DNA of 64,000 nt from Spirulina sp. Its GTDB lineage: Bacteria; Cyanobacteriota; Cyanobacteriia; Phormidesmidales; Phormidesmidaceae. How positions within the stretch are numbered: position 1 is the stretch's first letter; the number at the start of each line of letters is the position of its first letter. The position numbers and the translations under genes were made by a program. The stretch lies in contig JBIPSI010000016.1 in the NCBI GenBank assembly GCA_044070495.1, positions 32,001 through 96,000 of the forward strand, given 5' to 3'. Of the stretch, positions 1 to 64,000 are shown one piece after another. The notes below the pieces were generated by a model. That model saw only the letters and a program-made list of their open reading frames with translations. It searched no databases and was not told the DNA's origin.

Positions 1-89
1 CCCTAAGGTACCCAATTTGACCCGTGATCGACACGCCCACCACGCACCTATCACCCAAAGGTTTGCTTAAAATTGTGAGCGCAACCCAC

Positions 90-122
90 AAAAAAGAGCA
101 CCAGGGTTTTGGCTCCTGGTGC
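90..122 (-). terminator. Probable intrinsic terminator downstream of pmbA
   Basis: Stem GCACCAGG...CCTGGTGC (98-122) with an A-run on its left (U-tract on the minus strand), about 60 bp past the pmbA stop. Confidence 0.6.
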
Positions 123-179
123 CCTGGGTCAACGTTGGCCAAGCTCCCTAACTAGCCAGCTTGGCCTAAAATTTGGCGA

Positions 180-1523
180 CTACTGTTCTCCGGTAATGGA
201 GAGGGAATCGACCCAAATGCGGGGGCAAAGACCACCGGGGGTAATTTCCACCTGGGGTTCCACATGGATGATCGCCTTCAGCAGGTCGCGGAAGTCTCCG
301 GCCACGGTGGCGGACTCCACGCTGACCCGTTCGCCCTGGTTAATCAGCCAGCCATCGAAGGGCAGAGAGAAGGAGCCTTGCAGGGAATTGACCCCAGCAT
401 GGAGGGCTTGCAGGTCGTCGATGAGGATGACGTTGCTGGCGTTTTCCAGGCTGAATTCGCTGGAGGCTTCTGTTCCGGGCAGCACATGGTAGTAGCTGGG
501 GCCAACGGAGACCTTCGCGCCAATGCTGGCGTGGCCCGTGGGGGAAGCGCCCATGCGTTTGGCGGTGCCTGCGCTGTGGAGGAACTGGGTGAGCACCCCC
601 TTTTCGATGATGGGCACGCGGCGGGTGGGGGTGCCTTCGCCATCGAAGGTTTCGGCACTGATGTTTTCGGGGTGGAGGGCATCGTCGTAGACCGAGAGCA
701 ACTCCGAGGCCACCACCGTTCCGAGGGAATCCGGCGTGGACAGGCTGCGGTGATCCAGAATGCTCTGGGCGTTGTACATGTTGGAGAAGGCCCCCAACAG
801 GCTGAGGAAGGCTTCCCCGGAAAACACCACCCGGTACTTGCCCGTGGCGATTTTGTCGTAATTCAGGTGGCTGATAGTTTTTTCGGTGGCTTCCTTCAGG
901 CAGCCCTCCAAATCCAGCAGCGACAGGCCACGATCTACCCGCACTGCCCCAGCCGAGCGGGGTTTGCGGCCTTCTTGCTCGGTTTTGCTGTAGAGGTAGA
1001 CCGAGGCGTAGGAGCGGTCTTCCTGGCGCAAAGCTCCGGCGCTGTTGAGGTAAAAGCGGTTGATGCTGCGCTGGGCAAGGCCGTTGTAGGGCACGCTGGC
1101 GATGGCGGGATGGGCATCTAGGAGCTGCTTTTCGAGGGCCACCAGTTGTTGGATCAGTTCTCCTACGGGGGCGGGATCTACCGGGGGTAGATCCACCTCG
1201 GCGGTGGGGGCGGTGGCTTCGGGGCTGAAGTCGGGGATGTGGTCGGCGACGCCAAAGGCGCTGGCATCACGGGCGCTTTCGAGGGCCAAATCCATACCCG
1301 TGGGGTCTACGTCGCTGGTGGAGGTAACGCCCACTTTGCCCTGGTCGTTCCACACCCGCACGATAACGCTGGAACGGTTGGAGGCTTTCACCTGCTTGGG
1401 GTCGCCCTTATCCACTTGGACGCTGGTTTCGTCTACGGAAGACCCGTAAACGTCGTACTTGGTGATGCCCAGCTTTTGGGCGCTGGCTTCGGCGTAGACG
1501 GCGATGTCTTGGATGGTCGGCAT
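180..1523 (-). CDS. pmbA: TldE/PmbA family metalloprotease subunit
   Basis: Motifs FDGEGTPT, GVNSLQGSFSL, TVAGD; adjacent to tldD. Start moved to ATG at 1523 (MPTIQD) because the upstream part of the track ORF is a REP/heptamer tract. Confidence 0.9.
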   Translation of the reverse strand: MPTIQDIAVYAEASAQKLGITKYDVYGSSVDETSVQVDKGDPKQVKASNRSSVIVRVWNDQGKVGVTSTSDVDPTGMDLALESARDASAFGVADHIPDFSPEATAPTAEVDLPPVDPAPVGELIQQLVALEKQLLDAHPAIASVPYNGLAQRSINRFYLNSAGALRQEDRSYASVYLYSKTEQEGRKPRSAGAVRVDRGLSLLDLEGCLKEATEKTISHLNYDKIATGKYRVVFSGEAFLSLLGAFSNMYNAQSILDHRSLSTPDSLGTVVASELLSVYDDALHPENISAETFDGEGTPTRRVPIIEKGVLTQFLHSAGTAKRMGASPTGHASIGAKVSVGPSYYHVLPGTEASSEFSLENASNVILIDDLQALHAGVNSLQGSFSLPFDGWLINQGERVSVESATVAGDFRDLLKAIIHVEPQVEITPGGLCPRIWVDSLSITGEQ

Positions 1524-1526
1524 AGG

Positions 1527-1815
1527 AAGTGAAGGATGAAGGGTGAAGGGAGTAGGGTGGGCACTGCCCACCATGGATTGAATGGATTACCCAAGATTCG
1601 GTAGGGCGAGGAGACCACGCCCCTGCTATTGGGTGGATGTTGACAGGTTGGCGGTAGCCAATCTCAATAGGGCGTCACGTTTCACGGATTGGGGCTGGTG
1701 GTTCTTGCGGAGACTCTGGGTGGTGCATTGCTTCGCGTTGGCGGTAGCCTCGCCTTGGCGTTATGCACCCTACGAATTGCCAATAACCAATAACCAATAA
1801 CCAATAACCAATAAC
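1527..1815. repeat. Cluster of GTAG-type REP hairpins and heptamer (STRR-like) tandem repeats
   Basis: TGAAGGR tract 1527-1550; GTAGGGTGGGCACTGCCCACC 1552-1572; GTAGGGCG..CGCCC from 1601; GGTGCATTG...TTATGCACCCTAC 1722-1773; (CCAATAA)x5 1780-1814. Confidence 0.8.
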
Positions 1816-1816
1816 G

Positions 1817-3301
1817 CTAGCGCCCTCCGACGGTGATGGAGTCTACCTTGAGGTGAGGCTGGCCCACGGTGACGTAGACACTGCCGCTGATGGAGCCGCA
1901 GAAGCCCGCCGCGAGGCCGAGGTCGTTGGAACACATGGAGATTTTGTTCATGATCTCGGTGGCTTCGCCGATCAGGGTGGCACCCTTGAGGGGTTTGGTG
2001 ATTTTGCCGTTTTCGATTAGGTAGGCTTCATCGACGCCGAAGTTGAATTGGCCCGTGGCTCCGACGCTGCCGCCGCCCATCTTTTTGCAGTAGATGCCCT
2101 TGTCCACGGAGGCGAACAGCTCGTCCAGGGAATAATCCCCAGGGGCGATGTAGGTGTTCCGCATCCGGGAGGCGGCGGCGTGGGTATAGCCCTGGCGGCG
2201 ACCGCTGCCCGTGCGGGGGTGGCCCGTCCGCATGGAACCTGCTCGGTCGGAGAGGAAGTTCCGCAGAATGCCGTTTTCGATCAGCAGGGTGCGCTGGGCG
2301 GGCATTCCTTCGTCGTCCATGTCGATGGTGCCAAAGGCGTCGGGGGAGAGGCCCTCATCCCAGGCTGTGAGGTTTTCGTGGGCGATTTTTTCGCCTTTTT
2401 TGTCGATGAAGGGGGTGGTGCCCCGCTCGATCTGGGTGGTTTCGAGCAGGTGGCCGCAGGCTTCGTGGAAGATCACGCCCCCGAACTGGTTGGCCATAAT
2501 CACTGGATAGCTGCCGGATTCCACATAGTCGGCGTAGAGCATCTTTCCAGCGGATTCGCCCACGGATTGGGCCACGGTTTCGTAGTCCCACTCGCGCAAA
2601 AAGGCGGGGTTGCTGGTGTCGCCCGCCCGCTGGCCAATGGAGGAACGGTGTTCGCCATCGGCACAGAGCAGGTTGTAACCGACGGACTGGGTGAGGCGAA
2701 TGTCGCGGGCAAAGGTGCCATCGCTGGCGGCCACCAGGACTTCCTGCCAATCGCGGAAATAGACGGCGCGGCGAGATTGCACATGGCTGGCGTTTTTGGC
2801 CAGGGCGTCGTTAGCGGCGAGGAGCACATCGCCCATTTCCTGCATGGAGCTACAGTTGGCCAGCCATTCGTCCTTAGAGCGAGCGCTGGCGTAGTCGCGC
2901 AGCAGTTCGAGGTTAATTTCGGAAATATTTGCCGCTGGCCCCGGCAGGGTGAGGCCCATGATACCCAGCGCCTTATCTAGGGCGGATTTCAACCCCTGAA
3001 AACTCAGGTCATTGGTGCTGACGTAGCAATCGGCCTTGCCCAAAAACACCCGCACCCCGGCCCCGGTGATGATGCGCGGCGAAATGCTGGTAATCGCGTC
3101 GTCCTCGGCCTGACAGCTAATGTAGTTGCTGCGCTCTAGGAAAAACTCCACAAAATCAGCCCCCGCCGACCGTCCCAGGCCCAGCAGCGCCGCTAGGGTG
3201 GGTTCCCAGGAGAGGTCAAAGCGGTTTCGGGTGGCCCCGTATTCCCTAGAAAGCAGGTCGTTGGTCTTCAGCAGCGGGGTGAGTGAGGGTGCAACCGTCA
3301 T
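1817..3301 (-). CDS. tldD: TldD family metalloprotease
   Basis: HExxGH motif ([11 protein letters not shown]), DDEG, RMRNTY and C-terminal CGS...VGQP. Confidence 0.93.
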
Positions 3302-3383
3302 GCCAATCTATCCTTACAGGCTAAGAAAAATGCCGGATTACCAGCGATTTACCCAGTGTAACAAAACCTCTCATCTAGGGTTT

Positions 3384-6300
3384 CTAGGAAGCCAAGGGGC
3401 CAAGGGGGACGGTGCCTAAATCCTCTCCCTCCAAGGGCGGGGCAGGGGGAATGTCATCGGGAAGTCCCTCTTCTAATTCCCGCAGGATGGGCGGGGCGGG
3501 GGTGGGTTCTTCTCGGAAAATGGCGGACAGCACATCGGCCAGGGTGGGGGCCATGGCGATGCGGTTTTTGTAAACCATGATCACCCGCGTTAGGGCGGGG
3601 AGTTGGTTTTGCTCGGCCACGAGGTAGAGGGGTTCTACGTAGAGGAGGGACTGCTCGATGGGGATAACCAAGAGGTTGCCCTGCTGCGCCCGTGACCCCT
3701 GGGTATCCCACAGAGAAATGCGCTGGGAAATTTCCGGGTCTTGGTTGATGCGGGCTTCGATTTGCTCTGGGCCAAAAACGAGTTCCTGTTTGGGAAAGCG
3801 ATAGAGCAGCCGTCGCCCGTAGCGATTGCCATCCGACCGGGCCGCCAACCAGGCGATTAGGTTATTGCGCTGGGCCGGGGTGAATAGCCGCAGCAGAATA
3901 AATTCCTCGCCTTCCTCCTGGGGGAGTTTCATGATCAGGTAGTAGGGTTCCACCCGCTGGGTTTCGCTGGCGTAGATTTCCGTGGGGGCGCGCCACTGGT
4001 CTTCCCGGTTGTAGAACACCTGGGGGTCGGTCATGTGGTAGGTCATCAGGGAATCGGCCTGCACCGAGAACAAATCCTGGGGGTAGCGAATGTGGATGCG
4101 GAGGGCATCGGGCATGGCCTCCAGAGGCTCGAACATGCCGGGCAGGATGCCGCTCCAGGCTTGGATGATGGGGTCGTTGGGTTCCGACACAAAGAAGCCG
4201 ACGGAGCCATTGAAGGCATCCACCACCACCTTGACCGAGTTGCGAATGTAGTTGAAGTTGTTTTCGCCCGGATCGGAGTAGGGGTAGCGGCTGCTGACGG
4301 TGTAGGCGTCGATCACCCAGTAGAGGTAGTTTTCGCCGGTTTGGGTGTTGAAGTTGGCCTGGATGAAGCTGGGATCGCGGTCGGCAAACCGCTGGAAATC
4401 GATCTGGTCGGGCGGGGTGCTGCCTTGGGCATCTCCGGTGCCCCACTGGCGGGATCGGTTGCCGATGTCCACCGTTACCAGGTAGGGGTCGGTATCAAAC
4501 CGCAGAAAGGGGGCGATGGATCGTACTCGCTCGGCAATGTTGCGGCGAAACAGCAGGCGGGTATCGGTGGTGAAATCCTCGGTAAACAGCATCCGCCAGT
4601 CCTTCAGGTAGCGGGCAAACAGTAGCCGTCGCCAGAGGCCATCCAGGGGAATGCCGCCCCGACCGAGGTAGGTGGTGTAGATGTTTTCGTTGCCGCTGGG
4701 GTAGTCCAGTTCCAACACCTGGGTGTTGGCCATGATGTAGGTGTCGGTGAGTTCGCCAAAATATAGGCGCGGATCGCCGATGGGAATACTCTGGCGCACT
4801 TCCTCGCTGCTGGGGATGTTGTCGATGCCGCGCACAAAGTAGGTGGGCAGGCCATCGGGGCCAGCGGTGTTGACGGGGCTGAGGGTGAAGCCAAAGCCGT
4901 GGGTGTAGACCAGGTGCTCGTTCACCCAGGTTTTGGCGATGTCGGGCACCCGTTCGTAGTTGAGTTCCCGCGCCGAGATCATCACCTGCCGCCGTTCCGA
5001 GCGTCGCTCTTGGTTGAGGATGTTGTAGCGGTCGAAGTCGGCATCTTTAAATTCGTAGTAGAGGCGGATTTGCTGAAGCTGGCGGTTACTTTCCAGCAGC
5101 GGGCGCGGATCCCACAGGCGAATGTTTTCGAGGGTAAGGTCGTTGCGTTCTAGATCCTCCACCGTCAGGTCGCCACTGGGGTCAAAGGGTTCCGAATCGA
5201 TGGCCTCTAGGTCAAAGGCAGCCCGCGTTAGGGCAATGGAGTTGGTAATGTAGGGCCGCTCCCGCTGAAGCTCGTTGGGCTGCACCACCAGCCGCTGCAC
5301 CACCATGGGGGCCAGCACCAAGCCCAGCAGAGCCAGCACCAGGTAAAGGCAAATCCCATTCACCAACAAACTGGTGCAGCCCAGGTTTATCCACCCGCGC
5401 CAGAGCCCCTGCCCCTTGGCCTGTCGTCTTGCCCCCTTGGTCATGGGGTTGAAATAGCTCGGTCGCCACAGCAGCCCCCGCCACAGAAACCCTAGCCCTA
5501 GCCCTAGGGTTAACAGCATTAGGCCCACGTTGGCGGGCAGCAGCACGTGGATGTGGGTATAGCCCGCCCCATAGACGACGCCCTCCTGGGAATAGAGGAT
5601 GTCGTAGCGACCCAGCCAATGGCTAAAGCTGGTCACGAGAAACAACAACCCTGCCAGGGTATACAAATGCTGCTGCTGGGAGAGGGAAAAGCCATAGAAC
5701 CGCCCCCGGCTGAGGGTGCCCCCCCGCATTAGGTAAACCAAGCAGACGACGACAAAGGTAAAAAATAGAACGCCAATCAGCCAAAATTCCAGCAAATTCA
5801 GAATCGGCAGTTGGAAGATATAGAAGCCGATGTCGCGCTTAAAAATAGGCTCCGTTTCGTTATAAGACCCAGGACTGAGGGCCAGCAGCACCGTCGGCCA
5901 CTGTTTCGCCAAAATGAGACCAAAGCCTAGGCTCATCAACCCCGCCGCCAGCCGCCCCAACTGCCGAGGATAGACCACAAAGGCCACCGTACTCATGCCC
6001 AAGGCTGCAATCAGCCAGGGCTGGGCCAGCAAAATTTGCCCCGCCACCCGAAACAATTGCAGCTTCGGCCACAGGGGCAGGGGCGTGGTGGATTCATACA
6101 GGGTGGTGGTTTCGCGCCAAAAATCCGCCGCAATTTGCCCCTGATAGACCAACTGCACCCCCACCAAAAAGCTGAGCACCCCCGCCAGCAGCAGCACCCC
6201 GGTTAACCCCAACCCCTGGGTTTTCGAGGCCCGTTCCGAGGGCGGCGGCAGCGGCGTGGTACGGTCGGCTAGGGCTAGGTTGCCCCAGGTAAACAACAGC

Positions 6301-6506
6301 GTCAGACCAATGGGAATCAACCCCAGCAGCAGTTGAGACCGCAGCCGCAGCCAAAAGACATCGAGGTAGTTCACCTCCACAAACCACAGACGCTCCGCCA
6401 GCAGGTGAATCACCGCATCGGCAGCGAGTACCCCCGCCAAGGCCAACGCACACCATAGCCAATGGGCCAACAGCCAGTGTTTTGCGTCCTTAATCATAGG
6501 ATTCAA
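3384..6506 (-). CDS. UPF0182 family membrane protein
   Basis: Multiple N-terminal TM helices; NIRLWDP, WVNEHLVYTHGFG, NYIRNSVKVVVDA, GNLLVIP..LLYVEPLY. Confidence 0.92.
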   Translation of the reverse strand: MNPMIKDAKHWLLAHWLWCALALAGVLAADAVIHLLAERLWFVEVNYLDVFWLRLRSQLLLGLIPIGLTLLFTWGNLALADRTTPLPPPSERASKTQGLGLTGVLLLAGVLSFLVGVQLVYQGQIAADFWRETTTLYESTTPLPLWPKLQLFRVAGQILLAQPWLIAALGMSTVAFVVYPRQLGRLAAGLMSLGFGLILAKQWPTVLLALSPGSYNETEPIFKRDIGFYIFQLPILNLLEFWLIGVLFFTFVVVCLVYLMRGGTLSRGRFYGFSLSQQQHLYTLAGLLFLVTSFSHWLGRYDILYSQEGVVYGAGYTHIHVLLPANVGLMLLTLGLGLGFLWRGLLWRPSYFNPMTKGARRQAKGQGLWRGWINLGCTSLLVNGICLYLVLALLGLVLAPMVVQRLVVQPNELQRERPYITNSIALTRAAFDLEAIDSEPFDPSGDLTVEDLERNDLTLENIRLWDPRPLLESNRQLQQIRLYYEFKDADFDRYNILNQERRSERRQVMISARELNYERVPDIAKTWVNEHLVYTHGFGFTLSPVNTAGPDGLPTYFVRGIDNIPSSEEVRQSIPIGDPRLYFGELTDTYIMANTQVLELDYPSGNENIYTTYLGRGGIPLDGLWRRLLFARYLKDWRMLFTEDFTTDTRLLFRRNIAERVRSIAPFLRFDTDPYLVTVDIGNRSRQWGTGDAQGSTPPDQIDFQRFADRDPSFIQANFNTQTGENYLYWVIDAYTVSSRYPYSDPGENNFNYIRNSVKVVVDAFNGSVGFFVSEPNDPIIQAWSGILPGMFEPLEAMPDALRIHIRYPQDLFSVQADSLMTYHMTDPQVFYNREDQWRAPTEIYASETQRVEPYYLIMKLPQEEGEEFILLRLFTPAQRNNLIAWLAARSDGNRYGRRLLYRFPKQELVFGPEQIEARINQDPEISQRISLWDTQGSRAQQGNLLVIPIEQSLLYVEPLYLVAEQNQLPALTRVIMVYKNRIAMAPTLADVLSAIFREEPTPAPPILRELEEGLPDDIPPAPPLEGEDLGTVPLGPLAS

Positions 6507-6709
6507 CCAATCAGGGGCGGGGTCTGCCCAAATTCTATCGCCCCGGTTCCCGTTCGCTGAGGAAGATGCTCTGGGCTAGGGGGGAAAGCGGCCCTAGAAT
6601 AAACAAGATCCGCCCTCACCCCCAGCCCCTTTCCCAGGGAGGAGAGGGAGGCCGGAAACTTCCTTCAACATTCCTTGCCGAAACCAAACTGTCCATAAGA
6701 ATCCTGTCC

Positions 6710-7915
6710 ATGACCGTCGCTCCTGTTTTGTCCAATTCTCGCCGCGATACCGCTTGGCCCTTTTGGCCCGTGGTGCCCCTCTATCCCTACGGTCAGCGCC
6801 CCACCCTGCGGACTGAGGTGGTGAAAGATACGGTGTGGACGTTTGACCAATTCCAGGGCATTTTTTACGTGGTGGTGCCCATTCGGATGACGGTAGTGCG
6901 GCTGGAACCCCGTGGGCTGTTGGTCTATGCCCCGGTGGCCCCCACGGCGGAATGTGTGCGCCTGCTGCGAGAACTGGAGGAACGCCACGGCCCGGTGCGG
7001 CACATCATTCTCTCGACGGTGACGGGGATTGAGCACAAAGTATTTGTTGGCCCCTTTGCCCGCCGCTTCCCCGCTGCCCAGGTGTACGTTACCCCCAACC
7101 AGTGGAGCTTCCCGCTCAATTTGCCCCTGCCCTGGCTGGGCCTGCCTGGTGATCGTACCCAGCTTTTGCCTGAGGATAGTTCCCGCCTGCCCTTTGCCGA
7201 CCAAGTGGATTGCGCCATTCTGCCCCCCATTCCCCTCGGCCTTGGCCCCTTTGGCGAAACCGCCTGCTTCCATCGCCCCAGCCGCACCCTGATGGTGACG
7301 GATGCCCTGGTGTCTATCCCCGCCGAGCCGCCTGCCATTGTGCAGATCAACCCCTTCCCGCTGCTGTTCCATGCCAAGGACAGTTCCGCCGATGCCATTG
7401 TGGATACGCCGGAAAATCGCCGCAAAGGATGGCAGCGCATCGCCCTGTTTGCCTTTTACTTTCGGCCCAGCACGTTGGAGGTGGCGACTACCGGGGCAAT
7501 GTTCCGCGAGGCCAAGCAAGCCCCGGATCGATCTCGCCAGAACTATTTCGGCCTTTATCCCTTCCGCTGGCAACCGGACTGGCCCGCTTCTTTCAGCGCC
7601 CTACATAACCAAGGGAAACTCTCCGTCGCCCCCATCCTCAAAACCCTGATTTTCAACCGAGGCCCAAGGGAAGTCATGGACTGGGCCAACCAGGTGTCCA
7701 CCTGGCAGTTTGAACGGGTGATTCCCGCCCATATGGATGCCCCCGTCGCCGCCAATCCCCAACAGTTCCTAGAAGCCTTCGACTTTTTGCAACCCGGAGC
7801 CGCCCCCCATTCCCCCATGACCGACGCCGACACCCAACTCCTGCGTGATATTGATGCAGGGCTGACCCAACGGGGCATCTCTCGCCCCAGCCAACTGCTA
7901 GGCCTCGATGGGTGA
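6710..7915 (+). CDS. DUF4336 domain protein (metallo-beta-lactamase-like)
   Basis: WPFWPVVPLYPYG.R.T, RMTVVRL, EHK, IPAH. Start set at ATG 6710. Confidence 0.85.
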   Translation: MTVAPVLSNSRRDTAWPFWPVVPLYPYGQRPTLRTEVVKDTVWTFDQFQGIFYVVVPIRMTVVRLEPRGLLVYAPVAPTAECVRLLRELEERHGPVRHIILSTVTGIEHKVFVGPFARRFPAAQVYVTPNQWSFPLNLPLPWLGLPGDRTQLLPEDSSRLPFADQVDCAILPPIPLGLGPFGETACFHRPSRTLMVTDALVSIPAEPPAIVQINPFPLLFHAKDSSADAIVDTPENRRKGWQRIALFAFYFRPSTLEVATTGAMFREAKQAPDRSRQNYFGLYPFRWQPDWPASFSALHNQGKLSVAPILKTLIFNRGPREVMDWANQVSTWQFERVIPAHMDAPVAANPQQFLEAFDFLQPGAAPHSPMTDADTQLLRDIDAGLTQRGISRPSQLLGLDG

Positions 7916-8357
7916 GGCGCGGTTGCTGCGCCCGATGCAGAATCCTGGGGAAGTCAACCGGGGTGTTCCGTCCCATCGGTGGGAAGCCATTGCAAAAACC
8001 CAGCGTCACTTTTGAATTCATCCGTTAGAATATCCGCAAGTTTTTGTCAGGAGGGGCATTTTTCGGTGTCAAGACCCCGCTACGCTGCGGCCAACGAGGT
8101 CTCTGGAAATCGTGCCAACAGGGCTTTCCGTTATGCGCTACTATTGGCTATCGCTCGGTGCGGGTGGAACGGCCATACCAGGTTTCATCGGCTGAGCTGT
8201 GAGGAGTCCTGTGGGCTAGGTTGTCCACTTCAATCAATTTCAATCCATAAGACCTGATGTGAAGCTGTGCAGAGGCTACTCTAAGTAGGCCCTGGCTTCC
8301 TGGGTTATTTTCATTTCGTTGCTCAGTATCTTTAGATTCGTTTTGGCTAGGTTGTCC

Positions 8358-9794
8358 ATGACATCTGTTCCCATGTCGTCGGGGTCGTCACCATCCTTTG
8401 AAGTCACTGGTAGCGCCGGGTTGCCAGAGGCTCCACCCGTGTTTGCCCTCAAGGAGTTGGTGGCGCGGCTACAGCGCGAGCAGTACAAAATTCAAGATTT
8501 GCTTAGTTCCCTGGGGTTTGCCCTCCGCAGCCTCAACAACCTGAACCAGTTTTTAGAGCTGATTCCCATGATTGCCAGCCGCGTTACCGATGCCGGGGGC
8601 GGGGCGCTGGTGCTGTTTCGGGCCGATGGCCAGGTGCGCCTAGAGCGGCTGCATTGCCAAAGCGAAGACCATTGCCAGAATGTGCGTTCGGCCCTAGAGG
8701 CAGCCACCCGCCAGGTGACGGCCAATTTGCAGCCCACCGCCGACAACAGCATCACCACCATGGCCCGCAACGCCATGGTTTCTCTAGATCACCAGGTAAA
8801 CCGCTACCTGGGCGACGAGTTTCAGCTCTTTGGCACCGCCATCATTGTGCAGAACGTGGAGCGGGGGCGGCTCTACGTCTTCAGCCGCGACCCCGACTAT
8901 GCCTGGACGGAAACCCGCCAAAAGCTGGTGCGTCTGGTAGCCGACCAAACCTCCGTGGCCATTGAAAACAACGAGCTAACCGTGGCCCTGCGGAAAAAAG
9001 AGCGCCTGGATCGGGAAATGGAAATTGGGGCGGAAATTCAGCTCCAACTGCTGCCCCGCGAATGTCCTAGCATTGCCGGGATGGACTTGGCCGCTAAGTG
9101 CAAAACCGCCCAGCGCGTCGGCGGCGACTACTACGACTTCATCCCCACCACCTACGACCAACTGCGCTATCCCGGCTCGGAGGTATCGGCGGCGGCTCCC
9201 TGGAGCTTGGCCATTGGCGATGTGATGGGAAAGGGGGTGCCCGCCGGGTTGATTATGACCATGATGCGGGGGATGTTGCGGGCGGAGGTGCTGAACGGCC
9301 ATTCCCCAGCCCAAATTTTGCAAAATCTCAACTTTGTGATGCACAGCGACCTGGAAAATTCCAACCGCTTCGTCACCCTGTTCTACGCCGAGTATGACCC
9401 CACCCGTCGGCTGTTGGCCTACGGCAATGCCGCCCACAATCCGCCCTTTTTGTGGAAAGCGGCGACGGGCACCATGACCCGCCTAGATACCGTGGGAATG
9501 CTGCTGGGGCTAGACATGACTACCCAGTATTACGAAGCCACCATGGAACTTCAGCCCGGAGACACCGTGATCTTCTACACCGATGGCTTCACGGAAGCGG
9601 CCAATGGGCGGGGCGAACGCTTTGAGGAGGAAAACCTAGAACGCGCTCTGCAATGGGCCTGCCGCAACTGCGCCACCGCCGACGAAATCCTCAACTACAC
9701 TTTCGACCTGCTGAATCGGTTCATTGGCCATGATCGCAGCAACGACGACGACATGACCCTAGTGGTGATGCGGGTGAAGCCCGACGCCGCCTGA
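8358..9794 (+). CDS. GAF + SpoIIE/PP2C-family serine/threonine phosphatase
   Basis: VGGDYYDF, IGDVMGKGVPA, YTDGFTEA and DDMT motifs. Confidence 0.92.
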   Translation: MTSVPMSSGSSPSFEVTGSAGLPEAPPVFALKELVARLQREQYKIQDLLSSLGFALRSLNNLNQFLELIPMIASRVTDAGGGALVLFRADGQVRLERLHCQSEDHCQNVRSALEAATRQVTANLQPTADNSITTMARNAMVSLDHQVNRYLGDEFQLFGTAIIVQNVERGRLYVFSRDPDYAWTETRQKLVRLVADQTSVAIENNELTVALRKKERLDREMEIGAEIQLQLLPRECPSIAGMDLAAKCKTAQRVGGDYYDFIPTTYDQLRYPGSEVSAAAPWSLAIGDVMGKGVPAGLIMTMMRGMLRAEVLNGHSPAQILQNLNFVMHSDLENSNRFVTLFYAEYDPTRRLLAYGNAAHNPPFLWKAATGTMTRLDTVGMLLGLDMTTQYYEATMELQPGDTVIFYTDGFTEAANGRGERFEEENLERALQWACRNCATADEILNYTFDLLNRFIGHDRSNDDDMTLVVMRVKPDAA

Positions 9795-11548
9795 TGGGTT
9801 CTGGTTTAAGAATCAGAAGGATTTGGCCTACCGGATTCGCTGGGTTGGCCTTGGGGATTTGCCTGGGAATTGGCCTAGCGGTTGCGCCGAGCCTAGCCCA
9901 GGTGCCCGATCTGCCTCAGCCCCAGTGGTCTACCGTCGATCTCCGCCGCTACGACCTGCTTCAGTCCTATGATCTCGGCACCCTGTCCTTAACCCAAACC
10001 GGGGTGGAGCCAGAATGGGCCACCATGCCCGTGCCGCTAACCGGGGTGATTGGCCTACCCGCTGGCGATGACCCGGTGCCATGGGTGGTGCTGCTCCACG
10101 GTCGCCATGGGGGGTGTCACTTTGCGCTCAATCGCCCTAGCCAATGGCCCTGCGAGGATCCTGCCTACGACCAAGGCTTGGCCTACCTAGCCCAGGGTTT
10201 AGTCGAAGCGGGGTTTGGGGTAATCGTACCCAACCTCAATGCCGCCTTTTCCGCCACCTATGGGGCCACCCCTGAACGGCGAAACACCCTGGCGGATCAG
10301 CGCAGTCAGGCCATTATTGATGCCCACCTGACCCGGTTAGCCGCCGCCCATCGGGGGGAAGGTCCTGGTTTTGGGGCCGATCTCACCTCCCAGATCACCG
10401 ACCGAGTGGACTGGGAACGCCTGGGGATGGTGGGGCACTCCATGGGGGGCGGTGCAGCGGCGTTAAATGCCCTCACTCGGCAAGATCGAAACCGTCCGAC
10501 CCAAATCGCCAACGGCCTTGGCCCCGTTGCGGCGTTGATTCTGGTGGCCCCCACCCGCAGCCAGCCCCTCGCCCAGTGGGATGACCTTTACCAACTGCCC
10601 GACATCCCCACGGCCATCCTGCTCGGCGGCTGTGATCGCGACATCACCGATTTCAGCAGCCTCTACTACGCCGAAACCGCCCAGGAGGCCGACCGTACCA
10701 CCCCCGTGGCGGTGGTGATGCCCCTGGGGGCCAACCACAACTTTTTCAACGCCGCCGTCCGCGAAGACGACTACTACCGCCGCCCCGACCATACTGCCCT
10801 GTGCAACCCCCAGCAATCTCGCCAGCGCCTCTCGCGGGTGGCCCAAGAAACCTGGCTAACCCGCTACAGCCAAGCCTTTTTCGCCGTGATTTTTGAGCCT
10901 GAATCCGTCTCTGAAACGAACTTCGCCCTCGCGGCCCAGCAACCCGCCCCCGCCCAGATCGCCCAGGTATCCGTGATCAGCCATCTCGTTTGGCCAGCCG
11001 CCCAGCGTCACACTTTATTTGCTGCCCCAGCGTCCCCCATGCCTTGGCAGGGGGAAACCCGTCTTCGCTACGAAGCCAGCCCCAACCTCGATCTAACCCT
11101 ATGCCCCGCCTTTGCCCCCTGCGGCAACTTGCCCCGCCCCCAGCCCCAGTTCCCAAGTTTGCTGAGGCTCCGCTGGAGCACCCCCACCGAGGTTCTGCGA
11201 TTTCCCATTTCCAACGAGGATTTCCGGAATTTTAGCGCCCTACAACTGCGCCTAGCCGCCGACCCCAGCACCCCCAACCTCAGCCTAGCCATCATCTTGC
11301 GCGACCAAGCCGGACGGGCCGCCCGCGTGGAAATTCCGCCCAGCACCCCCGCCCTCTACACCTTCGATGCCCCCAACCGCTCAGCGGCCCTGCCCATCTA
11401 TCCCACCGCTGTCCGTATTCCCCTGGCCCAGTTCCATGGCGTGGATCTATCCGCCCTTGCCAGTCTCGACCTCGTACTAGACACAGCCCCCCAGGGCATC
11501 CTCTATCTGGATTCCATAGTGCTTCTGCAGGACGACCCGCAGGACTGA
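9794..11548 (+). CDS. Secreted alpha/beta hydrolase with a C-terminal beta-rich domain
   Basis: Signal-peptide-like N-terminus; LLHGRH, nucleophile GHSMGG, D.D and GANHNFFN. Confidence 0.75.
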   Translation: MGSGLRIRRIWPTGFAGLALGICLGIGLAVAPSLAQVPDLPQPQWSTVDLRRYDLLQSYDLGTLSLTQTGVEPEWATMPVPLTGVIGLPAGDDPVPWVVLLHGRHGGCHFALNRPSQWPCEDPAYDQGLAYLAQGLVEAGFGVIVPNLNAAFSATYGATPERRNTLADQRSQAIIDAHLTRLAAAHRGEGPGFGADLTSQITDRVDWERLGMVGHSMGGGAAALNALTRQDRNRPTQIANGLGPVAALILVAPTRSQPLAQWDDLYQLPDIPTAILLGGCDRDITDFSSLYYAETAQEADRTTPVAVVMPLGANHNFFNAAVREDDYYRRPDHTALCNPQQSRQRLSRVAQETWLTRYSQAFFAVIFEPESVSETNFALAAQQPAPAQIAQVSVISHLVWPAAQRHTLFAAPASPMPWQGETRLRYEASPNLDLTLCPAFAPCGNLPRPQPQFPSLLRLRWSTPTEVLRFPISNEDFRNFSALQLRLAADPSTPNLSLAIILRDQAGRAARVEIPPSTPALYTFDAPNRSAALPIYPTAVRIPLAQFHGVDLSALASLDLVLDTAPQGILYLDSIVLLQDDPQD

Positions 11549-11612
11549 CGAAAGATGATGTGGGCCGCGAATCCTCGAAACTTCGCCGCTGCCTAGGCTA
11601 AAATTGACAGCT

Positions 11613-12197
11613 ATGAATAGCGAACTCGACTACTCCCTTCCCCCCGCCGTACGCCGTATTGCCACCGCCTTTCGGTGGACGGGCTGGATCAGCTTTTGGA
11701 TTCAGGTGGTGTTGGCCACCGTATCTAGCCTTGTCCTGTTGTTTGCCTTAATCAGCATTGGGGCGCGGACATCGGTGGGTGGTGCCAATCCGGGAACAGG
11801 GGTCGGGGTGTTTCTGGCCCTAGCAGGGGTGGTGGCGGTCTATGTCAGTATTTACTGGGCCTTTCGCTATGCCCTGTTGGGTCGTCGTTTGCGTAGCCGC
11901 GATGCTAGCAAACGCCCCAGCCCCAAGGATGCCATCCAAGCCCTACGCATTGGCATCATCATCAGCATGGTGGGCATGTTGTTGACCCTGTTTGGGGGCC
12001 AAGCATTGATTGGATCGCTGCTGGGCAAGGCGCTGCTGCAACCCCAAGGCGGCACCGTTTTCATGCCCGGAAACATCAACCAATACGTAGAAGCCTTCGA
12101 TATTTTCATCGTTCAGGCCAATACCAACACGTTACTCGCCCATTTTGTTTCCCTATCGTCCACCCTCTGGCTACTACGCGTCGTCAATCGCGCCTAG
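11613..12197 (+). CDS. DUF3611 (Tic21/CIA5-like) membrane protein
   Basis: GWISFWIQVVL, DIFIVQANTNTLLAHF; four hydrophobic segments. Confidence 0.85.
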   Translation: MNSELDYSLPPAVRRIATAFRWTGWISFWIQVVLATVSSLVLLFALISIGARTSVGGANPGTGVGVFLALAGVVAVYVSIYWAFRYALLGRRLRSRDASKRPSPKDAIQALRIGIIISMVGMLLTLFGGQALIGSLLGKALLQPQGGTVFMPGNINQYVEAFDIFIVQANTNTLLAHFVSLSSTLWLLRVVNRA

Positions 12198-12244
12198 GAA
12201 CTCGGTAAGATAGGGGCGCAGGTTGTGAGGACAGGGCCACTGAA

Positions 12245-13474
12245 ATGATGGATGTGTTGGTCATTGGGGCTGGCCCCGCTGGGTTGTCGCTGGCGGCGGA
12301 GCTAGGGCAACGGGGGCTATCTGTGCAAGGCTTATCCCTCACCGATCCGGCGGATCCGCTGCCGAATACCTACGGCATTTGGGTGGATGAACTAGAGGAC
12401 ATTGGCCACACCGCATGGTTATCCCATCGCTGGAAAAACTGTGTGGTAGAAGTGCGGGGCCGGACATTGCCCCTGCGCCGGGAGTATGGCCTGATTGATC
12501 GGCAGCTTGTGCAAGCCCACTGGCTGACCACAGCGGAGAAGCATGGTGTGACCTGGCGGCGGGGAGCGGTGGCCCAAGCCCACACCACCGCCCAAGGCAC
12601 AGAATTGATCACCCAAGCCGGGGATACTCTATCGGCCCGCATCGTGGTGGATGCCACCGGACATCAGCCCGTTTTGGTGCAGCGACAGACCAAGGCCAAT
12701 GTGGCCTACCAGGCGGCCTACGGCATTGTGGGGCGCTTTTCCAAGCCTCCCATCGAAGCTCAGCAAATGGTGCTGATGGACTTCCAGGATGATCACCTGC
12801 CAAAACCCGAACGACAAACCTTCCCCACCTTTCTGTACGCCATGGATCTGGGGAACGACTGCTACTTTGTGGAAGAAACCTCCCTAGCCCACCATCCCGC
12901 CATTACCATGGACACCCTCAAGCAGCGGCTCTACCAGCGATTGCGCTACCGGGGGGTGGAGGTATCCGAAATTCACCACGAAGAGCACTGCCTGTTCCCC
13001 ATGAATCTGCCCCTGCCCGACCTGAACCAGCCTGTTGTGGGCTTTGGCGGCGCGGCCAGCATGGTTCATCCGGCCTCGGGCTATTTGTTTGGGGCCTTGC
13101 TGCGGCGAGGGCCAGTTCTCGCTGCCGCCATCGCCGCAGCCCTCGACCAACCCGACCTCACCACACCCCAGATCGCCCAGCGGGCCTGGAATGCCCTGTG
13201 GCCACCAGATCGCCTGCGTAAGCACTACCTCTACCTATTTGGGCTAGAAAACCTGATGGACTTCAGCCCCACCCAGATCAACCACTTTTTTGAAGCCTTC
13301 TTCCAGCTCGAAACAGAAGACTGGGCGGGCTTTCTGTCCGATGGGCTCTCCCTGCCTCAGGTGGTACAGTCCATGCTGGGCCTCTTTGGGCAGGCCTCCA
13401 ACGATGTGCGCTGGGGGCTGATGACCTCCGTGACCCGCCACGGTTCTCTGCTGCAACGGACGATCACGCTGTAG
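12245..13474 (+). CDS. crtL: Lycopene cyclase, CrtL type
   Basis: GAGPAG FAD site, NTYGIWVDE, YQAAYG, PTFLYAM, FVEETSL, FGGAASMVHPASGY. Confidence 0.85.
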   Translation: MMDVLVIGAGPAGLSLAAELGQRGLSVQGLSLTDPADPLPNTYGIWVDELEDIGHTAWLSHRWKNCVVEVRGRTLPLRREYGLIDRQLVQAHWLTTAEKHGVTWRRGAVAQAHTTAQGTELITQAGDTLSARIVVDATGHQPVLVQRQTKANVAYQAAYGIVGRFSKPPIEAQQMVLMDFQDDHLPKPERQTFPTFLYAMDLGNDCYFVEETSLAHHPAITMDTLKQRLYQRLRYRGVEVSEIHHEEHCLFPMNLPLPDLNQPVVGFGGAASMVHPASGYLFGALLRRGPVLAAAIAAALDQPDLTTPQIAQRAWNALWPPDRLRKHYLYLFGLENLMDFSPTQINHFFEAFFQLETEDWAGFLSDGLSLPQVVQSMLGLFGQASNDVRWGLMTSVTRHGSLLQRTITL

Positions 13475-13502
13475 AAGTTGATTGGCCATTTGGGGGCACG
13501 CC

Positions 13503-15119
13503 ATGCTAACCAGTCTAATTTTGGTGCTCCTAGGTGGGTTTTTCGCCGGACAGTTGGCCGCCCGACTCAGAATTCCCGCCTTGGTGGGTATGATTGTCAT
13601 CGGTATTGTCCTGGGGCCACAGGGGCAAAACTGGCTCAGCGCAGACTTTATGGAGATTGCCGACCCCTGGCGCACCCTGGCGGTGATGGTGATTTTGATG
13701 AAGGCAGGGCTGGGGCTGGATGCCGAGAAACTGGCCCAGCAGGGGACGGTGGCCCTACGGTTGGGGTTTCTGCCTGCGGCGTGTGAAGCGGTGGTGATTG
13801 CCCTGGCGGCCACAGTGTTGCTGGGGTTCGACTTCGCCCATGGTCTGCTGCTGGGCTGCATCATTGGCGCAGAATCTCCGGCGGTGATTGTGCCTGCAAT
13901 GCTGCGGCTTAAGAGCCTGGGCTGGGGGGTGGCCAAGGGCATCCCAGACGCCATTTTGATGGGGAGTGCCCTTTCGGATGTACTGCTGCTGCTGGTGTTT
14001 AGCCTGCTGATGACGTTTCTTTCCCAGGGATCGGCTACGGGTTTTCGCTGGGGGATAATCTCCCTCAGCCCAGTGCAGGCCCTCCCCTTTCAAATGCTGG
14101 TGCAAATTAGCCTGGGGATTGTCATCGGCTGGGCCTGGGCGCAGATGTTGGTACTGCTGCTAGCTCGGCAAAACTGGGTGCAAAGCATCGTCCAGGAGGC
14201 CATGGTGGCGGCGAGTTTGGCCCTGCTGCTGGTGGTGCTGGCGGAAACCCTGCCGATTTTCTCCGGCTATCTGGCGGTGATGGCGACGGGATTTTTTTTG
14301 ATTGCCCTGGATGCCCCCCTGGCTCGACGGCTGCGCCATAGCTTTGATGGCCTGTGGGCGGTGGCGCAAATTGGGTTGTTTGTGTTGTTGGGGGCCAGCC
14401 TGCGGTTAGAAGTGCTGGGCAACACGGTGGCGGTAGGGCTGCTGCTGTTGGCCCTGGGAACCCTGGTGGGGCGGGGGCTGGGCTGGTGGCTCTCTACCCT
14501 GGGCAGCAATTGGACTTGGAAAGAGCGGCTGTTTCTGCTGCCGGGAAATTCGGCCAAGGCCACGGTGCAGGCCGCCATTGGGGCCGTTCCTCTATCCCTA
14601 GGGTTGGCCGGAGGAGAAACCATGTTAGCCATAGCGGCCCTTTCGATTTTGGTGACAGCCCCCCTGGGCGCTTGGGCCATTCCCACCTTTGCCCCCCGCC
14701 TGCTGGAACGGGGCGAGGTCGATCCGACTAAAGTTTCCGTGGCGCAGAAGGTCGTGATTTTGGCGGCGGTGGATACCTCTCCCTTGGCCCCCGTGGTGCT
14801 CACTAAGGCGGCGGAACTGGCCCGTCGCAGCGAAGGCGAGGTGATTGTCCTCCATGTGCCGCAGTGGGAGGATGCCCAGGCTGAGGCCCAAATCCAGGCC
14901 CAAGCCCAGCGCTACCTGGCCGACATTCGTCACCAGGTCTTGATTCAGCCCGGTGTGATTGCCGAAACCATCCTCGCCACCGCCCAGGCCCACGCGGCCA
15001 CGGAAATTCTGCTAGGCAAGCGCGGGCACCGTCCCCTGGCGGAGGTTATCCTTGGCTCCGTATCGCAAACCATCCTTGAAACCAGTCCTATTCCCGTGCT
15101 GGTGCTGGAAACCGTCTAG
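13503..15119 (+). CDS. Cation:proton antiporter with C-terminal universal stress protein domain
   Basis: About 12 TM segments with ESPAVIVP and AKATVQAAIG; C-terminal AAVD.S...GKRG....ILGSVS. Confidence 0.88.
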   Translation: MLTSLILVLLGGFFAGQLAARLRIPALVGMIVIGIVLGPQGQNWLSADFMEIADPWRTLAVMVILMKAGLGLDAEKLAQQGTVALRLGFLPAACEAVVIALAATVLLGFDFAHGLLLGCIIGAESPAVIVPAMLRLKSLGWGVAKGIPDAILMGSALSDVLLLLVFSLLMTFLSQGSATGFRWGIISLSPVQALPFQMLVQISLGIVIGWAWAQMLVLLLARQNWVQSIVQEAMVAASLALLLVVLAETLPIFSGYLAVMATGFFLIALDAPLARRLRHSFDGLWAVAQIGLFVLLGASLRLEVLGNTVAVGLLLLALGTLVGRGLGWWLSTLGSNWTWKERLFLLPGNSAKATVQAAIGAVPLSLGLAGGETMLAIAALSILVTAPLGAWAIPTFAPRLLERGEVDPTKVSVAQKVVILAAVDTSPLAPVVLTKAAELARRSEGEVIVLHVPQWEDAQAEAQIQAQAQRYLADIRHQVLIQPGVIAETILATAQAHAATEILLGKRGHRPLAEVILGSVSQTILETSPIPVLVLETV

Positions 15120-15376
15120 TACCCGATCCGACTTGGAAAACCTTGATTTCCGGCCTGAAAATTCTCGGCATGCCAAACCGTAGCGATGATCTCTTGGCCA
15201 TGCAACCCGCTCGTGCCTAGGGTTCTCCATCCCAGGGCGTCGCTAGCACCACGACTACAACAAAACTTTAAAGGAGCAAAAAAGTACCGCCCTGTGTAGG
15301 ATGTATTAGAGCTTGCTGTAATACCTAAAAGGCTTGTCCTACGTGGGTTACGCTGCATTAACCCACTGTCCTGCCA

Positions 15377-16561
15377 ATGCCCCATAATCCCGTGCTGTTT
15401 GATGTGCTGAAAGATCGCCTGCGGCAAGCGCCCCAGGGTCGGATCACCTTTGCGGAATTTATGGATCTCGCCCTCTACGATCCGGCAGGGGGCTACTATG
15501 CCACCCAGGTTGCCGCCGTTGGCCCCCAGGGGGATTTTGTTACCTCGCCCCACCTCAGCCGCGATTTTGGCGAATTGTTGGCGGTGCAACTGGTGGAACT
15601 GTGGCATCACCTGGGCCAACCTGCGCCGTTTACCCTGGTGGAAATGGGGGCAGGACAGGGCATTATGGCCGCTGATGTATTAGCCTATCTGCAAAGCCAG
15701 TTTCAGGACTGTTTTGCCGTTCTAGACTACCGAATGGTAGAAAAATCCCCAGTATTGCGGCACATTCAGAAAAAACGGCTGGAAACCTGGTCAAATCAAG
15801 TAACCTGGTGCGATTGGGCCGACTTGGCGGCAAATTCGGTGACGGGCTGCTGTTTTTCCAACGAACTCGTCGATGCCTTGCCTGTACATCAGGTGATTCT
15901 GACCGAAACGGGGCTTCAGGAAATCTACGTCACCCTAGACGAGGAAAGCGGCACCCTCAAGGAAGTGAACGGCCCCCTATCCACCCCTCGCCTTGCGGCA
16001 TATTTTGACCTAGTGGGGATAGATTGGGCCAAGGGCTATCCCCTGGGCTACCGCACCGAGGCCCACCTGGCCGCCCTAGATTGGATCGCCACCGTGGCCC
16101 ATGTACTGCACCGGGGCTACCTGCTCACCATCGACTACGGCTACCCCGCCGAGCGCTACTACCACCCCAACCGCGCCCAGGGCACGCTGCAATGCTACTA
16201 CCAACATGCCCACCACAACGATCCCTACCGCTACCTGGGCCACCAAGATATCACTGCCCACGTCAATTTCACGGCCTTAGAACGGCAGGGAGAACAGTGC
16301 GGCCTCAGCACCCTGGGCCGCACCCAGCAGGCGATGTTTCTGATGTCTTTAGGATTAGGAGATCGCCTTATGGATCTCGCCAAAATCCAATCCACCGACC
16401 CCGCCATCGTCAACCAAGCCATCCAGCGCCGCGACCAAATTCATCAGCTCATGAATCCCATGGGATTAGGGAACTTTTGGGTGTTGCTCCAGGGCAAAAA
16501 CCTATCCCCAGCGGTCACGGCCCAATCTCTGCGCGGATTCACGATTCCGCCCCTGGCCTAG
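15377..16561 (+). CDS. SAM-dependent methyltransferase, MidA/NDUFAF7 family
   Basis: FAEFMDLALY..GYY, GDFVTSP, VEMGAGQG, SNELVDALP, IDYG, QDITAHVNF. Confidence 0.92.
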   Translation: MPHNPVLFDVLKDRLRQAPQGRITFAEFMDLALYDPAGGYYATQVAAVGPQGDFVTSPHLSRDFGELLAVQLVELWHHLGQPAPFTLVEMGAGQGIMAADVLAYLQSQFQDCFAVLDYRMVEKSPVLRHIQKKRLETWSNQVTWCDWADLAANSVTGCCFSNELVDALPVHQVILTETGLQEIYVTLDEESGTLKEVNGPLSTPRLAAYFDLVGIDWAKGYPLGYRTEAHLAALDWIATVAHVLHRGYLLTIDYGYPAERYYHPNRAQGTLQCYYQHAHHNDPYRYLGHQDITAHVNFTALERQGEQCGLSTLGRTQQAMFLMSLGLGDRLMDLAKIQSTDPAIVNQAIQRRDQIHQLMNPMGLGNFWVLLQGKNLSPAVTAQSLRGFTIPPLA

Positions 16562-16685
16562 CGACGGTCAAAGCCAAGGGTTTTCGGCCCAGAATCCAAA
16601 GCTTTGTGTCTATCTCCGACCAGTTCGTAAAATTCCCCCTAGGTTAGGGAATGTTGGAGATGGTTCCCTTCACCCTTGGATAGCG

Positions 16686-17420
16686 ATGGCAACGCGATAC
16701 TATTTATACGGTATTTTTCCGGCCCCTGGCCCCCAGCCAGTATCGATGGTGGGCTTAGATGATCAGCCCGTCCAGGCTTGGACATCCGGCAATTTTACCT
16801 TTCTCTATTCCGTGGCTTGCCAAAAGCGCTACTTGGCCAGCCGCCAAAATTTGATCACCCACGAAAAGGTGCTCGAAACGGCCATGCAACTGGGCTACCG
16901 CACCCTCCTACCGCTTCAATTTGGCCTCACGGTAGACGGTTGGGATCAGGTGCAGGAGGATTTGATCGCCCCCTACAGCGAGTCCCTCACCCAGTTGTTC
17001 CAGCGTTTAGACGGCTGTCGCGAGGTAAGCGTTAAGGTGATGTGGGATGCCGCCACGGAACTGGAACTGCTGATGGCCGAAAACGACGACCTGCGCCACC
17101 AGCGGGATCAGCTAGAGGGCACTCAGCTCAGCATGGATCAGGTGATCGCCATTGGGCAGCGCATCGAGGCCGCCCTCAACGACCGGCGGGAAGATATTGC
17201 CAACCAGTTTCGCCAAGCCTTTGCCCCTCTGGCTAAGGACAGCCTGGAAAACGACCCCATGACCGACACGATGATTTTCAACGCCGCCTACCTGATTCCC
17301 TGGGAGGCCGAACCCGCCTTTAGTCGGGCCTTGGATGAGGTGGATGCCACCTTTGGGGAGCGTCTGCGGGTGCGCTACAACAATTTCACAGCCCCCTACA
17401 ACTTCGCCCAACTCAGTTAG
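16686..17420 (+). CDS. gvpF: Gas vesicle protein GvpF/GvpL family
   Basis: YLYGI, HEKVLE..M..LLPLQFG, NAAYLIPW, APYNFA; followed by gvpG. Confidence 0.88.
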   Translation: MATRYYLYGIFPAPGPQPVSMVGLDDQPVQAWTSGNFTFLYSVACQKRYLASRQNLITHEKVLETAMQLGYRTLLPLQFGLTVDGWDQVQEDLIAPYSESLTQLFQRLDGCREVSVKVMWDAATELELLMAENDDLRHQRDQLEGTQLSMDQVIAIGQRIEAALNDRREDIANQFRQAFAPLAKDSLENDPMTDTMIFNAAYLIPWEAEPAFSRALDEVDATFGERLRVRYNNFTAPYNFAQLS

Positions 17421-17525
17421 TCACGGGAACGATTAACAGACCAAGGGATGCCTAGAACCCTTCTCTGGCGGGCGTTGTCCATCCTGCCATTCATTTAGTC
17501 TTTGCTGTCCTGGGGAATTTTGACC

Positions 17526-17768
17526 ATGCTCCTAAAACTGCTCTTTGCCCCGGTGCTCGGCCCCATTGAGGGGGTAGCCTGGATTGCCGACAAAATCCTG
17601 GAACAGGCCGACATGCCCACCAACGATGCCGAGAGCTTGCAGAAGCAGCTCCTCACTCTGCAACTCTCCTTTGATATGGGCGAGATCAGCGAGGAAGACT
17701 TTGTTATCCAGGAAGAAGAAATTCTTCTGGCTCTGCAAGCCCTGGAAGATGAGGAGGATGAAGACTAG
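17526..17768 (+). CDS. gvpG: Gas vesicle protein GvpG
   Basis: LLFAPVLGPI.G..WI, LQLSFDMGEISEEDF..EEEIL. Confidence 0.88.
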   Translation: MLLKLLFAPVLGPIEGVAWIADKILEQADMPTNDAESLQKQLLTLQLSFDMGEISEEDFVIQEEEILLALQALEDEEDED

Positions 17769-17853
17769 CGCTCAATATGAGCTCAATATGATCAGACGAT
17801 CCCCAGTGACGATGGAGGTAAAAGTCGATTCTTGTGAGTCAGATTAAGGATAA

Positions 17854-17925
17854 CTGGGGTGCTAGGATTCGAACCTAGGAATGGCGGGACCAAAACCCGC
17901 TGCCTTACCACTTGGCGACACCCCA
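17854..17925 (-). tRNA. trnQ: tRNA-Gln(TTG)
   Basis: Reverse complement TGGGGTGTCGCCAAGTGGTAAGGCAGCGGGTTTTGGTCCCGCCATTCCTAGGTTCGAATCCTAGCACCCCAG folds as a cloverleaf with anticodon TTG. Confidence 0.96.
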
Positions 17926-18120
17926 TTGCGTTGCCTTTCGTAATATAGCAGGTTTATCCGGCCCAATGTCAAGCTTTTTTGATGGACTTTTTTAGGACAG
18001 GTTGGATGGATCAGAGGGCGCTAAAAAAATAGCGTTTCGTCCTTGGGGGCCGCCGAGGTCGCGTGGCCGATTGGTATAGTAGGGAGATATTTTCAGCCGA
18101 TCCCCCTTGGTGAAACGCCC

Positions 18121-19407
18121 ATGCTGCCTGCCTTGACTCAATTTGGCGAAGAAATGTCCCACCTGACGGGGGTTCGCGCCATTATGAAGGACATCATCGA
18201 AACCTTGCGGGCGGGACAGGGGCGAGACTTTATCAACCTCAGTGCAGGCAATCCGGTGATTTTGCCGGAGGTGGAGCAGCTTTGGCGCGACTGCACCCAG
18301 GACTTGCTCAACAGTGCGGAATATGGCCAGGTGGTCTGTCGCTACGGCACTAGCCAGGGCTATGAACCCTTGGTGGAGGCCATCTGTAACGACTTCAACC
18401 GGCGCTATGGGTTGTCCCTCACCCACCGCCACATTTTGATTACCCCCGGCAGTCAGGCGCTTTACTTTTTGGCGGCCAACGCCATCGGCGGCCACACCCG
18501 CAGCGGCCAACTGAAGGAGATCGTGCTACCCCTCAGCCCCGACTACACGGGCTACGGCGGCATTTCCCTGGTGCCGGAGGCGGTGAAGGCCTACCGTCCG
18601 GCCCTGGAGGTGGATGAGGCAGGTCATCGGTTTAAGTATCGGCCCGATTTCAGCCAGCTTCAGATTACGGCGGAGACAGGGTTTGTGCTATTTTCCCGCC
18701 CCTGCAACCCCACGGGCAACGTGATCAGCGACGAGGAAGTGCGCCAGATTGCCGATCTCGCTGCCATGCATCAGGTGCCCGTGCTGATCGACTCGGCCTA
18801 TGCCCCACCCTTCCCGGCCCTGAATTTCACGGAGATGACCCCCCTTTTTGGCGACAACGTCCTCCACTGCATGAGCCTCTCCAAGGCCGGACTACCGGGG
18901 GAACGGGTGGGGGTCGCCATTGGCGATCCGGCCCTAATTGAGGTGCTGGAATGCTTCCAGACCAACCTCTGCATCCACTCCTCCCGCTACGGCCAAGCCA
19001 TTGCTGCCCGCGCCATCGCCTCCGGTGCCCTGGCGAACATCTCGGAACAGGTGATCCGCCCCTACTACCAAGACAAGTTTGCGGTGCTAGAAGCTGCGTT
19101 GGATGCGGCCATGCCCCGGTCGGTACCCTGGTATCTGCATCGGGGCGAGGGGGCGATTTTTGCCTGGATCTGGTTCGACCATCTGCCCATCACCGATCAA
19201 GACCTGTACCAACGCCTCAAACAGGAGGGGGTGATTGTGGTGCCCGGAAATCCCTTCTTCCCTGGCCTGCGGGAGGATTGGCCCCACACCCGCCAATGCC
19301 TGCGAATTAGCCTCACCGCCAGCGCCACCGACCTCACCCAGGCCGTGGATCGCTTGGCCAAGGTGGTAGACGAAATTTATGCCGCCGCTGCCGTGGCGGC
19401 GGTCTAG
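18121..19407 (+). CDS. avtA: Valine--pyruvate aminotransferase
   Basis: [25 protein letters not shown] lysine in [19 protein letters not shown]. Confidence 0.9.
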
Positions 19408-19414
19408 GACAACC

Positions 19415-20002
19415 ATGGCAGACACCGATTGGATTGAAATTGGCCGCATTGTGTCCCCCCAGGGGGTGCGGGGTGAGGTGCGCGTTTACCCCAGCAGCGA
19501 TTTTCCTGAGCGTTTTTTGGATCCAGGGCCGCGCTGGTTGAAGCGTCCCCAACGTCCTGATCCAGAAGCCATTACCCTCGTGCAGGGGCGATCCCTGGAT
19601 GGCAAGGGCTTGTACATCGTGAAGCTAGAGGGCATCGACGACCGCACCCAAGCCGAAACCCTGCGCGGCTGTGCCCTGCTGGTGCCTGCCGAGGATCGCC
19701 CCGATCTCGAAGAAGGAGAGTTCTACGCCGCCGACCTGATGGGGCTGCGGGTGATCCTCCAGGCCACCGGAGCCGAAATTGGCCTCGTCACCGACCTCTA
19801 CGAAGCCGGAAATGACCTGCTAGAAGTGACCCTTCACCCCAGCGCATCCCAGTCGGAAATCCCGGATACCCAGGATCAGCCCAAGGACAAAACAAAGTCC
19901 CGCAAGGTGTTGGTACCCTTTGTCGAGGCTATCGTTCCGGTGGTGGATCTAGCCCAGGGCTGTCTCTATCTGACTCCCCCGGAAGGGTTGATCGATCCAT
20001 AG
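19415..20002 (+). CDS. rimM: 16S rRNA processing protein RimM
   Basis: [39 protein letters not shown]. Confidence 0.95.
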
Positions 20003-20063
20003 CAACGGTTTTCCCGATGGTTCATCCACTCCATCGATTGCCACCGATTGACTCAGAATTTGG

Positions 20064-20888
20064 CTAGTAGGGGTTGCGTTCTGGGCAGTCGCGGAAGGAA
20101 TATTCCCCCCCCGGCAGGTGGGTTTCGCAGACAATCGCCCCATCGAACGCCCCAGGATCCACCTGTGCTCTGCCCATGGTGGCTCCAGTAAAATCGGTGC
20201 CCTTGAGATTAGCCCCCCGCAGATTGACGTTGTATAACCCAGCATAGCTGAGGCTGGCCCCCTGCAAATTAGCCCCACTTAGGTTGGCATCCTTGAGGGA
20301 AAGCTGGCTGAGGTCGAGATTTTGAAGGTCTAACCCCTGAAGATTGGCCCCCATCATTTGCACACGCTTAGGCCCGCCGATGGTGGCTCCCTGGAGGTTA
20401 GCTCCCTGTAAGTTAGCGCCATTCAGACTGGCTCCGGTGAGGATGCTGCCGCCGAGGTTGGCCCCGGTTAGATCGGCTCTGTCTAGGACGCTGTCTTCAA
20501 AGGTGGCGTTCTGGAGATTGGCCCCGCTCAGATTAGCCCCCACCAGCCGCGTGGTACCCGCCCCAAACTGGGAAGGTGGGCTGCTGAGCTTAGCTCCACT
20601 GAGGTTGGCCCCCGCTAACATGGCCCCACTCAGGTCAGAATAAACGGCGTTAATGCCCGACAAGTCTTCCCCCGCCAGATCCACCCCCTGCAAATCGCAT
20701 TCAATGCAAGTTCGATGAACCAGCAACGCCTGACGAGGGCCACCAAACGACACGGCACAACTCCCTAGGCCCAGCAGCATCCCCCCAAACACCCCTCGGA
20801 TACCCAAGTTGCTGTCGCTGTGACACCATCGAGACACAGCCCTCGCCCAGGATTCTACGGTCAACGGTTCTCTAGAAAACGGATTCAT
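20064..20888 (-). CDS. Pentapeptide repeat (lipo)protein
   Basis: Long runs of A(N/D)LxG repeats; C..CDL N-cap. Confidence 0.9.
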   Translation of the reverse strand: MNPFSREPLTVESWARAVSRWCHSDSNLGIRGVFGGMLLGLGSCAVSFGGPRQALLVHRTCIECDLQGVDLAGEDLSGINAVYSDLSGAMLAGANLSGAKLSSPPSQFGAGTTRLVGANLSGANLQNATFEDSVLDRADLTGANLGGSILTGASLNGANLQGANLQGATIGGPKRVQMMGANLQGLDLQNLDLSQLSLKDANLSGANLQGASLSYAGLYNVNLRGANLKGTDFTGATMGRAQVDPGAFDGAIVCETHLPGGEYSFRDCPERNPY

Positions 20889-20979
20889 AGGAGTCTCCTA
20901 CAGCAACCTATCCCCAATCATCAATCCCCACCGGTCAGATCCGGCCAGTCCGCCCCCAACAACCGACAACCAATAACCC

Positions 20980-21107
20980 TGGTTGACTGACAAAACTTGC
21001 GAGAACCCAAATCCGCCAAAGGGTCAGGAGACCTGACCCCTACATTATCCAAATCCTGTAGGGGCGCGGTTTCCGCGTCCGGCGCAGGATCTTTTGTCAG
21101 TCAACCA
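20980..21107. mobile_element. MITE-like element with 16-bp terminal inverted repeats and internal REP hairpins
   Basis: TGGTTGACTGACAAAA (20980-20995) and TTTTGTCAGTCAACCA (21092-21107); interrupts a CCAAYAA heptamer tract. Confidence 0.65.
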
Positions 21108-21388
21108 ACCAACAACCAATAACCAATAACCAACAACCAATAACCAACAACACCCCAGAATATGCCGACAATCCTAAGCCACAGGCCGCCTAGGGGACGA
21201 AGGATGCCCAAATTATCGGAGCGCAGCTATAGAGGTTGATCTGTAATTGGCATAAACCGAGTGGTCATTTTGAAAACGGACTGCTACAGTAAATAAACTT
21301 TGAGCTTTGTAAAGGAATCCTTAAGAAGACGCGGGAAGGTGACTGTATACCCATCCCCTATCCATTCCTCTTTGGGGGCTTATCCAAA

Positions 21389-22120
21389 ATGACTCGATCT
21401 ACTCTGTTTTGCGATTTTGACGGCCCCATTGCTGATGTTTCGGAGCGCTACTACCTGACCTACTGCCGGGGCCTAGAGCACATGCAGGCCATGGCCGTGG
21501 CCGCCGGAGACGAGATCGCCATCCGCTGTCTTTCCAAGGCTCAATTTTGGACCTTTAAGCAAAACCGCGTGCCCGACCGCCAAATCGCCCATTGGTCTGG
21601 CCTGGAGGGAACGCAGATCGATGAGTTTCTTGACCTGGTGAGTGGCCTGGTCAACCACCCTAGTCTACTGGCCCACGATCAGGTTCAGGTTCAGGCCTAC
21701 GAAGCCCTCTCTATCCTTCAGCAGTGCGATGTCAGGGTTGTCCTGGTCACCCTGCGCCCACCGGATCAGGTGATTCAGTTCCTCGCCCAGCATGGGTTAG
21801 AGGACTTTGTGAGCGATCTCTACGGGATGCCCACGGCCCAAGCGGCCTACCAAAACCAAGCCCAGCACAAAATTGAGCGGTTGCGGGTTGCCATCGCCGC
21901 CCAACAACGTCGGGGCTATTCCCTCAAAAACACCTGGATGATTGGCGACACCGAGGCAGATATTATGGCTGGCCAAGCCCTCGGCATTGATACCGTCGCC
22001 CTCACCTGCGGCATTCGCAGCCACAGCTATCTCCAGGGCTTTCGCCCCACCCACCTGATGCCCAACCTGTGGACGGCAGCCCAGTGCTTTCAGCAGCAGG
22101 TTACCCTGGGGCGTCGGTAA
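21389..22120 (+). CDS. HAD family hydrolase
   Basis: FCDFDG motif I, VTLR motif II, MIGDTEAD motif IV. Confidence 0.88.
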   Translation: MTRSTLFCDFDGPIADVSERYYLTYCRGLEHMQAMAVAAGDEIAIRCLSKAQFWTFKQNRVPDRQIAHWSGLEGTQIDEFLDLVSGLVNHPSLLAHDQVQVQAYEALSILQQCDVRVVLVTLRPPDQVIQFLAQHGLEDFVSDLYGMPTAQAAYQNQAQHKIERLRVAIAAQQRRGYSLKNTWMIGDTEADIMAGQALGIDTVALTCGIRSHSYLQGFRPTHLMPNLWTAAQCFQQQVTLGRR

Positions 22121-22246
22121 GCGCAGTATCCCCCAAGGCTTGGAACAGTCCCAAGATTCACAGTCCCAAGCTTAAACAAATGGCCGTGCTAGTTGGGGTT
22201 CGATTGACGTTTGATCTACGATGGAGAGGTGTTGTAGGCAACGGCC

Positions 22247-22498
22247 ATGGCTTCTGAATTGAACCGAGAACCCACCCTGGCAGATGTGCTGGAGCGACTA
22301 GATCGCTTTGGCAATGATGTTGAGCGACTCAGTGGCGACGTTGAGCGACTCAGCGGCGACGTTGAGGCCAGCAATGCTCGGTTTGAGAAATGGGATGGGC
22401 GGTTGTGGGGGCTAACCCTGGGGCTGATTGGTACGGCTTGGACGGCGATCTTTGCGGCATCGGCGGTGGTTATCACTCGCACGTTGTACGGCCAATAG
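22247..22498 (+). CDS. Small coiled-coil protein with C-terminal TM helix
   Basis: 21-bp tandem repeats encoding DVERLSG, then a hydrophobic tail; a common cyanobacterial small-protein architecture. Confidence 0.65.
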   Translation: MASELNREPTLADVLERLDRFGNDVERLSGDVERLSGDVEASNARFEKWDGRLWGLTLGLIGTAWTAIFAASAVVITRTLYGQ

Positions 22499-22564
22499 CC
22501 CTAGAATTCCTCGTCTCAGCAGATCGTAAACATGCTCTTTTGCCGAGGACTGGGGATCTCTTGG

Positions 22565-24334
22565 TCACTTGGCCTCCCCAATGCCTTTACTCAAACGACG
22601 GAGCCACCAACCACCGCCAACGGCGACGATCAGCCACACCCAGCCCGTAAGGGGTTGATAGAGCAAAAATCCGCCGACTCCCAGCATGGCCCCGAGCAGC
22701 AACAACAGGGCCGCCAATGCTTTGAGTAAATCCTGTTGGAGAGACTGGGCGGGTTGGATTCCCGTGCGCTGGCGTTGTCTAGACCAGCCGGGGCCACCGG
22801 GGCGCACCTTGCGGTAAAAGGCATCGAGGGTGGCATCGCTTTCGGGTGGTGTGATCACCATGGCCGTGACCCAAATGACGAGGGTAATCAGGGTCGTGGT
22901 CATTAGGCGTAGGCCGAAGTCGGGGATGGTCAGAATCGGGACGACCGTGGTCACGAGGCCCACCAGGAACCCGGCTACCATGGCCGCCAGTTCGGCAGCG
23001 GCGTTGATTCGCCACCAGAACCAGCGCAGGATTAGCACTAGTCCCGGCCCGGTGCCAATAGCAATCACCAGCCGAAACACCGTGGTCACATCCTGGGAAT
23101 AGAAAGCGGCGACGGCCCCCAGAGCAGTGACCACCACCGAGGCAATGCGTCCAGACAGAACGAGTTCGGCTTGGGAGGCATCAGGCCGGATGAATCGCCC
23201 ATACAAATCATTGGTCAAATAGGAAGCGCCCCAGTTAATCAGCGTTGATACCGTACTCATGAAGGCGGCAATCAACGAGGCCACCACCAGCCCCAACAGC
23301 ACCGGGGGCAGGAAATCCAGCATCAGCATGGGGTAGCCCAATTCTCGGTCTTCTAGGTTGGGGTAGATCACCACAGCGGCGAGGGCCACAATCACCCAGG
23401 GCCAGGTGCGAATGACGTAGTGAAGGATGTTGAAAAACCAGGCGGCTTTTTCCGCTTCGGCCTCGTCCTTAGCGGCGGCGAGGCGCTGGATAAATTCGCC
23501 CCCGCCATCGCTGCGACGAAAGGCCCACCATTGCAGGGTGACGTAGGCCAAAAAGGTGCTGATACTAATGCCTGCGGTTTCGCTCCAGCGGTACCAGCCG
23601 CCCTCAGTGGATCGCTCTAAGGGGACAAAGGCCAGCAGATCGGTACCCCCCGTGGCCTGCACCTGTTCGATCAAGCTACCCATGCCGCCCAGGTTGGCCA
23701 CCGCCGCCACCGCCACGATGATCGCCCCCAGCAGGGCCAAAAAGAACTGGAAAAAGTCCGTAGCGACCACGCCCCACAATCCAGAAAAGCCCGCATAGAC
23801 CAGCACCAACAGGCTGACGCCGATGACGCTGATCAGCTTGAGGCTTTCCCCCGGCTCAATGCCTAGGGATTGCCAAATTTGTAGGGCGTCGATCACCTTG
23901 ACCATGGCCAACATGGCGTAGCCAATGCCAATGCAGTTAATTGGTACCGCAAACAAAAAGGCCTTCACCCCCCGCAACCAGGCCGCCGTAGCGCCGCCGT
24001 AGCGCAGTTCCGTTAGCTCCGCATCGGTGATGATTTCCGACCGTCGCCACAGCCGCGCAAACACGTAGATCATCACCACATGGGCAATGCCAAAGCTCCA
24101 CCATTCCCAGTTGCCCGCAATGCCGCGATTGCCCACCACCCCAGCAATGTACAGGGGCGTATCAATGGAAAACGTAGTCGCGGCCATGCTGGTGCCCGCC
24201 AGCCACCAGGGCAGGGAACGCCCCGACACAAAGAAATCCACCAGACTGCCGGAGGCTTTGCGGCCCAGGTACAGCCCCAACCCCAGGGAAAACGCGAGGT
24301 AGGCCACCACAATGGCCCAGTCAATCCAAATCAC
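22565..24334 (-). CDS. Sodium:solute symporter family protein
   Basis: FFVSGRSLPWW..GTSMAATTF, GVVATDFFQF, AAFMST; many TM helices. GTG start. Confidence 0.93.
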   Translation of the reverse strand: MIWIDWAIVVAYLAFSLGLGLYLGRKASGSLVDFFVSGRSLPWWLAGTSMAATTFSIDTPLYIAGVVGNRGIAGNWEWWSFGIAHVVMIYVFARLWRRSEIITDAELTELRYGGATAAWLRGVKAFLFAVPINCIGIGYAMLAMVKVIDALQIWQSLGIEPGESLKLISVIGVSLLVLVYAGFSGLWGVVATDFFQFFLALLGAIIVAVAAVANLGGMGSLIEQVQATGGTDLLAFVPLERSTEGGWYRWSETAGISISTFLAYVTLQWWAFRRSDGGGEFIQRLAAAKDEAEAEKAAWFFNILHYVIRTWPWVIVALAAVVIYPNLEDRELGYPMLMLDFLPPVLLGLVVASLIAAFMSTVSTLINWGASYLTNDLYGRFIRPDASQAELVLSGRIASVVVTALGAVAAFYSQDVTTVFRLVIAIGTGPGLVLILRWFWWRINAAAELAAMVAGFLVGLVTTVVPILTIPDFGLRLMTTTLITLVIWVTAMVITPPESDATLDAFYRKVRPGGPGWSRQRQRTGIQPAQSLQQDLLKALAALLLLLGAMLGVGGFLLYQPLTGWVWLIVAVGGGWWLRRLSKGIGEAK

Positions 24335-24553
24335 AGCGGGTACCGTCGAACACCGCTGTTATCTTGCCATACCCCCAGGGTCAATCCGGCAGGATTTCCC
24401 ATCGATCCCTAGCCCAGCCTTAGCCCAGGGGAGCGCTTGAGGGGAGGTCGTGTGCTTTTGGCAGGGTGGAAAAGAGGGGATGTCTGGTGGGTTGAATGCC
24501 TCTGATTTTAGGGATGCCCTAGGATGGTGGCAGGACGAACGACCGAGGCGGCA

Positions 24554-25390
24554 ATGACCAATCTGAACGCGGCGATTTTGGGATGTGGCTATGTGGGCCA
24601 AGCGGTGGCAGAGGTGTGGCGTCGTCAGGGAATCACCGTAACCGCGACCACTACGCGACCAGAGCGTCTAGCCAATCTAAAAACCGTCGCAGATCGGGCC
24701 ATGGTGGTGAATGGATCCGATGAAGCTACCGTGGCAGAATTGTTGACCGATCAACAGGTGCTTTTGATTTGTGTGGGGGCCGGACGGCAGGCGGACTATC
24801 GAGAAACCTATCTGAACACGGCTAAAACCGTGGTGAGTGCCCTAGCCCAAGCACCCAGCCTGCGGCAGATTATCTTCACCAGCACCTACTCGGTCTACGG
24901 CAACCACAGCGGGGCCTGGGTGCGAGAGGATGATCCCGCCCAACCTGCCACGGAAAACGGGAAAACCACGCTGGAAACCGAGCAGGTCTTGCTGTCGGCA
25001 GCGACGGCACAGCGGCAGGTCTGTGTGTTTCGGCTGGGGGGCATCTACGGCCCAGGGCGAGAACTGGCCAAAATCTACGGTCGGGCGGCGGGCACCACCC
25101 GACCCGGCAGCGGCCAGGAGGCCAGCAATTGGATTCACCTAGACGACATTGTGGGGGCGATAGATTGGGCGCAAACCCACGGGCTGAGCGGCCTCTACAA
25201 CCTGGTGCAGGATGAAATCCCCACCGTGCGCGACCTGATTGACCGAGTTTGCCAAACCCATCAGTTGGCCCCTGTTGAATGGGATCCCTCCCAACCCAGC
25301 GCTCGCCCCTACAATGTGCGCGTGGCTAACCAAAAGCTCAAGGCCGCTGGCTACCCCTTTCGCCATCCTAGTTTCAGCGAACTGGCCTAG
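24554..25390 (+). CDS. NAD(P)-dependent SDR/epimerase
   Basis: ILGCGYVG, FTSTYSVYG, RLGGIYGPGR, NWIHLDD. Confidence 0.88.
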   Translation: MTNLNAAILGCGYVGQAVAEVWRRQGITVTATTTRPERLANLKTVADRAMVVNGSDEATVAELLTDQQVLLICVGAGRQADYRETYLNTAKTVVSALAQAPSLRQIIFTSTYSVYGNHSGAWVREDDPAQPATENGKTTLETEQVLLSAATAQRQVCVFRLGGIYGPGRELAKIYGRAAGTTRPGSGQEASNWIHLDDIVGAIDWAQTHGLSGLYNLVQDEIPTVRDLIDRVCQTHQLAPVEWDPSQPSARPYNVRVANQKLKAAGYPFRHPSFSELA

Positions 25391-26001
25391 GCCCCTAGAC
25401 CCTGTTCCCCAAGCACCTGCTTGCGTTTGGCATAGATGCTTTTGAGGTGCCGTTTGACGGTATTCACACTGATATATAGGGCCTGGGCAATGGCCTCGTA
25501 GCTTTGGTTGGCCTGCCGCAGCACCCAAACCTCCCGTTCGCGAGGGGTGAGGTTGTAGCGCAGGGCTTCGATGCGAGCCATGGCCTCGGCGGTTTGGGTC
25601 GGATCGTCCAGCAGCACCACCAGGTAAGAGTCCTCTGTAGCGGGCCAATCGAGCCACTGCACTCGAACCTGGATACTCTGTCCATCGCCATCCATTAAGT
25701 CTTGGCTGAGCACCAGGGCATGATCGGGAAAAATAGCCCGTCCTTCAATTAAGTGGTGACCCATCGCCCAAACCCTGGGCGGCACAGGCAGCGGGGCATG
25801 GATATCACCCTGGGGCGGGGTAGCGGGGCAAAGCCGACGGCAAAGACGTTGGCCCTGGTGGTTGTGGTGTAGGCAGGTGCCGTCCTGGGCCAAAATCAGC
25901 ACCCCAGCGGCAAATCCTTCTAGCACAGCACTGACGAAGGAAAAGTCTGGCTGGGGGGCGGGGCGCAGACGAGAGGGAGAGAATGAACTCAGCATGACCA
26001 T
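25387..26001 (-). CDS. LuxR-family HTH transcriptional regulator with PAS-like N-terminus
   Basis: LTPREREV...SYEAIAQALYISVNTVKRHLKSIY. Start uncertain (26001 or 26085). Confidence 0.85.
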   Translation of the reverse strand: MVMLSSFSPSRLRPAPQPDFSFVSAVLEGFAAGVLILAQDGTCLHHNHQGQRLCRRLCPATPPQGDIHAPLPVPPRVWAMGHHLIEGRAIFPDHALVLSQDLMDGDGQSIQVRVQWLDWPATEDSYLVVLLDDPTQTAEAMARIEALRYNLTPREREVWVLRQANQSYEAIAQALYISVNTVKRHLKSIYAKRKQVLGEQGLGA

Positions 26002-26361
26002 GGGGGCTACCAAATAAATCACAGCAACGAACGCAGGAACGGAAAGTGAGTCATCCACATCCAGAAAATCTGGCTCAGGGGGCACGTTTTGGATAGGGAG
26101 AACCCCAACGCAACCGGGGGATTTTCCGTACCTGGGGGCCAGTTCCTAAATTGGATGACTGAATTTACGTAGGTGTCTGGATCGGGTACAAAATGCCATG
26201 CCTCCGGTTTCCAAGTGATCAAACCCTAGGGATGCGGTCTCCTCGCCCGCCTCAGTTGGATTGCAGAAGACCAGTGATTCGCTTCTCCTGATCCCTTTGC
26301 CGTCAGGAGCCTTGGGATAGAACATCGTGGTACAACAAAGAAGGTTTAGCGGAACCAGCCC

Positions 26362-26898
26362 GTGCTGACAGTGACCCAAATTTTGCCTGCGGATTCCACG
26401 GCAACGGTGGTGGCCGAACTCGCCCTCACCGCCCACGACCGCACCCGTTCGCGCCATCGCTTTGAGGCGACCGATGGCACGCCGATTCAGCTCAATCTGC
26501 CCAGGGGTAGCCTGCTGCGTGGCAATACCCTCCTGGCCAGCCCCGATGGTCAGCTTGTGCGGGTGTTGGCCAAACCAGAACCCGTGCTCAAGGTGATCGC
26601 CGAGTCGCCCTTGGCCCTCGTTCGGGCCGCCTACCACCTGGGCAACCGCCATGTTCCCCTAGAAATTTCCCTGGACAGCCTGGTTTTAGAACCCGACCCC
26701 GTCCTGGAGGCGATGCTGCTTCAGTTGGGGGGGCTATCGGTGCAGACCCTCATCCAACCCTTTGAGCCGGAAGCCGGAGCCTACCACAGTGGCCATGGCC
26801 ACACCGCCGCGCCCGCCCAATCGGCCTCTAGCGCCCATGCCCACCCGGATTCTCAGCCCGATTCCCCCCATGCCCACCCCCACGCCCATGGCCCTTGA
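26362..26898 (+). CDS. ureE: Urease accessory protein UreE
   Basis: AYHLGNRH, DPVLEAML, PFEPEAGAY, His-rich tail. Confidence 0.95.
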   Translation: MLTVTQILPADSTATVVAELALTAHDRTRSRHRFEATDGTPIQLNLPRGSLLRGNTLLASPDGQLVRVLAKPEPVLKVIAESPLALVRAAYHLGNRHVPLEISLDSLVLEPDPVLEAMLLQLGGLSVQTLIQPFEPEAGAYHSGHGHTAAPAQSASSAHAHPDSQPDSPHAHPHAHGP

Positions 26899-27568
26899 TA
26901 CTGGCTCAGCTCTCCTTCGCCTGTTGCAACTGGCCAGCCCCGCCCTACCCGTGGGGGCCTATAGCTACTCCGAGGGCCTAGAAACCTTAATTCATCAAGG
27001 TATGACCACCCCCGACGAGGTCATGCAATGGCTAGAACAGGAACTCGCCCTAGGGTTCATTCGAGTGGAAGCCGCCTACATCCATCGCATTCACCAAGCC
27101 GCCCAGGCTAGTCAGTGGTCAGCCATCGCCGCCGACAACCGCTGGCTCTCCGCCCTACGCGAGAGTGAGGAAAGCCGCCAGCAAAGCTGGGCCACCGGCA
27201 GAGCCTTGGTACGTCTGATTCTTGACCTACATCCAGAACTCACCGATGGCCTTACAACCGTGGGACAGCCCTGCAATTTTGCGGTTGGGTTTGCGGTGCT
27301 CGCCGCCCACTGGCAGATTCCCGCCGATTCGGCGGTTCTGGGCTACCTCCAGAGCTGGGCCACCAATCTTGTGACAGCGGCGGTGAAACTGGTGCCCCTA
27401 GGCCAAACCCAGGGGCAGCGCATGGTACTTACCCTCAACGCTGCACTGGAGGCCACCGCCACCCAAAGCGCCACCCTAGGCACCGACGATCTTACCCTCG
27501 GCGGCTGGGGGGCATCCCTCGCCAGTATGCAACACGAAACCCTCTACAGTCGCCTGTTTAGAAGCTAA
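26888..27568 (+). CDS. ureF: Urease accessory protein UreF
   Basis: LLQLASPALPVGAYSYSEGLE, PLGQTQGQ, HETLYSRLFRS. Confidence 0.95.
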   Translation: MALDTGSALLRLLQLASPALPVGAYSYSEGLETLIHQGMTTPDEVMQWLEQELALGFIRVEAAYIHRIHQAAQASQWSAIAADNRWLSALRESEESRQQSWATGRALVRLILDLHPELTDGLTTVGQPCNFAVGFAVLAAHWQIPADSAVLGYLQSWATNLVTAAVKLVPLGQTQGQRMVLTLNAALEATATQSATLGTDDLTLGGWGASLASMQHETLYSRLFRS

Positions 27569-27613
27569 GGTCACCCGCCCCCGGATTATTTTCCTCCCCG
27601 CCCCAACGGAACT

Positions 27614-27714
27614 ATAGCTGTAGCCAGTCTGGTGGAGACATTTCCCCTCAAAGGTTTGAACGTTCCGACGTTTGAACGTTGTCTGAATGCTCTAATCCAA
27701 GTGACGATAGCTAT
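27614..27714. mobile_element. Short MITE-like repeat with imperfect TIRs
   Basis: Ends ATAGCTGTAGCCAGT... and ...AGTGACGATAGCTAT; internal 8-mer tandem TTTGAACG/TTCCGACG/TTTGAACG. Confidence 0.5.
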
Positions 27715-27778
27715 CAGGGCGAAGGCATGATTCCCGATCACCTAGGCTGGACGGCCAGGGGCTAACGATAGCAGGGGG

Positions 27779-27955
27779 CTAGATCCCATCGGAGACTTCT
27801 ACCCGCTTGGCAAAGAGTTCGCCATCAAAGGGCTGAACGCCAATGGCGGGATAGTTATCGTCGCTAGGGCCAAAAATGCGGGCAATGGGATCGACAAAGT
27901 ATTGGGTCAGCCCGTCTAAAAAGTAGCCAAAAACCGAAAGTTTAGAGCGTTTCAT
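27779..27955 (-). CDS. Small conserved cyanobacterial protein (58 aa), not in the ORF track
   Basis: MKRSKLSVFGYFLDGLTQYFVDPIARIFGPSDDNYPAIGVQPFDGELFAKRVEVSDGI; upstream GAGGT RBS; the RIF.P.DD.YP..GVQPF.G motif recalls a cyanobacterial small-protein family. Confidence 0.75.
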   Translation of the reverse strand: MKRSKLSVFGYFLDGLTQYFVDPIARIFGPSDDNYPAIGVQPFDGELFAKRVEVSDGI

Positions 27956-28725
27956 AGGTGCTACCTCATCGGGTGTGAAGGTCTGGATATTGACATCCCT
28001 AAGCTAGTCAGAGTAGGGATAAGGAACCCATTTATCCAATAATGCAGCGCTATCAAGACGCGATTGATAGGATTTAAAGGAGAGAAATGAACATCCAAGA
28101 AATCACCCTATCTCTAAAACGGGATTCGCTGCATGGATTGATATGAGGAAATTACGGTTGTTGAATTAGCGATATTTGATGGGGCTAAATAAACCTAAAC
28201 TTCCTACACTCTCTAACACTTTTATACTAAGAGATCGGCTCTATCCCATTCCATCTGTGGTGACTATTCTTTACAGAGTATGGCCATTAATGATAAACCG
28301 ACTTCACCGGAGGGCGAGGTCAGCGATACGGTCGCTAGGCGCTCAGAGGTCAACCCATCGGACTAGGGCTACAGAGACTGGCTGACACAATGCCGAAGCC
28401 CATTTGCACCGCTGGCCCCACCCACGGGGTTGATGGGGCAACCCATGGGCTACGACAGCCCTGAATTTCTCCGGACGGGGGCGATGTTCCATTGGATTCC
28501 TAGGATTGGGAGACAACCGTGAACGGTTGTAACGGCGAATTGTATAGAGATCCTTCATTTTCTGGCCATTGGGCATGAAATAGGTAGGGCCACGAAATGG
28601 TATGTTGGATCGGGTTCAAACTGGTGGTAAACCAGTCAGCATTCGGGGGTAGGTCTACCAGACGAGGTTGACTCCGCTGGGTCAGTCCTCACAGGTGTTG
28701 ATTTTCCGTAGTTTCTGAGATCGCC

Positions 28726-30345
28726 ATGCTAAGTGCGCTCCTTGCCTTAACGTTTTCACCGGTCTTTGCTCAGGTTCCTCAGGCCGAGATTGCCGCTTCG
28801 GATCCAGCCGAGACGGTGATTCTCTCCCGTGATGGCACCTACGCTGAGGTGATTCGGCGGCAAGAAGTACGGTCTCTTCCCGGTAGCCTGGATGAGGTGC
28901 CGGTGTTTAATAGCAACAGCCCTGAGGTGGTGCAGCAGGAGGGGATTCTGCTATCCACCTTTCCGCCGGAGGGTATGACCACGGCGGCGGCTCACCTCAA
29001 CTATTCCTTTAACGGGCGTTTTGACATTTTTGCCCACCACATCGCCCGTGGCCTCAATCCTGACGACCGACGCACGCTGTTTTTGGGCGTTGTGATCTAC
29101 AACCCTAACGATGAACCCGTTACGGTCACCATCGATCAAGGGGTAAGCTATCTCAGCCAGGAGGCTCCCTTCCTCGAATTGCCCGATATGCGCCTGAGCA
29201 CTAACGGCAACGTATTTGCTGGCCCCGGCAGCCGCACCGCCACCGATATGCTGCGGGGGGCCACCCAACCTCACTGGCCGCGCTCCATCACCATCCCACC
29301 CGGCCATGTTCACCTATTGATGAACACGCCCATTCCGCTGCGGCAGTTGACCGTACCCGTAAACGGCAGTCATCCCCAGGGGGCCATGATCCCCAAACCG
29401 CCGATCCGTCCAGTCACGGTCTCAGCGGCCTCAGAACAGATCAACTTAGATAGCAACGGGGAGGTCTTGCCGCCGCCCCGGCCCGTTGAGCGGCCTATCC
29501 CCAGCAATGGCCGCACCGCCATGATGTATCTGACCAGCAGCGGCCCCGTGCATGTGGCCAGCTTAGCCAAGTATGCCGACCGCACCGCCTCCGGGGACGA
29601 AAAGGTACCCACCCTCAGCGACTGGATTCGGATCCTCAAGCAGGGACGGCTGGCGGGGCCTCGGGATATTCCCCCTTCTGATCCCAACACCTATCGCTTT
29701 GGTCGCTTCTACTATGGCCGAGTAGCGGGCGTAGCGAAGGGATCCTCCTGGCAGGCCACCCTCACCGACAACCCAGAGGCTGAGGTGCTGACGGTGCCGC
29801 CCCCGGGCAATTCCTTCTCCTATGTAGTTAGTTCTGTGGATCGCAATACCTTTGGCACGGGGCAAATTCAAAGTGCCCCCATGGTGGCCCGCTATCCCGA
29901 TACGGCCTTCCGTGCCCACGGCAACTACGGCGTGCGCTACAGCCTCGATCTGCCCCTCTACAACAACACCGGCACCGCCCAAACCGTTAGCATCAAGTTT
30001 CAAACCCCCATGCAAGACGATAACTTAGTGGCTGGGTTGCGGTTCCGTCGTCCTCCCGAAAATCGAATTTTCTTCCGGGGGACGGTACGCCTGCGGTTCA
30101 AAAACCAAATGGGCCTTGAACAAACTCACTACGTCCACCTCGTGCAGCGACGGGGGCAGGAGGGTGAGCCTTTGCTGCGGTTCACGGTGCCCCCAGAAAC
30201 CCGTCGAGACTTGGCGGTGGATCTAATCTACCCCGCCGATGCCACCCCGCCCCAGGTGCTAACGATCTTTAACGGCGCAAACCGTCCGGTTTTCGGGGCT
30301 AGTGATGCCTCTGTGGTGCCAGCCCTCAGTCAAGAACCCCCCTGA
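28726..30345 (+). CDS. DUF3370 domain secreted protein
   Basis: LPGSLDEVPVFNSNSPE..GILLSTFP, YGRVAGV, AHGNYGV.Y, YPADATPPQVLT. Confidence 0.9.
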   Translation: MLSALLALTFSPVFAQVPQAEIAASDPAETVILSRDGTYAEVIRRQEVRSLPGSLDEVPVFNSNSPEVVQQEGILLSTFPPEGMTTAAAHLNYSFNGRFDIFAHHIARGLNPDDRRTLFLGVVIYNPNDEPVTVTIDQGVSYLSQEAPFLELPDMRLSTNGNVFAGPGSRTATDMLRGATQPHWPRSITIPPGHVHLLMNTPIPLRQLTVPVNGSHPQGAMIPKPPIRPVTVSAASEQINLDSNGEVLPPPRPVERPIPSNGRTAMMYLTSSGPVHVASLAKYADRTASGDEKVPTLSDWIRILKQGRLAGPRDIPPSDPNTYRFGRFYYGRVAGVAKGSSWQATLTDNPEAEVLTVPPPGNSFSYVVSSVDRNTFGTGQIQSAPMVARYPDTAFRAHGNYGVRYSLDLPLYNNTGTAQTVSIKFQTPMQDDNLVAGLRFRRPPENRIFFRGTVRLRFKNQMGLEQTHYVHLVQRRGQEGEPLLRFTVPPETRRDLAVDLIYPADATPPQVLTIFNGANRPVFGASDASVVPALSQEPP

Positions 30346-30425
30346 TCGCAATAATTGGCTTCCTCAAATCTAGTAGCGCTATATTGGCTAAAGATTCGAG
30401 GCCCATGGTGGGTGAGGAAATTGTT

Positions 30426-30890
30426 ATGGCTGGGAAAAAGACCAACTGGCTACCGGGCGTCGTTAGCCGAGATCGACTTCAGCGCTCCTATCTGTGGGGT
30501 GGTGGGCTAGCCCTCGTCGTTCTATTCCTAGTGGGCTGCGGAACCAATAGTTCGGCCCCTGGTGACGCCACCAATCATTCCGCTGGTACCGAGGTGGTAG
30601 CCGCTACCCCAGAGGCATCCCTCGCTCAACATCTTGCGGCCACGGGGGGCACCATGTATGGAGCCTACTGGTGCCCCCACTGCGCCGATCAAAAGGCCAT
30701 GTTTGGCGATGCCGTGGATCAACTACCCTACGTAGAATGCGCTGCCGATGGGGAGAATGCCCAACCGGATCTCTGTAGTGCGAAGGGAATTCAGGCCTAT
30801 CCCACCTGGGAAATTAACGGCCAACTCTATCCCGGCGTTAAATCCCTAGAGGATTTAGCGCAGCTCTCGGGCTATCAACCAGCCCCATAG
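30426..30890 (+). CDS. Thioredoxin-like (lipo)protein of the VKOR-associated type
   Basis: MYGAYWCPHC..QK..FG, YVEC, YPTWEING; lipobox LVGC. Start uncertain. Confidence 0.85.
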   Translation: MAGKKTNWLPGVVSRDRLQRSYLWGGGLALVVLFLVGCGTNSSAPGDATNHSAGTEVVAATPEASLAQHLAATGGTMYGAYWCPHCADQKAMFGDAVDQLPYVECAADGENAQPDLCSAKGIQAYPTWEINGQLYPGVKSLEDLAQLSGYQPAP

Positions 30891-30946
30891 CTCTGACAAT
30901 CGGAGCCTTGGCCGATTCCTAGGCTGTTGTCTCATTCCTTAAGCCC

Positions 30947-31306
30947 TTGCACGACCCCAGTTCCCACGCCCACGCCCATGACACCTTCACGCCCCCAGAA
31001 GGCCAGATTGACGGCCAAAGGGTGGTGCACCCCCACGTCCACGACCCGGAATCTCTGCGGAGCATTGTGAACCGTCTATCCCGGATTGAGGGCCATATTC
31101 GCGGCATCAAAACCATGGTGCAGGAAAGCCGCCCCTGCCCTGATGTGCTGGTTCAAATTGCGGCGGTGCGGGGGGCGCTAGATCGGGTGGCCCGCGTTAT
31201 TTTGGATGAGCACCTAACGGAATGCATCAGCCGCGCCGCCGAAGTCGGCAATATTGACGATGAAATTGCTGAACTCAAAGCAGCTCTGGATCGCTTCTTG
31301 CCGTAA
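30947..31306 (+). CDS. inrS: CsoR/RcnR family metal-sensing repressor (InrS-like)
   Basis: HPHVH..ESL...VNRLSRIEGHIRG.KTMVQE.RPCP..L.Q.AAVRGALDRVAR.ILD.H..ECI. Confidence 0.85.
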   Translation: MHDPSSHAHAHDTFTPPEGQIDGQRVVHPHVHDPESLRSIVNRLSRIEGHIRGIKTMVQESRPCPDVLVQIAAVRGALDRVARVILDEHLTECISRAAEVGNIDDEIAELKAALDRFLP

Positions 31307-31487
31307 CCCTGACCCTAACCCGCTTGGATGATGCACAGCACCCATTCCTGTACCACTGGGCAGGGTTATAGCATCTTTGGCCTCGGCACCGAACGAGTTG
31401 TAAAGCAGTTCCAAGTCAGCCGCCAGTTCGACGATAGAGTAGTTGGAGCACAAACTCGCTCTCGCCTGGGGATTTAGGCCGATTTTC

Positions 31488-33149
31488 TCACTTTAGATAG
31501 GCCTGTGCCCAACCATATCGGGTCGGGTCTTTTTTAAGAAGGTATTCAACGACTTCTCTTCGTTTTGCCTTTTCCTTCGTCATTTTCACAATTCTTGCAA
31601 TTTCATCATCGGTATCATTAGCACCACGCTCTACAGCCAAATCAAACCACTGATCACCCTCAGTATATTCACCTCGGTCATAGTGAATAGCGCCCATAAG
31701 GGTGTATGGCTGGTGGCTTTCAGGCTGGCAATCCATGGCCTCAGCAGCGCAGTTTTCAGCATCTTTAAGCTGATCTAGGTCTCGGAATGCGGCTCCCCTT
31801 GTCACCCAAAGTGCTGATTTCAAGTCAGATTCTCGAACTTTTTGCCAGTTCACCTTTCGTGTGGAGTCGAGTGCCTTTTCAGATTCGTTTGCCTTGCGCC
31901 AATGGCTACTTGCGCTCGGTAAATTCCAGAGATTTCCTGTCCTCTGATATTCCTCCTCATAAAATATGGCCTCTAGCCTATGGTAGGCCATCGCTATCTT
32001 GCCATGTCGAGAAAGCTGATTTTCCTCGATGAGTTGAACAACCTGCTTAGGATCAAGGCGTTCTCCTCGCTCCAGCTTGAGCATGATTTCATAGAATGGA
32101 TCGACAGATAGGTTGCCAACAATTTGATACTTACGCTTTAAGAGCCTGAAATGAAAAGCCCTTGCAATCTTGGCTGTATCAAGAAGTTCTTTGCCTTCAA
32201 GCCAGTGAATATCAGCTTCGTTAATCTCCGAACCTGAATCCATGCCCTGAAGTATTCTAAATAGTCTGTCATCAGGTTCAGCATTTGGATATTGATTTGC
32301 TTGATATTTATCTTTTAAATCTTTGAAAAGCTGGATTTCTCTGCGGCGATGATTGATCTCTAGTAATGTATATAATCGTCGATCTTGAAGCCAGTTACAT
32401 TCGCTACCACTTAATACCTCCCCTTGATCTATTTTTTTCAAAATAGGATAAAGAAAGCTAGAATGTAATTTCTCCGGGAATGAGTATAGATCATATTTTT
32501 TCTTTAAATTAGAAAATTCTTCAATAGTCTTCTTTTCCTGTTCTTGATGCCAATAAATTTGTAGTGTTGCTTGAAATTCATGATCAGACAGCCAATCTTC
32601 TTCATCCGAGGATAGACTATCCTTCGTCGCCAGCTTCTTCAGGATTGAATAAAGAGGCTCTTCAGGAAAAATCCCAATGTGCTGAGTAGCTTTATAGGAG
32701 AGCTTCAGCTTCTTGAAGATTGATGCATTCTGAATGAGGGAAACTGTTTCTAATAGATTCTTATTTTGAAGAAAATTAACTTCTGATTTTCCAGGAGTCT
32801 CGCCAGATTCTACTCTCCAAAGAATAGAATAAACTGAACTAGAGGGAGGAAAATCAATCTCCTCTGGGATTTTAAATTTGCATTTTAAGCTTAGCAATTC
32901 AGCTTCTAGACGCTCTTGTTCTAATGACTGATATTCCTGTAGCGCAATCATTTCAGTCGTTGCAAGAAGACCGTTTTTAAGCATCCATCGCTTTTCCAAC
33001 TTTGTAATCTTGAGGCCTAGTTCGGCTTTCCTTAGTACAAAATATAGAAAATTGCTAGAAGCAGTAGCATGATCAGTATTAAAGGGGCTAACCTGATATT
33101 TCTTTTTCAGGGCAGAAAAATGCTTATTCCGCAGCTCACCATGATCCAT
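31488..33149 (-). CDS. AT-rich hypothetical protein: six tandem ~60-aa helical repeats plus C-terminal TPRs
   Basis: Repeat F..LK.KY...LY.IL.K...G..L...E..WL; TPR-like ALWVTRGAAFRDL and PYTLMGAIHYDRGEY. Confidence 0.75.
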   Translation of the reverse strand: MDHGELRNKHFSALKKKYQVSPFNTDHATASSNFLYFVLRKAELGLKITKLEKRWMLKNGLLATTEMIALQEYQSLEQERLEAELLSLKCKFKIPEEIDFPPSSSVYSILWRVESGETPGKSEVNFLQNKNLLETVSLIQNASIFKKLKLSYKATQHIGIFPEEPLYSILKKLATKDSLSSDEEDWLSDHEFQATLQIYWHQEQEKKTIEEFSNLKKKYDLYSFPEKLHSSFLYPILKKIDQGEVLSGSECNWLQDRRLYTLLEINHRRREIQLFKDLKDKYQANQYPNAEPDDRLFRILQGMDSGSEINEADIHWLEGKELLDTAKIARAFHFRLLKRKYQIVGNLSVDPFYEIMLKLERGERLDPKQVVQLIEENQLSRHGKIAMAYHRLEAIFYEEEYQRTGNLWNLPSASSHWRKANESEKALDSTRKVNWQKVRESDLKSALWVTRGAAFRDLDQLKDAENCAAEAMDCQPESHQPYTLMGAIHYDRGEYTEGDQWFDLAVERGANDTDDEIARIVKMTKEKAKRREVVEYLLKKDPTRYGWAQAYLK

Positions 33150-33225
33150 AGGGGAGATTCATCAATCCTTCAGTACATTAGGCTAGAGTACCCACAAAGT
33201 ACTGAAGGATCGACAAGCTAGCCAC

Positions 33226-33305
33226 AGACACTCCTGACCGCTAAGCTGGATGGCCCAATCTAGTTCCAAGGACTAGACCTCCAGCTTTAGCGATCAAGAG
33301 TGTCT
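33226..33305. terminator. Long inverted repeat directly downstream of argZ
   Basis: AGACACTCCTGACCGCTAAGCTGGA ... TCCAGCTTTAGCGATCAAGAGTGTCT. Confidence 0.55.
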
Positions 33306-33316
33306 ACTGAGGATCG

Positions 33317-35425
33317 CTAGGCCACCACATGGGGCTGAGTTAGCCGATCCAGTTGCTTCACCAGCAGGCTGAGGAACAGACCCACATCGGTGACCACCCC
33401 GGTGGATTCGAGGGAACCCCGGTCGGCCAGTTTGGTGACGACGGCGGGGTTGATGTCTACGCAGACCATCTTGACGCCAGCGGGGGTCATGTTACCCACG
33501 CCGATGGAGTGGAGCATGGTGGAGAACATCAGGATCATGTCGCAGCCTTCGATCAGGCGGGCGTAGTCGGATTGGGCTTCAATTAAGTCCATTTTGGTGT
33601 CGGGCAGGGGGCCGTCGTCGCGGATGGAACCCGCTAGGGAGAAGGGCACATTGTGCTTAACACATTCGTAGAACACGCCCTTGGTGAGGACGCCCTGCTC
33701 TACGGCGTTGGCAATGCTGCCGCAGCGGCGGATGCTGTTGATCGCCCGCAGGTGGTGACGGTGCCCCCCCCGCACCGATGTTCCCTGTTTCATATCGACA
33801 CCGAGGGAGGTACCCAGCATGGCCTGTTCGATGTCGTGGACGGCGATGGCGTTGCCACCGAGGAGACCCTGAACATAGCCCTCACGGATCAGGCGAGACA
33901 GGTGTTCGCCGCCCCCGGTGTGGATGACGACAGGGCCAGCCACCACGACGGCCTTGCCACCCTGATCCCGCAGACGGCGCAGTTCCCAGGCCACCTGTTC
34001 CACAATCAGTTCCACCCGCCGTTCGCTGGAGACGCCGGAACCCATGAAGCTGAATTCTTCCTGCTGGTGGGCGGTGCGGCTACGGTCGGCGGCACTGCGT
34101 ACACTGCGAATGCCGTCGTAGCCAACGATCACCTGATCGCCCACTTCTAAATCGCGCAGCAGCTTGCACACGGCGCTGGGCTGGGGCACGCAGTGAACCA
34201 CAATCACGCCGTCCATGCGCTGGTTCTGCACCCGCACCCACTGGCCACAAATGCGAACTTCGGTGGGGTAGATGGTGGAGCTATAGAAATCGTCGGGGGC
34301 GACTCCGGCCTGGGTGATGGCCACCAAACGGGCATCGATTTCTTCATCTGGGGGAGCTACGGCACCGAGGTCGATGAGCTGGGCCATGATCTCATCCATC
34401 ACCTCCTGGCTGGGGGCGGAGACGCGGATGTCTGCGGTGGAGGTGCTTTGGCGCTGTTCGCCCAGGTCAAACTTGAGCACTTGGAAGCTGCCGCCGCCTT
34501 CCACCACGCGATCCAGCGCCCGGTTCACCAGGCCAGAATCCAGCAGGTGTCCGGTCATGGTGACGGTGCGGGAGATGATGCCGCCGAGGCCCGTGGGTTC
34601 GGGGTGGACGGGTTCGTTGACCCGCAGGGTGAGGCATTTGGCCGCGCCGCCTGCTTTGAGGAATTCGGTGAGGGGCGTTTCCACCACCTCAAAGCCCACC
34701 GCCGCCAGTTGGGCCTTCAGGTCGTCGCTGGCCTGGTTCATGATCACCGTCTGGCCGACGTTGACGGCGTTGCAGGCAAAGTTGATGGCATCGGGTTCAT
34801 CAATGGCGATGCGCTTTTCAGCGGGCACCCGCATTTCGATCAAACGGTTGGAGTAGGAATCGAACGCCGGGGGATAGTACAGCAAATAGCCGCCTGTGAG
34901 GGGACAGAAGCAGGTATCCAAATGATAGAAGCGCTCGTCCATTAGGTGCAGCGACAGCACCTCGATGCCTAGCCACTCCGCCACTAGGGCATGGGAATCC
35001 AGCTCGGTGCGGAAGCCGTAGCCCGCCCACAGCCAGCGGCCTTCTCGATCTAACAGGGCATCGCCAGCCCCTTCAAAGGGTAGGTCGGGGGGCAGAACGT
35101 GGACAGTGTGGCCCTGGGCCTCGAACCACTCTTTAAAGAAGGGCTCTTCGCCCTGGCGTTCGGGGTGCAAAAAGCGGCTCAGCACCACCTGATCCCCCAG
35201 AATCAGCCCCGCATTGGCGGTGAACACCATATCCGGCCAGCCCGGTTGAGGCTTGACCAAATCCACATTGGCCCGCTCGGAAATTTTTTGGTATAGCCCA
35301 TGCCATTGCTCCTGGGCGCGTTCCAGCGAAGACTTGTGAACGTTGCCCTCCATCCAGGGGTTAATCACATAGTCCACTTCGTAAAATTGAGGCGAACACA
35401 TCAGAAAGCGAAGGTCGGAAGTCAT
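33317..35425 (-). CDS. argZ: Arginine dihydrolase ArgZ (amidinotransferase + LOR/SDH domains)
   Basis: FLMC.P..YEVDYVINPWM, PDMVFTANAG, FEGAGD, YHLDTCF, GGAAKCLTL; C-terminal GNAIAVHDIE and GSIRDDGPLP. Confidence 0.93.
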   Translation of the reverse strand: MTSDLRFLMCSPQFYEVDYVINPWMEGNVHKSSLERAQEQWHGLYQKISERANVDLVKPQPGWPDMVFTANAGLILGDQVVLSRFLHPERQGEEPFFKEWFEAQGHTVHVLPPDLPFEGAGDALLDREGRWLWAGYGFRTELDSHALVAEWLGIEVLSLHLMDERFYHLDTCFCPLTGGYLLYYPPAFDSYSNRLIEMRVPAEKRIAIDEPDAINFACNAVNVGQTVIMNQASDDLKAQLAAVGFEVVETPLTEFLKAGGAAKCLTLRVNEPVHPEPTGLGGIISRTVTMTGHLLDSGLVNRALDRVVEGGGSFQVLKFDLGEQRQSTSTADIRVSAPSQEVMDEIMAQLIDLGAVAPPDEEIDARLVAITQAGVAPDDFYSSTIYPTEVRICGQWVRVQNQRMDGVIVVHCVPQPSAVCKLLRDLEVGDQVIVGYDGIRSVRSAADRSRTAHQQEEFSFMGSGVSSERRVELIVEQVAWELRRLRDQGGKAVVVAGPVVIHTGGGEHLSRLIREGYVQGLLGGNAIAVHDIEQAMLGTSLGVDMKQGTSVRGGHRHHLRAINSIRRCGSIANAVEQGVLTKGVFYECVKHNVPFSLAGSIRDDGPLPDTKMDLIEAQSDYARLIEGCDMILMFSTMLHSIGVGNMTPAGVKMVCVDINPAVVTKLADRGSLESTGVVTDVGLFLSLLVKQLDRLTQPHVVA

Positions 35426-35732
35426 AGGGGTGATGCTGAACTAGAACGAAGGACAGGCGGCGATTTGGTCACTGGGCTGGATCAGGGGCGGACGGCTATG
35501 GGCCGCAGCGCAGCCGCCTGATTCAGGAGATGTCCTCTCGCAAGGGAGGCAACATCATATTCTAGCCCTCTACTTCGGTGGTTCGCTGGCTTGTTGGCAA
35601 TCCCTAACATCGAGGGAACGGCGACTTGGCAATCCTCATCCCAGACCAGCCCCTAGCCTGGAATTGAGGCGCGGGGTGTCAACAGCCGATAAGCTAGAAA
35701 CGGTTTTTGTTTCCGCTTGCCGAGGTGTTTTT

Positions 35733-36713
35733 GTGATTGCGTCCCCCCAGGGATCCTCGTCCCGCCTGCGATTTCGCCAAACCCCGCTGCGTTGGCTCTA
35801 TGCCCTCTGGAAATTTTGGCGACCCCATACCGTCATCGGCACCAGCCTCAGCGTGCTTGGCCTGACGGTGATTGTCTTGGCGGGGCTAGATGCCTCTCTG
35901 AGGCCACCACTGGGGGCACTTACTCCCCTGGTGGGGGTCGCCCTGCTGGCCTGCCTCTTGGGGAACCTCTATATCGTGGGACTCAACCAACTGGAAGACA
36001 TCGCCATTGACCGCATCAACAAGCCCCACTTGCCCCTGGCGGCGGGGGAATTTTCGGTGGGGGATGGCCGCTGGATTGTGGCCCTGGCGGGCCTAGGCTC
36101 CTTGGGTTTGGCGCTGGTTGGAGGGTTGTGGTTACTGGCCACGGTGGGGCTGAGCCTCGCCATCGGTACCGCCTACTCTCTACCGCCCCTGCGGCTAAAG
36201 CGGTTTCCCTTCTGGGCTTCCTTTTGCATTTTGGCGGTACGGGGGGCAGTGGTCAACCTGGGCCTGTTTTTGCACTTCAGCGAACGCCTAGGGCAACCCT
36301 TCGCCATCCCCGGTCGGGTGTGGGCCTTGACGGCGTTTATTCTGCTGTTTAGCATCGCCATCGCCTTATTTAAGGATATTCCCGACATCGAAGGCGACCG
36401 TCGCTACGGCATCCGAACCTTTTCGGTAGACCTCGGCCAGCGTCCGGTCTTCAACTTGGCCAGGGGCATTCTCACGGTCTGCTACCTGGGCGTTGTTTTC
36501 GCGGCCCCTTGGCTAGCGGGGGTGAACCCAATTTTCCTCATCGCCACCCACCTCCTGGCCCTCGCCGCCCTGTGGATCGCCAGCTTCCGCGTCGCCCCCC
36601 TCCATCCCAACAACCCCAGGGCCACCCTCTCCTACCCCAACTTCTACCAATTCATCTGGAAACTCTTCTTCCTGCAATACCTGATCTTCCCCCTAGCCTG
36701 CTGGCTCGCCTAA
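35733..36713 (+). CDS. hpt: Homogentisate phytyltransferase (UbiA family)
   Basis: FWRPHTVIGT, YIVGLNQLEDIAIDRINKPHLPLA, KDIPDIEGD, FYQFIWKLF. Start uncertain. Confidence 0.92.
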   Translation: MIASPQGSSSRLRFRQTPLRWLYALWKFWRPHTVIGTSLSVLGLTVIVLAGLDASLRPPLGALTPLVGVALLACLLGNLYIVGLNQLEDIAIDRINKPHLPLAAGEFSVGDGRWIVALAGLGSLGLALVGGLWLLATVGLSLAIGTAYSLPPLRLKRFPFWASFCILAVRGAVVNLGLFLHFSERLGQPFAIPGRVWALTAFILLFSIAIALFKDIPDIEGDRRYGIRTFSVDLGQRPVFNLARGILTVCYLGVVFAAPWLAGVNPIFLIATHLLALAALWIASFRVAPLHPNNPRATLSYPNFYQFIWKLFFLQYLIFPLACWLA

Positions 36714-36768
36714 CCCCCACCCCTCACGCCCCCATCCCCACCCTCCCCACCATCCCCACCCTCCCCCC

Positions 36769-37908
36769 ATGCCCATCTACGACTGCATCATCGTCGGCGC
36801 TGGCCCCGCCGGATCCACCGCTGCCTACCACCTCAGCCGTGCTGGCCATCGGGTGCTGCTCGTAGAAGCCGCTACCCTGCCCCGCTACAAGCCCTGCGGC
36901 GGTGGCGTATCGCCCCAAATTGCCGAATGGTTTGACTTCGACTTCACCCCGGCCATTTCCATCAAGGTGCGGAGGGTGCGCTACACCCTCAACCTGCAAG
37001 ACCCGGTGGAGGCCGAACTACCGGAGGAACGGGCGCTGTGGATGGTGCGGCGCGACCAGTTTGATCACTTCATCGTGCAGCAGGCCCAACGCCAAGGGGC
37101 TACCCTGTGGGACGGCACCAAGGCCAAGGGCATTGAATCTACGGGCGACACCTGGCGCGTTCTCACCAGCCAAGGCACCGTGGAAGGCAAGTTTCTGATC
37201 GCCGCCGATGGATCGCGGGGGTCGATGGCCAAGTGGCTAGGGTTTACCCAGCGTCGCTATCGCCTCGCCGCCGCCATTGAAATTGAGCCACGTCTAGCAG
37301 TGCCCAGCGAACCCGTCATTCATTTTGATTTGGGCCTGCTCAAACAGGGCTATCTGTGGAACTTTCCCAAGGCCGATGGCTACTCCATTGGCGGGGGGGT
37401 GTTTCGGTCGGGCGACCAGCGCAAACAAGACCTACGCGCCCCCGTGGCCGACTATGCCGCCGAATTTGAGGTGGATGCCAAGGCCGTACAACCCTTTGGC
37501 CACCCAATTTTTATTTGGGATGGGCCGCAACCCCTACATACCCACCGTGCCCTGCTGGCCGGGGAAGCCGCCTGTGTGGTGGATCCCTTCACCGCCGAGG
37601 GCATTCGGCCCTCCATCTTCAGCGGGATGAAGGCCGCCGAGGCCGTTTCCCAAGCCCTAGCAGGGGATGACCAAGCCCTGCCCCACTACAGCGACACCAT
37701 GAACCGCGAATGGGGCGAAGAGATGCGCTGGGCCAAACGCCTCGCCCAGGTGGTCTACCAAGCGCCAGGGCTGGCCTATCGCCTGGCGGTAAAACGGCCC
37801 TCCAGCACCCTCACCATGGCCCAAATTTTTGCGGGAGAAGTACGCTACGCCGACGTGGTTCACCGTGCCGTTCAGCGCTTGCTTCGCCCGTCGTTTATGG
37901 GGGATTGA
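36769..37908 (+). CDS. Geranylgeranyl reductase family FAD oxidoreductase
   Basis: GAGPAG, PRYKPCGGG, IAADG, GYLWNFPK, DPFTAEGI. Confidence 0.88.
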   Translation: MPIYDCIIVGAGPAGSTAAYHLSRAGHRVLLVEAATLPRYKPCGGGVSPQIAEWFDFDFTPAISIKVRRVRYTLNLQDPVEAELPEERALWMVRRDQFDHFIVQQAQRQGATLWDGTKAKGIESTGDTWRVLTSQGTVEGKFLIAADGSRGSMAKWLGFTQRRYRLAAAIEIEPRLAVPSEPVIHFDLGLLKQGYLWNFPKADGYSIGGGVFRSGDQRKQDLRAPVADYAAEFEVDAKAVQPFGHPIFIWDGPQPLHTHRALLAGEAACVVDPFTAEGIRPSIFSGMKAAEAVSQALAGDDQALPHYSDTMNREWGEEMRWAKRLAQVVYQAPGLAYRLAVKRPSSTLTMAQIFAGEVRYADVVHRAVQRLLRPSFMGD

Positions 37909-38020
37909 ACCCGAAAATTACTTTTATATTCAAAATAAAACCCTGGTGTGCGGCAAGATTATCGTAGACCTAGACCCGCCCCCAGATTTAGCCCTAGACA
38001 TTGACCTCAATAGCACATTC
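37901..38020 (+). pseudogene. Internal fragment of a Uma2 endonuclease gene
   Basis: GIEPENYFYIQNKTLVCGKIIVDLDPPPDLALDIDLNS aligns with GIEPDNCFYIQNEALVRGKLTLDLDQDPPPDLALEIDLTS of the intact copy (about 39995-40120). Confidence 0.85.
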
Positions 38021-38052
38021 ATTTTAATAGAAGAACAGCAGTCATGCGATAG

Positions 38053-38089
38053 CCAGAACCCCGGCTTCTTCGAGAAGCCGGGGTTCTGG
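38053..38089. repeat. Palindromic repeat family (copies at 38053, 38145, 38775, 40382, about 48397)
   Basis: CCAGAACCCCGGCTTCT-TCG-AGAAGCCGGGGTTCTGG; related AGATCCCAGGGTTCT...AGAACCCTGGGATCT copies. Confidence 0.85.
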
Positions 38090-38095
38090 TGCAAA

Positions 38096-38753
38096 GTATA
38101 TAACTATTCCGAAATCAGCCTCTCGGCAGGGTGATCAGAATTAGAGATCCCAGGGTTCTTAAAGAACCCTGGGATCTGAGTTTCCAACTATTCCGAAATT
38201 AGTCCTTCGATAGGGAGTGGCTCAGGAATCACGGCAGATTGTGTTGGTCACTCCGTTTCCAACTATTCCGAAATTAGCCATTCGGTAGGGTTGCTTGCCA
38301 GTTCGCTTGGTATTGCTAACGGTGCAATTGCCCAAGTTTCCAACTATTCCGAAATTAGCCCTTCGGTAGGGCAGATCAGGCCAAGGTGCGCAAGCACTAC
38401 GGTATCACGTTGTTTCCAACTATTCCGAAATTAGCCCTTCGGTAGGGCTACTTCGTCATGCACGTCGTCTTGCTTACCTGACCTCAGGAGTTTCCAACTA
38501 TTCCGAAATTAGCCCTTCGGTAGGGGCTGAACAACAAACCTTGACAGGAGAACAGCAAAACAAGTTTCCAACTATTCCGAAATTAGCCATTCGGTAGGGG
38601 GTAAGAGCAAGGTATTAACGACTCTGGCAACTCCGAGTAGTTCCCAACTATTCCGAAATTAGCCCTTCGGTAGGGACCTGATGCTAACGCGACCAATATC
38701 CTTGGTCTTTTTGCTTGGTTTCCAACTATTCCGAAATTAGCCCTTCGGTAGGG
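38096..38753 (-). CRISPR. CRISPR array 1: 8 repeats plus 1 degenerate terminal repeat
   Basis: 36-bp repeat GTTTCCAACTATTCCGAAATTAGCCCTTCGGTAGGG (+ strand) at 38180, 38255, 38336, 38412, 38490, 38564, 38640, 38718; degenerate copy at 38096. The minus-strand form ends in GAAAC and degeneracy lies at the left end. Confidence 0.97.
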
Positions 38754-38895
38754 GTTGAGAATGATTGGTTTGCCAGATCCCAGGGTTCTTCGAGAACCCT
38801 GGGATCTTCTATCCGCAAAATCTCGCTTCATCACAAAGCTGTGCCAGTGCCAGCGCTCTCTTCTATCATACAAAGCGTTCTTGCCTATCATCACC

Positions 38896-39600
38896 ATGGC
38901 TTGGCTTATCTCCCTGCTGGCCCAAACCCCACCCGCCAGCCAAATCGACCTTCTCACCCAGCAGATCGAATTTCTGCAAGATGCCAACTCGCGGATGGCC
39001 GATAGCTTTGGCCAATTCGTCACCCTGGTCAACGTAGCGATTACCCTGGTGGTGGCGTTTATCGGTATCTTGGGGTTCAGTACGCGCCGAGAAATTAAGC
39101 AATCTCTGGATGGCTTAGTGCGGGCCGAGGTGAAAAAGCAGTTGGCCAACACCGTTAAAGCCCAGGTTGAAGACTTGGAGCGCATTATTTTGCGCGAAGC
39201 CGTGGTGGGCCAAACCCAGGTCGATTACCTGCTGCCCATCAGCCCCAGCCCCACCCCCACCGCCGAATATCAACTGCTGAAGGCGAGGGGGTTTCAAATG
39301 GCCTGGATGCCCTACGACCCCGAACGTCGCTATGGCAACAGCCATGTCCTCATCCTCGATTTGCTCACCCCCGACCTCGCCCCAGAACGCCGGGAGGCTC
39401 TCATCACCGACCTCGGCCAACGGCTGCAACACCTCACGAGGCCGCCCGTTCTGGTCATCTATGTGCGGGGGCAGAGCCAAGCTATCACCGATCTCCCCAA
39501 GGCGTTGTACTACATCCCCGTCAACAGCCGGGGCACCCTCCTAGGAGCCGTAACCGATGCGGCCCAGATTGCCTACGCCCTTCGCCAACCCGCCACCTAG
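38896..39600 (+). CDS. Membrane protein: TM helix + coiled coil + Rossmann/REC-like domain; candidate type III effector
   Basis: TM FVTLVNVAITLVVAFIGILGF; C-terminal beta-alpha pattern HVLILDLL..., PVLVIYVRG, YIPVNSRGTL; lies between the two arrays. Confidence 0.65.
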   Translation: MAWLISLLAQTPPASQIDLLTQQIEFLQDANSRMADSFGQFVTLVNVAITLVVAFIGILGFSTRREIKQSLDGLVRAEVKKQLANTVKAQVEDLERIILREAVVGQTQVDYLLPISPSPTPTAEYQLLKARGFQMAWMPYDPERRYGNSHVLILDLLTPDLAPERREALITDLGQRLQHLTRPPVLVIYVRGQSQAITDLPKALYYIPVNSRGTLLGAVTDAAQIAYALRQPAT

Positions 39601-39709
39601 GGAACGGCGGTGGGGCGGGTGGCCAAGGAAGACCAGGACGGGAGGACTATCATAGGGGGTAGCACTGGCACCGCCCCCGACGGGCATTTCCAAGAGAGCG
39701 TATTTACCG

Positions 39710-40357
39710 ATGGTTACGATTCAACTTCGGCAATTAGAGGTACCCCCAGGGCAGCGTCTGGTGCTGCGCGATGTAAGCTGGGCCGAGTTTAATGCCATTT
39801 TGGCGGAATTGGGGGAGCAACGCAGCACCCGCATTGCCTACGACCACGGACTGTTAGAGATTATGGCCCCTTTACCCGAACACGAGTATTTTAAGGAAAC
39901 CATGGGTGATGCGGTTAAAGATATTAGTGAAGAACTAGATTTAGATTACGAAAGTTATGGGTCTACCACCTGGAGAAAGCAGGCGGCCCAGGCTGGCATA
40001 GAACCCGACAATTGCTTTTATATTCAAAACGAAGCCCTGGTACGCGGCAAACTTACCTTAGACCTAGACCAAGATCCACCCCCAGATTTAGCCCTAGAAA
40101 TTGATCTCACTAGCAAATCGATCCATCGGTTTTCGATCTATGCGCGGCTAGGCATACCCGAAATTTGGTGCTACGACCAAGGCCAACTGACGGTCTACCG
40201 TTTGCAATCTGGAGCCTATCAATCGGTGGCCCAAAGTCTGGTTTTTCCGATGCTTAAGGTACAGGAATTGCCCCACCTAATTGAAGCCCACCGCACCCAA
40301 GGACGGCTGGCCCTACGCCGAGCGGTGAGAGCCTGGGTGAGGGAGCAGATTCAATAA
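39710..40357 (+). CDS. Uma2 family (DUF820) endonuclease-like protein
   Basis: LEIMAPLPEHE, GSTTWR, EPD.CFY, PPPDLALEIDLTS, YARLGIPEIW. Confidence 0.93.
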   Translation: MVTIQLRQLEVPPGQRLVLRDVSWAEFNAILAELGEQRSTRIAYDHGLLEIMAPLPEHEYFKETMGDAVKDISEELDLDYESYGSTTWRKQAAQAGIEPDNCFYIQNEALVRGKLTLDLDQDPPPDLALEIDLTSKSIHRFSIYARLGIPEIWCYDQGQLTVYRLQSGAYQSVAQSLVFPMLKVQELPHLIEAHRTQGRLALRRAVRAWVREQIQ

Positions 40358-40422
40358 GAAAATAGCGATTATTCGACAGAAAGAACCCCGGTTTCCTGAA
40401 GAAACCGGGGCTTTAGTGCGAA

Positions 40423-42234
40423 GTATCCGACTATAACGGTTCTCGATAGAGTGAGATACACCGTTGCTAGGTTCTAGATCCCCCCAGTACCTAGCTGTCT
40501 AAGTTTTACTCTATACCCCCCTTATCAAGGGGGGCAGGGGGGATCATCACAATGTACTTTACCCAAGTGACATCCGCTCTAACTATTCCGAGAATAGTCC
40601 CTCGTTAGGCGATTTCCAATTAAAGACACTGCATTTGACGGCGACACACTGTTGTTTCCAACTATCCCGAAATTAGCCCTCCGGTAGGGGGACCTTCTTC
40701 TTCAAGAAATGCCTGATGTTGATGGAGAAAACTCGTTTCCAACTATTCCGAAATTAGCCCTTCGGCAGGGTTCCTGGAGCCTAGTCAACAAGTGGAACAT
40801 GATTCGCACCTTTGCGTTTCCAACTATTCCGAAATTAGCCCTTCGGTAGGAAACATAGGAGAGTAAGTATGAAACCCTGTGGAATTAATGGTTTCCAACT
40901 ATTCCGAAATTAGCCCTTCGGTAGGGTAGGTTATTGGGCAGGTGAGATTACATTTTTCTTCGGTTTCCAACTATTCCGAAATTAGCCCTTCGGCAGGGTC
41001 TTTCGCGCCCTTGAAACAGGGGACGCAAGCGGCCTACTTGGTTTCCAACTATTCCGAAATTAGCCCTTCGGTAGGGCCGCTACCTAAGCCTATCAAGCGC
41101 AATGCTAAGCCTGTGTAGTTTCCAACTATTCCGAAATTAGCCCTTCGGTAGGGCACCCCGCACACGCCGACCAACAACAGACCAATAGGACTTTAGGTTT
41201 CCAACTATTCCGAAATTAGCCCTTCGGTAGGGCGTCCCAGCCCAGCCCAGATCAAGGCCAAGGGTGCTGTGACTGTTATGGGGTTTCCAACTATTCCGAA
41301 ATTAGCCCTTCGGTAGGGTAATGGTGAAATCCAAAACCGAAGCTGGGGGATTGGTTTCCAACTATTCCGAAATTAGCCCTTCGGCAGGGCTGGCAAAACT
41401 TCACCGAGGAGTTGATCGAGGAGGCTATAGAGTTTCCAACTATTCCGAAATTAGCCCTTCGGTAGGGGGTCGCACATTCAACAAGTGTTGAGCACTGCTG
41501 CAACTGAGTTTCCAACTATTCCGAAATTAGCTCTTCGGTAGGGCAACACTGACAATCGCTCTGCTGACTCTTCTACATGCTTTGGTCGGTTTCCAACTAC
41601 TCCGAAATTAGCCCTTCGGTAGGGCACAGAAAAAGAAAATATTGTAGACGGGTTCTATGAGCTAGGGTTTCCAACTATTCCGAAATTAGCCCTTCGGTAG
41701 GGAAGGCTCCTGAAAAAATTGGAGAAGGCCAGGTGGTCCAAGTGTTTCCAACTATTCCGAAATTAGCCCTTCGGTAGGGGGAGAATAGCACTGCCCAAGA
41801 GGTCATTAGCAGTCGTTTCCAACTATTCCGAAATTAGCCCTTCGGTAGGGAAACAGCTTCTCCGGAGCAGGTTCCAGCTCTAGTCTAGGTTTCCAACTAT
41901 TCCGAAATTAGCCCTTCGGTAGGGGCGTTCCAGATTTGGCACTTCGGTTTCACTAAAACAGGCTAGTTTCCAACTATTCCGAAATTAGCCCTTCGGTAGG
42001 GTTCCGTACAATTTGATTGACTTTGTTACGCTTCTGATTGTTTTGGGGTTTCCAACTATTCCGAAATTAGCCCTTCGGTAGGGTCGTGCCCCCTTTGGTT
42101 CTTACAATGCAGGCGTTCTTCTATAACTAAAGACCTCAGTAAGTACCTTAATCAAGTCGTGCCCCCTTTGGTTCTTACAATGCAGGCGTTCTAGATTCGT
42201 TTCCAACTATTCCGAAGTTAGCCCTTCGGTAGGA
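40423..42234 (-). CRISPR. CRISPR array 2: 20 repeats plus a MITE-split degenerate terminal repeat
   Basis: Same 36-bp repeat from 40654 to 42199; regular spacers about 35-50 bp plus one anomalous 115-bp spacer at 42084-42198. Confidence 0.97.
40432..40581. mobile_element. MITE-like element inserted in the terminal CRISPR repeat
   Basis: Imperfect 29-bp TIRs TATAACGGTTCTCGATAGAGTGAGATACA / TGTACTTTACCCAAGTGACATCCGCTCTA; internal CCCCCCTTATCAAGGGGGG hairpin; ACTA duplicated at the junctions. Confidence 0.65.
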
Positions 42235-42471
42235 AAGTTACGATCAATGGTGGAAAACCACAAAGGATCTCCATCACACTCTAGCCTACCCAAACCGAGA
42301 GGCTGTCCCTAGAATCTGCCAAACATTAAGCCCCCGTGATACGGCGTAGCAAACCGCAGTAAAACGTTATGGTTCGCAGGACAGAGCGAAGAAATCCTTA
42401 AATCTGAGCCGTAATCATTGCTCTTGCCCGTAGCCTTGGCCTTAACGCTCCGCCGTTCCGACACCTAGGCC
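42235..42471. promoter_or_regulatory. Probable CRISPR leader and divergent promoter (array 2 leftwards, cmr operon rightwards)
   Basis: Non-coding gap between the inferred first repeat and the cas10 start; positional inference only. Confidence 0.5.
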
Positions 42472-44157
42472 ATGCCCTCGCCTGTCTATACCGCCATCAC
42501 CTTTGCCCCCGTGCAGGGCTTCATCGAAAAATCGCGCAAACTGCGAGATCTCTACGGGAGTTCGCTAATTTTGTCCTACCTGGCGGATCAACTTTGCGAT
42601 GCCGCGAGGGCCACCCTAGCCAGCCCTAATGCCCAATGGCCAGAGGATCCCGTCATTTCCCCAGCCCACATTAACGTGACCCAAGGCACCCCCAACCAAA
42701 TCCTGATTCGGGGAGAGTTTTCTGAGCCTGTCGCTGCCCAAGCCTTCAAAACCGCTTGGCGCGACCTGTGCAACACCTGTCGAGCGTGGATCGAAACCCA
42801 GGTTAGCACCCAACCCAACGGCCAACCCTGGGCCTACCACTGGGCGCGGCCTTGGCAAGAATGGGTCAACCATGCCTGGGAATTTTTCCATGCCACTGGC
42901 CCCAGCCCAGAACAGGCCAAACAAACCTTGATGGCCAAAAAACAAGCCCGTGCCTGGACGGGGGTGAACTGGGTGGGCGAAAGTTCTACCCTGTCGGGGC
43001 TAGATTCGCGGGCGTGGCCCTTACTGGGGCGGCACTCTCCCCACCAACGCCCCAAGGCCGAAGAAGAGACCGAAGTCACCACCTTTTACCAACAGCTCAG
43101 CGAGGCCATCGGCGCAACCGGAGAAGCCATCATCACCCCCAGGGAACAGCTCAGCATTCCCGAACTGGTGAAACGGCTGGTGACGGTGGAGGCCGTGGTG
43201 GGCCACAACCCAGAACTGGGTACCCTAATGAGCTTTAAAGACCTCAACCGCTGGCACGATCCAGAGGTAGACGACCTGCCCGACGAAGCCCAGCGCCGTC
43301 CCGAAGACTCCCAGCCGGGACGCTGGACAGGCTGGTTTCAGGGCGATGGGGATCGTGTCAGCGACCATTTACGGGGACAATCCCCCGATGCCCTCCACGA
43401 CTTTAGCCATCAACTGCGGCGGTGGGGTCGCCAGTTGCCCCGTCATCTGCCCAAAGCCACCACCCAGCGCCGCACCCTAGATCGCGATGGGCGGATCATC
43501 TATGCAGGCGGCGACGACTTCCTGGGCGTCCTCTATCGCAATGAACCCGACCCACCCTTGGCCCCCGCCGAGGCCGTGGCTTGGCTGTCGCAGTTTCGTT
43601 CCCACATTTGGAGTCTGCACCAGCAGCCGATTACCGTCAGCGTGGGCTTTGTGTGGGCGGCCCCCAACGTGCCCCAGCGAGACGTGTTGCAGCACTGCCG
43701 CGAAGCCCAGGACTCGGCCAAGCAGCACGGACGAGATCGCATTGCCTTTCGCCTTCTGTTTAACGGTGGCAACTGGCTAGAGTGGGTCTGTCCTTGGTGG
43801 TTGCTAGAGGCGGGGTTGCTGGAGTCTTACCGAGATCGCAACGGGGTGCAGGGAACCACCAACGCCCCCAACTGGACACATCTCTATAACGACATCGCCA
43901 CCCTAGAGGCCCGCCACGGCTTTGATGCCCAGGGTGATGTGGCCCTAGCCCTGGTGACGATCTACTTTGGAGAAGACCTCTGTACCCTCATCCGTCAGCA
44001 CCGTTGGGATACCCCAGACCGCACCGGAATTTTGGGCCACTCCGCCCCAGAGGCCATCGCGATCACCGCCTGGGTGATCGCCCTCGCCAAGGTCGGCTTC
44101 CATCTGCATCGCCTTGGGGTTAACCGGGACTACATCGCTACCCCCATAGCCGCCTAG
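42472..44157 (+). CDS. cas10: Cas10/Cmr2, short form without HD domain
   Basis: N-terminal ITFAPVQGFIEKSRKLRDLYGSS, GDGD, palm motif IIYAGGDDFLG, ITVSVG. Confidence 0.95.
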   Translation: MPSPVYTAITFAPVQGFIEKSRKLRDLYGSSLILSYLADQLCDAARATLASPNAQWPEDPVISPAHINVTQGTPNQILIRGEFSEPVAAQAFKTAWRDLCNTCRAWIETQVSTQPNGQPWAYHWARPWQEWVNHAWEFFHATGPSPEQAKQTLMAKKQARAWTGVNWVGESSTLSGLDSRAWPLLGRHSPHQRPKAEEETEVTTFYQQLSEAIGATGEAIITPREQLSIPELVKRLVTVEAVVGHNPELGTLMSFKDLNRWHDPEVDDLPDEAQRRPEDSQPGRWTGWFQGDGDRVSDHLRGQSPDALHDFSHQLRRWGRQLPRHLPKATTQRRTLDRDGRIIYAGGDDFLGVLYRNEPDPPLAPAEAVAWLSQFRSHIWSLHQQPITVSVGFVWAAPNVPQRDVLQHCREAQDSAKQHGRDRIAFRLLFNGGNWLEWVCPWWLLEAGLLESYRDRNGVQGTTNAPNWTHLYNDIATLEARHGFDAQGDVALALVTIYFGEDLCTLIRQHRWDTPDRTGILGHSAPEAIAITAWVIALAKVGFHLHRLGVNRDYIATPIAA

Positions 44158-44167
44158 GAATCACTGA

Positions 44168-45232
<1,065 letters not shown>

Positions 45233-45317
45233 TCCCAATCCCCCGCACAGGCACACCGCTGGTCACCAAAATCCCAGCCCTCCCCCCCAGCCCCTTCACA
45301 CTTTCACACTTTCACCC

Positions 45318-46127
45318 ATGTACCACAAAGCCTACGGCATCATCGAAACCCTAGCCCCGCTCCATATAGGGGCCAGCGCCGGAGAAGAAACCGGAAACCT
45401 CAACCTGATTTTTCGCGACCAGTTCACCCAAACGGGCATTATTCCCGGTAGCTCGATTCGGGGGCGGTTCCGGGCCGATATGCGGCAGATCGACGGAGCT
45501 TCTGCCCAGCAGTGGTATGGCCATGAGGCCGTGGCGGGGGCAGAGGATGGCGGCACCACCGAAGCCCTGGTGAAGTTTGAGTATGCATCGTTGGTGTGGC
45601 TGCCAGTGTTCTGTCCAGGCCAGCCGATTTTATGGGTAACGTGCCCTTGGCTGCTGAAGCGCTACCAACGCATTGCGGAGATTGCCGATCCGATTCCCGA
45701 CCCCTACACAGCCTCCCCCGGTCTTCAGGGCCGCCAGGTGGGCACCGGAGGCAAAGTGTTGTTTTTCAACCTGGGCTTTCTGACGCTGGAACATGAGGTG
45801 GATTTGTCCCCCTGGATTCCGGCGGGGGTAGATCTGCGGGCCGATAGCTTAGTGGTGGTAGACAACCGCGACATCAGCATGATCCACGACATGGCCCTCT
45901 ATCGCCAAAGCCGGGTGCGCCTAGAGGATGACCAAAAGAAAGTGGCATCGGGCGCTTTCTTTAATGTGGAAGCCCTACCGGAGGGCTGCATTTTGGTGTT
46001 TCCGGTTGCCCTCAAAGCGCCAGACTGGCAACCCTTTGGTTCGGCCCAGACCCAGGAACTTTACTTTGGCGGGCTAGAATCCATCGGCTTTGGCCGTTGT
46101 TACGTCACCCTAGCGGGAGGGAATTAG
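45318..46127 (+). CDS. cmr4: Cmr4 (Cas7 group RAMP)
   Basis: TLAPLHIGA, IFRD, IPGSSIRGRFR, FNVEALPEG, FGGLESIGFG. Confidence 0.92.
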   Translation: MYHKAYGIIETLAPLHIGASAGEETGNLNLIFRDQFTQTGIIPGSSIRGRFRADMRQIDGASAQQWYGHEAVAGAEDGGTTEALVKFEYASLVWLPVFCPGQPILWVTCPWLLKRYQRIAEIADPIPDPYTASPGLQGRQVGTGGKVLFFNLGFLTLEHEVDLSPWIPAGVDLRADSLVVVDNRDISMIHDMALYRQSRVRLEDDQKKVASGAFFNVEALPEGCILVFPVALKAPDWQPFGSAQTQELYFGGLESIGFGRCYVTLAGGN

Positions 46128-46129
46128 TC

Positions 46130-46525
46130 ATGGCTTGGGAATCCTACGGACTCGATCAACTGGCTCAACAACTGGTGTTAGATGCCAAGGCCAGGGAACC
46201 GCAATCCCTGAATCAGGCCTACAAAATGCGGATGGCCACCGCCTACGGCCTAGAGCGTTTTTGGGGCGAACATCTGCGGCTGCAACGGCGAGAACTGAAT
46301 GCCTCTCTGTTTTGGCAAGAAACCTGGGCCGCCTTGGTAACGGTGATGGCCCGCGCTGGGGTCAACCTGCCGAATCAGCGGGTGAACTCCGACGATGTGG
46401 CCTCCATTCGCGCTATTTCCGAAGCCCTGTGGCAGTTGCCCCTCAGCGACCAGCGGGTGGCCCTAGCGGTGTTGACCCAGCTTTGCGACAGCCTCGTTTG
46501 GTGGACGCAGCGCTACAAGGGGTAA
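46130..46525 (+). CDS. cmr5: Cmr5 small subunit (Cas11)
   Basis: 131-aa helical protein between cmr4 and the Cmr6-like RAMP; AYGLERF, WWTQRYK. Confidence 0.75.
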   Translation: MAWESYGLDQLAQQLVLDAKAREPQSLNQAYKMRMATAYGLERFWGEHLRLQRRELNASLFWQETWAALVTVMARAGVNLPNQRVNSDDVASIRAISEALWQLPLSDQRVALAVLTQLCDSLVWWTQRYKG

Positions 46526-46649
46526 GTCGGGTTCACACACCCGTAACGCACTTGATTTATAAGGCTTTGATGCCTGACGCTAGCCCATCCTCCAGACTTC
46601 CAACCCTCCCATTGCGCTGATCTGGCTTAGGTTTCAGCTTTTTTACCCA

Positions 46650-48386
46650 ATGCCCTCGACCATGCCAACTTCACCTAACATCCCAAACATAACCACTCGC
46701 GTACCCATGATGTTTCGGGCACAGGTGCCAGGTCGCTGCCAACTTCAGCGCATTGATCCACAGCGTAGTAAGGACGGCATCGATCAAGATGTAGAGCGTT
46801 GGGTGGATGAGTGGATTGATAAAACGAGCGACGATCCGCCCCAATCTAGCCGCACCGAAAACAGCCGCGTGTACGACATCACCTGGCGGTTTGTCACCAA
46901 TGGCGGCCAAGACGATGGCATCATTCGTCCGGTGATTGGGGCCTATGGCTGGCCTGTATATCCGGGCAGCAGTATGAAAGGAGCCTTTCGCCAAGCCTGT
47001 ACCATTACCCAAGCCGACCGTTACTGTGGACGGGCCGTTGGCCAAGATTTCCAGCCTGGTATTTTGCGATTCCACGGGGGCTATCCCACCAGTACCGACT
47101 GGACGGATGGCCTGGTGGATATCATCCACCCTCAACAGGATCGCCAGGTTAAGCAGGAACAAACGACCAGCGCCTTTGCCCAAATTTCCCTCTATCAGCC
47201 CCAGTTGCGGTTTGCCATCTCCAGCACCGAACCCCTAGAGGCCACGGAATGGGAGATCATTTGGCAAATTTGGGAGCGGGCGTCGCACAACGGCCTGGGC
47301 TGCCGCGTTAGTGCGGGCTATGGCCAGGTTCTCTTGCCTGCGGATCGCCCAAAAAATGGGGATTCTGGTGAAGTCCTATTCCAAGCCCATCTAAAGGGGC
47401 AGGGGCAAGCGCCTAAGTTGATTGATCAGGCTGGGGAGTTTCGGCCCAATGTATTCCGGGCGGCGGTGCGGGGCCATGCCTTGCGATTATTTGGTGGCCT
47501 AACTTCGGCAGAGCAGGCGGAGGCGTTGGTCAACGGTCTCTTTGGCAGTGTGCGAGGCAGTGGCGATGTGGGACTGCTGGCCCTCCAGTTTCAAACTCGC
47601 CATTTAACCTTGGACAGCTACGGCACCGGGAAATGGGAGCAGCCCACCTATGCCGTAGATGGTGATCTATCTTGGCGACTTACCCGATCCTTACCAGATG
47701 CCGACCAGCGGACAGCGTTAGCAAATTTGGTGCGGGCGCTGATGCATTTTTCCATGGTGTTTGGCGGCTTTGGCAAATCCTGGCGACGGGCCGATCATCG
47801 CCTCTTTTACCCCGACTATGCCGAGCAACCCAACAAGCCCCTGATTGGTTGCCACTGGCAATGGGGGGCCGAGTCCCTTCAGCAGAACTATCAAGTTCGC
47901 AAGTCAGAGCAAATTCCCTCCTTCCTAAATGCCGTACGGGGCGTGGCGCGGCAATGGATTCGGCTCCAGGGGGCCGAGTCTAACCAGCGGGCCACCCACT
48001 GGCGCGAAGCTTGGCACCCGCAGACGGTTCAAGTGTGGGGGCGCGTAGCCACCCACCAAGACGACAGCCTCGCCATCGAATGGTTGCACCGTCCCTATCA
48101 AGAGGCGATTCGGGCGGCTGGCATCCCCGAAGGATCGATCTACAAAACCTCGGTCACGGGAGAACTGGGGCGCATTGGTCGTCTATGGCATCGGATGTAT
48201 CCTGTGGTGCGGCTGGCAAAACGGAAGGATGACCCCCAGGGCAAACCCAGGGCCATTCTGCCGCCAAATCCCCAGTATTTAGAACTTCTGACCCTTTTTC
48301 CGGATGATTCCACGGAATACCAGCAATTTCTGCAATTTCTTCAGCAGCAGCAAACGGCGTTTACCCCGCTTTGGCCAGCACCCTAG
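46650..48386 (+). CDS. cmr6: Double-RAMP protein, Cmr6-Cmr1 fusion
   Basis: First RAMP: YPGSSMKGAFR and GLGCRVSAGYG. Second RAMP: EFRPNVFRAAVRGHALR and GGFGKSWRR. Confidence 0.85.
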   Translation: MPSTMPTSPNIPNITTRVPMMFRAQVPGRCQLQRIDPQRSKDGIDQDVERWVDEWIDKTSDDPPQSSRTENSRVYDITWRFVTNGGQDDGIIRPVIGAYGWPVYPGSSMKGAFRQACTITQADRYCGRAVGQDFQPGILRFHGGYPTSTDWTDGLVDIIHPQQDRQVKQEQTTSAFAQISLYQPQLRFAISSTEPLEATEWEIIWQIWERASHNGLGCRVSAGYGQVLLPADRPKNGDSGEVLFQAHLKGQGQAPKLIDQAGEFRPNVFRAAVRGHALRLFGGLTSAEQAEALVNGLFGSVRGSGDVGLLALQFQTRHLTLDSYGTGKWEQPTYAVDGDLSWRLTRSLPDADQRTALANLVRALMHFSMVFGGFGKSWRRADHRLFYPDYAEQPNKPLIGCHWQWGAESLQQNYQVRKSEQIPSFLNAVRGVARQWIRLQGAESNQRATHWREAWHPQTVQVWGRVATHQDDSLAIEWLHRPYQEAIRAAGIPEGSIYKTSVTGELGRIGRLWHRMYPVVRLAKRKDDPQGKPRAILPPNPQYLELLTLFPDDSTEYQQFLQFLQQQQTAFTPLWPAP

Positions 48387-48466
48387 CCCCCTACTAAAGG
48401 CCCCCAGTTCCTTGAAGAAACCGGGGGTCTTGAAGACAGATAGATCCTTGTAGATCCTTGAGCCGC

Positions 48467-48763
48467 CTAAGCCTCTGAACTGGACTTTGGATCGTCGTTG
48501 TCGTCGTTGTAGAGGGCATCGAGTTGTTCGCGGGCATCCTTCACGGAGATAGACCGCATCACCAGCAGCGGTTCCCGAATTACCTGTCCATCTTGATCCA
48601 GCAATTCTGGGTGAGGCACCGGACGGCGACTGTCGTTACCGTAGGCGCTGGGGGATTGCGAGGTACGGGCATTGTTGCCGAGCAAAATGATATTTCTCAC
48701 CAGATTGGCAATGGCCAGAATGGCGAGAGCCGCAAACGCAATGATGTAAATTACCTGCCACAT
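48467..48763 (-). CDS. DUF2973 family protein
   Basis: N-terminal TM, PHPELLD..G....EPLLVMRS, AREQLDALY. Confidence 0.85.
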   Translation of the reverse strand: MWQVIYIIAFAALAILAIANLVRNIILLGNNARTSQSPSAYGNDSRRPVPHPELLDQDGQVIREPLLVMRSISVKDAREQLDALYNDDNDDPKSSSEA

Positions 48764-48863
48764 GACTTGTATCCTCTGGCCAATCGTTGCCTGTATTGAC
48801 TGTAACCTGTTTACCCTGATTATGGCCCATCCCTAGAAGCTAAATTCGCCCCCAGATCCGAGG

Positions 48864-49208
48864 CTAAGGGGATAGGGATCGATGGCGACGGGCGACCATC
48901 CAACATTCCGCCACTAGGGCGTGCCAAGCCATCACCTGGGCCGGATCCACACCCACCTGGCCATCGGTAACCGCCAAGAGAGAGGCCGCCGTTTGGGTCT
49001 CGGCCATGGCTTCCCTGAGGCGGTTGAGTAAGTTGGCCTGATCCTCAACGCTAGTGCCTTGCAGTGGCCCCTCCTCAAGCAACGCGAGGGAACGCTGAAA
49101 CCAGTATTGAAAATCGTCTAGCAAGGGCGAAAGCACCCGGGCCAGCAGGGTTGTTTGGTTGGGGTTAACCCCATCGGCAGGGGCACCATCGAAGGGGGAA
49201 GGCGGCAT
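48864..49208 (-). CDS. DUF2605 family protein
   Basis: LSPLLDDFQYWFQRS..LL, WH.LV.ECW. Confidence 0.85.
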   Translation of the reverse strand: MPPSPFDGAPADGVNPNQTTLLARVLSPLLDDFQYWFQRSLALLEEGPLQGTSVEDQANLLNRLREAMAETQTAASLLAVTDGQVGVDPAQVMAWHALVAECWMVARRHRSLSP

Positions 49209-49315
49209 GACGGTTGTTTGGGATGACTAGGGCTAGGGTGAATGCTCGCAGTCTAGGCATCTATGCCTTGATCCTAACGCAACCTTAAGGATTGGTTGAG
49301 CCAGGACGAAGGGAT

Positions 49316-49567
49316 TCAGGGAGCAATTGCCGTTTCCTCCCGTGGCCCTAGGGGTTGCCATCCGGCTTGCCAAAGATCGCGGTTTTTCAGTTGTTTGGCA
49401 TTCACCCACAGCCGCACCGAAGGATCGCAGGAGGCCACCAGTTCCGCAAACACCCAGTCGCCCTCCTGTTTGCGGTTGGCCACCTGGAAATGTCGCCAGC
49501 CTTCGGTGGCGTGGCGGGCCGTCCATTTAGAACCCAGCAGGTGGGGAAATTTTTGTTTACGAGCCAT
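49316..49567 (-). CDS. TIGR02450 family tryptophan-rich protein
   Basis: KQKFPHLLGSKWTA....GWRHFQV, W..GW. Confidence 0.88.
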   Translation of the reverse strand: MARKQKFPHLLGSKWTARHATEGWRHFQVANRKQEGDWVFAELVASCDPSVRLWVNAKQLKNRDLWQAGWQPLGPREETAIAP

Positions 49568-49794
49568 CGGAAACCATGAAAATCAAGGGTTTTGCTGTAA
49601 GGTACAAGCGCGAAGCAATTCACCAAAACCCATCCATACCATCATAAACCCGCTATGGGCGTAGGGTGGCCAAGGGGGTGGTGCATTGCGGCCAAGGGGT
49701 GGTGCCGCAGGGGCGAAGGATGACGGTGCCGCGAATACCCCATCGCTACCTAGCCAAAGGATATGATGAAGGGGCCGCAACCCAAGATCGGACT

Positions 49795-50064
49795 ATGCCT
49801 GTCGTCTCGATGTTCTATGGGGTAATCGTACTGATGTATTTCTTTGATAATAGGAAGCATCATCAGCCCCATATTCATGTGAAATACCAGGGCGAAGAAG
49901 CCGTGATCTCAATTCCAGATGGATTGGTCTTGGAGGGTAAGCTACGTAGCTCAAAGCTGAAGCTAGTGTTGGCTTGGGTTGAGATTCATCAAGACGAGTT
50001 GATGGCAAACTGGGAATTAGCGATTGCGGGTGAGCAGATTTTCAAAATTGAGCCGTTACGATAG
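49795..50064 (+). CDS. DUF4160 protein (putative TA component)
   Basis: MPVVSMFYGVIVLMY, HHQPHIHV.Y, WVEIHQDELMANW. Confidence 0.9.
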   Translation: MPVVSMFYGVIVLMYFFDNRKHHQPHIHVKYQGEEAVISIPDGLVLEGKLRSSKLKLVLAWVEIHQDELMANWELAIAGEQIFKIEPLR

Positions 50065-50074
50065 GAGTAGAAAC

Positions 50075-50335
50075 ATGATGTCTCCTAAAGTGGTTAAGCT
50101 AGAAGCCCTAGAAAATAGCTGTCTACGATTGTTTTTTGACAACGGTGAAACTCGTATTTTTGATGTCTCACCCTATCTAGAAAAGGGCTTCTTTAAGGAG
50201 TTGCAAAATAGTCACTACTTCAAGCAGGCTAAACCTTTCTTTGGCGGTGTGCAGTGGCCTCACGAACAAGATTTTGGCCCAGATACCCTATTCCTAGAAA
50301 GCACCCTAGAAAGCGTTTGGGATGTAGCAGGATAA
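50075..50335 (+). CDS. DUF2442 protein (putative TA partner)
   Basis: LRLFFDNGE...FDV.PYL..G.F, VQWP.EQDFGPDTL; RBS AGGAG. Confidence 0.88.
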   Translation: MMSPKVVKLEALENSCLRLFFDNGETRIFDVSPYLEKGFFKELQNSHYFKQAKPFFGGVQWPHEQDFGPDTLFLESTLESVWDVAG

Positions 50336-50345
50336 TGAACCGATT

Positions 50346-50496
50346 GGTACATAACGCCAAGGCGAGGCTAGCGCCAACGCGAAGCAATGCACCAAAGCCA
50401 TATACAGGGAAATTCGTGATGAGTAAGCGGTGCATTGTGGCCAAAATGATTGATCGCGCCATTGCCGAAAATGTTGGTGCCGCGAATGTACCCTAC
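50346..50496. repeat. REP-like hairpins immediately upstream of the Y1 transposase
   Basis: 50346-50394 matches the reverse complement of 1721-1769 at 47/49; 50429-50496 is GGTGCATTG...AATGTACCCTAC. Confidence 0.8.
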
Positions 50497-50713
50497 GGCT
50501 ATGGCGAGACCTAAACGCAGTTTTCAGACGGGCTATTGCTACCACGTTACGGTTCGCTGCAATAACCGCGAGTTTCGATTAATTCGGGATGAGTGCCGGG
50601 AGATTTTGCTGTACGCCTTGGAGCGCTGCAAGGCAACATACGGCTTCAAGCTCTATGCCCTGTGCATTATGAGCAACCATGTGCATTACCTGATTGAGCC
50701 TGGTGGGGTAGAA

Positions 50714-51214
50714 TTCAAAGTTCAAAGTTCAAAGTTCAAAATTCAAAGTTCAAAGTTCAAAGTTCAAAATGGAAAAGTCTGTTCAGCCCATTACGGAGAG
50801 AACGTTTGCGTTTGCGGTGCGGATTGTGAAGCTCTGTCAGACGGTGGGAGCTACGATGGGGGTGAGCCAGCCTTTGGTGAGGCAGTTGATCCGGTCGGGA
50901 ACATCGGTGGGGGCTAATGTGGAGGAAGCGCAGGCGGCGCAAAGTCGGGCAGATTTTATCCACAAAATGGAAATTGCGCTGAAGGAGCTACGGGAGACTC
51001 GCTACTGGTTGCGCTTGCTAGTGGCGACCGACTTGGTGCCAGAGGAGCAAATGAGGGGATTGATGGGTGAGGCGGAGGAGTTGGTGAAGATTATGTCGAA
51101 GATTGTGGTGAATACGAAGGCGAGGAATAAAGTTCAAAATTGAAAATTCAATGTTCAAAAAGGTCAACTTAGACTTCTTTATTTTTTGAATTCATAATTT
51201 TGAATTTTGAATTG
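50714..51214. repeat. TTCAAAR heptamer tracts framing the four-helix-bundle gene
   Basis: 8 copies at 50714-50769; about 4 degenerate direct copies at 51133-51160; about 4 inverted TTTTGAA copies at 51184-51214. Confidence 0.9.
50769..51143 (+). CDS. Four helix bundle protein (23S rRNA IVS protein / Avd-like family)
   Basis: ERTFAFAVRIVKL, QLIRSGTSVGANVEEAQAAQSRADFIHK..IALKE.RETRYWLRLL. Confidence 0.93.
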   Translation: MEKSVQPITERTFAFAVRIVKLCQTVGATMGVSQPLVRQLIRSGTSVGANVEEAQAAQSRADFIHKMEIALKELRETRYWLRLLVATDLVPEEQMRGLMGEAEELVKIMSKIVVNTKARNKVQN

Positions 51215-51697
51215 ATATGCAACAGGGCTTTTTTTACGACTACAGCAACTACGGCACCTACGACCGTTTGACCACGGATGGCCTGACGCAATGGCACCCG
51301 TCTTTTTTGGCGTTGGGGGCCACGCTGGAACTCTGTGCTGAGGCGTATCGGAAATTTTGCAAAAAATATAAGCCCAAACCCAAGCCAGAGCGGCGCAATA
51401 CCTGGGGCAGCAAAAAACTGGCGGCGATTCGGCAGAAGATGAAGGCCAAAAAAAAGACCCCTGGCCAACAAAGCCTGTGGGATGAATGGCAAGCGCCGAT
51501 GGATGCGGTGCAAAAGGTTGCTAAGAAATTTGTATTAGCGAATTGTTTGAACCCAGATGTGGTAAGTGCCCGATTTGAGGCCAATACGACCTGACGCCCG
51601 GTGCCAGGTAAGCGATCCCCGAAACACCTAGTTTTCCGTGCAGAGGGGGTCGGTAATCATTCTTTTGGATCGGGCTGAAGCGCTTATCTGCTACAGT

Positions 51698-53971
51698 TTA
51701 CAAGTCTCTGTGCGAGAGAAGAGATGCCCACCCCCCCCAAACCCCCCCAGGAAATTCTCCTGCGGGGGAAAAAGAAGGGTTGGCTTTTAGGTCGCTGTAG
51801 TTCAGGTAGCTTCCGTCCTTGCGCCAGCCGACGCGATCTGCAAAGTCTTCCCAAGTTTCTTCATGATACTTGCCATCGAGCGGGTTGCCGCATTCCACAT
51901 AAAGTTGCTTTTGTACGCTGAAGCCAAACTTGCCTTGGCTGTACTTCACCCATAGCCCATCGAGGTGCAGCAAATCAGGGCAAGGAAAGTTGAGTAGCTC
52001 ATTCGAGTAAAGAATTCGTCCAAACTCTTTGCCATAGGTTTGCAGCATCAAGCGCCAGGTTTCCTCATCGGATTCTCTCCATTGGCCCTGTTGCAGGTAT
52101 TCCTCTAGCTGGCCAAAACGGCGGATTTTGATATCGGCCACTAGGTCATCATCTAAACGGCGGCGGTTAACGCGCAGGCAATCGTAGGCTAGGGATGCGG
52201 CGGCGTGGCTGCGGCGATAGGCGGCACGGAGCAAGTTGGTGGGGTTGACCTGGGCAACGTAGAGCAGAACGGTGCCCTTCCAGTATTCGTTGTCGAAGTT
52301 TTGCAAAAGCAGGTCTTCGTAGCTGGGGTCTCTTTGTACCTGATCTTTGATTTGGGTGGCGGCTAGGTATTCTTGAAAGCTGCGGTGGGCAAATTCGTAG
52401 CCGTCGTCTTTTTTCACCAGCAGTTCGCTCACCCGTTCAATGGTTTGGAGAAAGGGGCGAGGGGCAACGGTTTCGTCCTGGTCAGCCAAGCCCTGTTGAA
52501 TCAAGTCGAGCAGGGCATCGACGGGAATCACCTGCTGTTCGGCCTTCACCATGGCCAGAGCGACGTTTTGTAACACGGCCTGACTCGCCTCGGCGGGCAG
52601 GGGCAAATCCACCTTTTTGGCCATGGGGCGATCTCCCAGTTGCAGTTTGCAAATGCCGGAATATAACTCGGCCTGACGCTGGGGCAGTTGTTCGTTGGGG
52701 TAGCTGCGGTGAAACATGGCGATCATATTCAGCATCAGCGGATTTTCGGCCATGCTTTCCAGTTCTGGGCGATTGTCGATTTGGCTCAGCAGGTTTTCGG
52801 CCCGTTGCTTGGCAGCTTCTTGCACATCGGGTGTCAGGCGGTTGCCCCGATGAAAGCGCTCTTGGCACAGATACCACTGCTCCACAAAGCGGCGGCGTTG
52901 GTCTTCGTCAAAGGGTTGCACGGCTAGGGGCGTTTGCACCCTTTCGGCGGAGTAATCGGTGTCGTAGGCGGTGGGGCGCGAGGTGAGAATAAACACCGTG
53001 TTTGGGTACGCCTGCATTTGGTGGGTAATCCACTGGCTAACGGCGGGGCGCTGGGCTTCGGCAACTTCGTCAAAGCCGTCGAGCATCACCAGCAGGCGTC
53101 CGGTGTGCAGCAGGTTTTCGGCCCAGGAGGTCGGGATATCTAGAGCCTTGCCCTGGGCTAGGGCTTTGGCATGATGCTGGGTGATCAGTTCTGGCAGGGC
53201 GGGGGCATTGGGCTGGGCAATCGTGTCTCGCCAGGTGCGGAGGTACAACAGCACGGGGATAAGGCGAGGGGCTTTGTAGCGACAGCGCACCAAGCGAGGG
53301 CGAGTGGCATAGAGATAGGTGAGGTGGCGCAGCAGGGTGGTTTTGCCAAAGCCGCCGTAGGCTTTGATCACCAAATGGCGAAACTGGGGCGTTTTGGCAC
53401 TGAGGGCGAGGATATCCCAAATTTGCTGGGTGGGCCGCTCCTGCATCTGCTGAAGGATGTCTTCGGGCTTGTCGCCAAAGCCGGGTAAGGTGGGCAGGGC
53501 TTGGCCTTCAAAATTACGCAAAAACTCACTGCTGAGCTTCAGCGGTACATAGACTTCATCCAGGTCAGGATTCAAAATGCCAGAGGGCAGGGGTACTTCG
53601 TTATGGCTCACATAGGCACGACAAGCGCTGGCCTGAGCTTTGAGGTACTGGCCTTCCGTTCCCGAAAAGCGCCAACGAATTGCCCGATCCAGCCGATCAA
53701 GGAAAGCGACCAAGGCATCGGCATCCTGGGTGCCACGCTCCCCGGCAATTTCCCCCAACCGAGCCGTAAAGTTGCCCGTATACCTGGCCCACACCGCCGT
53801 TACCACCATGGCCGGAAACGTGAGCATGGCCATCGCCCACTCTTGCTGAAGTAAAAAGTGTGCAAAGGCCCAGCCACTCCCCCCCAACGGGCTCCACTGG
53901 ATCAAGGCATCCACAGCCTTTTGTACGTAGCGACGTTCAGGGCTGGAATTCGGGGCAGGTGGCTGAGTCAT
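51698..53971 (-). CDS. NACHT NTPase with C-terminal GUN4 domain
   Basis: Walker A AYGGFGKTT, Walker B LLVMLDGFDE, NPLML, FAHRSFQEYLAA; GUN4-like W.ESDEET...FPCPDL..LD.LW..YS.GKFGFSVQK. Confidence 0.9.
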   Translation of the reverse strand: MTQPPAPNSSPERRYVQKAVDALIQWSPLGGSGWAFAHFLLQQEWAMAMLTFPAMVVTAVWARYTGNFTARLGEIAGERGTQDADALVAFLDRLDRAIRWRFSGTEGQYLKAQASACRAYVSHNEVPLPSGILNPDLDEVYVPLKLSSEFLRNFEGQALPTLPGFGDKPEDILQQMQERPTQQIWDILALSAKTPQFRHLVIKAYGGFGKTTLLRHLTYLYATRPRLVRCRYKAPRLIPVLLYLRTWRDTIAQPNAPALPELITQHHAKALAQGKALDIPTSWAENLLHTGRLLVMLDGFDEVAEAQRPAVSQWITHQMQAYPNTVFILTSRPTAYDTDYSAERVQTPLAVQPFDEDQRRRFVEQWYLCQERFHRGNRLTPDVQEAAKQRAENLLSQIDNRPELESMAENPLMLNMIAMFHRSYPNEQLPQRQAELYSGICKLQLGDRPMAKKVDLPLPAEASQAVLQNVALAMVKAEQQVIPVDALLDLIQQGLADQDETVAPRPFLQTIERVSELLVKKDDGYEFAHRSFQEYLAATQIKDQVQRDPSYEDLLLQNFDNEYWKGTVLLYVAQVNPTNLLRAAYRRSHAAASLAYDCLRVNRRRLDDDLVADIKIRRFGQLEEYLQQGQWRESDEETWRLMLQTYGKEFGRILYSNELLNFPCPDLLHLDGLWVKYSQGKFGFSVQKQLYVECGNPLDGKYHEETWEDFADRVGWRKDGSYLNYSDLKANPSFSPAGEFPGGVWGGWASLLSHRDL

Positions 53972-54199
53972 GGGCGTGTGGCGGCGGCGGGTTGCCTTCT
54001 ATTGTGGCCCACCCTAGAAAAACTGCATCTGCGGTTCTGTGCCCCCAAGACTTCACCCACCTCAGATTCATCGCCCAGCCCCAACCCTGGAGCAACCTGT
54101 CGTGAGCTTGCCAAACAGAGGGCCAAGGCCAGGAACTTGCCCTAGCCTTGGCCCAGCTTGAGGAATATGCCCCGGTGCTAGCTCTAAGATTCTAGGCAA

Positions 54200-54370
54200 C
54201 TAGCTGCCGTGGCAGCCGCAGCCCTTGTGGCCACAGCCGTCGCCGCTGGTGTGCCCGTTGGCGCAGGCCTCGCTGCAATAGTAATGGCCGTCTTTTTCTA
54301 GGGCTTTGCTGGTATCAACAATACACAGGCAAGATTCGCAGGCGCACTTCATTTGGGTTACGGCGGTCAT
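54200..54370 (-). CDS. smtA: Prokaryotic metallothionein SmtA (56 aa), not in the ORF track
   Basis: MTAVTQMKCACESCLCIVDTSKALEKDGHYYCSEACANGHTSGDGCGHKGCGCHGS; RBS AGGAG; divergent from an ArsR/SmtB gene. Confidence 0.95.
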   Translation of the reverse strand: MTAVTQMKCACESCLCIVDTSKALEKDGHYYCSEACANGHTSGDGCGHKGCGCHGS

Positions 54371-54393
54371 CGGGACTCCTTACATCCACAAGG

Positions 54394-54440
54394 ATGAATA
54401 GCTGTTCATGGGTTCATATTAACACCTGAATATCTGTTCA
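54394..54440. promoter_or_regulatory. Two SmtB-type operator inverted repeats
   Basis: ATGAATAGCTGTTCAT (54394-54409) and TGAATATCTGTTCA (54427-54440), matching the TGAAYA-N2-TRTTCA core of SmtB operators. Confidence 0.8.
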
Positions 54441-54541
54441 AGGGTAGAGAGTTTGTTAAGCTTTAATGAGTCCAACGTGTATCCCCAGGGCAGAGTTTCT
54501 GGGGGAATGCTAGGCGTGCGTGAACCCTTGTTGCAATTCCA

Positions 54542-54922
54542 ATGTCCCCCTTGCCCCACCCACCCACTCCTGAGTCTGATCCGCCCACCGTTGAGCCAAG
54601 GGCTGAGTTGGATCACCCGGGCCCTGAGATTCTGAGCCAAGAAAAGGCAGAGCGGATGGCGGAATTCTTTGGCGGATTGGGTGATCCGAACCGCTGGCGC
54701 ATTTTGTCGGCCCTAGCCTTGGGAGAGCGACGGGTGGGAGAGTTGGCGGCGGCGGTGGCCATGAGTGAATCGGCGGTGTCGCACCAGTTGCGAACCCTCC
54801 GCAATCTGCGCCTCGTGAGCCGCCAGAAACAGGGGCGTACGGTGGTGTATCGCCTCACCGATCACCATATTTTTGATCTCTACCATGCCGCCTCAGAACA
54901 CCTCGATGAACCGACAGACTAG
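54542..54922 (+). CDS. smtB: ArsR/SmtB family Zn-sensing repressor
   Basis: [28 protein letters not shown], alpha5 ligands DHH...EHLDE. Confidence 0.9.
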
Positions 54923-55070
54923 CCTGATCCCCCCCGTTGAATGGGAAGAGGGCGGTGCCTTGGGAAACCCTGAGACAAGCCATGGCTTAGGGTAGACCCC
55001 TTCATCCGAAGAATGCGGTAATATCAGCGGAACAGATTGACCCGATTGACCTGCCGGAAGGAGATTCCCT

Positions 55071-55319
55071 ATGTTTCACCTCTATTTTGGGGCCTTTGAC
55101 CTAGTACTCTACCTGGGGGGCATCTATGCCGCCATGACCCTAGCCAAGGCCATCTGTGATCAGATGGATGCCGCCGAGGTTTCCCAGGCGGTGGATCAGG
55201 GGGATAAAACAGGGGATGCGGCCCGCGCCATGGCTCCCATGCAGCCTATCCCGGCTCACCTATCGGCTCCGGCAACGAAGCGCGAAGGCGTTGGCGTCAA
55301 AGTATCCGTGAATGGATAG
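55071..55319 (+). CDS. Small hypothetical protein with N-terminal hydrophobic segment
   Basis: Strong RBS AGGAG upstream; 82 aa; no family recognised. Confidence 0.6.
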   Translation: MFHLYFGAFDLVLYLGGIYAAMTLAKAICDQMDAAEVSQAVDQGDKTGDAARAMAPMQPIPAHLSAPATKREGVGVKVSVNG

Positions 55320-55593
55320 GATATTTGAGCGATAGCCAACGCATGAAGGTATCGAAATGTAACTCAAATGCGTAGTTTTATTTCCTTCTGTAGCGATCTG
55401 GATAACAGGTCGTTTTTTTATGACAAAAGGCATCTAAAAAGCGTAGTTTTAACCACGTTTTTTGTGGCGCAAACGTCCAATCTGAACTACTTTTTGGCGA
55501 ATCTAGAGAGATTATTAAAACGTAGTCCAAGGCATAAACTTTGGTAGCTGGGGTTGTTATGCCTAGGGGGCCGTTTGCTTAGGAGGGTAGCCG

Positions 55594-57183
55594 ATGACCT
55601 ACGCCGTTCAGACCGATTGCGTTGCCTGCGATCAGTGCCGCCCCACCTGTCCCCAGGGAGCCATCAAGCCATCGGAGGAGGGCTACTGGATTGACCCCAC
55701 CCTCTGCGACCAATGCCCTGATGCGGAGACGCCCCCCTGCGTAGCGGCCTGTGATCTGGGTGCCCTGGCCCCTTTGCAACCGAAAAAGGGGCGTCACCGC
55801 AGTACGCTGCTCCCGGCGGCCATCCCTAGCATTTTCCTGAACGGCAAAACCACCCCCTTTGCCTCCTCCATGGTGGTGTGGGAGGCCTGTAACCTGTTGG
55901 CCCAGCGCCAGTCCCTCCCCTGGCAGGCCGATAAAGACCAGCGCCTTTGCTATCTGCGCACTATTCACCGGGGACGGGGCACCCTGCGCCTGCGCCTCGC
56001 CGCTAACCCGGAGGATCCCCAACCCCAACCCCTGGGCTATGAGGAGGGGCAAGGGGTTCTACAGCAGATGGATCTGCGGGCGGCCTGTCTCCACCTCATC
56101 TTTGCGGCCCACGCCACCACCCTCGACCGACCCTGGGATAGCCCCTTCGTCATCAACGATCAACACATTGAAGCCTACCTAGGACTGAATCGCCGCAAAG
56201 ACCTCAGCAAGCTAGAAAAACTCACCCTGATTAAAACCTTGGTCTACCAAGCCTGCCAACCCCTCGTCTGCCTCGACTGGCCTCGCCAAGGACGGGTACG
56301 GGGCTTTTCCCTACCAGAACATCCGGTGTGGCAGCACCTAGACACCCAGTACTATTTCGAGCCCGACGCCGAGGGCAACCGCCACCTGATTGGCCTCAGC
56401 TTTACCCTACAGGCAGGGCTATGGAGTCGCTACTTCCTCAATCGGCAGGACTACCGCAAACAAACGGCCTTCTACCAGTACGGCACCCTGCCCCAGTCGT
56501 TGATTACCGAGGTGATGGGCCACTGGCAACAGCACGAAGGAGCTGTGCGTCTGCTGCTGTGGTTGGTGTTTAAGCTACGCCTTGGTCAAAATCACCGCAT
56601 GACCGTGCGCACCCTGCTACGCATTGCCTACGGCGAAGAACGCCTCACCACCGCCATGACCGTGCGTGGTGCCCACAAGCGGCTGCTGAAAACCTTCGAG
56701 ACCGACCTCGAAACCCTCCACCACTACGGCCTCAGCCCCCAGTTCGACCCCGAAACCTATGGCCCCGATATTCAGCCCCTGTGGGCCAGGGTGGCCGATA
56801 TTCCCGACGATGCCGACGATGCCCTCGACTTCTGGGCCAACGACGCCCACCAAGACCTCAGCCTCACCCAGCGCGCCCCCCGCGACAAATGGCCGCGCCT
56901 GCTGAACGCTCGCATCCTAGGGTTTGACCTCGCTCCAGACTGGCAGCAGCCCAGCCTCAAGCCCCACCGCCGCCGTCGGCCCAAGGCCGATCCTCACCCC
57001 GCTGGCCCACCCCTCTCCACCGATACCATTCGCCAGGCCCGGCAACGGCTGCAACTTAGTCAGCGCGACCTAGCCCAACGGCTGGGCAAAAGCCAAAGCT
57101 GGGTGCGAGACGTGGAAAAGGGACGTTTTCAGATCAGCCCCGACGATCAAGATCGCCTGCGCCGCACCCTAGAGTTGGGTTGA
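55594..57183 (+). CDS. cnfR: CnfR/PatB nif transcriptional activator (ferredoxin + XRE HTH)
   Basis: N-terminal CVACDQCRPTCP...CDQC...CVAAC; C-terminal IRQARQRLQLSQRDLAQRLGKSQSWVRDVEKGR; 529 aa. Confidence 0.88.
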   Translation: MTYAVQTDCVACDQCRPTCPQGAIKPSEEGYWIDPTLCDQCPDAETPPCVAACDLGALAPLQPKKGRHRSTLLPAAIPSIFLNGKTTPFASSMVVWEACNLLAQRQSLPWQADKDQRLCYLRTIHRGRGTLRLRLAANPEDPQPQPLGYEEGQGVLQQMDLRAACLHLIFAAHATTLDRPWDSPFVINDQHIEAYLGLNRRKDLSKLEKLTLIKTLVYQACQPLVCLDWPRQGRVRGFSLPEHPVWQHLDTQYYFEPDAEGNRHLIGLSFTLQAGLWSRYFLNRQDYRKQTAFYQYGTLPQSLITEVMGHWQQHEGAVRLLLWLVFKLRLGQNHRMTVRTLLRIAYGEERLTTAMTVRGAHKRLLKTFETDLETLHHYGLSPQFDPETYGPDIQPLWARVADIPDDADDALDFWANDAHQDLSLTQRAPRDKWPRLLNARILGFDLAPDWQQPSLKPHRRRRPKADPHPAGPPLSTDTIRQARQRLQLSQRDLAQRLGKSQSWVRDVEKGRFQISPDDQDRLRRTLELG

Positions 57184-57190
57184 CGCGACC

Positions 57191-57472
57191 CTACTTCTGA
57201 CCTCGATTCTCCAGCCACAGCAACAACCCTACGGTGCCCAACACCCCAAACTGAATCAGCAGATTCAGCCCCAAATCCTCCGTGGCTCGGCCTGCTAGCC
57301 CTTGGGTAACCATAATAAAGGCTCCAATGGCTGCCGAGGCCCCCGCCGTCAGGTATACCACCCGCCGTAACCCCCGGTAGGGAGCCTTAGCCTCTGCCCG
57401 CAAACGGGCATATTTTTCAGGACTCATCCCCTGGGGTGGGCGTTGGGGGGACGGGGAATCGGGCCTAGTCAT
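57191..57472 (-). CDS. DUF3493 family membrane protein
   Basis: YARLRAEAKAPYRGLRR..Y..AGAS..IG, two TM segments. Confidence 0.85.
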   Translation of the reverse strand: MTRPDSPSPQRPPQGMSPEKYARLRAEAKAPYRGLRRVVYLTAGASAAIGAFIMVTQGLAGRATEDLGLNLLIQFGVLGTVGLLLWLENRGQK

Positions 57473-57570
57473 AGCAGGACGCTCCTAAAAAATTTCCTCC
57501 CCAATCCCTTGGGGAAGGGGCAGTGCACAGACGACCCACCCTGTTATACTAATTGACTGTGAGATCCTAT

Positions 57571-57642
57571 GCCGATGTGGCTCAGTGGTAGAGCACTCGA
57601 TTCGTAATCGAGCGGTCGCGGGTTCAAATCCCGCCATCGGCT
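57571..57642 (+). tRNA. trnT: tRNA-Thr(CGT)
   Basis: GCCGATGTGGCTCAGTGGTAGAGCACTCGATTCGTAATCGAGCGGTCGCGGGTTCAAATCCCGCCATCGGCT; anticodon CGT. Confidence 0.96.
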
Positions 57643-57923
57643 TAAACGCCATAACATTTGACTGGCAAGGGTTTCAAGGTGAATTAGCCTCGGTAGTGCA
57701 TTAATGCACTACCCTCACCTGAAAGCCATTAAGACCTATCAGCAATGGCTTTTGAGCAACCAGCGGCGTAAACGATAGTAGCTTGGGTGCTGAATTAGGA
57801 GTTGGCTTAGAGCCTGGTTCCGGAAATGCTGCGAAGCTTTGGATGGGGTTATGGTTCAGGAACAAACGTACTCAAGATGGATGGAAAGCAGTACACTCGT
57901 TCAGCACCATGAGCTAGCGCGTT

Positions 57924-58097
57924 ATGATCCACATCATTCGCCAGAGAGCAGAACCTGAGCAGATGCGTCAGATGCTAGAGGCGCTGGGAATTTACATTAA
58001 ACTGGCGGCAGATGTTAAGCGCCGCATTCTGGCTAGAGGAGGCGAATTGCAGTTCTATTGGACGATGGCAGCCAGCGCGGCCTGCCTATACTCTTGA
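57924..58097 (+). pseudogene. Truncated/frameshifted DUF5674-like gene
   Basis: MIHIIRQRAEPEQMRQMLEALGIYIKLAADVKRRILARGGEL; the expected continuation AVLLDDGSQ is in another frame. Confidence 0.6.
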
Positions 58098-58146
58098 CGA
58101 GCAAGGCGTTTTCTAGCAAGCTTTGAAGGCTTGCCTGCACCTCTGA

Positions 58147-59358
58147 GTGAACCCGGCTATTTTGGCAATTCGGCTGCGCACGACAGTAATCGAGCTTTTT
58201 TCAACCTTCATTCGGTTTGCGGACGATCACTTTGAGGGTTGGGCTAGCGATCGGCGGCTGAAAAAGGCCATGGAAGACCGCCTGGGCCAGGCCGACGCGG
58301 CTGCCCAATCGGAGGGGTTTTGGGCGCTATACTGGCACAAATGCTGGCCGACCCACAAGCAGGCAGAGACCCATCTACAGGCCTATCTCCAGGAGCCCTG
58401 CTATTGGGCCACCCAACGGATCACCCAGCGCTTTGGCAGCGATCAGTGGACCCTGGCCGATGGCTTTCAAACGGCGATCGCCCACACGCCCAGCATTCTC
58501 AAGCGCTACCGCCCCGACTATGGCAGCGATTTGAGGGCCTACGCCCTAACCGCGTTTGGCAACGTAGTGCGCGACCAGATGCGGCAGCAGCAGACGGCTA
58601 ATATTTGTAGCGATTGGGGCCTGTTGCGACGGCTGAGCCGGGTGCAGGTGCAGCGATCGCTGGAGGCCGCTGGAATTACCCAGACCGAGGCGGCCATTCT
58701 ACTCTGGCAGTGCTTTAAAGCGGTTTGTCGGCCCGATCCCCAACGCTCGGTGCGGGCGCTACCGTCGTCACCCCCCGACCAGCTGGCCCAAATGGCGGCG
58801 CGCTACAACCGTCTGCGGGTTCAGCTCAGCCCCATCCCTCCCCGGTTGGAGGACGAGGATCTGGTGGGCAAGCTTCAGCAAATTGTGCAAGCGGCCCGTG
58901 CCCACCTGGTGCCAAAGGTGACGTCGCTGAACGATCCTCAGTTTGACCACGGGGCGCACGAGCAGATCGAGAGCTTGATCGGTGATGATGTGCCGATGGC
59001 TCGGCTCTTGGCGGAGGAAGCCTATGCGGAACAGCAGCGGCGGGTACGGCAGATGGAGGAGGTGCTGAAGAATGCGATCGCGGCGCTCCCCCCCGCCGAT
59101 CAGACCTTGCTGCGGCTTTACTACCAGGAGCAGTTAACCCAAACGGCGATCGCCCAGCAGCTCCACATTCAGCAGTATCAGGTGTCGCGGCGGCTGAACC
59201 GGGTGCGCCAGCAGTTCCTGGCCGAGGTGGCTCAATGGAGCCAGGAAAGCCTGCATATTGCCCTGGATTCTGCCGTACTAGGCAGTATGAGCGACGCGAT
59301 TCACGAGTGGCTACAGCGGCGTTACGCAGCAGAGGATCTAGATGAGTTTGGTGTTTGA
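58147..59358 (+). CDS. Cyanobacterial sigma-70 family (HetZ-related) sigma-like factor
   Basis: HL.AYLQEPCYW, SDWGLLR, region-4 HTH LLRLYYQEQLTQTAIAQQLHIQQYQVSRRL. Confidence 0.85.
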   Translation: MNPAILAIRLRTTVIELFSTFIRFADDHFEGWASDRRLKKAMEDRLGQADAAAQSEGFWALYWHKCWPTHKQAETHLQAYLQEPCYWATQRITQRFGSDQWTLADGFQTAIAHTPSILKRYRPDYGSDLRAYALTAFGNVVRDQMRQQQTANICSDWGLLRRLSRVQVQRSLEAAGITQTEAAILLWQCFKAVCRPDPQRSVRALPSSPPDQLAQMAARYNRLRVQLSPIPPRLEDEDLVGKLQQIVQAARAHLVPKVTSLNDPQFDHGAHEQIESLIGDDVPMARLLAEEAYAEQQRRVRQMEEVLKNAIAALPPADQTLLRLYYQEQLTQTAIAQQLHIQQYQVSRRLNRVRQQFLAEVAQWSQESLHIALDSAVLGSMSDAIHEWLQRRYAAEDLDEFGV

Positions 59359-60466
59359 CAATCCGGTGCAGCCCGTTCTGGCGATGCCGCCCGATATGGC
59401 CCTGTGGCAGCAGGGCGAGGCGATTGCAGACCCGGCGGCCCGCTGGCGCGTCTACCTGCATCATCTGGGATTCGCGGCCCTGCAAGCCTGGGTACAGGAG
59501 GAATGGGATCAACCGCTGCGGCTCTGGCCCGTCAACGCAGCGGAGCTCTGGCCGTGGGTGGAGGGGCTGGCCCTGGGGCTGGGTGATCGCCGCCTGGTGG
59601 TCATCCTCAGCGAGGCGATTGATGCCAGTGCTCTGACGGTGCCCCAGGAGTGGGTCGATATTCCCGGTTGGGCGGCGGACTACTACCTGGCGGCCCAGGT
59701 GGATGTGGACGAGCAGCGGCTGGTGCTGTGGGGCTATGGCACCCACGCCCAGGTGAAGACTCAGGGGCACTACGAACCGAGCGATTGCACCTACAGCCTG
59801 AGCGACGACGACCTAATTCAAGATTTTTCGGTCTTTTGGGTAGCCCAACAGCTCGAACAGCCCCAAACCTTTTCCCTGCCTGAGTTGCCTCCCCTCTCAG
59901 AGGCCCAGGCCGAGCGCCTGATCGATCGGCTGGTCTATGCGGTGGAACCGAGACTAGAAATTCCCTTTGAGCAGTGGGGGGCGCTGCTCAGCGATGAGGG
60001 CTGGCGGCAACGGCTCTGGCGACAGCGGCGGGGGATGGTGGACCTGAGCGGCTGGCTGAGGGATTTGGTAGAACCGGGCTGGCGATCTCTGACTTCGCTG
60101 TTGCCCCGCACTCCGGCTTTGGGGTTTCGCTCCAGCGGTACTCAAAGTGCGACGGTCAGTCGGGGCAAGGCCATCTGGCTCAGTCCTCCCGACTGTTTCC
60201 TAGTGCTGGGCCTGCGGGTGACACCCACCGAGGATGATCGCCGCCGTATTAGCGTGCAGCTCTTTCCCACCGATGTGGACCTGCTGCCTGTGGGCATGAC
60301 CCTGACTCTGGAACTGCCGGAAACCGGAGAGCCCCTGCAAACGGTGCAGGCGGGGGGGCAGGACAACTATATACAAATTCCCAGTTTTCGCTGTCCGCCG
60401 GGGCAGCGGTTTCGGGTGAGCATTCAGCTGGCAGATGCTATCGTGCAGGAGGACTTCGTCAGCTAA
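59342..60466 (+). CDS. DUF1822 family protein
   Basis: VPQEWVDIPGWAADYYLA, WGYGTH, LS.WL....PGW, DNYIQ..F....G..F. Confidence 0.9.
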   Translation: MSLVFDNPVQPVLAMPPDMALWQQGEAIADPAARWRVYLHHLGFAALQAWVQEEWDQPLRLWPVNAAELWPWVEGLALGLGDRRLVVILSEAIDASALTVPQEWVDIPGWAADYYLAAQVDVDEQRLVLWGYGTHAQVKTQGHYEPSDCTYSLSDDDLIQDFSVFWVAQQLEQPQTFSLPELPPLSEAQAERLIDRLVYAVEPRLEIPFEQWGALLSDEGWRQRLWRQRRGMVDLSGWLRDLVEPGWRSLTSLLPRTPALGFRSSGTQSATVSRGKAIWLSPPDCFLVLGLRVTPTEDDRRRISVQLFPTDVDLLPVGMTLTLELPETGEPLQTVQAGGQDNYIQIPSFRCPPGQRFRVSIQLADAIVQEDFVS

Positions 60467-60470
60467 TGCG

Positions 60471-62837
60471 ATGGAACAGCGCCTGTTGCTCAATCTGGGC
60501 CAGGGCGATTGGCACACCGGCTTTGCCAGCGTCACGGCTCAGCTTTGGGAAAATGAGCAGCCGCCCATGCAGTTTGTCGGCAGTTTGCCGCCGATGCCCC
60601 AGCTAGCGGCCCAGTACCAGCGCTGGCAGCAGCTTTACGAGGCTATCTACGGCAGCCAGAGCCGCTGGCGACGGTCGGCATCGCCCTTTGAGTTTGAAGC
60701 GGGGGCGCTCACCCATGTGTCGCACCAGGAGTTTGCCACCCTCTGCACCACCCTGCACACCGATCTAAACCAGTGGCTGATGGCGGCCACCTTTGCCCCC
60801 ATCGAGCGCCGCCTGCGCACGCACCTTTCGGCCCATGCCAACCTTCAGGTCATGCTCACCGCCCACGCCAAAGCGGTGCTGCGGTTCCCCTGGCGTCTGT
60901 GGCACTTGTTTGACGACTATCCCAATGCCGAACTCTCGTTGAGTCTGCCTGACTACGGACGCGCCCTGAAGCAGAGTCAGGGCAATTCCACAGGAACGGT
61001 CAGAATTTTGGCGGTGCTGGGCACAGACACCGGTATTGATATCGAAACCGATCGGCGGATTTTGAGCCAGTTACCCGACGCTGAGGTAACGCTGCTGGCT
61101 CAGCCCAACCTGAGGGAATTGCAGCATCAACTCTGGGAGTCCAGCTGGGATATTTTGTTTTTTGCGGGACACAGCAGCAGCCAGGGAAAGGGGCATCTCC
61201 AGGTCAACCCCACTGAATCACTAACCATTGAGCAGCTCAAATACGCCCTGCAACGCACCATCACTAATGGCTTACAGCTAGCGATTTTGAACTCCTGCGA
61301 CGGGCTGGGGCTGGCCTGGGATCTGGCGGATCTGCACCTGCCCCAAACCATCGTGATGCGGGAGCCGGTACCCGATGCAATCGCCCACCAGTTTCTCAAG
61401 GGGTTTTTGGCCCGGTTTGCCAGCGGTCAGCCCCTCTACAGCGCCGTGCGCGACGCCCGCGAACGGCTCCACGGCCTAAGCGAGCTGGGGATCTGCGCCG
61501 CCTGGCTGCCCGTGATTGTGCAAAACCCGGCGGAGGTGCCCCCCACCTGGCCACAGTTGGCGGGGCAACCCCAGGCGCAACCCACGCCCCCGGCGATGAC
61601 GCGGTTTCGGCCAAATCCGGCCCAGCGGCGGGTGGGCCTGGGCTGTCTGGCGATGGCCGCCACGGTTTTGGCCCTGCGCTGGTTCGGCTTCCTGCAACCG
61701 GCGGAGCTGTGGGCCTACGATGCCCTGCTGCGATCGCGCCCCCCAGAAACGCCGGACTCTCGCCTGCTGCTGGTGACGGTGGACGAGAGCGATATCCAGG
61801 CCCAAGCGGGGTTAGAACGGCGGGGTTCGGTAGCCGATGAGACCCTGCTCCAGACGCTGACCCTGCTGATGGAGGGGGAACCCCGCCTGATTGGCCTCGA
61901 TCTGTACCGCGACTTTTCGGCCAGCGATCCGGCCCTGGTTGAAGCCCTGGGGCAGCCCCATCTGGTGGGGCTGTGCAAAAGCCGGGATGCGATCGCAGGC
62001 TCGGTTGGCATCAGCCCGCCGCCAGAACTGCCCGCCACCCAGGTCGGCTTCAGTGACTTTATTGAAGAGGCCGATGGCCGGGTGCGGCGGCAACTGCTGA
62101 CCCTGACCCCCGACCCGGCTTCGCCCTGCACCTCGCCCTACGGCTTTGGGGCGCTGATCGCGATTCGCTACCTGCAAGCCACCGGGCTGCAACCCCGGTT
62201 TACCGCCCAGGGCGATTTGCAGATCGGGGAGGTGGTCTTGCCCCGGTTGACCAACCGCACTGGCGGACTGCAACGGATGGACAGCGGCGGCAATCAGATC
62301 CTGCTCAACTACCGCGCCCTGCCTACCCCCGACCAGATCGCAGCGACGGTTTCCCTCCAGCAGCTTTTGAATGGGCAGGTGAATTTGGAACGGCTGCGTG
62401 ATCGCATTGTCTTAATCGGCGTCACGGCCCCCAGTGGCGGCGATTACTGGTCTACCCCCTACGGCAGCCAGGGGCAGGCCCGAACGGCAGGCGTGTTTAT
62501 GCAGGCCCAGATGATCAGCCAGATCGTCAGCGCCGTGGAGGACGGGCGGCCCCTGATCTGGGTCTGGCCCCAGTGGGCCGAGGCGCTGTGTATTGCGGTG
62601 GGGGCGATTGCCGGTAGTCTGCTGGCCTGGCGCTGGCGATCAGCCCGGCTAGCTCTAGCCTGTGCGCTAACCACGAGTGCGCTGACTGTAGTCGCCTGGG
62701 CCACTCTATTCACAGGCGGATGGCTGCCGCTGTTGCCCACCCTGGTAGCCCTGAACAGTAGCGCGTTATTAACCGCTACCCTAACCCGCCCATCAGACCG
62801 ATATCTCCCTCTGAAATCAGCCGATGGGGGGCCGTAG
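60471..62837 (+). CDS. CHAT (caspase-like) + CHASE2 membrane protein
   Basis: CHAT dyad FFAGHS and LNSCDG, IVMREPVPD; TM; CHASE2 IGLDLYRD, DGRVRR, RIVLIG; C-terminal TMs. Confidence 0.9.
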   Translation: MEQRLLLNLGQGDWHTGFASVTAQLWENEQPPMQFVGSLPPMPQLAAQYQRWQQLYEAIYGSQSRWRRSASPFEFEAGALTHVSHQEFATLCTTLHTDLNQWLMAATFAPIERRLRTHLSAHANLQVMLTAHAKAVLRFPWRLWHLFDDYPNAELSLSLPDYGRALKQSQGNSTGTVRILAVLGTDTGIDIETDRRILSQLPDAEVTLLAQPNLRELQHQLWESSWDILFFAGHSSSQGKGHLQVNPTESLTIEQLKYALQRTITNGLQLAILNSCDGLGLAWDLADLHLPQTIVMREPVPDAIAHQFLKGFLARFASGQPLYSAVRDARERLHGLSELGICAAWLPVIVQNPAEVPPTWPQLAGQPQAQPTPPAMTRFRPNPAQRRVGLGCLAMAATVLALRWFGFLQPAELWAYDALLRSRPPETPDSRLLLVTVDESDIQAQAGLERRGSVADETLLQTLTLLMEGEPRLIGLDLYRDFSASDPALVEALGQPHLVGLCKSRDAIAGSVGISPPPELPATQVGFSDFIEEADGRVRRQLLTLTPDPASPCTSPYGFGALIAIRYLQATGLQPRFTAQGDLQIGEVVLPRLTNRTGGLQRMDSGGNQILLNYRALPTPDQIAATVSLQQLLNGQVNLERLRDRIVLIGVTAPSGGDYWSTPYGSQGQARTAGVFMQAQMISQIVSAVEDGRPLIWVWPQWAEALCIAVGAIAGSLLAWRWRSARLALACALTTSALTVVAWATLFTGGWLPLLPTLVALNSSALLTATLTRPSDRYLPLKSADGGP

Positions 62838-62925
62838 TCAGGGCTTACCCCCTCATCGAAACGTTACAAAATTGACAATCTCTGGCCCCCTTCCCCCATA
62901 CTTTGGAGGATAAATCCCTAGGAGC

Positions 62926-63663
62926 ATGACCATGAGACGTGCTGTGATGCGATCGTCCCTATCCGCCGCCATCTCCCTGGGGGTAGCTGCTGCCCTGGGA
63001 TGGCCCCTGGTGCCTGTGGCCCAGGCCGTGCCTACCCCACCCGACCAGGGCGCACCCAGCGGACGGCAGCGAGGTGGAGCTTCTCGCGGTGACTGTATGG
63101 CCTATCAAGGCTTGACCGCGCTGGTGCCCGTAGTGGATGGCAGCGTCTGGAGTCAGACCCATAGCCCCACCCCCGACTTCTTCTTTTACATTCCGCAATC
63201 CCTCACCGCAGACGTTCCCCTAGAGATGGTGGTGCAGGATAGCGACGATAACTACGTCTTCCGCAAGCAGTTCTCCGTCGATGCCGCCGCTGGCATTCTC
63301 ACGGTTCCGGTTAGCCCTGCCGAGACTGAACTGACCCCCGGCGAAAGCTACTCCTGGACCTTTTCAATCTACTGCGATGCAGCTCGTCCGTCGGCCTCGG
63401 TTGCTGTGTTTGGCACGGTTACTCGAGTGGCGGCTGGGACAATGCCTGAAGCAGGTCACCCCCTTACCCCGGCGCAACAGCTTGACCTGGCCAAGCAGTA
63501 TGCCGCTGCCGGGATCTGGCACGAAGCATTGGGGCTGACCCTGGCGCTGCATCAGGCCGACCCAGACAATGCCGAATACCTCGAAGCGTTGGATGCGCTG
63601 CTTCAACAGGCTGGACTGGCGGACTTATCGCCTGCTGTGTCGGTGAGTGAGGTGCCTGAGTGA
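62926..63663 (+). CDS. DUF928 domain protein
   Basis: Signal peptide, GAPSGR.RGGASRG.C, P.FFFYIP, Y.W.F.I.C, YA..GIWHEAL. Confidence 0.9.
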   Translation: MTMRRAVMRSSLSAAISLGVAAALGWPLVPVAQAVPTPPDQGAPSGRQRGGASRGDCMAYQGLTALVPVVDGSVWSQTHSPTPDFFFYIPQSLTADVPLEMVVQDSDDNYVFRKQFSVDAAAGILTVPVSPAETELTPGESYSWTFSIYCDAARPSASVAVFGTVTRVAAGTMPEAGHPLTPAQQLDLAKQYAAAGIWHEALGLTLALHQADPDNAEYLEALDALLQQAGLADLSPAVSVSEVPE

Positions 63664-63711
63664 TGGGGGCGGGGTGGTAGTGGGATGGTGGGGTAGTGAG
63701 ATGGTGGGAAG

Positions 63712-64000
63712 ATGGGGAGTTATGAAACCGGTGTAATTCGTGCTCGTTGGCCTTTGGCCGCAGGAGCTGCACTTTTGGGCATGGTTGGCAGCCCCTTTCT
63801 GGTGCAGGCGCAGGTGATCCCAGATGCCACCCTACCGTCAGAAAACTCTATCGTCACCACCGATGGCACGACCTCTCAAATCACGGGTGGGGCCATTCGG
63901 GGCGGCAACCTGTTCCACAGTTTTGAGCAGTTTTCGGTGCCCTTGGGCGATACCGTTGTCTTTGCCAACGGGGACAGCTTTGCCAACATCATCAACCGCG
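63712..64000 (+). CDS. Filamentous haemagglutinin N-terminal (TPS) domain protein, partial, runs off the window
   Basis: Signal peptide, then AQVIPDATL, ITGGAIRGGNLFHSFEQFSV, NIINR. Confidence 0.88.
   Translation, partial: MGSYETGVIRARWPLAAGAALLGMVGSPFLVQAQVIPDATLPSENSIVTTDGTTSQITGGAIRGGNLFHSFEQFSVPLGDTVVFANGDSFANIINR

Follow-up and report, generated by a model that had tools for sequence, protein, structure and literature searches.

Two 37-bp duplications in Spirulina sp., one inside a Cmr-associated CRISPR array, as probable scars of off-target spacer integration

A spacer in a CRISPR array that lies beside Cmr (type III-B-like) effector genes in Spirulina sp. is interrupted by a 36-bp insert flanked on both sides by the same 37-bp sequence. 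We infer that this unit is, with high probability, the scar of one off-target, full-site spacer integration catalysed by Cas1-Cas2. Most likely it is a new natural case of an already known process, non-canonical 'neo-CRISPR' integration, and not a new kind of system. Off-target insertion by CRISPR integrases has been documented mainly by overexpression and in vitro work, and natural scars are what shows that such insertion is of evolutionary relevance. The array was studied within a stretch of 64,000 nucleotides (the window), and the positions of its features are collected in Table 1.

In agreement with what a sequence-only reading of this DNA had picked out, a repeat-family search of the window returned an exact 37-nt direct repeat, D (GTCGTGCC...GCGTTCT), whose copies are 100% identical, lie 73 nt apart from start to start, and enclose a 36-nt insert, X. 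Because the bases just outside the two copies differ (G versus A on the left, T versus A on the right), the lengths of 37 nt for the duplication and 36 nt for the insert are exact. The duplication had also been said to begin at the repeat boundary, and this is accurate to within one base, its first nucleotide being the final G of the 36-nt consensus repeat R2. The unit as a whole fills a 115-nt 'spacer' between repeats R2 and R1, whereas the remaining 18 spacers of array b measure 35-50 nt. X and D were each found at this one place only in the 5.31-Mb assembly (searched at ≤3 and ≤8 mismatches). The GC content of X is 30.6%, compared with 56.7% for the genome, a difference that is only suggestive of foreign origin. 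(Note that the structure of the scar was read from the assembly alone.)

Table 1. Positions, within the window, of the scar and of the CRISPR-Cas features around it.
Feature	Position	Strand	Remarks
CRISPR array a	38096..38753	-	repeat as in array b; 9 copies; left end degenerate
CRISPR array b	40574..42234	- (crRNA strand, inferred)	36-nt repeat GTTTCC...GGTAGGG on + strand; 20-21 copies; left-end copies degenerate
Repeat R2, consensus copy	42048..42083	-	+ strand end ...GGTAGG|G gives AGG|G of the junction mimic
D copy 1, target-site duplication	42083..42119	+	last G of R2 plus nt 1-36 of the original spacer
Insert X	42120..42155	.	spacer-sized, AT-rich
D copy 2	42156..42192	+	second copy of the 37-bp duplication
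End of original spacer, AGATTC, 6 nt	42193..42198	+	unduplicated tail of the 42-nt spacer
Repeat R1, leader-proximal	42199..42234	-	substitutions A19G and G36A (+ strand numbering)
Presumed leader	42235..42471	-	intergenic region from array b to cmr2; 94% identical in relative G075
Cmr (type III-B-like) effector genes	42472..48386	+	Pfam and NCBIfam profiles; NCBIfam matches under curated cut-offs
Cas10/Cmr2	42472..44157	+	
Cmr3	44174..45232	+	
Cmr4-like RAMP	45318..46127	+	
Further ORF of Cmr region	46135..46620	+	no family given
Further ORF of Cmr region	46650..48386	+	no family given

A perfect 37-mer cannot have recurred 73 nt away by chance, and several ordinary origins were considered and rejected. 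Simple tandem duplication by slippage was dismissed on the grounds that an unrelated 36-mer parts the D copies, that the AGATTC following copy 2 is unlike the start of X, and that the unit passed a periodicity filter. A transposable element or MITE was rejected since X is not multicopy and a 37-bp duplication is far above the usual range for transposons, whose target duplications are typically 2-15 bp. Canonical or ectopic acquisition within array b was likewise set aside; the duplicated 37-mer consists of spacer plus one repeat base and is not the array's own repeat.

A search for the plain 42-nt spacer, which the sequence-only reading had recommended, was successful. Metagenome runs X1 and X2, which belong to two studies, contain contigs (95 and 94 nt) in which 26-27 nt of the repeat end run straight into positions 42156-42223, so that they read repeat, 42-nt spacer, repeat, continuous over that interval. 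An insert-free form of the locus therefore exists. This plain form could in principle instead be a secondary deletion between the D copies, the opposite polarity (gain of the insert) being the one for which we argue. (Note that four metagenome runs gave no coverage over the X bin at 42124-42150, which alone is no proof of absence.) The existence of the plain form also bears on the idea that the whole 115-nt stretch was taken up as one oversized spacer from an element that already held D-X-D. We find this scarcely credible: its location between two repeats is all that speaks for it, and against it stand the plain form in both runs, the 23-60 nt lengths of other spacers of this repeat family, and the absence of the stretch from the phages, plasmids and contigs searched (blastn of the 115-nt unit, with E up to 10, gave no match in phages or plasmids). 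A source for the insert by itself, which the sequence-only reading had proposed to seek among viruses, was no more forthcoming, as the exact pattern of X had 0 matches in viral, genome and metagenome contigs.

We propose that a Cas1-Cas2 integrase loaded with a 36-bp prespacer made two nicks, one per strand and 37 bp apart, cutting the plus strand between 42082 and 42083 and the minus strand at what is now the border of 42119 and 42120. Both ends of the prespacer would then have been joined to the target and gap filling would have doubled the intervening 37 bp, leaving a pseudo-repeat, a spacer and a second pseudo-repeat within what is taken to be the first spacer of the Cmr array. (The orientation of array b, and hence the leader-proximal position of the scar, is suggested by the reverse-complement repeat end, ...GTTGGAAAC, and by the degenerate left-end repeats of both arrays, which lie ~1.9 kb apart; GAAAC is the usual 3' end of a crRNA.) As far as sequence can tell, the mis-integration by Cas1-Cas2 that had been postulated is borne out by the repeat length of D, the spacer length of X, the plain form and a second scar described below.

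Searches with Pfam and NCBIfam profiles found no cas1, cas2 or cas6 at the Cmr locus, so that the integrase would have come from elsewhere in the genome. Two cas1 genes are present, each beside a cas2 and with full-length profile matches. One pair belongs to a type III-D module and lies at ~29.6-30.9 kb of contig C20; the other belongs to a type I-D module, lies at ~145.4-148.1 kb of contig C1 and is accompanied by Cas4. A Cmr locus devoid of cas1 and cas2, together with two intact modules elsewhere, is in keeping with the earlier suggestion that adaptation acted in trans. Both candidate modules are associated with repeats of 37 nt: the I-D array has 55 repeats and spacers of 34-42 nt, and the III-D array has 25 repeats (25/25 identical) and spacers of 35-43 nt. 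The duplication thus is indeed of repeat length, as had been noted, though the repeats it fits are those of the I-D and III-D arrays and not the 36-nt repeat of array b in which it lies. The 36 bp of X fall within the spacer ranges of both arrays. Spacers of 36 nt are the mode in the I-D array (19/54) versus 0/24 in the III-D array of this genome; in a sister III-D array whose leader is 90% identical, 36 nt is the commonest length (36/164), 39 nt accounts for 21 of the 164 spacers, and the range is 33-49 nt.

The two modules differ in how their leader-repeat junctions compare with the site of the scar. At the plus-strand cut the scar reads AGG|GTC, which matches the III-D leader-repeat hexamer at 6/6 positions (contexts ...TAGG|GTC and ...GAGG|GTC, respectively), a match found at a frequency of 2.5e-4 among random oriented genome positions. 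Among the other 15 comparisons of reference, scar and strand, those without the III-D reference on the plus strand, the best score was 4/6. The hexamer is kept in 3/3 related III-D arrays with a visible leader (G000, G005 and G074), while the adjacent bases vary, and just 2/29 repeat-spacer junctions in arrays a and b read AGG|GTC, the scar being located at one of these two. The junction mimic runs on the strand antisense to the crRNA of array b. Likeness is limited to the junction: the body of D agrees with the III-D repeat at 14/37 positions in this scar and at 9/37 in the second, which is not convincing, and D aligned at the junction to the III-B repeat agrees at 7-8/37. The sequence-only reading had held that a ruler measured away from the repeat of array b; the boundary is better explained by the copy of the III-D junction, AGG|GTC, at this site.

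A scar elsewhere in the genome offers an independent comparison. An unbiased genome-wide scan for direct repeats that are exact and spaced as in CRISPR arrays identified one further clean unit outside arrays, at C27:22932-23044, in which a 37-bp duplication (100% identical) surrounds a unique 39-bp insert, X'. This unit is situated between convergent ORFs, in an intergenic palindromic element that is present in relative G075 as a single copy without insert and whose terminal motif occurs in 114 copies in the genome. Its junction reads CAGG|GTTCT, AGG|GT having a random frequency of 1.4e-3. In likeness to the III-D leader-repeat border the first scar thus scores 6/6 and the second 5/6, the motif having been picked out post hoc at the first and the second being its sole independent test. 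The minus-strand end of the C27 scar is junction-like too (7/10 positions), so the orientation of that scar is ambiguous. Both duplications are still 100% identical, and the two scars are clean and recent. The exact pattern of X' had 0 matches in genome and viral contigs, and blastn of the C27 unit against phages and plasmids gave only chance matches (E ≥ 1); with no protospacer for X or X', a foreign origin and any PAM are unproven. (Other candidates from the scan, C1:90794, C29:19799 and C6:153641 together with near-exact ones, were rejected, as their inserts extend the flanking similarity, in the manner of larger imperfect tandem duplications, or as they form part of repeated palindromic elements.)

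The best candidate for the acting integrase, and the one that on balance we favor, is the type III-D module on C20. Site choice would probably have depended on the end of the repeat and the beginning of the spacer, which together mimic the III-D leader-repeat junction, and the second cut would have been set by a ruler of 37 bp, the length of the III-D repeat. The same kind of off-target integration by the type I-D Cas4-Cas1-Cas2 module on C1 is an unlikely but respectable alternative; its Cas4, Cas1 and Cas2 are intact, its repeat is 37 nt long as well, and the length of X is that of its modal spacer, but its leader-repeat junction, GGCC|CTCGCC, matches those of the scars at just 1-2/6 positions in either orientation, and inserts of 39 nt, such as that on C27, are rare among its spacers (1/54).

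The second scar also helps in weighing two explanations that do without an integrase. One is that D-X-D is a spurious assembler loop and that the true genome has the plain 42-nt spacer. CRISPR arrays are repeat-rich and assemble poorly, the repeat length of 37 nt common to both scars could conceivably be a k-mer effect, and the source reads of the assembly were not found among the runs searched, in which the best held 0.24 of the sampled words and no run held half. Such a loop, however, would need reads containing the D-to-X and X-to-D joints, and X is nowhere else in the assembly; moreover, there is no assembler reason why units on different contigs should both have a III-D-like junction motif and inserts of spacer length. 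To our knowledge 37 is the default k of none of the common assemblers, and we consider an artefact very improbable. The other explanation is a duplication with filler that is unrelated to CRISPR, whether from break repair, from template switching with templated insertion or from a tiny mobile element with a long target-site duplication. Repair can yield duplications with filler DNA, and the Cas-dependence of the scar is itself a proposal, yet this explanation leaves unaccounted for the occurrence of a 37-bp duplication twice, the inserts of 36 and 39 bp, the start at a repeat edge and the presence of AGG|GT at both sites. X, moreover, is single-copy at ≤8 mismatches, only 36 bp long and has no terminal inverted repeats that we could see. 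We therefore regard a CRISPR-unrelated origin, too, as very improbable.

A Cas1-Cas2 origin would place the scar among known forms of non-canonical integration. Off-target integration in vivo in E. coli is credited to Nivala, Shipman and Church (2018, Nat Microbiol 3:310) in PMC6607411 and PMC7054753, and the resulting 'neo-CRISPR' units are ascribed to the same work there and in PMC6698737, PMC11788318 and PMC9456107. Like those units, as they are described in the citing papers, the scar has a spacer-sized insert and a repeat-length duplication of non-repeat DNA, lies off the leader-repeat junction and is expected to give no working guide. According to the same papers the earlier work used overexpressed Cas1-Cas2 of E. 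coli type I-E, whereas the present case is a natural scar in a cyanobacterial genome; it further differs from the units described there in the 37-bp length of its duplication, its location within a spacer that belongs to the array of another CRISPR system, and a sister scar that points to the III-D integrase. A further parallel is with an archaeal enzyme. In PMC6698737, Cas1-Cas2 of Pyrococcus furiosus is described as performing full-site integration into plasmids in vitro at non-CRISPR sites that resemble repeat borders and lie one repeat length apart (30 bp). The scar would share with that system cuts made in pairs, one on each strand, at a distance of one repeat length, as well as a site defined by border nucleotides plus spacing (PMC6698737); here the bases in common are the three that end the leader and the two or three that open the repeat, and inside D no clear likeness is seen. 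Acquisition in mid-array, away from the leader end, has been described for type II-A leader-anchor mutants (bioRxiv 10.1101/2022.05.19.492656) and for S. thermophilus (PMC5338259), and in this respect the scar is similar. Ectopic acquisition, however, duplicates a true repeat, whereas here a spacer was doubled and the part of the repeat would have been merely to resemble a leader end. The 2018 study by Nivala and colleagues reportedly includes natural cases from other species as well.

One reading that would join the two scars, and towards which we lean neither way, is 'friendly fire' among co-resident CRISPR systems, in which the III-D integrase recognizes its target by a minimal address, AGG|GT(C), combined with a ruler of 37 bp. 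An address as small as this would permit insertion in another system's array, in antisense orientation, and in an abundant palindromic element. If the reading is true, then the scars disclose the target rule of the III-D adaptation module, and existing arrays are being seeded with pseudo-repeats, from which new arrays can be made. We know of no experimental work on the site rule of such a module. The junction common to both scars and to the III-D border translates into a testable rule: a ruler of 37 bp combined with three bases of the leader and two to three of the repeat. The case would also show that an integrase whose genes lie elsewhere can gain physical access to an array without its own cas1 and cas2, and it would illustrate a route to a repeat-spacer-repeat unit whose 'repeat' is brand-new. 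(The idea that events of this kind seed new repeats has already been published by Nivala et al. 2018, as cited in PMC6698737 and PMC6607411.)

For array b itself the scar should be neutral. Read along the minus strand, from which the crRNA is taken to derive, R1 is still followed by the intact 42 nt of the original spacer. Since type III crRNAs are defined by the 5' handle and have their 3' ends trimmed, the crRNA from this spacer should be the same as before; as X has no repeat upstream, no guide is expected from it. Folds of the repeat and of the 115-nt unit as RNA gave z-scores of -0.45, -0.38 and -1.13, and a promoter and terminator scan of the presumed leader returned 1 promoter-like site versus 1.8 expected. 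The unit had a match in 0/60 other genomes, and among the matches listed for 52 genomes of the genus none spans its spacer part. No second in-array scar was present in ~160 non-redundant spacers (23-60 nt) from relatives' arrays with the same repeat, nor among the 164 spacers of the sister III-D array. The exact III-B repeat was located at 5 loci in genome contigs and 1 in metagenome contigs, and the exact III-D repeat at 0 loci in genome contigs. Relatives G075 and G005 have the leader and cmr2 region in common with the scar locus and have different spacers. The two substitutions that had been noted in R1 are real, but nothing links them to the insertion event. G36A is also found in the first repeat of G075, whose spacers all differ.

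A perfect 37-nt direct repeat (copies D) lies within the leader-proximal spacer of the window's right-hand CRISPR array, exactly where the sequence-only reading had placed it, and its two copies enclose a 36-nt insert, X. Because the bases immediately outside the two copies are unlike each other, the lengths of this scar (a target duplication flanking a spacer-sized insert; here scar 1) are exactly 37 and 36. Together with AGATTC (42193-42198), the D-X-D unit makes up a 115-nt 'spacer' in an array whose other 18 spacers measure 35-50 nt. D and X are each unique genome-wide at up to 8 mismatches, and the GC content of X, 30.6%, is below that of the genome (56.7%) and of the array's other spacers (36-62%). 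Scar 1 is a real feature. The sequence-only reading had also noted two substitutions in the adjacent first repeat (R1, 42199-42234); both substitutions are present (A19G and G36A) but seem unrelated to the event, as G36A recurs in the first repeat of a relative (G075) whose spacers all differ from those of the window. (Note that in this relative's locus, G075:C299, L006:714-1536, some 12 leader-nearest repeats carry scattered point mutations while the remoter repeats are perfect, the reverse of the usual pattern. In a second relative, G005:C257, about 930 bp of unrelated DNA at L007:567-1500 separates the last repeat, a perfect consensus copy, from the leader/cmr2-homologous part.)

Features of the host locus and of the two cas1-bearing loci (positions in the window unless a contig is named)
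Feature	Location	Description
Left CRISPR array	38096-38753	9 copies of a 36-nt repeat, GTTTCC...GGTAGGG on the + strand
Right CRISPR array	40574-42234	20-21 copies of the same 36-nt repeat; contains scar 1
D, first copy	42083-42119	37 nt
X, insert of scar 1	42120-42155	36 nt, enclosed by the two 37-nt copies
D, second copy	42156-42192	37 nt
Cas10/Cmr2	42472-44157	
Cmr3	44174-45232	
Cmr4-like RAMP	45318-46127	
Two ORFs without assigned family	after the Cmr4-like RAMP	
Type I-D locus	contig C1	Cas3', Cas10d, Csc2, Csc1, Cas6, Cas4, Cas1d, Cas2; adjoining 55-repeat array
Type III-D locus	contig C20	Csx10, Csx19, RAMPs, Cas1, Cas2; adjoining 25-repeat array

A search of the 5.31-Mb, 74-contig assembly found the 36-nt repeat confined to the window's contig. 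Because its reverse complement ends in ...GTTGGAAAC, GAAAC being the usual 3' end of a crRNA, and because degenerate repeat copies lie at the left ends of both arrays, we took the minus strand as the crRNA strand of both and the 237-bp gap at 42235-42471 as the leader of the right array. The genes downstream of this gap form a Cmr (type III-B-like) set by Pfam, with NCBIfam scores under the curated cut-offs. At 561 aa the Cas10/Cmr2 homologue is short, and Pfam assigns it only an N-terminal Cmr2 domain and a second palm domain, reporting no HD domain. The two arrays look like one array split by insertion or rearrangement. (The ~1.9 kb between them, 39710-40357 included, carries a gene of the Uma2 family, putative restriction endonucleases, and copies of a palindromic element, GATCCCAGGGTTCTT..AGAACCCTGGGATC, bracket the left array.)

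No ORF scanned from 31488 to 49526 matched cas1, cas2 or cas6. The genome holds two cas1 genes, both outside the window's contig, in a type I-D and a type III-D locus. Since the repeats of both cas1-linked arrays are 37 nt long, D has their repeat length and not the 36 nt of the host array. The I-D spacers measure 34-42 nt with a mode of 36 (19/54). Those of the III-D array measure 35-43 nt, exactly 36 nt in 0/24; in a sister genome whose III-D leader is 90% identical, the array has 165 repeats, and its 164 spacers are 33-49 nt long, most often 36 nt (36/164) and frequently also 39 nt (21/164). Several other features of these loci were seen. A MntA/HepT type VII toxin-antitoxin pair sits within the I-D operon (C1, L035:12192-13105), with cas6 on one side and cas4 on the other. 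III-D spacers 2 and 3 (C20:31389-31506) overlap by ~35 nt with a 5-nt shift and one mismatch; one target region was thus sampled twice, suggesting recent, possibly primed III-D adaptation. A two-repeat mini-array (C20:12819-12931) lies in reverse orientation immediately next to a palindromic element, some 18 kb away from the main III-D array; its repeat has the 3' half in common with the III-D repeat and differs in its 5' part.

By the established mechanism of Cas1-Cas2 integration, also described in PMC6698737, both strands are cut, each at the 5' end of the stretch that will be duplicated. The + strand cut of scar 1 reads ...CGGTAGG|GTCGTG and the III-D leader-repeat junction ...GCCGAGG|GTCAGA, so that the two agree in all six bases flanking the cut; random oriented positions in the genome read AGG|GTC with a frequency of 2.5e-4. 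Four references were compared with both strands of the two scars, sixteen comparisons in all. The + strands of scar 1 and of a second scar described below matched the III-D reference at 6/6 and 5/6 positions, and the best other comparison reached 4/6; the I-D junction, GGCC|CTCGCC, matched the scars at 1-2/6, and the host array's own leader|R1 junction matched them at 0-2/6. AGG|GTC is conserved in each of the three related III-D arrays with a visible leader (this genome, G005 and G074), whose repeat starts diverge beyond GTC (GTCAGA, GTCAAA and GTCCCG). The bodies of the duplications bear no convincing likeness to the III-D repeat (14/37 positions for scar 1, 9/37 for scar 2). Because the Cmr-array repeat ends in AGGG, any spacer starting with T creates an AGG|GT junction; AGG|GT is found at 8/29 repeat/spacer junctions of the Cmr arrays and AGG|GTC at 2/29, one of which holds scar 1. 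Such mimicry would explain why the duplication starts where a repeat ends, with no need to involve the integration site of the Cmr array itself, which would be cut on the opposite strand.

The whole assembly was scanned for exact direct repeats 24-45 nt long and spaced 55-100 nt apart, and two further scans tolerated mismatches. Once the four arrays, tandem repeats and families of palindromic elements were set aside, a single clean unit was left, at C27:22932-23044 (L043:1433-1545): scar 2, a perfect 37-nt duplication flanking a 39-nt insert, X', with exact lengths and with both the duplicated sequence and X' unique in the genome. Scar 2 provided an independent test of the AGG|GT motif, which had been fixed beforehand. 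Its upstream junction is ...GATCCCAGG|GTTCT, that is, CAGG|GTTCT, and random oriented positions read AGG|GT with a frequency of 1.4e-3 (~3e-3 over two orientations). Note that the orientation of scar 2 is ambiguous, because there is a likeness to the III-D junction at its minus-strand end too (7/10 positions). The scar lies between convergent ORFs, inside a palindromic element whose terminal motif, GATCCCAGGGTTCT, has 114 genome copies (for example at C16:70150, C20:12788 and C6:153631), each offering an AGG|GT site; G075 has a homologous element at the same place, in single copy and without insert.

Sequencing runs were screened for the assembly's reads, which were not found (the top run contained 0.24 of the sampled words), and four runs containing part of the sequence were aligned to the window. 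The plain 42-nt spacer was present in two wastewater metagenome runs, X1 and X2, each from a different study. Their contigs, 95 and 94 nt long, join 26-27 nt of repeat end directly to the counterpart of 42156-42223 (the 37-mer, then AGATTC, then 25 nt from the start of the following repeat; 2 letters differ), giving repeat, 42-nt spacer, repeat. The depths of these contigs (55.5 and 6226.6) match those of the leader/cmr2-start contigs (48.8 and 5998.1), in which 13-16 letters over 289-397 nt are unlike the window. The undisrupted spacer is therefore present in a related strain. The plain form could in principle also have come from a subsequent deletion between the copies of D, but the duplicated sequence necessarily began as a single copy. 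The polarity from plain to scarred is argued and not observed.

Judged from sequence, scar 1 most likely arose by off-target Cas1-Cas2 integration. Cas1-Cas2 carrying a 36-bp prespacer would have taken ...TAGG|GTC on the + strand for a leader-repeat junction, the second cut would have fallen on the opposite strand 37 bp away, and gap repair would have left the 37 bp duplicated. If integration was off-target, we lean towards the III-D module as the integrase and regard the I-D module as an unlikely one. Exact scans, viral and genome contigs included, and blastn of both scar units against phages and plasmids found no protospacer for X or X', and no further scar was found inside arrays among ~160 spacers from relatives with the Cmr-array repeat family or among the 164 spacers of the sister III-D array.

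Scar 1 is most likely a new natural example of an already known process. In vitro, the Cas1-Cas2 of P. furiosus carries out full-site integration outside CRISPR loci, at sites spaced by one repeat length and having border bases in common with the repeat, as reported in PMC6698737; Nivala et al. 2018 are credited, in PMC6607411, PMC6698737, PMC7054753, PMC11788318 and PMC9456107, with off-target integration into the E. coli genome and with the proposal that such events can seed new CRISPR loci. Ectopic mid-array acquisition, as described in bioRxiv 10.1101/2022.05.19.492656, duplicates a true repeat, which scar 1 does not. Among the papers listed by the literature searches, no title or abstract opening described a scar within a spacer of another system, though such a report may exist. 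The added interest lies in the location in another system's array, the second scar and a readable site rule.

At each scar the two copies remain 100% identical, which marks both events as recent. On the crRNA strand, R1 is followed by the 42 nt of the original spacer, still intact, so scar 1 should be neutral: a type III guide, set from the 5' handle and trimmed at its 3' end, would be unaltered, and X, having no repeat upstream, should give no guide. (Note that the fourth, small array of the genome, at C5:49046-49292, has 4 copies of a 37-nt repeat, GTCACAATC...GTTGAAAG, on a contig that carries neither of the two cas1 matches.)

Follow-up and report, generated by a model that had tools for sequence, protein, structure and literature searches.

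Dispersed heptamer repeats of cyanobacteria are known as STRR. Paired heptamer repeats, GGGAATC and GGGGAYT, have been described in Xanthomonas and Nostoc (PMC4692102), and in the passages of that paper drawn on here the terms '23S', 'S23', 'four helix' and 'helix bundle' are absent. In Coxiella burnetii, the intervening sequence (IVS) in helix 45 of the 23S rRNA carries tandem heptamers (GACAGAT), variable in number, directly before the ATG of the S23p gene, and it has a 28-bp terminal stem that RNase III cleaves (Warrier et al. 2016, PMC4990558); in the portion of that paper used here, the authors suggest that the IVS protein is not made in vivo. Genes of the same protein family, annotated as 23S_rRNA_IVP, have also been reported inside cas loci, wedged between operon genes, and were read as having a CRISPR-associated function (Zhang, Doak and Ye 2013, PMC3936711), with no mention of repeat arms in the relevant passages. 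Our literature search for heptamer-armed PF05635 genes outside rRNA found none, just the Coxiella IVS paper.

In the window, by which we mean the whole 64,000-nucleotide stretch of Spirulina sp. DNA that was analysed, a gene of this family lies in a cassette inside a Y1 transposase gene and outside any 23S rRNA helix. As far as the Coxiella IVS is described in the passages used here, the two are alike in the S23p/PF05635 ORF, the variable number of heptamers before the ATG, the complementary termini able to form a stem, the total length of ~430-515 nt and the signs of ORF decay in some copies. In contrast to the Coxiella IVS so described, however, the host is a protein-coding transposase gene and not an rRNA helix, the arms consist almost wholly of the heptamer word, an additional direct-loop-inverted hairpin lies 3' of the ORF, and the protein is evidently under purifying selection. 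The arms also resemble dispersed heptamer repeats, which the cited passages present as tandem 7-base units that vary in length, lie in or between genes and often form convergent stem-loop pairs; whereas those are described as gene-less, the repeat pair of the cassette has a gene inside it, and the clade of this gene co-varies with the word. The interrupted host gene shares with RAYT/REPIN systems the Y1 HUH fold, the low copy number and an adjoining dispersed repeat of ~50 nt, but its homologue scores below the RAYT-type cut-off and the catalytic tyrosine is missing from the window copy. Finally, DGR Avd (bAvd, PF22296) is, like the cassette protein, a small four-helix bundle, but the cassette has neither an adjacent reverse transcriptase nor template/variable repeats. 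Here we describe the anatomy of the cassette, its breakpoints, filled and empty sites, its distribution over multiple loci, the selection on its ORF and the co-variation of word and protein.

Anatomy of the cassette and of the interrupted gene

The original prediction had described a compact unit of about 515 bp, and this is what was found: the cassette is 515 bp long (50702..51216, forward strand, as are all stranded features given below), has sharp ends and stands in place of 192 bp of the transposase gene. It opens with a G-rich leader, GGTGGGGTAGAA (50702..50713), ahead of the 5' arm of eight tandem TTCAAAR heptamers (50714..50769), the last base of which is the A of the start codon. By Tandem Repeats Finder, the unit TTCAAAG is repeated with period 7 over 50714-50768 (7.9 copies, 95% matches), the eighth unit overlapping the A of the ATG at 50769. 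The gene itself (50769..51143) encodes a four-helix-bundle protein of 124 amino acids. Four direct heptamers follow (TTCAAAA TTGAAAA TTCAATG TTCAAAA, 51133..51160), inside which the stop codon lies, then a hairpin loop (51161..51182, taken from the RNA fold of 51120-51220) and the 3' arm of about four inverted TTTTGAA units (51183..51213), which are complementary to both the 5' arm and the direct units upstream and were reported by Tandem Repeats Finder as a second array at 51184-51213 (4.3 copies, 73%, unit TTTTGAA). The heptamer layout claimed beforehand was thus borne out by both repeat finding and complementarity. The 64-kb window has 9 occurrences of words of three TTCAAAR units with no more than two mismatches, each of them within 50714-51160, whereas 100 shuffles had none. 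The copy number and the G/A pattern of the 5' array differ in G038, and one metagenome contig has three units fewer.

The inverted tracts can close a stem that encloses the ORF, or form a hairpin 3' of it, as had been proposed. The 5' tract is 76% complementary to the 3' inverted tract over 37 nt (50712-50748 / 51177-51213), and in the fold of 50695-51225 these tracts pair in both the minimum-energy and the centroid structures; the 3' direct units are 79% complementary to the inverted units over 29 nt (51133-51161 / 51183-51211). The fold energy of the whole cassette was unremarkable (z -1.37), and that of the 3' hairpin (51120-51220) was -22.6 kcal/mol (z -2.9). Promoter and terminator scans gave two promoter-like and two terminator-like sites, with no excess over shuffles, and with Rfam the region 49500-52000 yielded just two chance-level viral motifs at E up to 1 and no rRNA.

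The assignment of the protein to the 23S rRNA-IVS family was upheld by matches to PF05635 (80.3 bits, cut-off 33.8; residues 9-110 on profile positions 6-105 of 106) and TIGR02436 (96.9 bits, cut-off 24), and chain A of PDB 2rld, a solved four-helix bundle with 5 chains, matches residues 8-117 (E 9.3e-25). The protein is evidently kept by purifying selection (dN/dS 0.08-0.40 against three intact relatives). Neither the cassette protein nor the intact transposase had a match in PADLOC.

Upstream of the cassette, a RAYT-like Y1 (HUH) transposase is represented by its N-terminal 67 codons (50501..50701), ending ...SNHVHYLIEP, with an HVH motif and matches to PF01797 (36.3 bits, cut-off 23; profile positions 5-58 of 121) and NCBIfam REP_Tyr_transpos (45.4 bits); downstream lie its C-terminal 125 codons (51217..51594), which start at a native internal Met codon and show 90% nucleotide identity to L034 1501-1942, although by itself this half had no Pfam or NCBIfam match. 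That the two flanks are halves of one gene, as predicted, follows from their collinearity with an intact homologue of 256 amino acids in L034 (67 + 64 + 125), with which the locus also shares its downstream neighbour gene. This homologue matched the Y1_Tnp profile with 71.1 bits over 2-120 of 121 and REP_Tyr_transpos with 73.9 bits, the equivalog cut-off of the latter being 80. When the locus was aligned with cassette-free loci of the genus that have both transposase halves, the breakpoints agreed in 10 of 10: homology ends at 50700-50702 and restarts at 51215-51217, and the gap in each case is 191-193 bp. The earlier estimate of 60-65 missing codons compares with 64 codons absent from the window copy; these include ...LRYIHANPKAAN and hold the catalytic tyrosine of ...RYIHANP..., which had been named among the losses. 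Because the catalytic tyrosine was lost with the 192 bp, the transposase is dead. Other broken copies occur in G005 and on contig C23.

The prediction that neither a recombinase nor a target duplication accompanies the insertion likewise held: no recombinase gene is encoded within the 515 bp, and no target duplication, and no terminal inverted repeat besides the arms, was seen at the transposase junctions or in the L024 versus C40 comparison described below. A classical insertion sequence or MITE was rejected, since neither comparison shows a target duplication and no recombinase is encoded. Directly upstream of the transposase start lies a dispersed REP-like repeat (50346..50496, no strand assigned, found by blastn). 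The interval 50340-50500 has 25 further blastn matches elsewhere in the genome, most of them to the first ~50 nt, and the repeat has many copies across the genus. It interrupts the second copy of the transposase as well, a truncated one on C23. No recurrent link between cassettes and Y1 transposases was visible by eye in the flanks of the relatives' cassettes listed, and no link was found to the host enzyme as driver of cassette movement; the host transposase is probably a chance target of the cassette and not its partner.

Repeat arms and further insertion sites

The survey for repeat flanks that had been called for showed that the design is common. In this genome, each of the four PF05635 genes stands between repeat tracts with a word of its own, and one of these genes, of the same armed-cassette design, stands between cas1 and cas2. 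With the threshold set at the 99th percentile of 1500 random controls, arm complementarity exceeded it for 18 of 25 scored ORFs from this genome and 20 relatives, and for 57 of 79 scored PF05635 loci across phyla. Furthermore, the arm word tracks the protein: among 80 loci, chosen as the best relatives of one query, the correlation was r = -0.41 (none of 1000 permutations as negative), and the word was shared within one mismatch by 81 of 175 pairs with 65-85% protein identity versus 0 of 132 pairs below 45%, a co-variation which can partly reflect co-inheritance. Arrays of this kind also occur by themselves. Of 46 arrays away from PF05635 genes, 29 have a word identical to an arm word (under the null, 3.6 on average and 9 at most), and of the 9 TTCAAAR tracts in this genome, 8 are without a gene. 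Metagenome data contained 54 stretches with a G-box plus two TTCAAAR units, many of them gene-less hairpins of a different topology, and none of the 44 with at least 450 nt downstream had a four-helix-bundle ORF within 700 nt downstream of the array. An Rfam scan of 20 related loci at the gathering threshold gave no matches.

The same ORF with the same TTCAAAR word (74-83% nucleotide identity) is found at a second locus in four genomes (G024, G022, G025 and G029) and at a third, unrelated locus in G053. At locus 2, a GGTGGGGAG-type box precedes the array in G024 and G022, with variants in G025 and G029, and at locus 3 a different G-rich stretch occupies the leader position. Decay is seen at locus 2, in which G025 has an in-frame stop, G029 a frameshift and G056 a remnant. 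The locus-2 flanks lie on different contigs in this genome, and the comparison was therefore made by a genus-wide search; other species carry toxin-antitoxin-like pairs or ~100-bp G-rich hairpins at this position. The empty sites that the original prediction had asked for were thus found at the 10 transposase loci, at locus 2, and in a clean filled/empty pair, L024 versus G000 C40, where ~485 bp replaces ~14 bp with no duplication. From these relatives, such cassettes appear to come and go between sites.

For the transposase locus itself, G038 offers a further comparison. Its host gene and that of G000 have different N-terminal types, and the stretches differ in divergence: 6 of 108 nt differ between the cassettes (pooled synonymous differences at 8 of 37 sites) versus 19 of 110 nt in the transposase N-half upstream (dS 0.86). 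In a mosaic test, based on few sites, Fisher p was 0.11 when just the 61 nt next to the junction were counted, 0.006 once the cassette was included as well, and 0.053 for synonymous sites. The lower divergence of the cassette than of the host gene suggests that the cassette later spread between the G000 and G038 alleles.

Proposed movement of the cassette and competing explanations

We consider that the locus is probably an IVS-type selfish gene cassette outside rRNA, inserted in a RAYT-like transposase and moving without a recombinase of its own by means of its repeat arms or flanking homology. A four-helix-bundle gene would be carried between arms made of one 7-base word, TTCAAAR, and would have inserted as DNA into the RAYT-like Y1 transposase gene, with the loss of 192 bp there. 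Members of the cassette family would move among unrelated sites with no recombinase gene of their own and no target duplication, and short target stretches would be replaced on insertion. We infer that this movement may proceed by recombination or repair that uses the repeat arms or, alternatively, the flanking host homology once a cassette occupies a gene common to other strains. Spread through repeat tracts, as envisaged beforehand, is a reasonable possibility. In its intact form the target gene carries no heptamers where the cassette entered, and homology between arm and array could account for this particular insertion only by way of an intermediate that was not seen. The co-variation of protein clade and arm word suggests that the protein may act on its word, and RNA read through the cassette could, in parallel with the 23S IVS of Coxiella, form a stem from the two arms and be cut there by RNase III. 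It is conceivable, though we hold it doubtful, that the protein and the 7-base word form a self-recognising pair like RAYTs and REPINs. The word would then be read in a clade-specific manner, homing-like conversion would give identical positions in diverged alleles, hairpin-directed breaks would give new sites, and the gene-less arrays and hairpins as well as the rRNA IVSs would be footprints or landing pads.

It is unlikely that nothing has moved, that is, that the genes are residents, the arms regulatory or slippage products, the absences deletions and the G038 junction a result of common descent. The quick changes in length and unit pattern of the arrays, the decaying copies (the G025 stop, the G029 frameshift, the interrupted copy of G038 and the G056 remnant) and the wide spread of heptamer arrays without any gene would all fit such a history, but the same ORF and word occur in three unrelated contexts, one of them in the middle of a coding gene, of which the genus has the intact form at 10 loci or more; a single metagenome run contains both intact and interrupted forms; and between G000 and G038 the cassette has diverged less than its host. 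In related assemblies, many contigs are broken at heptamer arrays and dispersed repeats, and a mis-assembly that joined two transposase fragments across a repeat had been named as a concern; it is hardly credible, however, given that the left junction recurs in the independent assembly G038 and in a metagenome contig of 468 nt (X2 record 10, spanning 50673-51161, in which 30 nt belong to the transposase and 459 nt to the cassette), and that a single intact gene, with the same downstream neighbour, aligns collinearly with the two flanks. Intact-type transposase continuations were seen in metagenome runs X2 and X4, and a separate metagenome scan for the exact left junction returned 0 stretches. 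A functional chimera, in which the HUH N-half would persist since it remains functional in truncated form, possibly together with the C-half, for instance as a hairpin-binding regulator to which the cassette supplies a new end or partner, is very improbable. The dN/dS values are low both for the N-half (0.02-0.05 among G000, G038 and G035, with no more than 5 non-synonymous versus 18-19 synonymous changes) and for the C-half (0.06, 9 versus 31), and the C-half opens with a native in-frame ATG right at the junction; yet such values are expected if the alleles diverged intact and received the cassette later, as the mosaic pattern suggests. Moreover, G038 has lost the whole C-half and has Pro in place of the first His of HUH, the copies of G005 and contig C23 are broken as well, and the N-half frame runs on into cassette sequence out of frame.

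An RNA-level element, whose arms would make an RNA stem and which would be excised by RNase III or copied back by a reverse transcriptase, with the protein acting like Avd, is quite unlikely. The architecture equals that of the Coxiella IVS, the stem of which is cut by RNase III according to the cited part of PMC4990558; the 5' and 3' inverted tracts pair in both predicted folds, TTCAAAG can pair with TTTTGAA via G·U in RNA, and the genome encodes three RNase III homologues and two reverse transcriptases. Over 20 cassettes, however, arm mismatches were G·U in 37 cases versus A·C in 40 (p 0.82), and therefore pairing is not visibly selected in the sense RNA. Nor was a poly-A tail or target duplication present at the two filled/empty comparisons, and the locus-2 cassette is antisense to both neighbouring genes. 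The two reverse transcriptases, on contigs C15 and C54, belong to complete DGRs, each beside its own Avd protein matching bAvd (PF22296; 8e-23 and 1.7e-19), and neither is near any of the four PF05635 genes. The cassette protein as the Avd of these enzymes was ruled out, since both DGRs have their own. Of the predicted homology to DGR Avd, a remote link stands, but a bAvd match does not: in Pfam searches at E up to 0.01, PF05635 was the sole match of the cassette protein. The genome's own DGR Avd has a weak PF05635 match (E 0.007), and BLASTP of the cassette protein against this genome's Avd gave E 0.66. Among the sequencing runs, the best contained 0.19 of the sampled words, and in the single RNA run (X20) one contig matched just 50653-50700, 48 nt of the N-half.

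Under the explanation that we favour, a selfish IVS-type cassette moving at the DNA level, the locus is a base-exact cassette of the rRNA-IVS type inside a protein gene. For comparison with it there are the intact allele of sister species, two more sites of insertion and a hot spot of insertion. The PF05635/TIGR02436 family is very large and without known function, with 2117 relatives at E up to 1e-10 among the candidates examined, and bacterial heptamer arrays are likewise unexplained. Where PF05635 genes stand in cas loci, in operons or within split genes, they are probably passengers that were inserted there and do not belong to the system itself, which calls for caution on the part of annotators.

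Anatomy of the cassette and the interrupted gene

The cassette at 50702-51216 carries a 5' array of TTCAAAG-type units at 50714-50768, for which the tandem-repeat search gave a period of 7 and 7.9 copies with 95% matches. The eighth unit of this array contributes the first base of the ATG (the A, 50769), which is the start codon of a 124-aa four-helix-bundle ORF (50769..51143; PF05635, 80.3 bits; TIGR02436, 96.9 bits) whose nearest solved relative is PDB 2rld (E 9.3e-25; entry with five chains). The stop codon of the ORF lies inside four further direct units (51133-51160), and these are followed by a 22-nt loop and then by inverted TTTTGAA units, which were detected as a weaker array (51184-51213; 4.3 copies, 73%). 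The inverted units have two complementary partners, namely the direct units at 51133-51160 (29 nt, 79%) and the 5' array (37 nt, 76%). In the RNA fold of the whole cassette, the 5' array was paired to the 3' array in the minimum-energy and centroid structures alike; the fold energy of the whole was ordinary (z -1.37), and the local 3' hairpin reached a z of -2.9. When at most two mismatches are allowed, the window contains nine words of three TTCAAAR units, all within 50714-51160, and 100 shuffles produced none. The heptamer-framed layout had been read correctly in the original prediction, and the anatomy of the cassette is real.

Upstream of the cassette, 50501-50701 (the N-half) encodes the N-terminal 67 residues of a Y1 transposase, HVH motif included (PF01797, profile 5-58 of 121); the downstream ORF (51217-51594, the C-half) has no family match of its own. 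A DNA-level search of 53 genus genomes returned many homologues. Aligned to the ten fetched cassette-free loci with both halves, the window loses homology at 50700-50702 and regains it at 51215-51217 in every case, with 191-193 bp between the halves. The intact gene of one cassette-free locus (L034) encodes 256 aa, which correspond to 67 + 64 + 125 residues; the protein covers profile positions 2-120 of Y1_Tnp (71.1 bits), and its best NCBIfam match is the REP-associated tyrosine transposase (73.9 bits, with a cut-off of 80 bits). Because cassette-free loci break at the same two points and the intact protein divides in this way, the flanks are two collinear halves of one gene, as had been proposed, and the 515-bp cassette takes the place of 192 bp of it. 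The L034 gene, which has its downstream neighbour in common with the window copy, is an empty allele of the window site. The 64 residues lost include the catalytic tyrosine region ...LRYIHANPKAAN, in agreement with the predicted loss of codons, and the window copy therefore cannot be active as a transposase. Neither a target duplication nor a terminal repeat other than the arms was found at the transposase junctions, as the original prediction had noted. The transposase gene is a chance victim of the cassette.

Mis-assembly, which had been named as a possible refutation, is excluded by two independent sources. The left junction recurs letter for letter across the boundary in another genus genome, G038, followed by eight heptamers with a G/A pattern unlike that of the window, and an unrelated metagenome run yielded a 468-nt contig that covers 50673-51161 and has three heptamers fewer; intact-type transposase continuations were also present in the same metagenome runs. 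The ORF of G038 is broken by another sequence, and its cassette 3' end is fused to sequence that in the window lies ~470 bp further downstream, so that G038 lacks the C-half.

Several observations were made on the neighborhood. A REP-like dispersed repeat (50346-50496) lies directly upstream of the transposase start, and a second copy was noted at 1721-1769. With 50340-50500 as a blastn query, 25 further matches were obtained in G000, the genome of the window, mostly to the first ~50 nt, the most repeated part, and many were found genus-wide. A second, truncated transposase copy (contig C23) is cut by one copy of the repeat. The position of the repeat beside the interrupted gene fits a RAYT/REPIN-like pairing. 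Further upstream, a DUF4160/DUF2442 gene pair (49666-50335) has other neighbours in G005, G038, and G059; in G059 the pair is present and the transposase region is missing between flanking repeats. The 3' end of a 757-aa NTPase-like gene (51698-53971, - strand) is found alongside the transposase gene in no fewer than five genomes of the genus, and the two may travel or be retained together.

Arrival at the transposase gene and at other sites

The N-half shows strong purifying selection, its dN/dS being 0.02-0.05 between G000, G038, and the intact gene of G035 (18-19 synonymous changes), and the C-half has a dN/dS of 0.06. Taken alone, these low values would suggest that both halves still function. 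However, the interrupted genes of G000 and G038 differ in N-terminal type: a G005 copy that has no cassette is of the G000 type, and intact G035 is of the G038 type. Between G000 and G038, identity is 82.7% in the distal N-half (19/110 differ), 91.8% in the 61 nt beside the junction, and 94.4% in the first 108 nt of the cassette. The distal and proximal N-half did not differ significantly by themselves (Fisher p 0.11), whereas the distal N-half differed from the proximal part plus the cassette (p 0.006); synonymous differences affect 8/37 sites in the cassette versus ~18/40 in the N-half (p 0.053). This comparison suggests, without proving it, a more recent origin for the cassette than for its host alleles. 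Recombination in the flanking homology may have carried the cassette from one allele to the other, or alternatively it could have been inserted twice at one preferred site.

The same ORF and TTCAAAR word are found at a second site of the genus (locus 2; L057-L068), where four species have them between two further conserved genes, at 74-83% nucleotide identity; the copies are intact in two species and carry an in-frame stop in one and a frameshift in another. A fifth species has a cassette remnant there, overwritten by a REP-like repeat. In other species of the genus, this locus contains either a toxin-antitoxin-like pair, of which there are two kinds, or a G-rich hairpin of ~100 bp. Its contents differ between species, and locus 2 is a small insertion hot spot. 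At a third site, the 3' arm of the same cassette is cut off by an IS. Another cassette provided a filled/empty pair (L024 versus contig C40 of G000) in the spacer between two operon genes, where ~485 bp stand in place of ~14 bp with no target duplication. Empty sites, whose consistent lack would have refuted the original prediction, are seen both here and at the ten cassette-free transposase loci. The cas4-cas1 gap contains a cassette in a relative (G010). In G000, a hairpin of heptamers from the same word family, with no gene, stands there, and the cas-locus cassette (C1:146000-147800; PF05635, word TTGGTTA/AACCAAT) lies in the next gap, between cas1 and cas2.

PF05635 genes, repeat arms, and arrays without genes

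Each of the four PF05635 genes of G000 lies between short tandem repeats that have an inverted counterpart, and no two of these genes use the same word. From G000 and 20 relatives, 27 distinct ORFs were collected and 25 were scored, two being left out for short flanks; arm complementarity exceeded the 99th percentile of 1500 random same-geometry positions for 18 of them, and ten ORFs in this sample showed a strict period of 7. Among the 80 best relatives of the cassette protein in one-genome-per-species contigs across phyla (one left out for short flanks), 57/79 were above the same threshold, which was derived from G000 composition and calls for caution in AT-rich genomes. For 46 representatives with mutual identity <85%, the distance between arm words dropped as protein identity climbed (r -0.41; 0/1000 label permutations as negative), and a word was common within one mismatch to 81/175 pairs at 65-85% identity versus 0/132 pairs below 45%. 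TTCAAAA-type words persist in cyanobacterial relatives at 59-65% identity (L072-L075), and TTCAAAR persists within the genus even where synonymous sites have diverged by 0.87-0.95. This persistence speaks for constraint on the arm word, with the caveats that co-inheritance contributes to the pattern and that the sample was built around one query. Intact members of the TTCAAAR subfamily have dN/dS of 0.08-0.40, and the cassette protein is functional. The class is widespread and hardly described.

Other families were also encountered. Near-identical cassettes with the word CGGGAGT lie inside large open reading frames of differing host genes in G014 and G005 (L007 and L008; two different families of the class), one with a DPACGS methyltransferase-like motif just downstream; G000 has five gene-less CGGGAGT arrays and no such cassette. 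In ~20 loci of Nostoc and relatives (L076-L097), the end of a related cassette with AATTTTT-type repeats directly adjoins an apparent tRNA gene on the opposite strand, and the upstream flanks vary.

Arrays are much commoner than cassettes, because eight of the nine TTCAAAR tracts of at least three units in G000 are gene-less, several of them within coding regions, and a cassette gene was absent from the 700 nt downstream in all 44 metagenome stretches that combine a G-box and a TTCAAAR array. Of 46 exact heptamer arrays with no PF05635 gene within 400 bp, 29 have a word identical to the arm word of a cassette from G000 or a relative, against a mean of 3.6 and a maximum of 9 under letter permutation; 39 match one within one mismatch (permuted mean 12.0, maximum 20). 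Where the gene is present, arms can be expected; the reverse does not hold. Arrays of 4-5 TTCAAAR units, together with some extra sequence, occur in apparent coding regions of G000 (C27:74321, C9:109978, C5:23214, and C11:49253), by eye including MutS2-like, helicase-like, and kinase/WD-repeat-like genes, and appear to be tolerated as in-frame inserts. Many metagenome stretches (L151-L204) carry, in this order, an inverted AATTTTGAA array, a C-rich box, a loop, a G-rich box, and a direct AATTCAAAA array, the boxes adjoining the loop; the order appears reversed in the gene-less hairpins of G000, where the arrays adjoin the loop and the G- or C-rich stretches lie on the outer side.

Relation to intervening sequences and level of action

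The closest known system is the ORF-bearing intervening sequence (IVS) of 23S rRNA, all tested features of which are found in the cassette except the defining location. The Coxiella IVS has been described with the same design of heptamers before the ATG and a terminal stem: three tandem heptamers, strain-dependent in number, precede the S23p start codon, and the 28-bp stem is cut by RNase III at the first repeat (PMC4990558). G000 has three RNase III homologues. Arm mismatches in 20 cassettes gave no sign of selection on sense-transcript pairing (G·U 37 vs A·C 40, p 0.82). The case for a reverse-transcriptase route is weak, since both reverse transcriptases of G000 are parts of complete DGRs, which have bAvd proteins of their own and FGE-type target genes; no bAvd match was obtained for the cassette protein at E up to 0.01. 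In these DGRs (C15:274-3118 and C54:9199-11815; L149 and L150), the bAvd gene is accompanied by a reverse transcriptase (352-385 aa) and by targets with the FGE/C-type-lectin fold, and an Asn-rich template-like repeat is visible in the C54 one.

In earlier reports, family members inside cas loci were given a possible CRISPR-associated function (PMC3936711), and gene-less paired heptamer repeats were described in Xanthomonas and Nostoc (PMC4692102). Our literature search, with bioRxiv supplements and subscription journals outside its scope, found no description of heptamer-armed PF05635 cassettes outside rRNA. The present case is a cassette of IVS type that interrupts a protein-coding gene; its breakpoints are exact, an empty allele is at hand, and there is evidence that it moves. 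Both the way in which this class of cassettes moves and the function of its protein are now testable.
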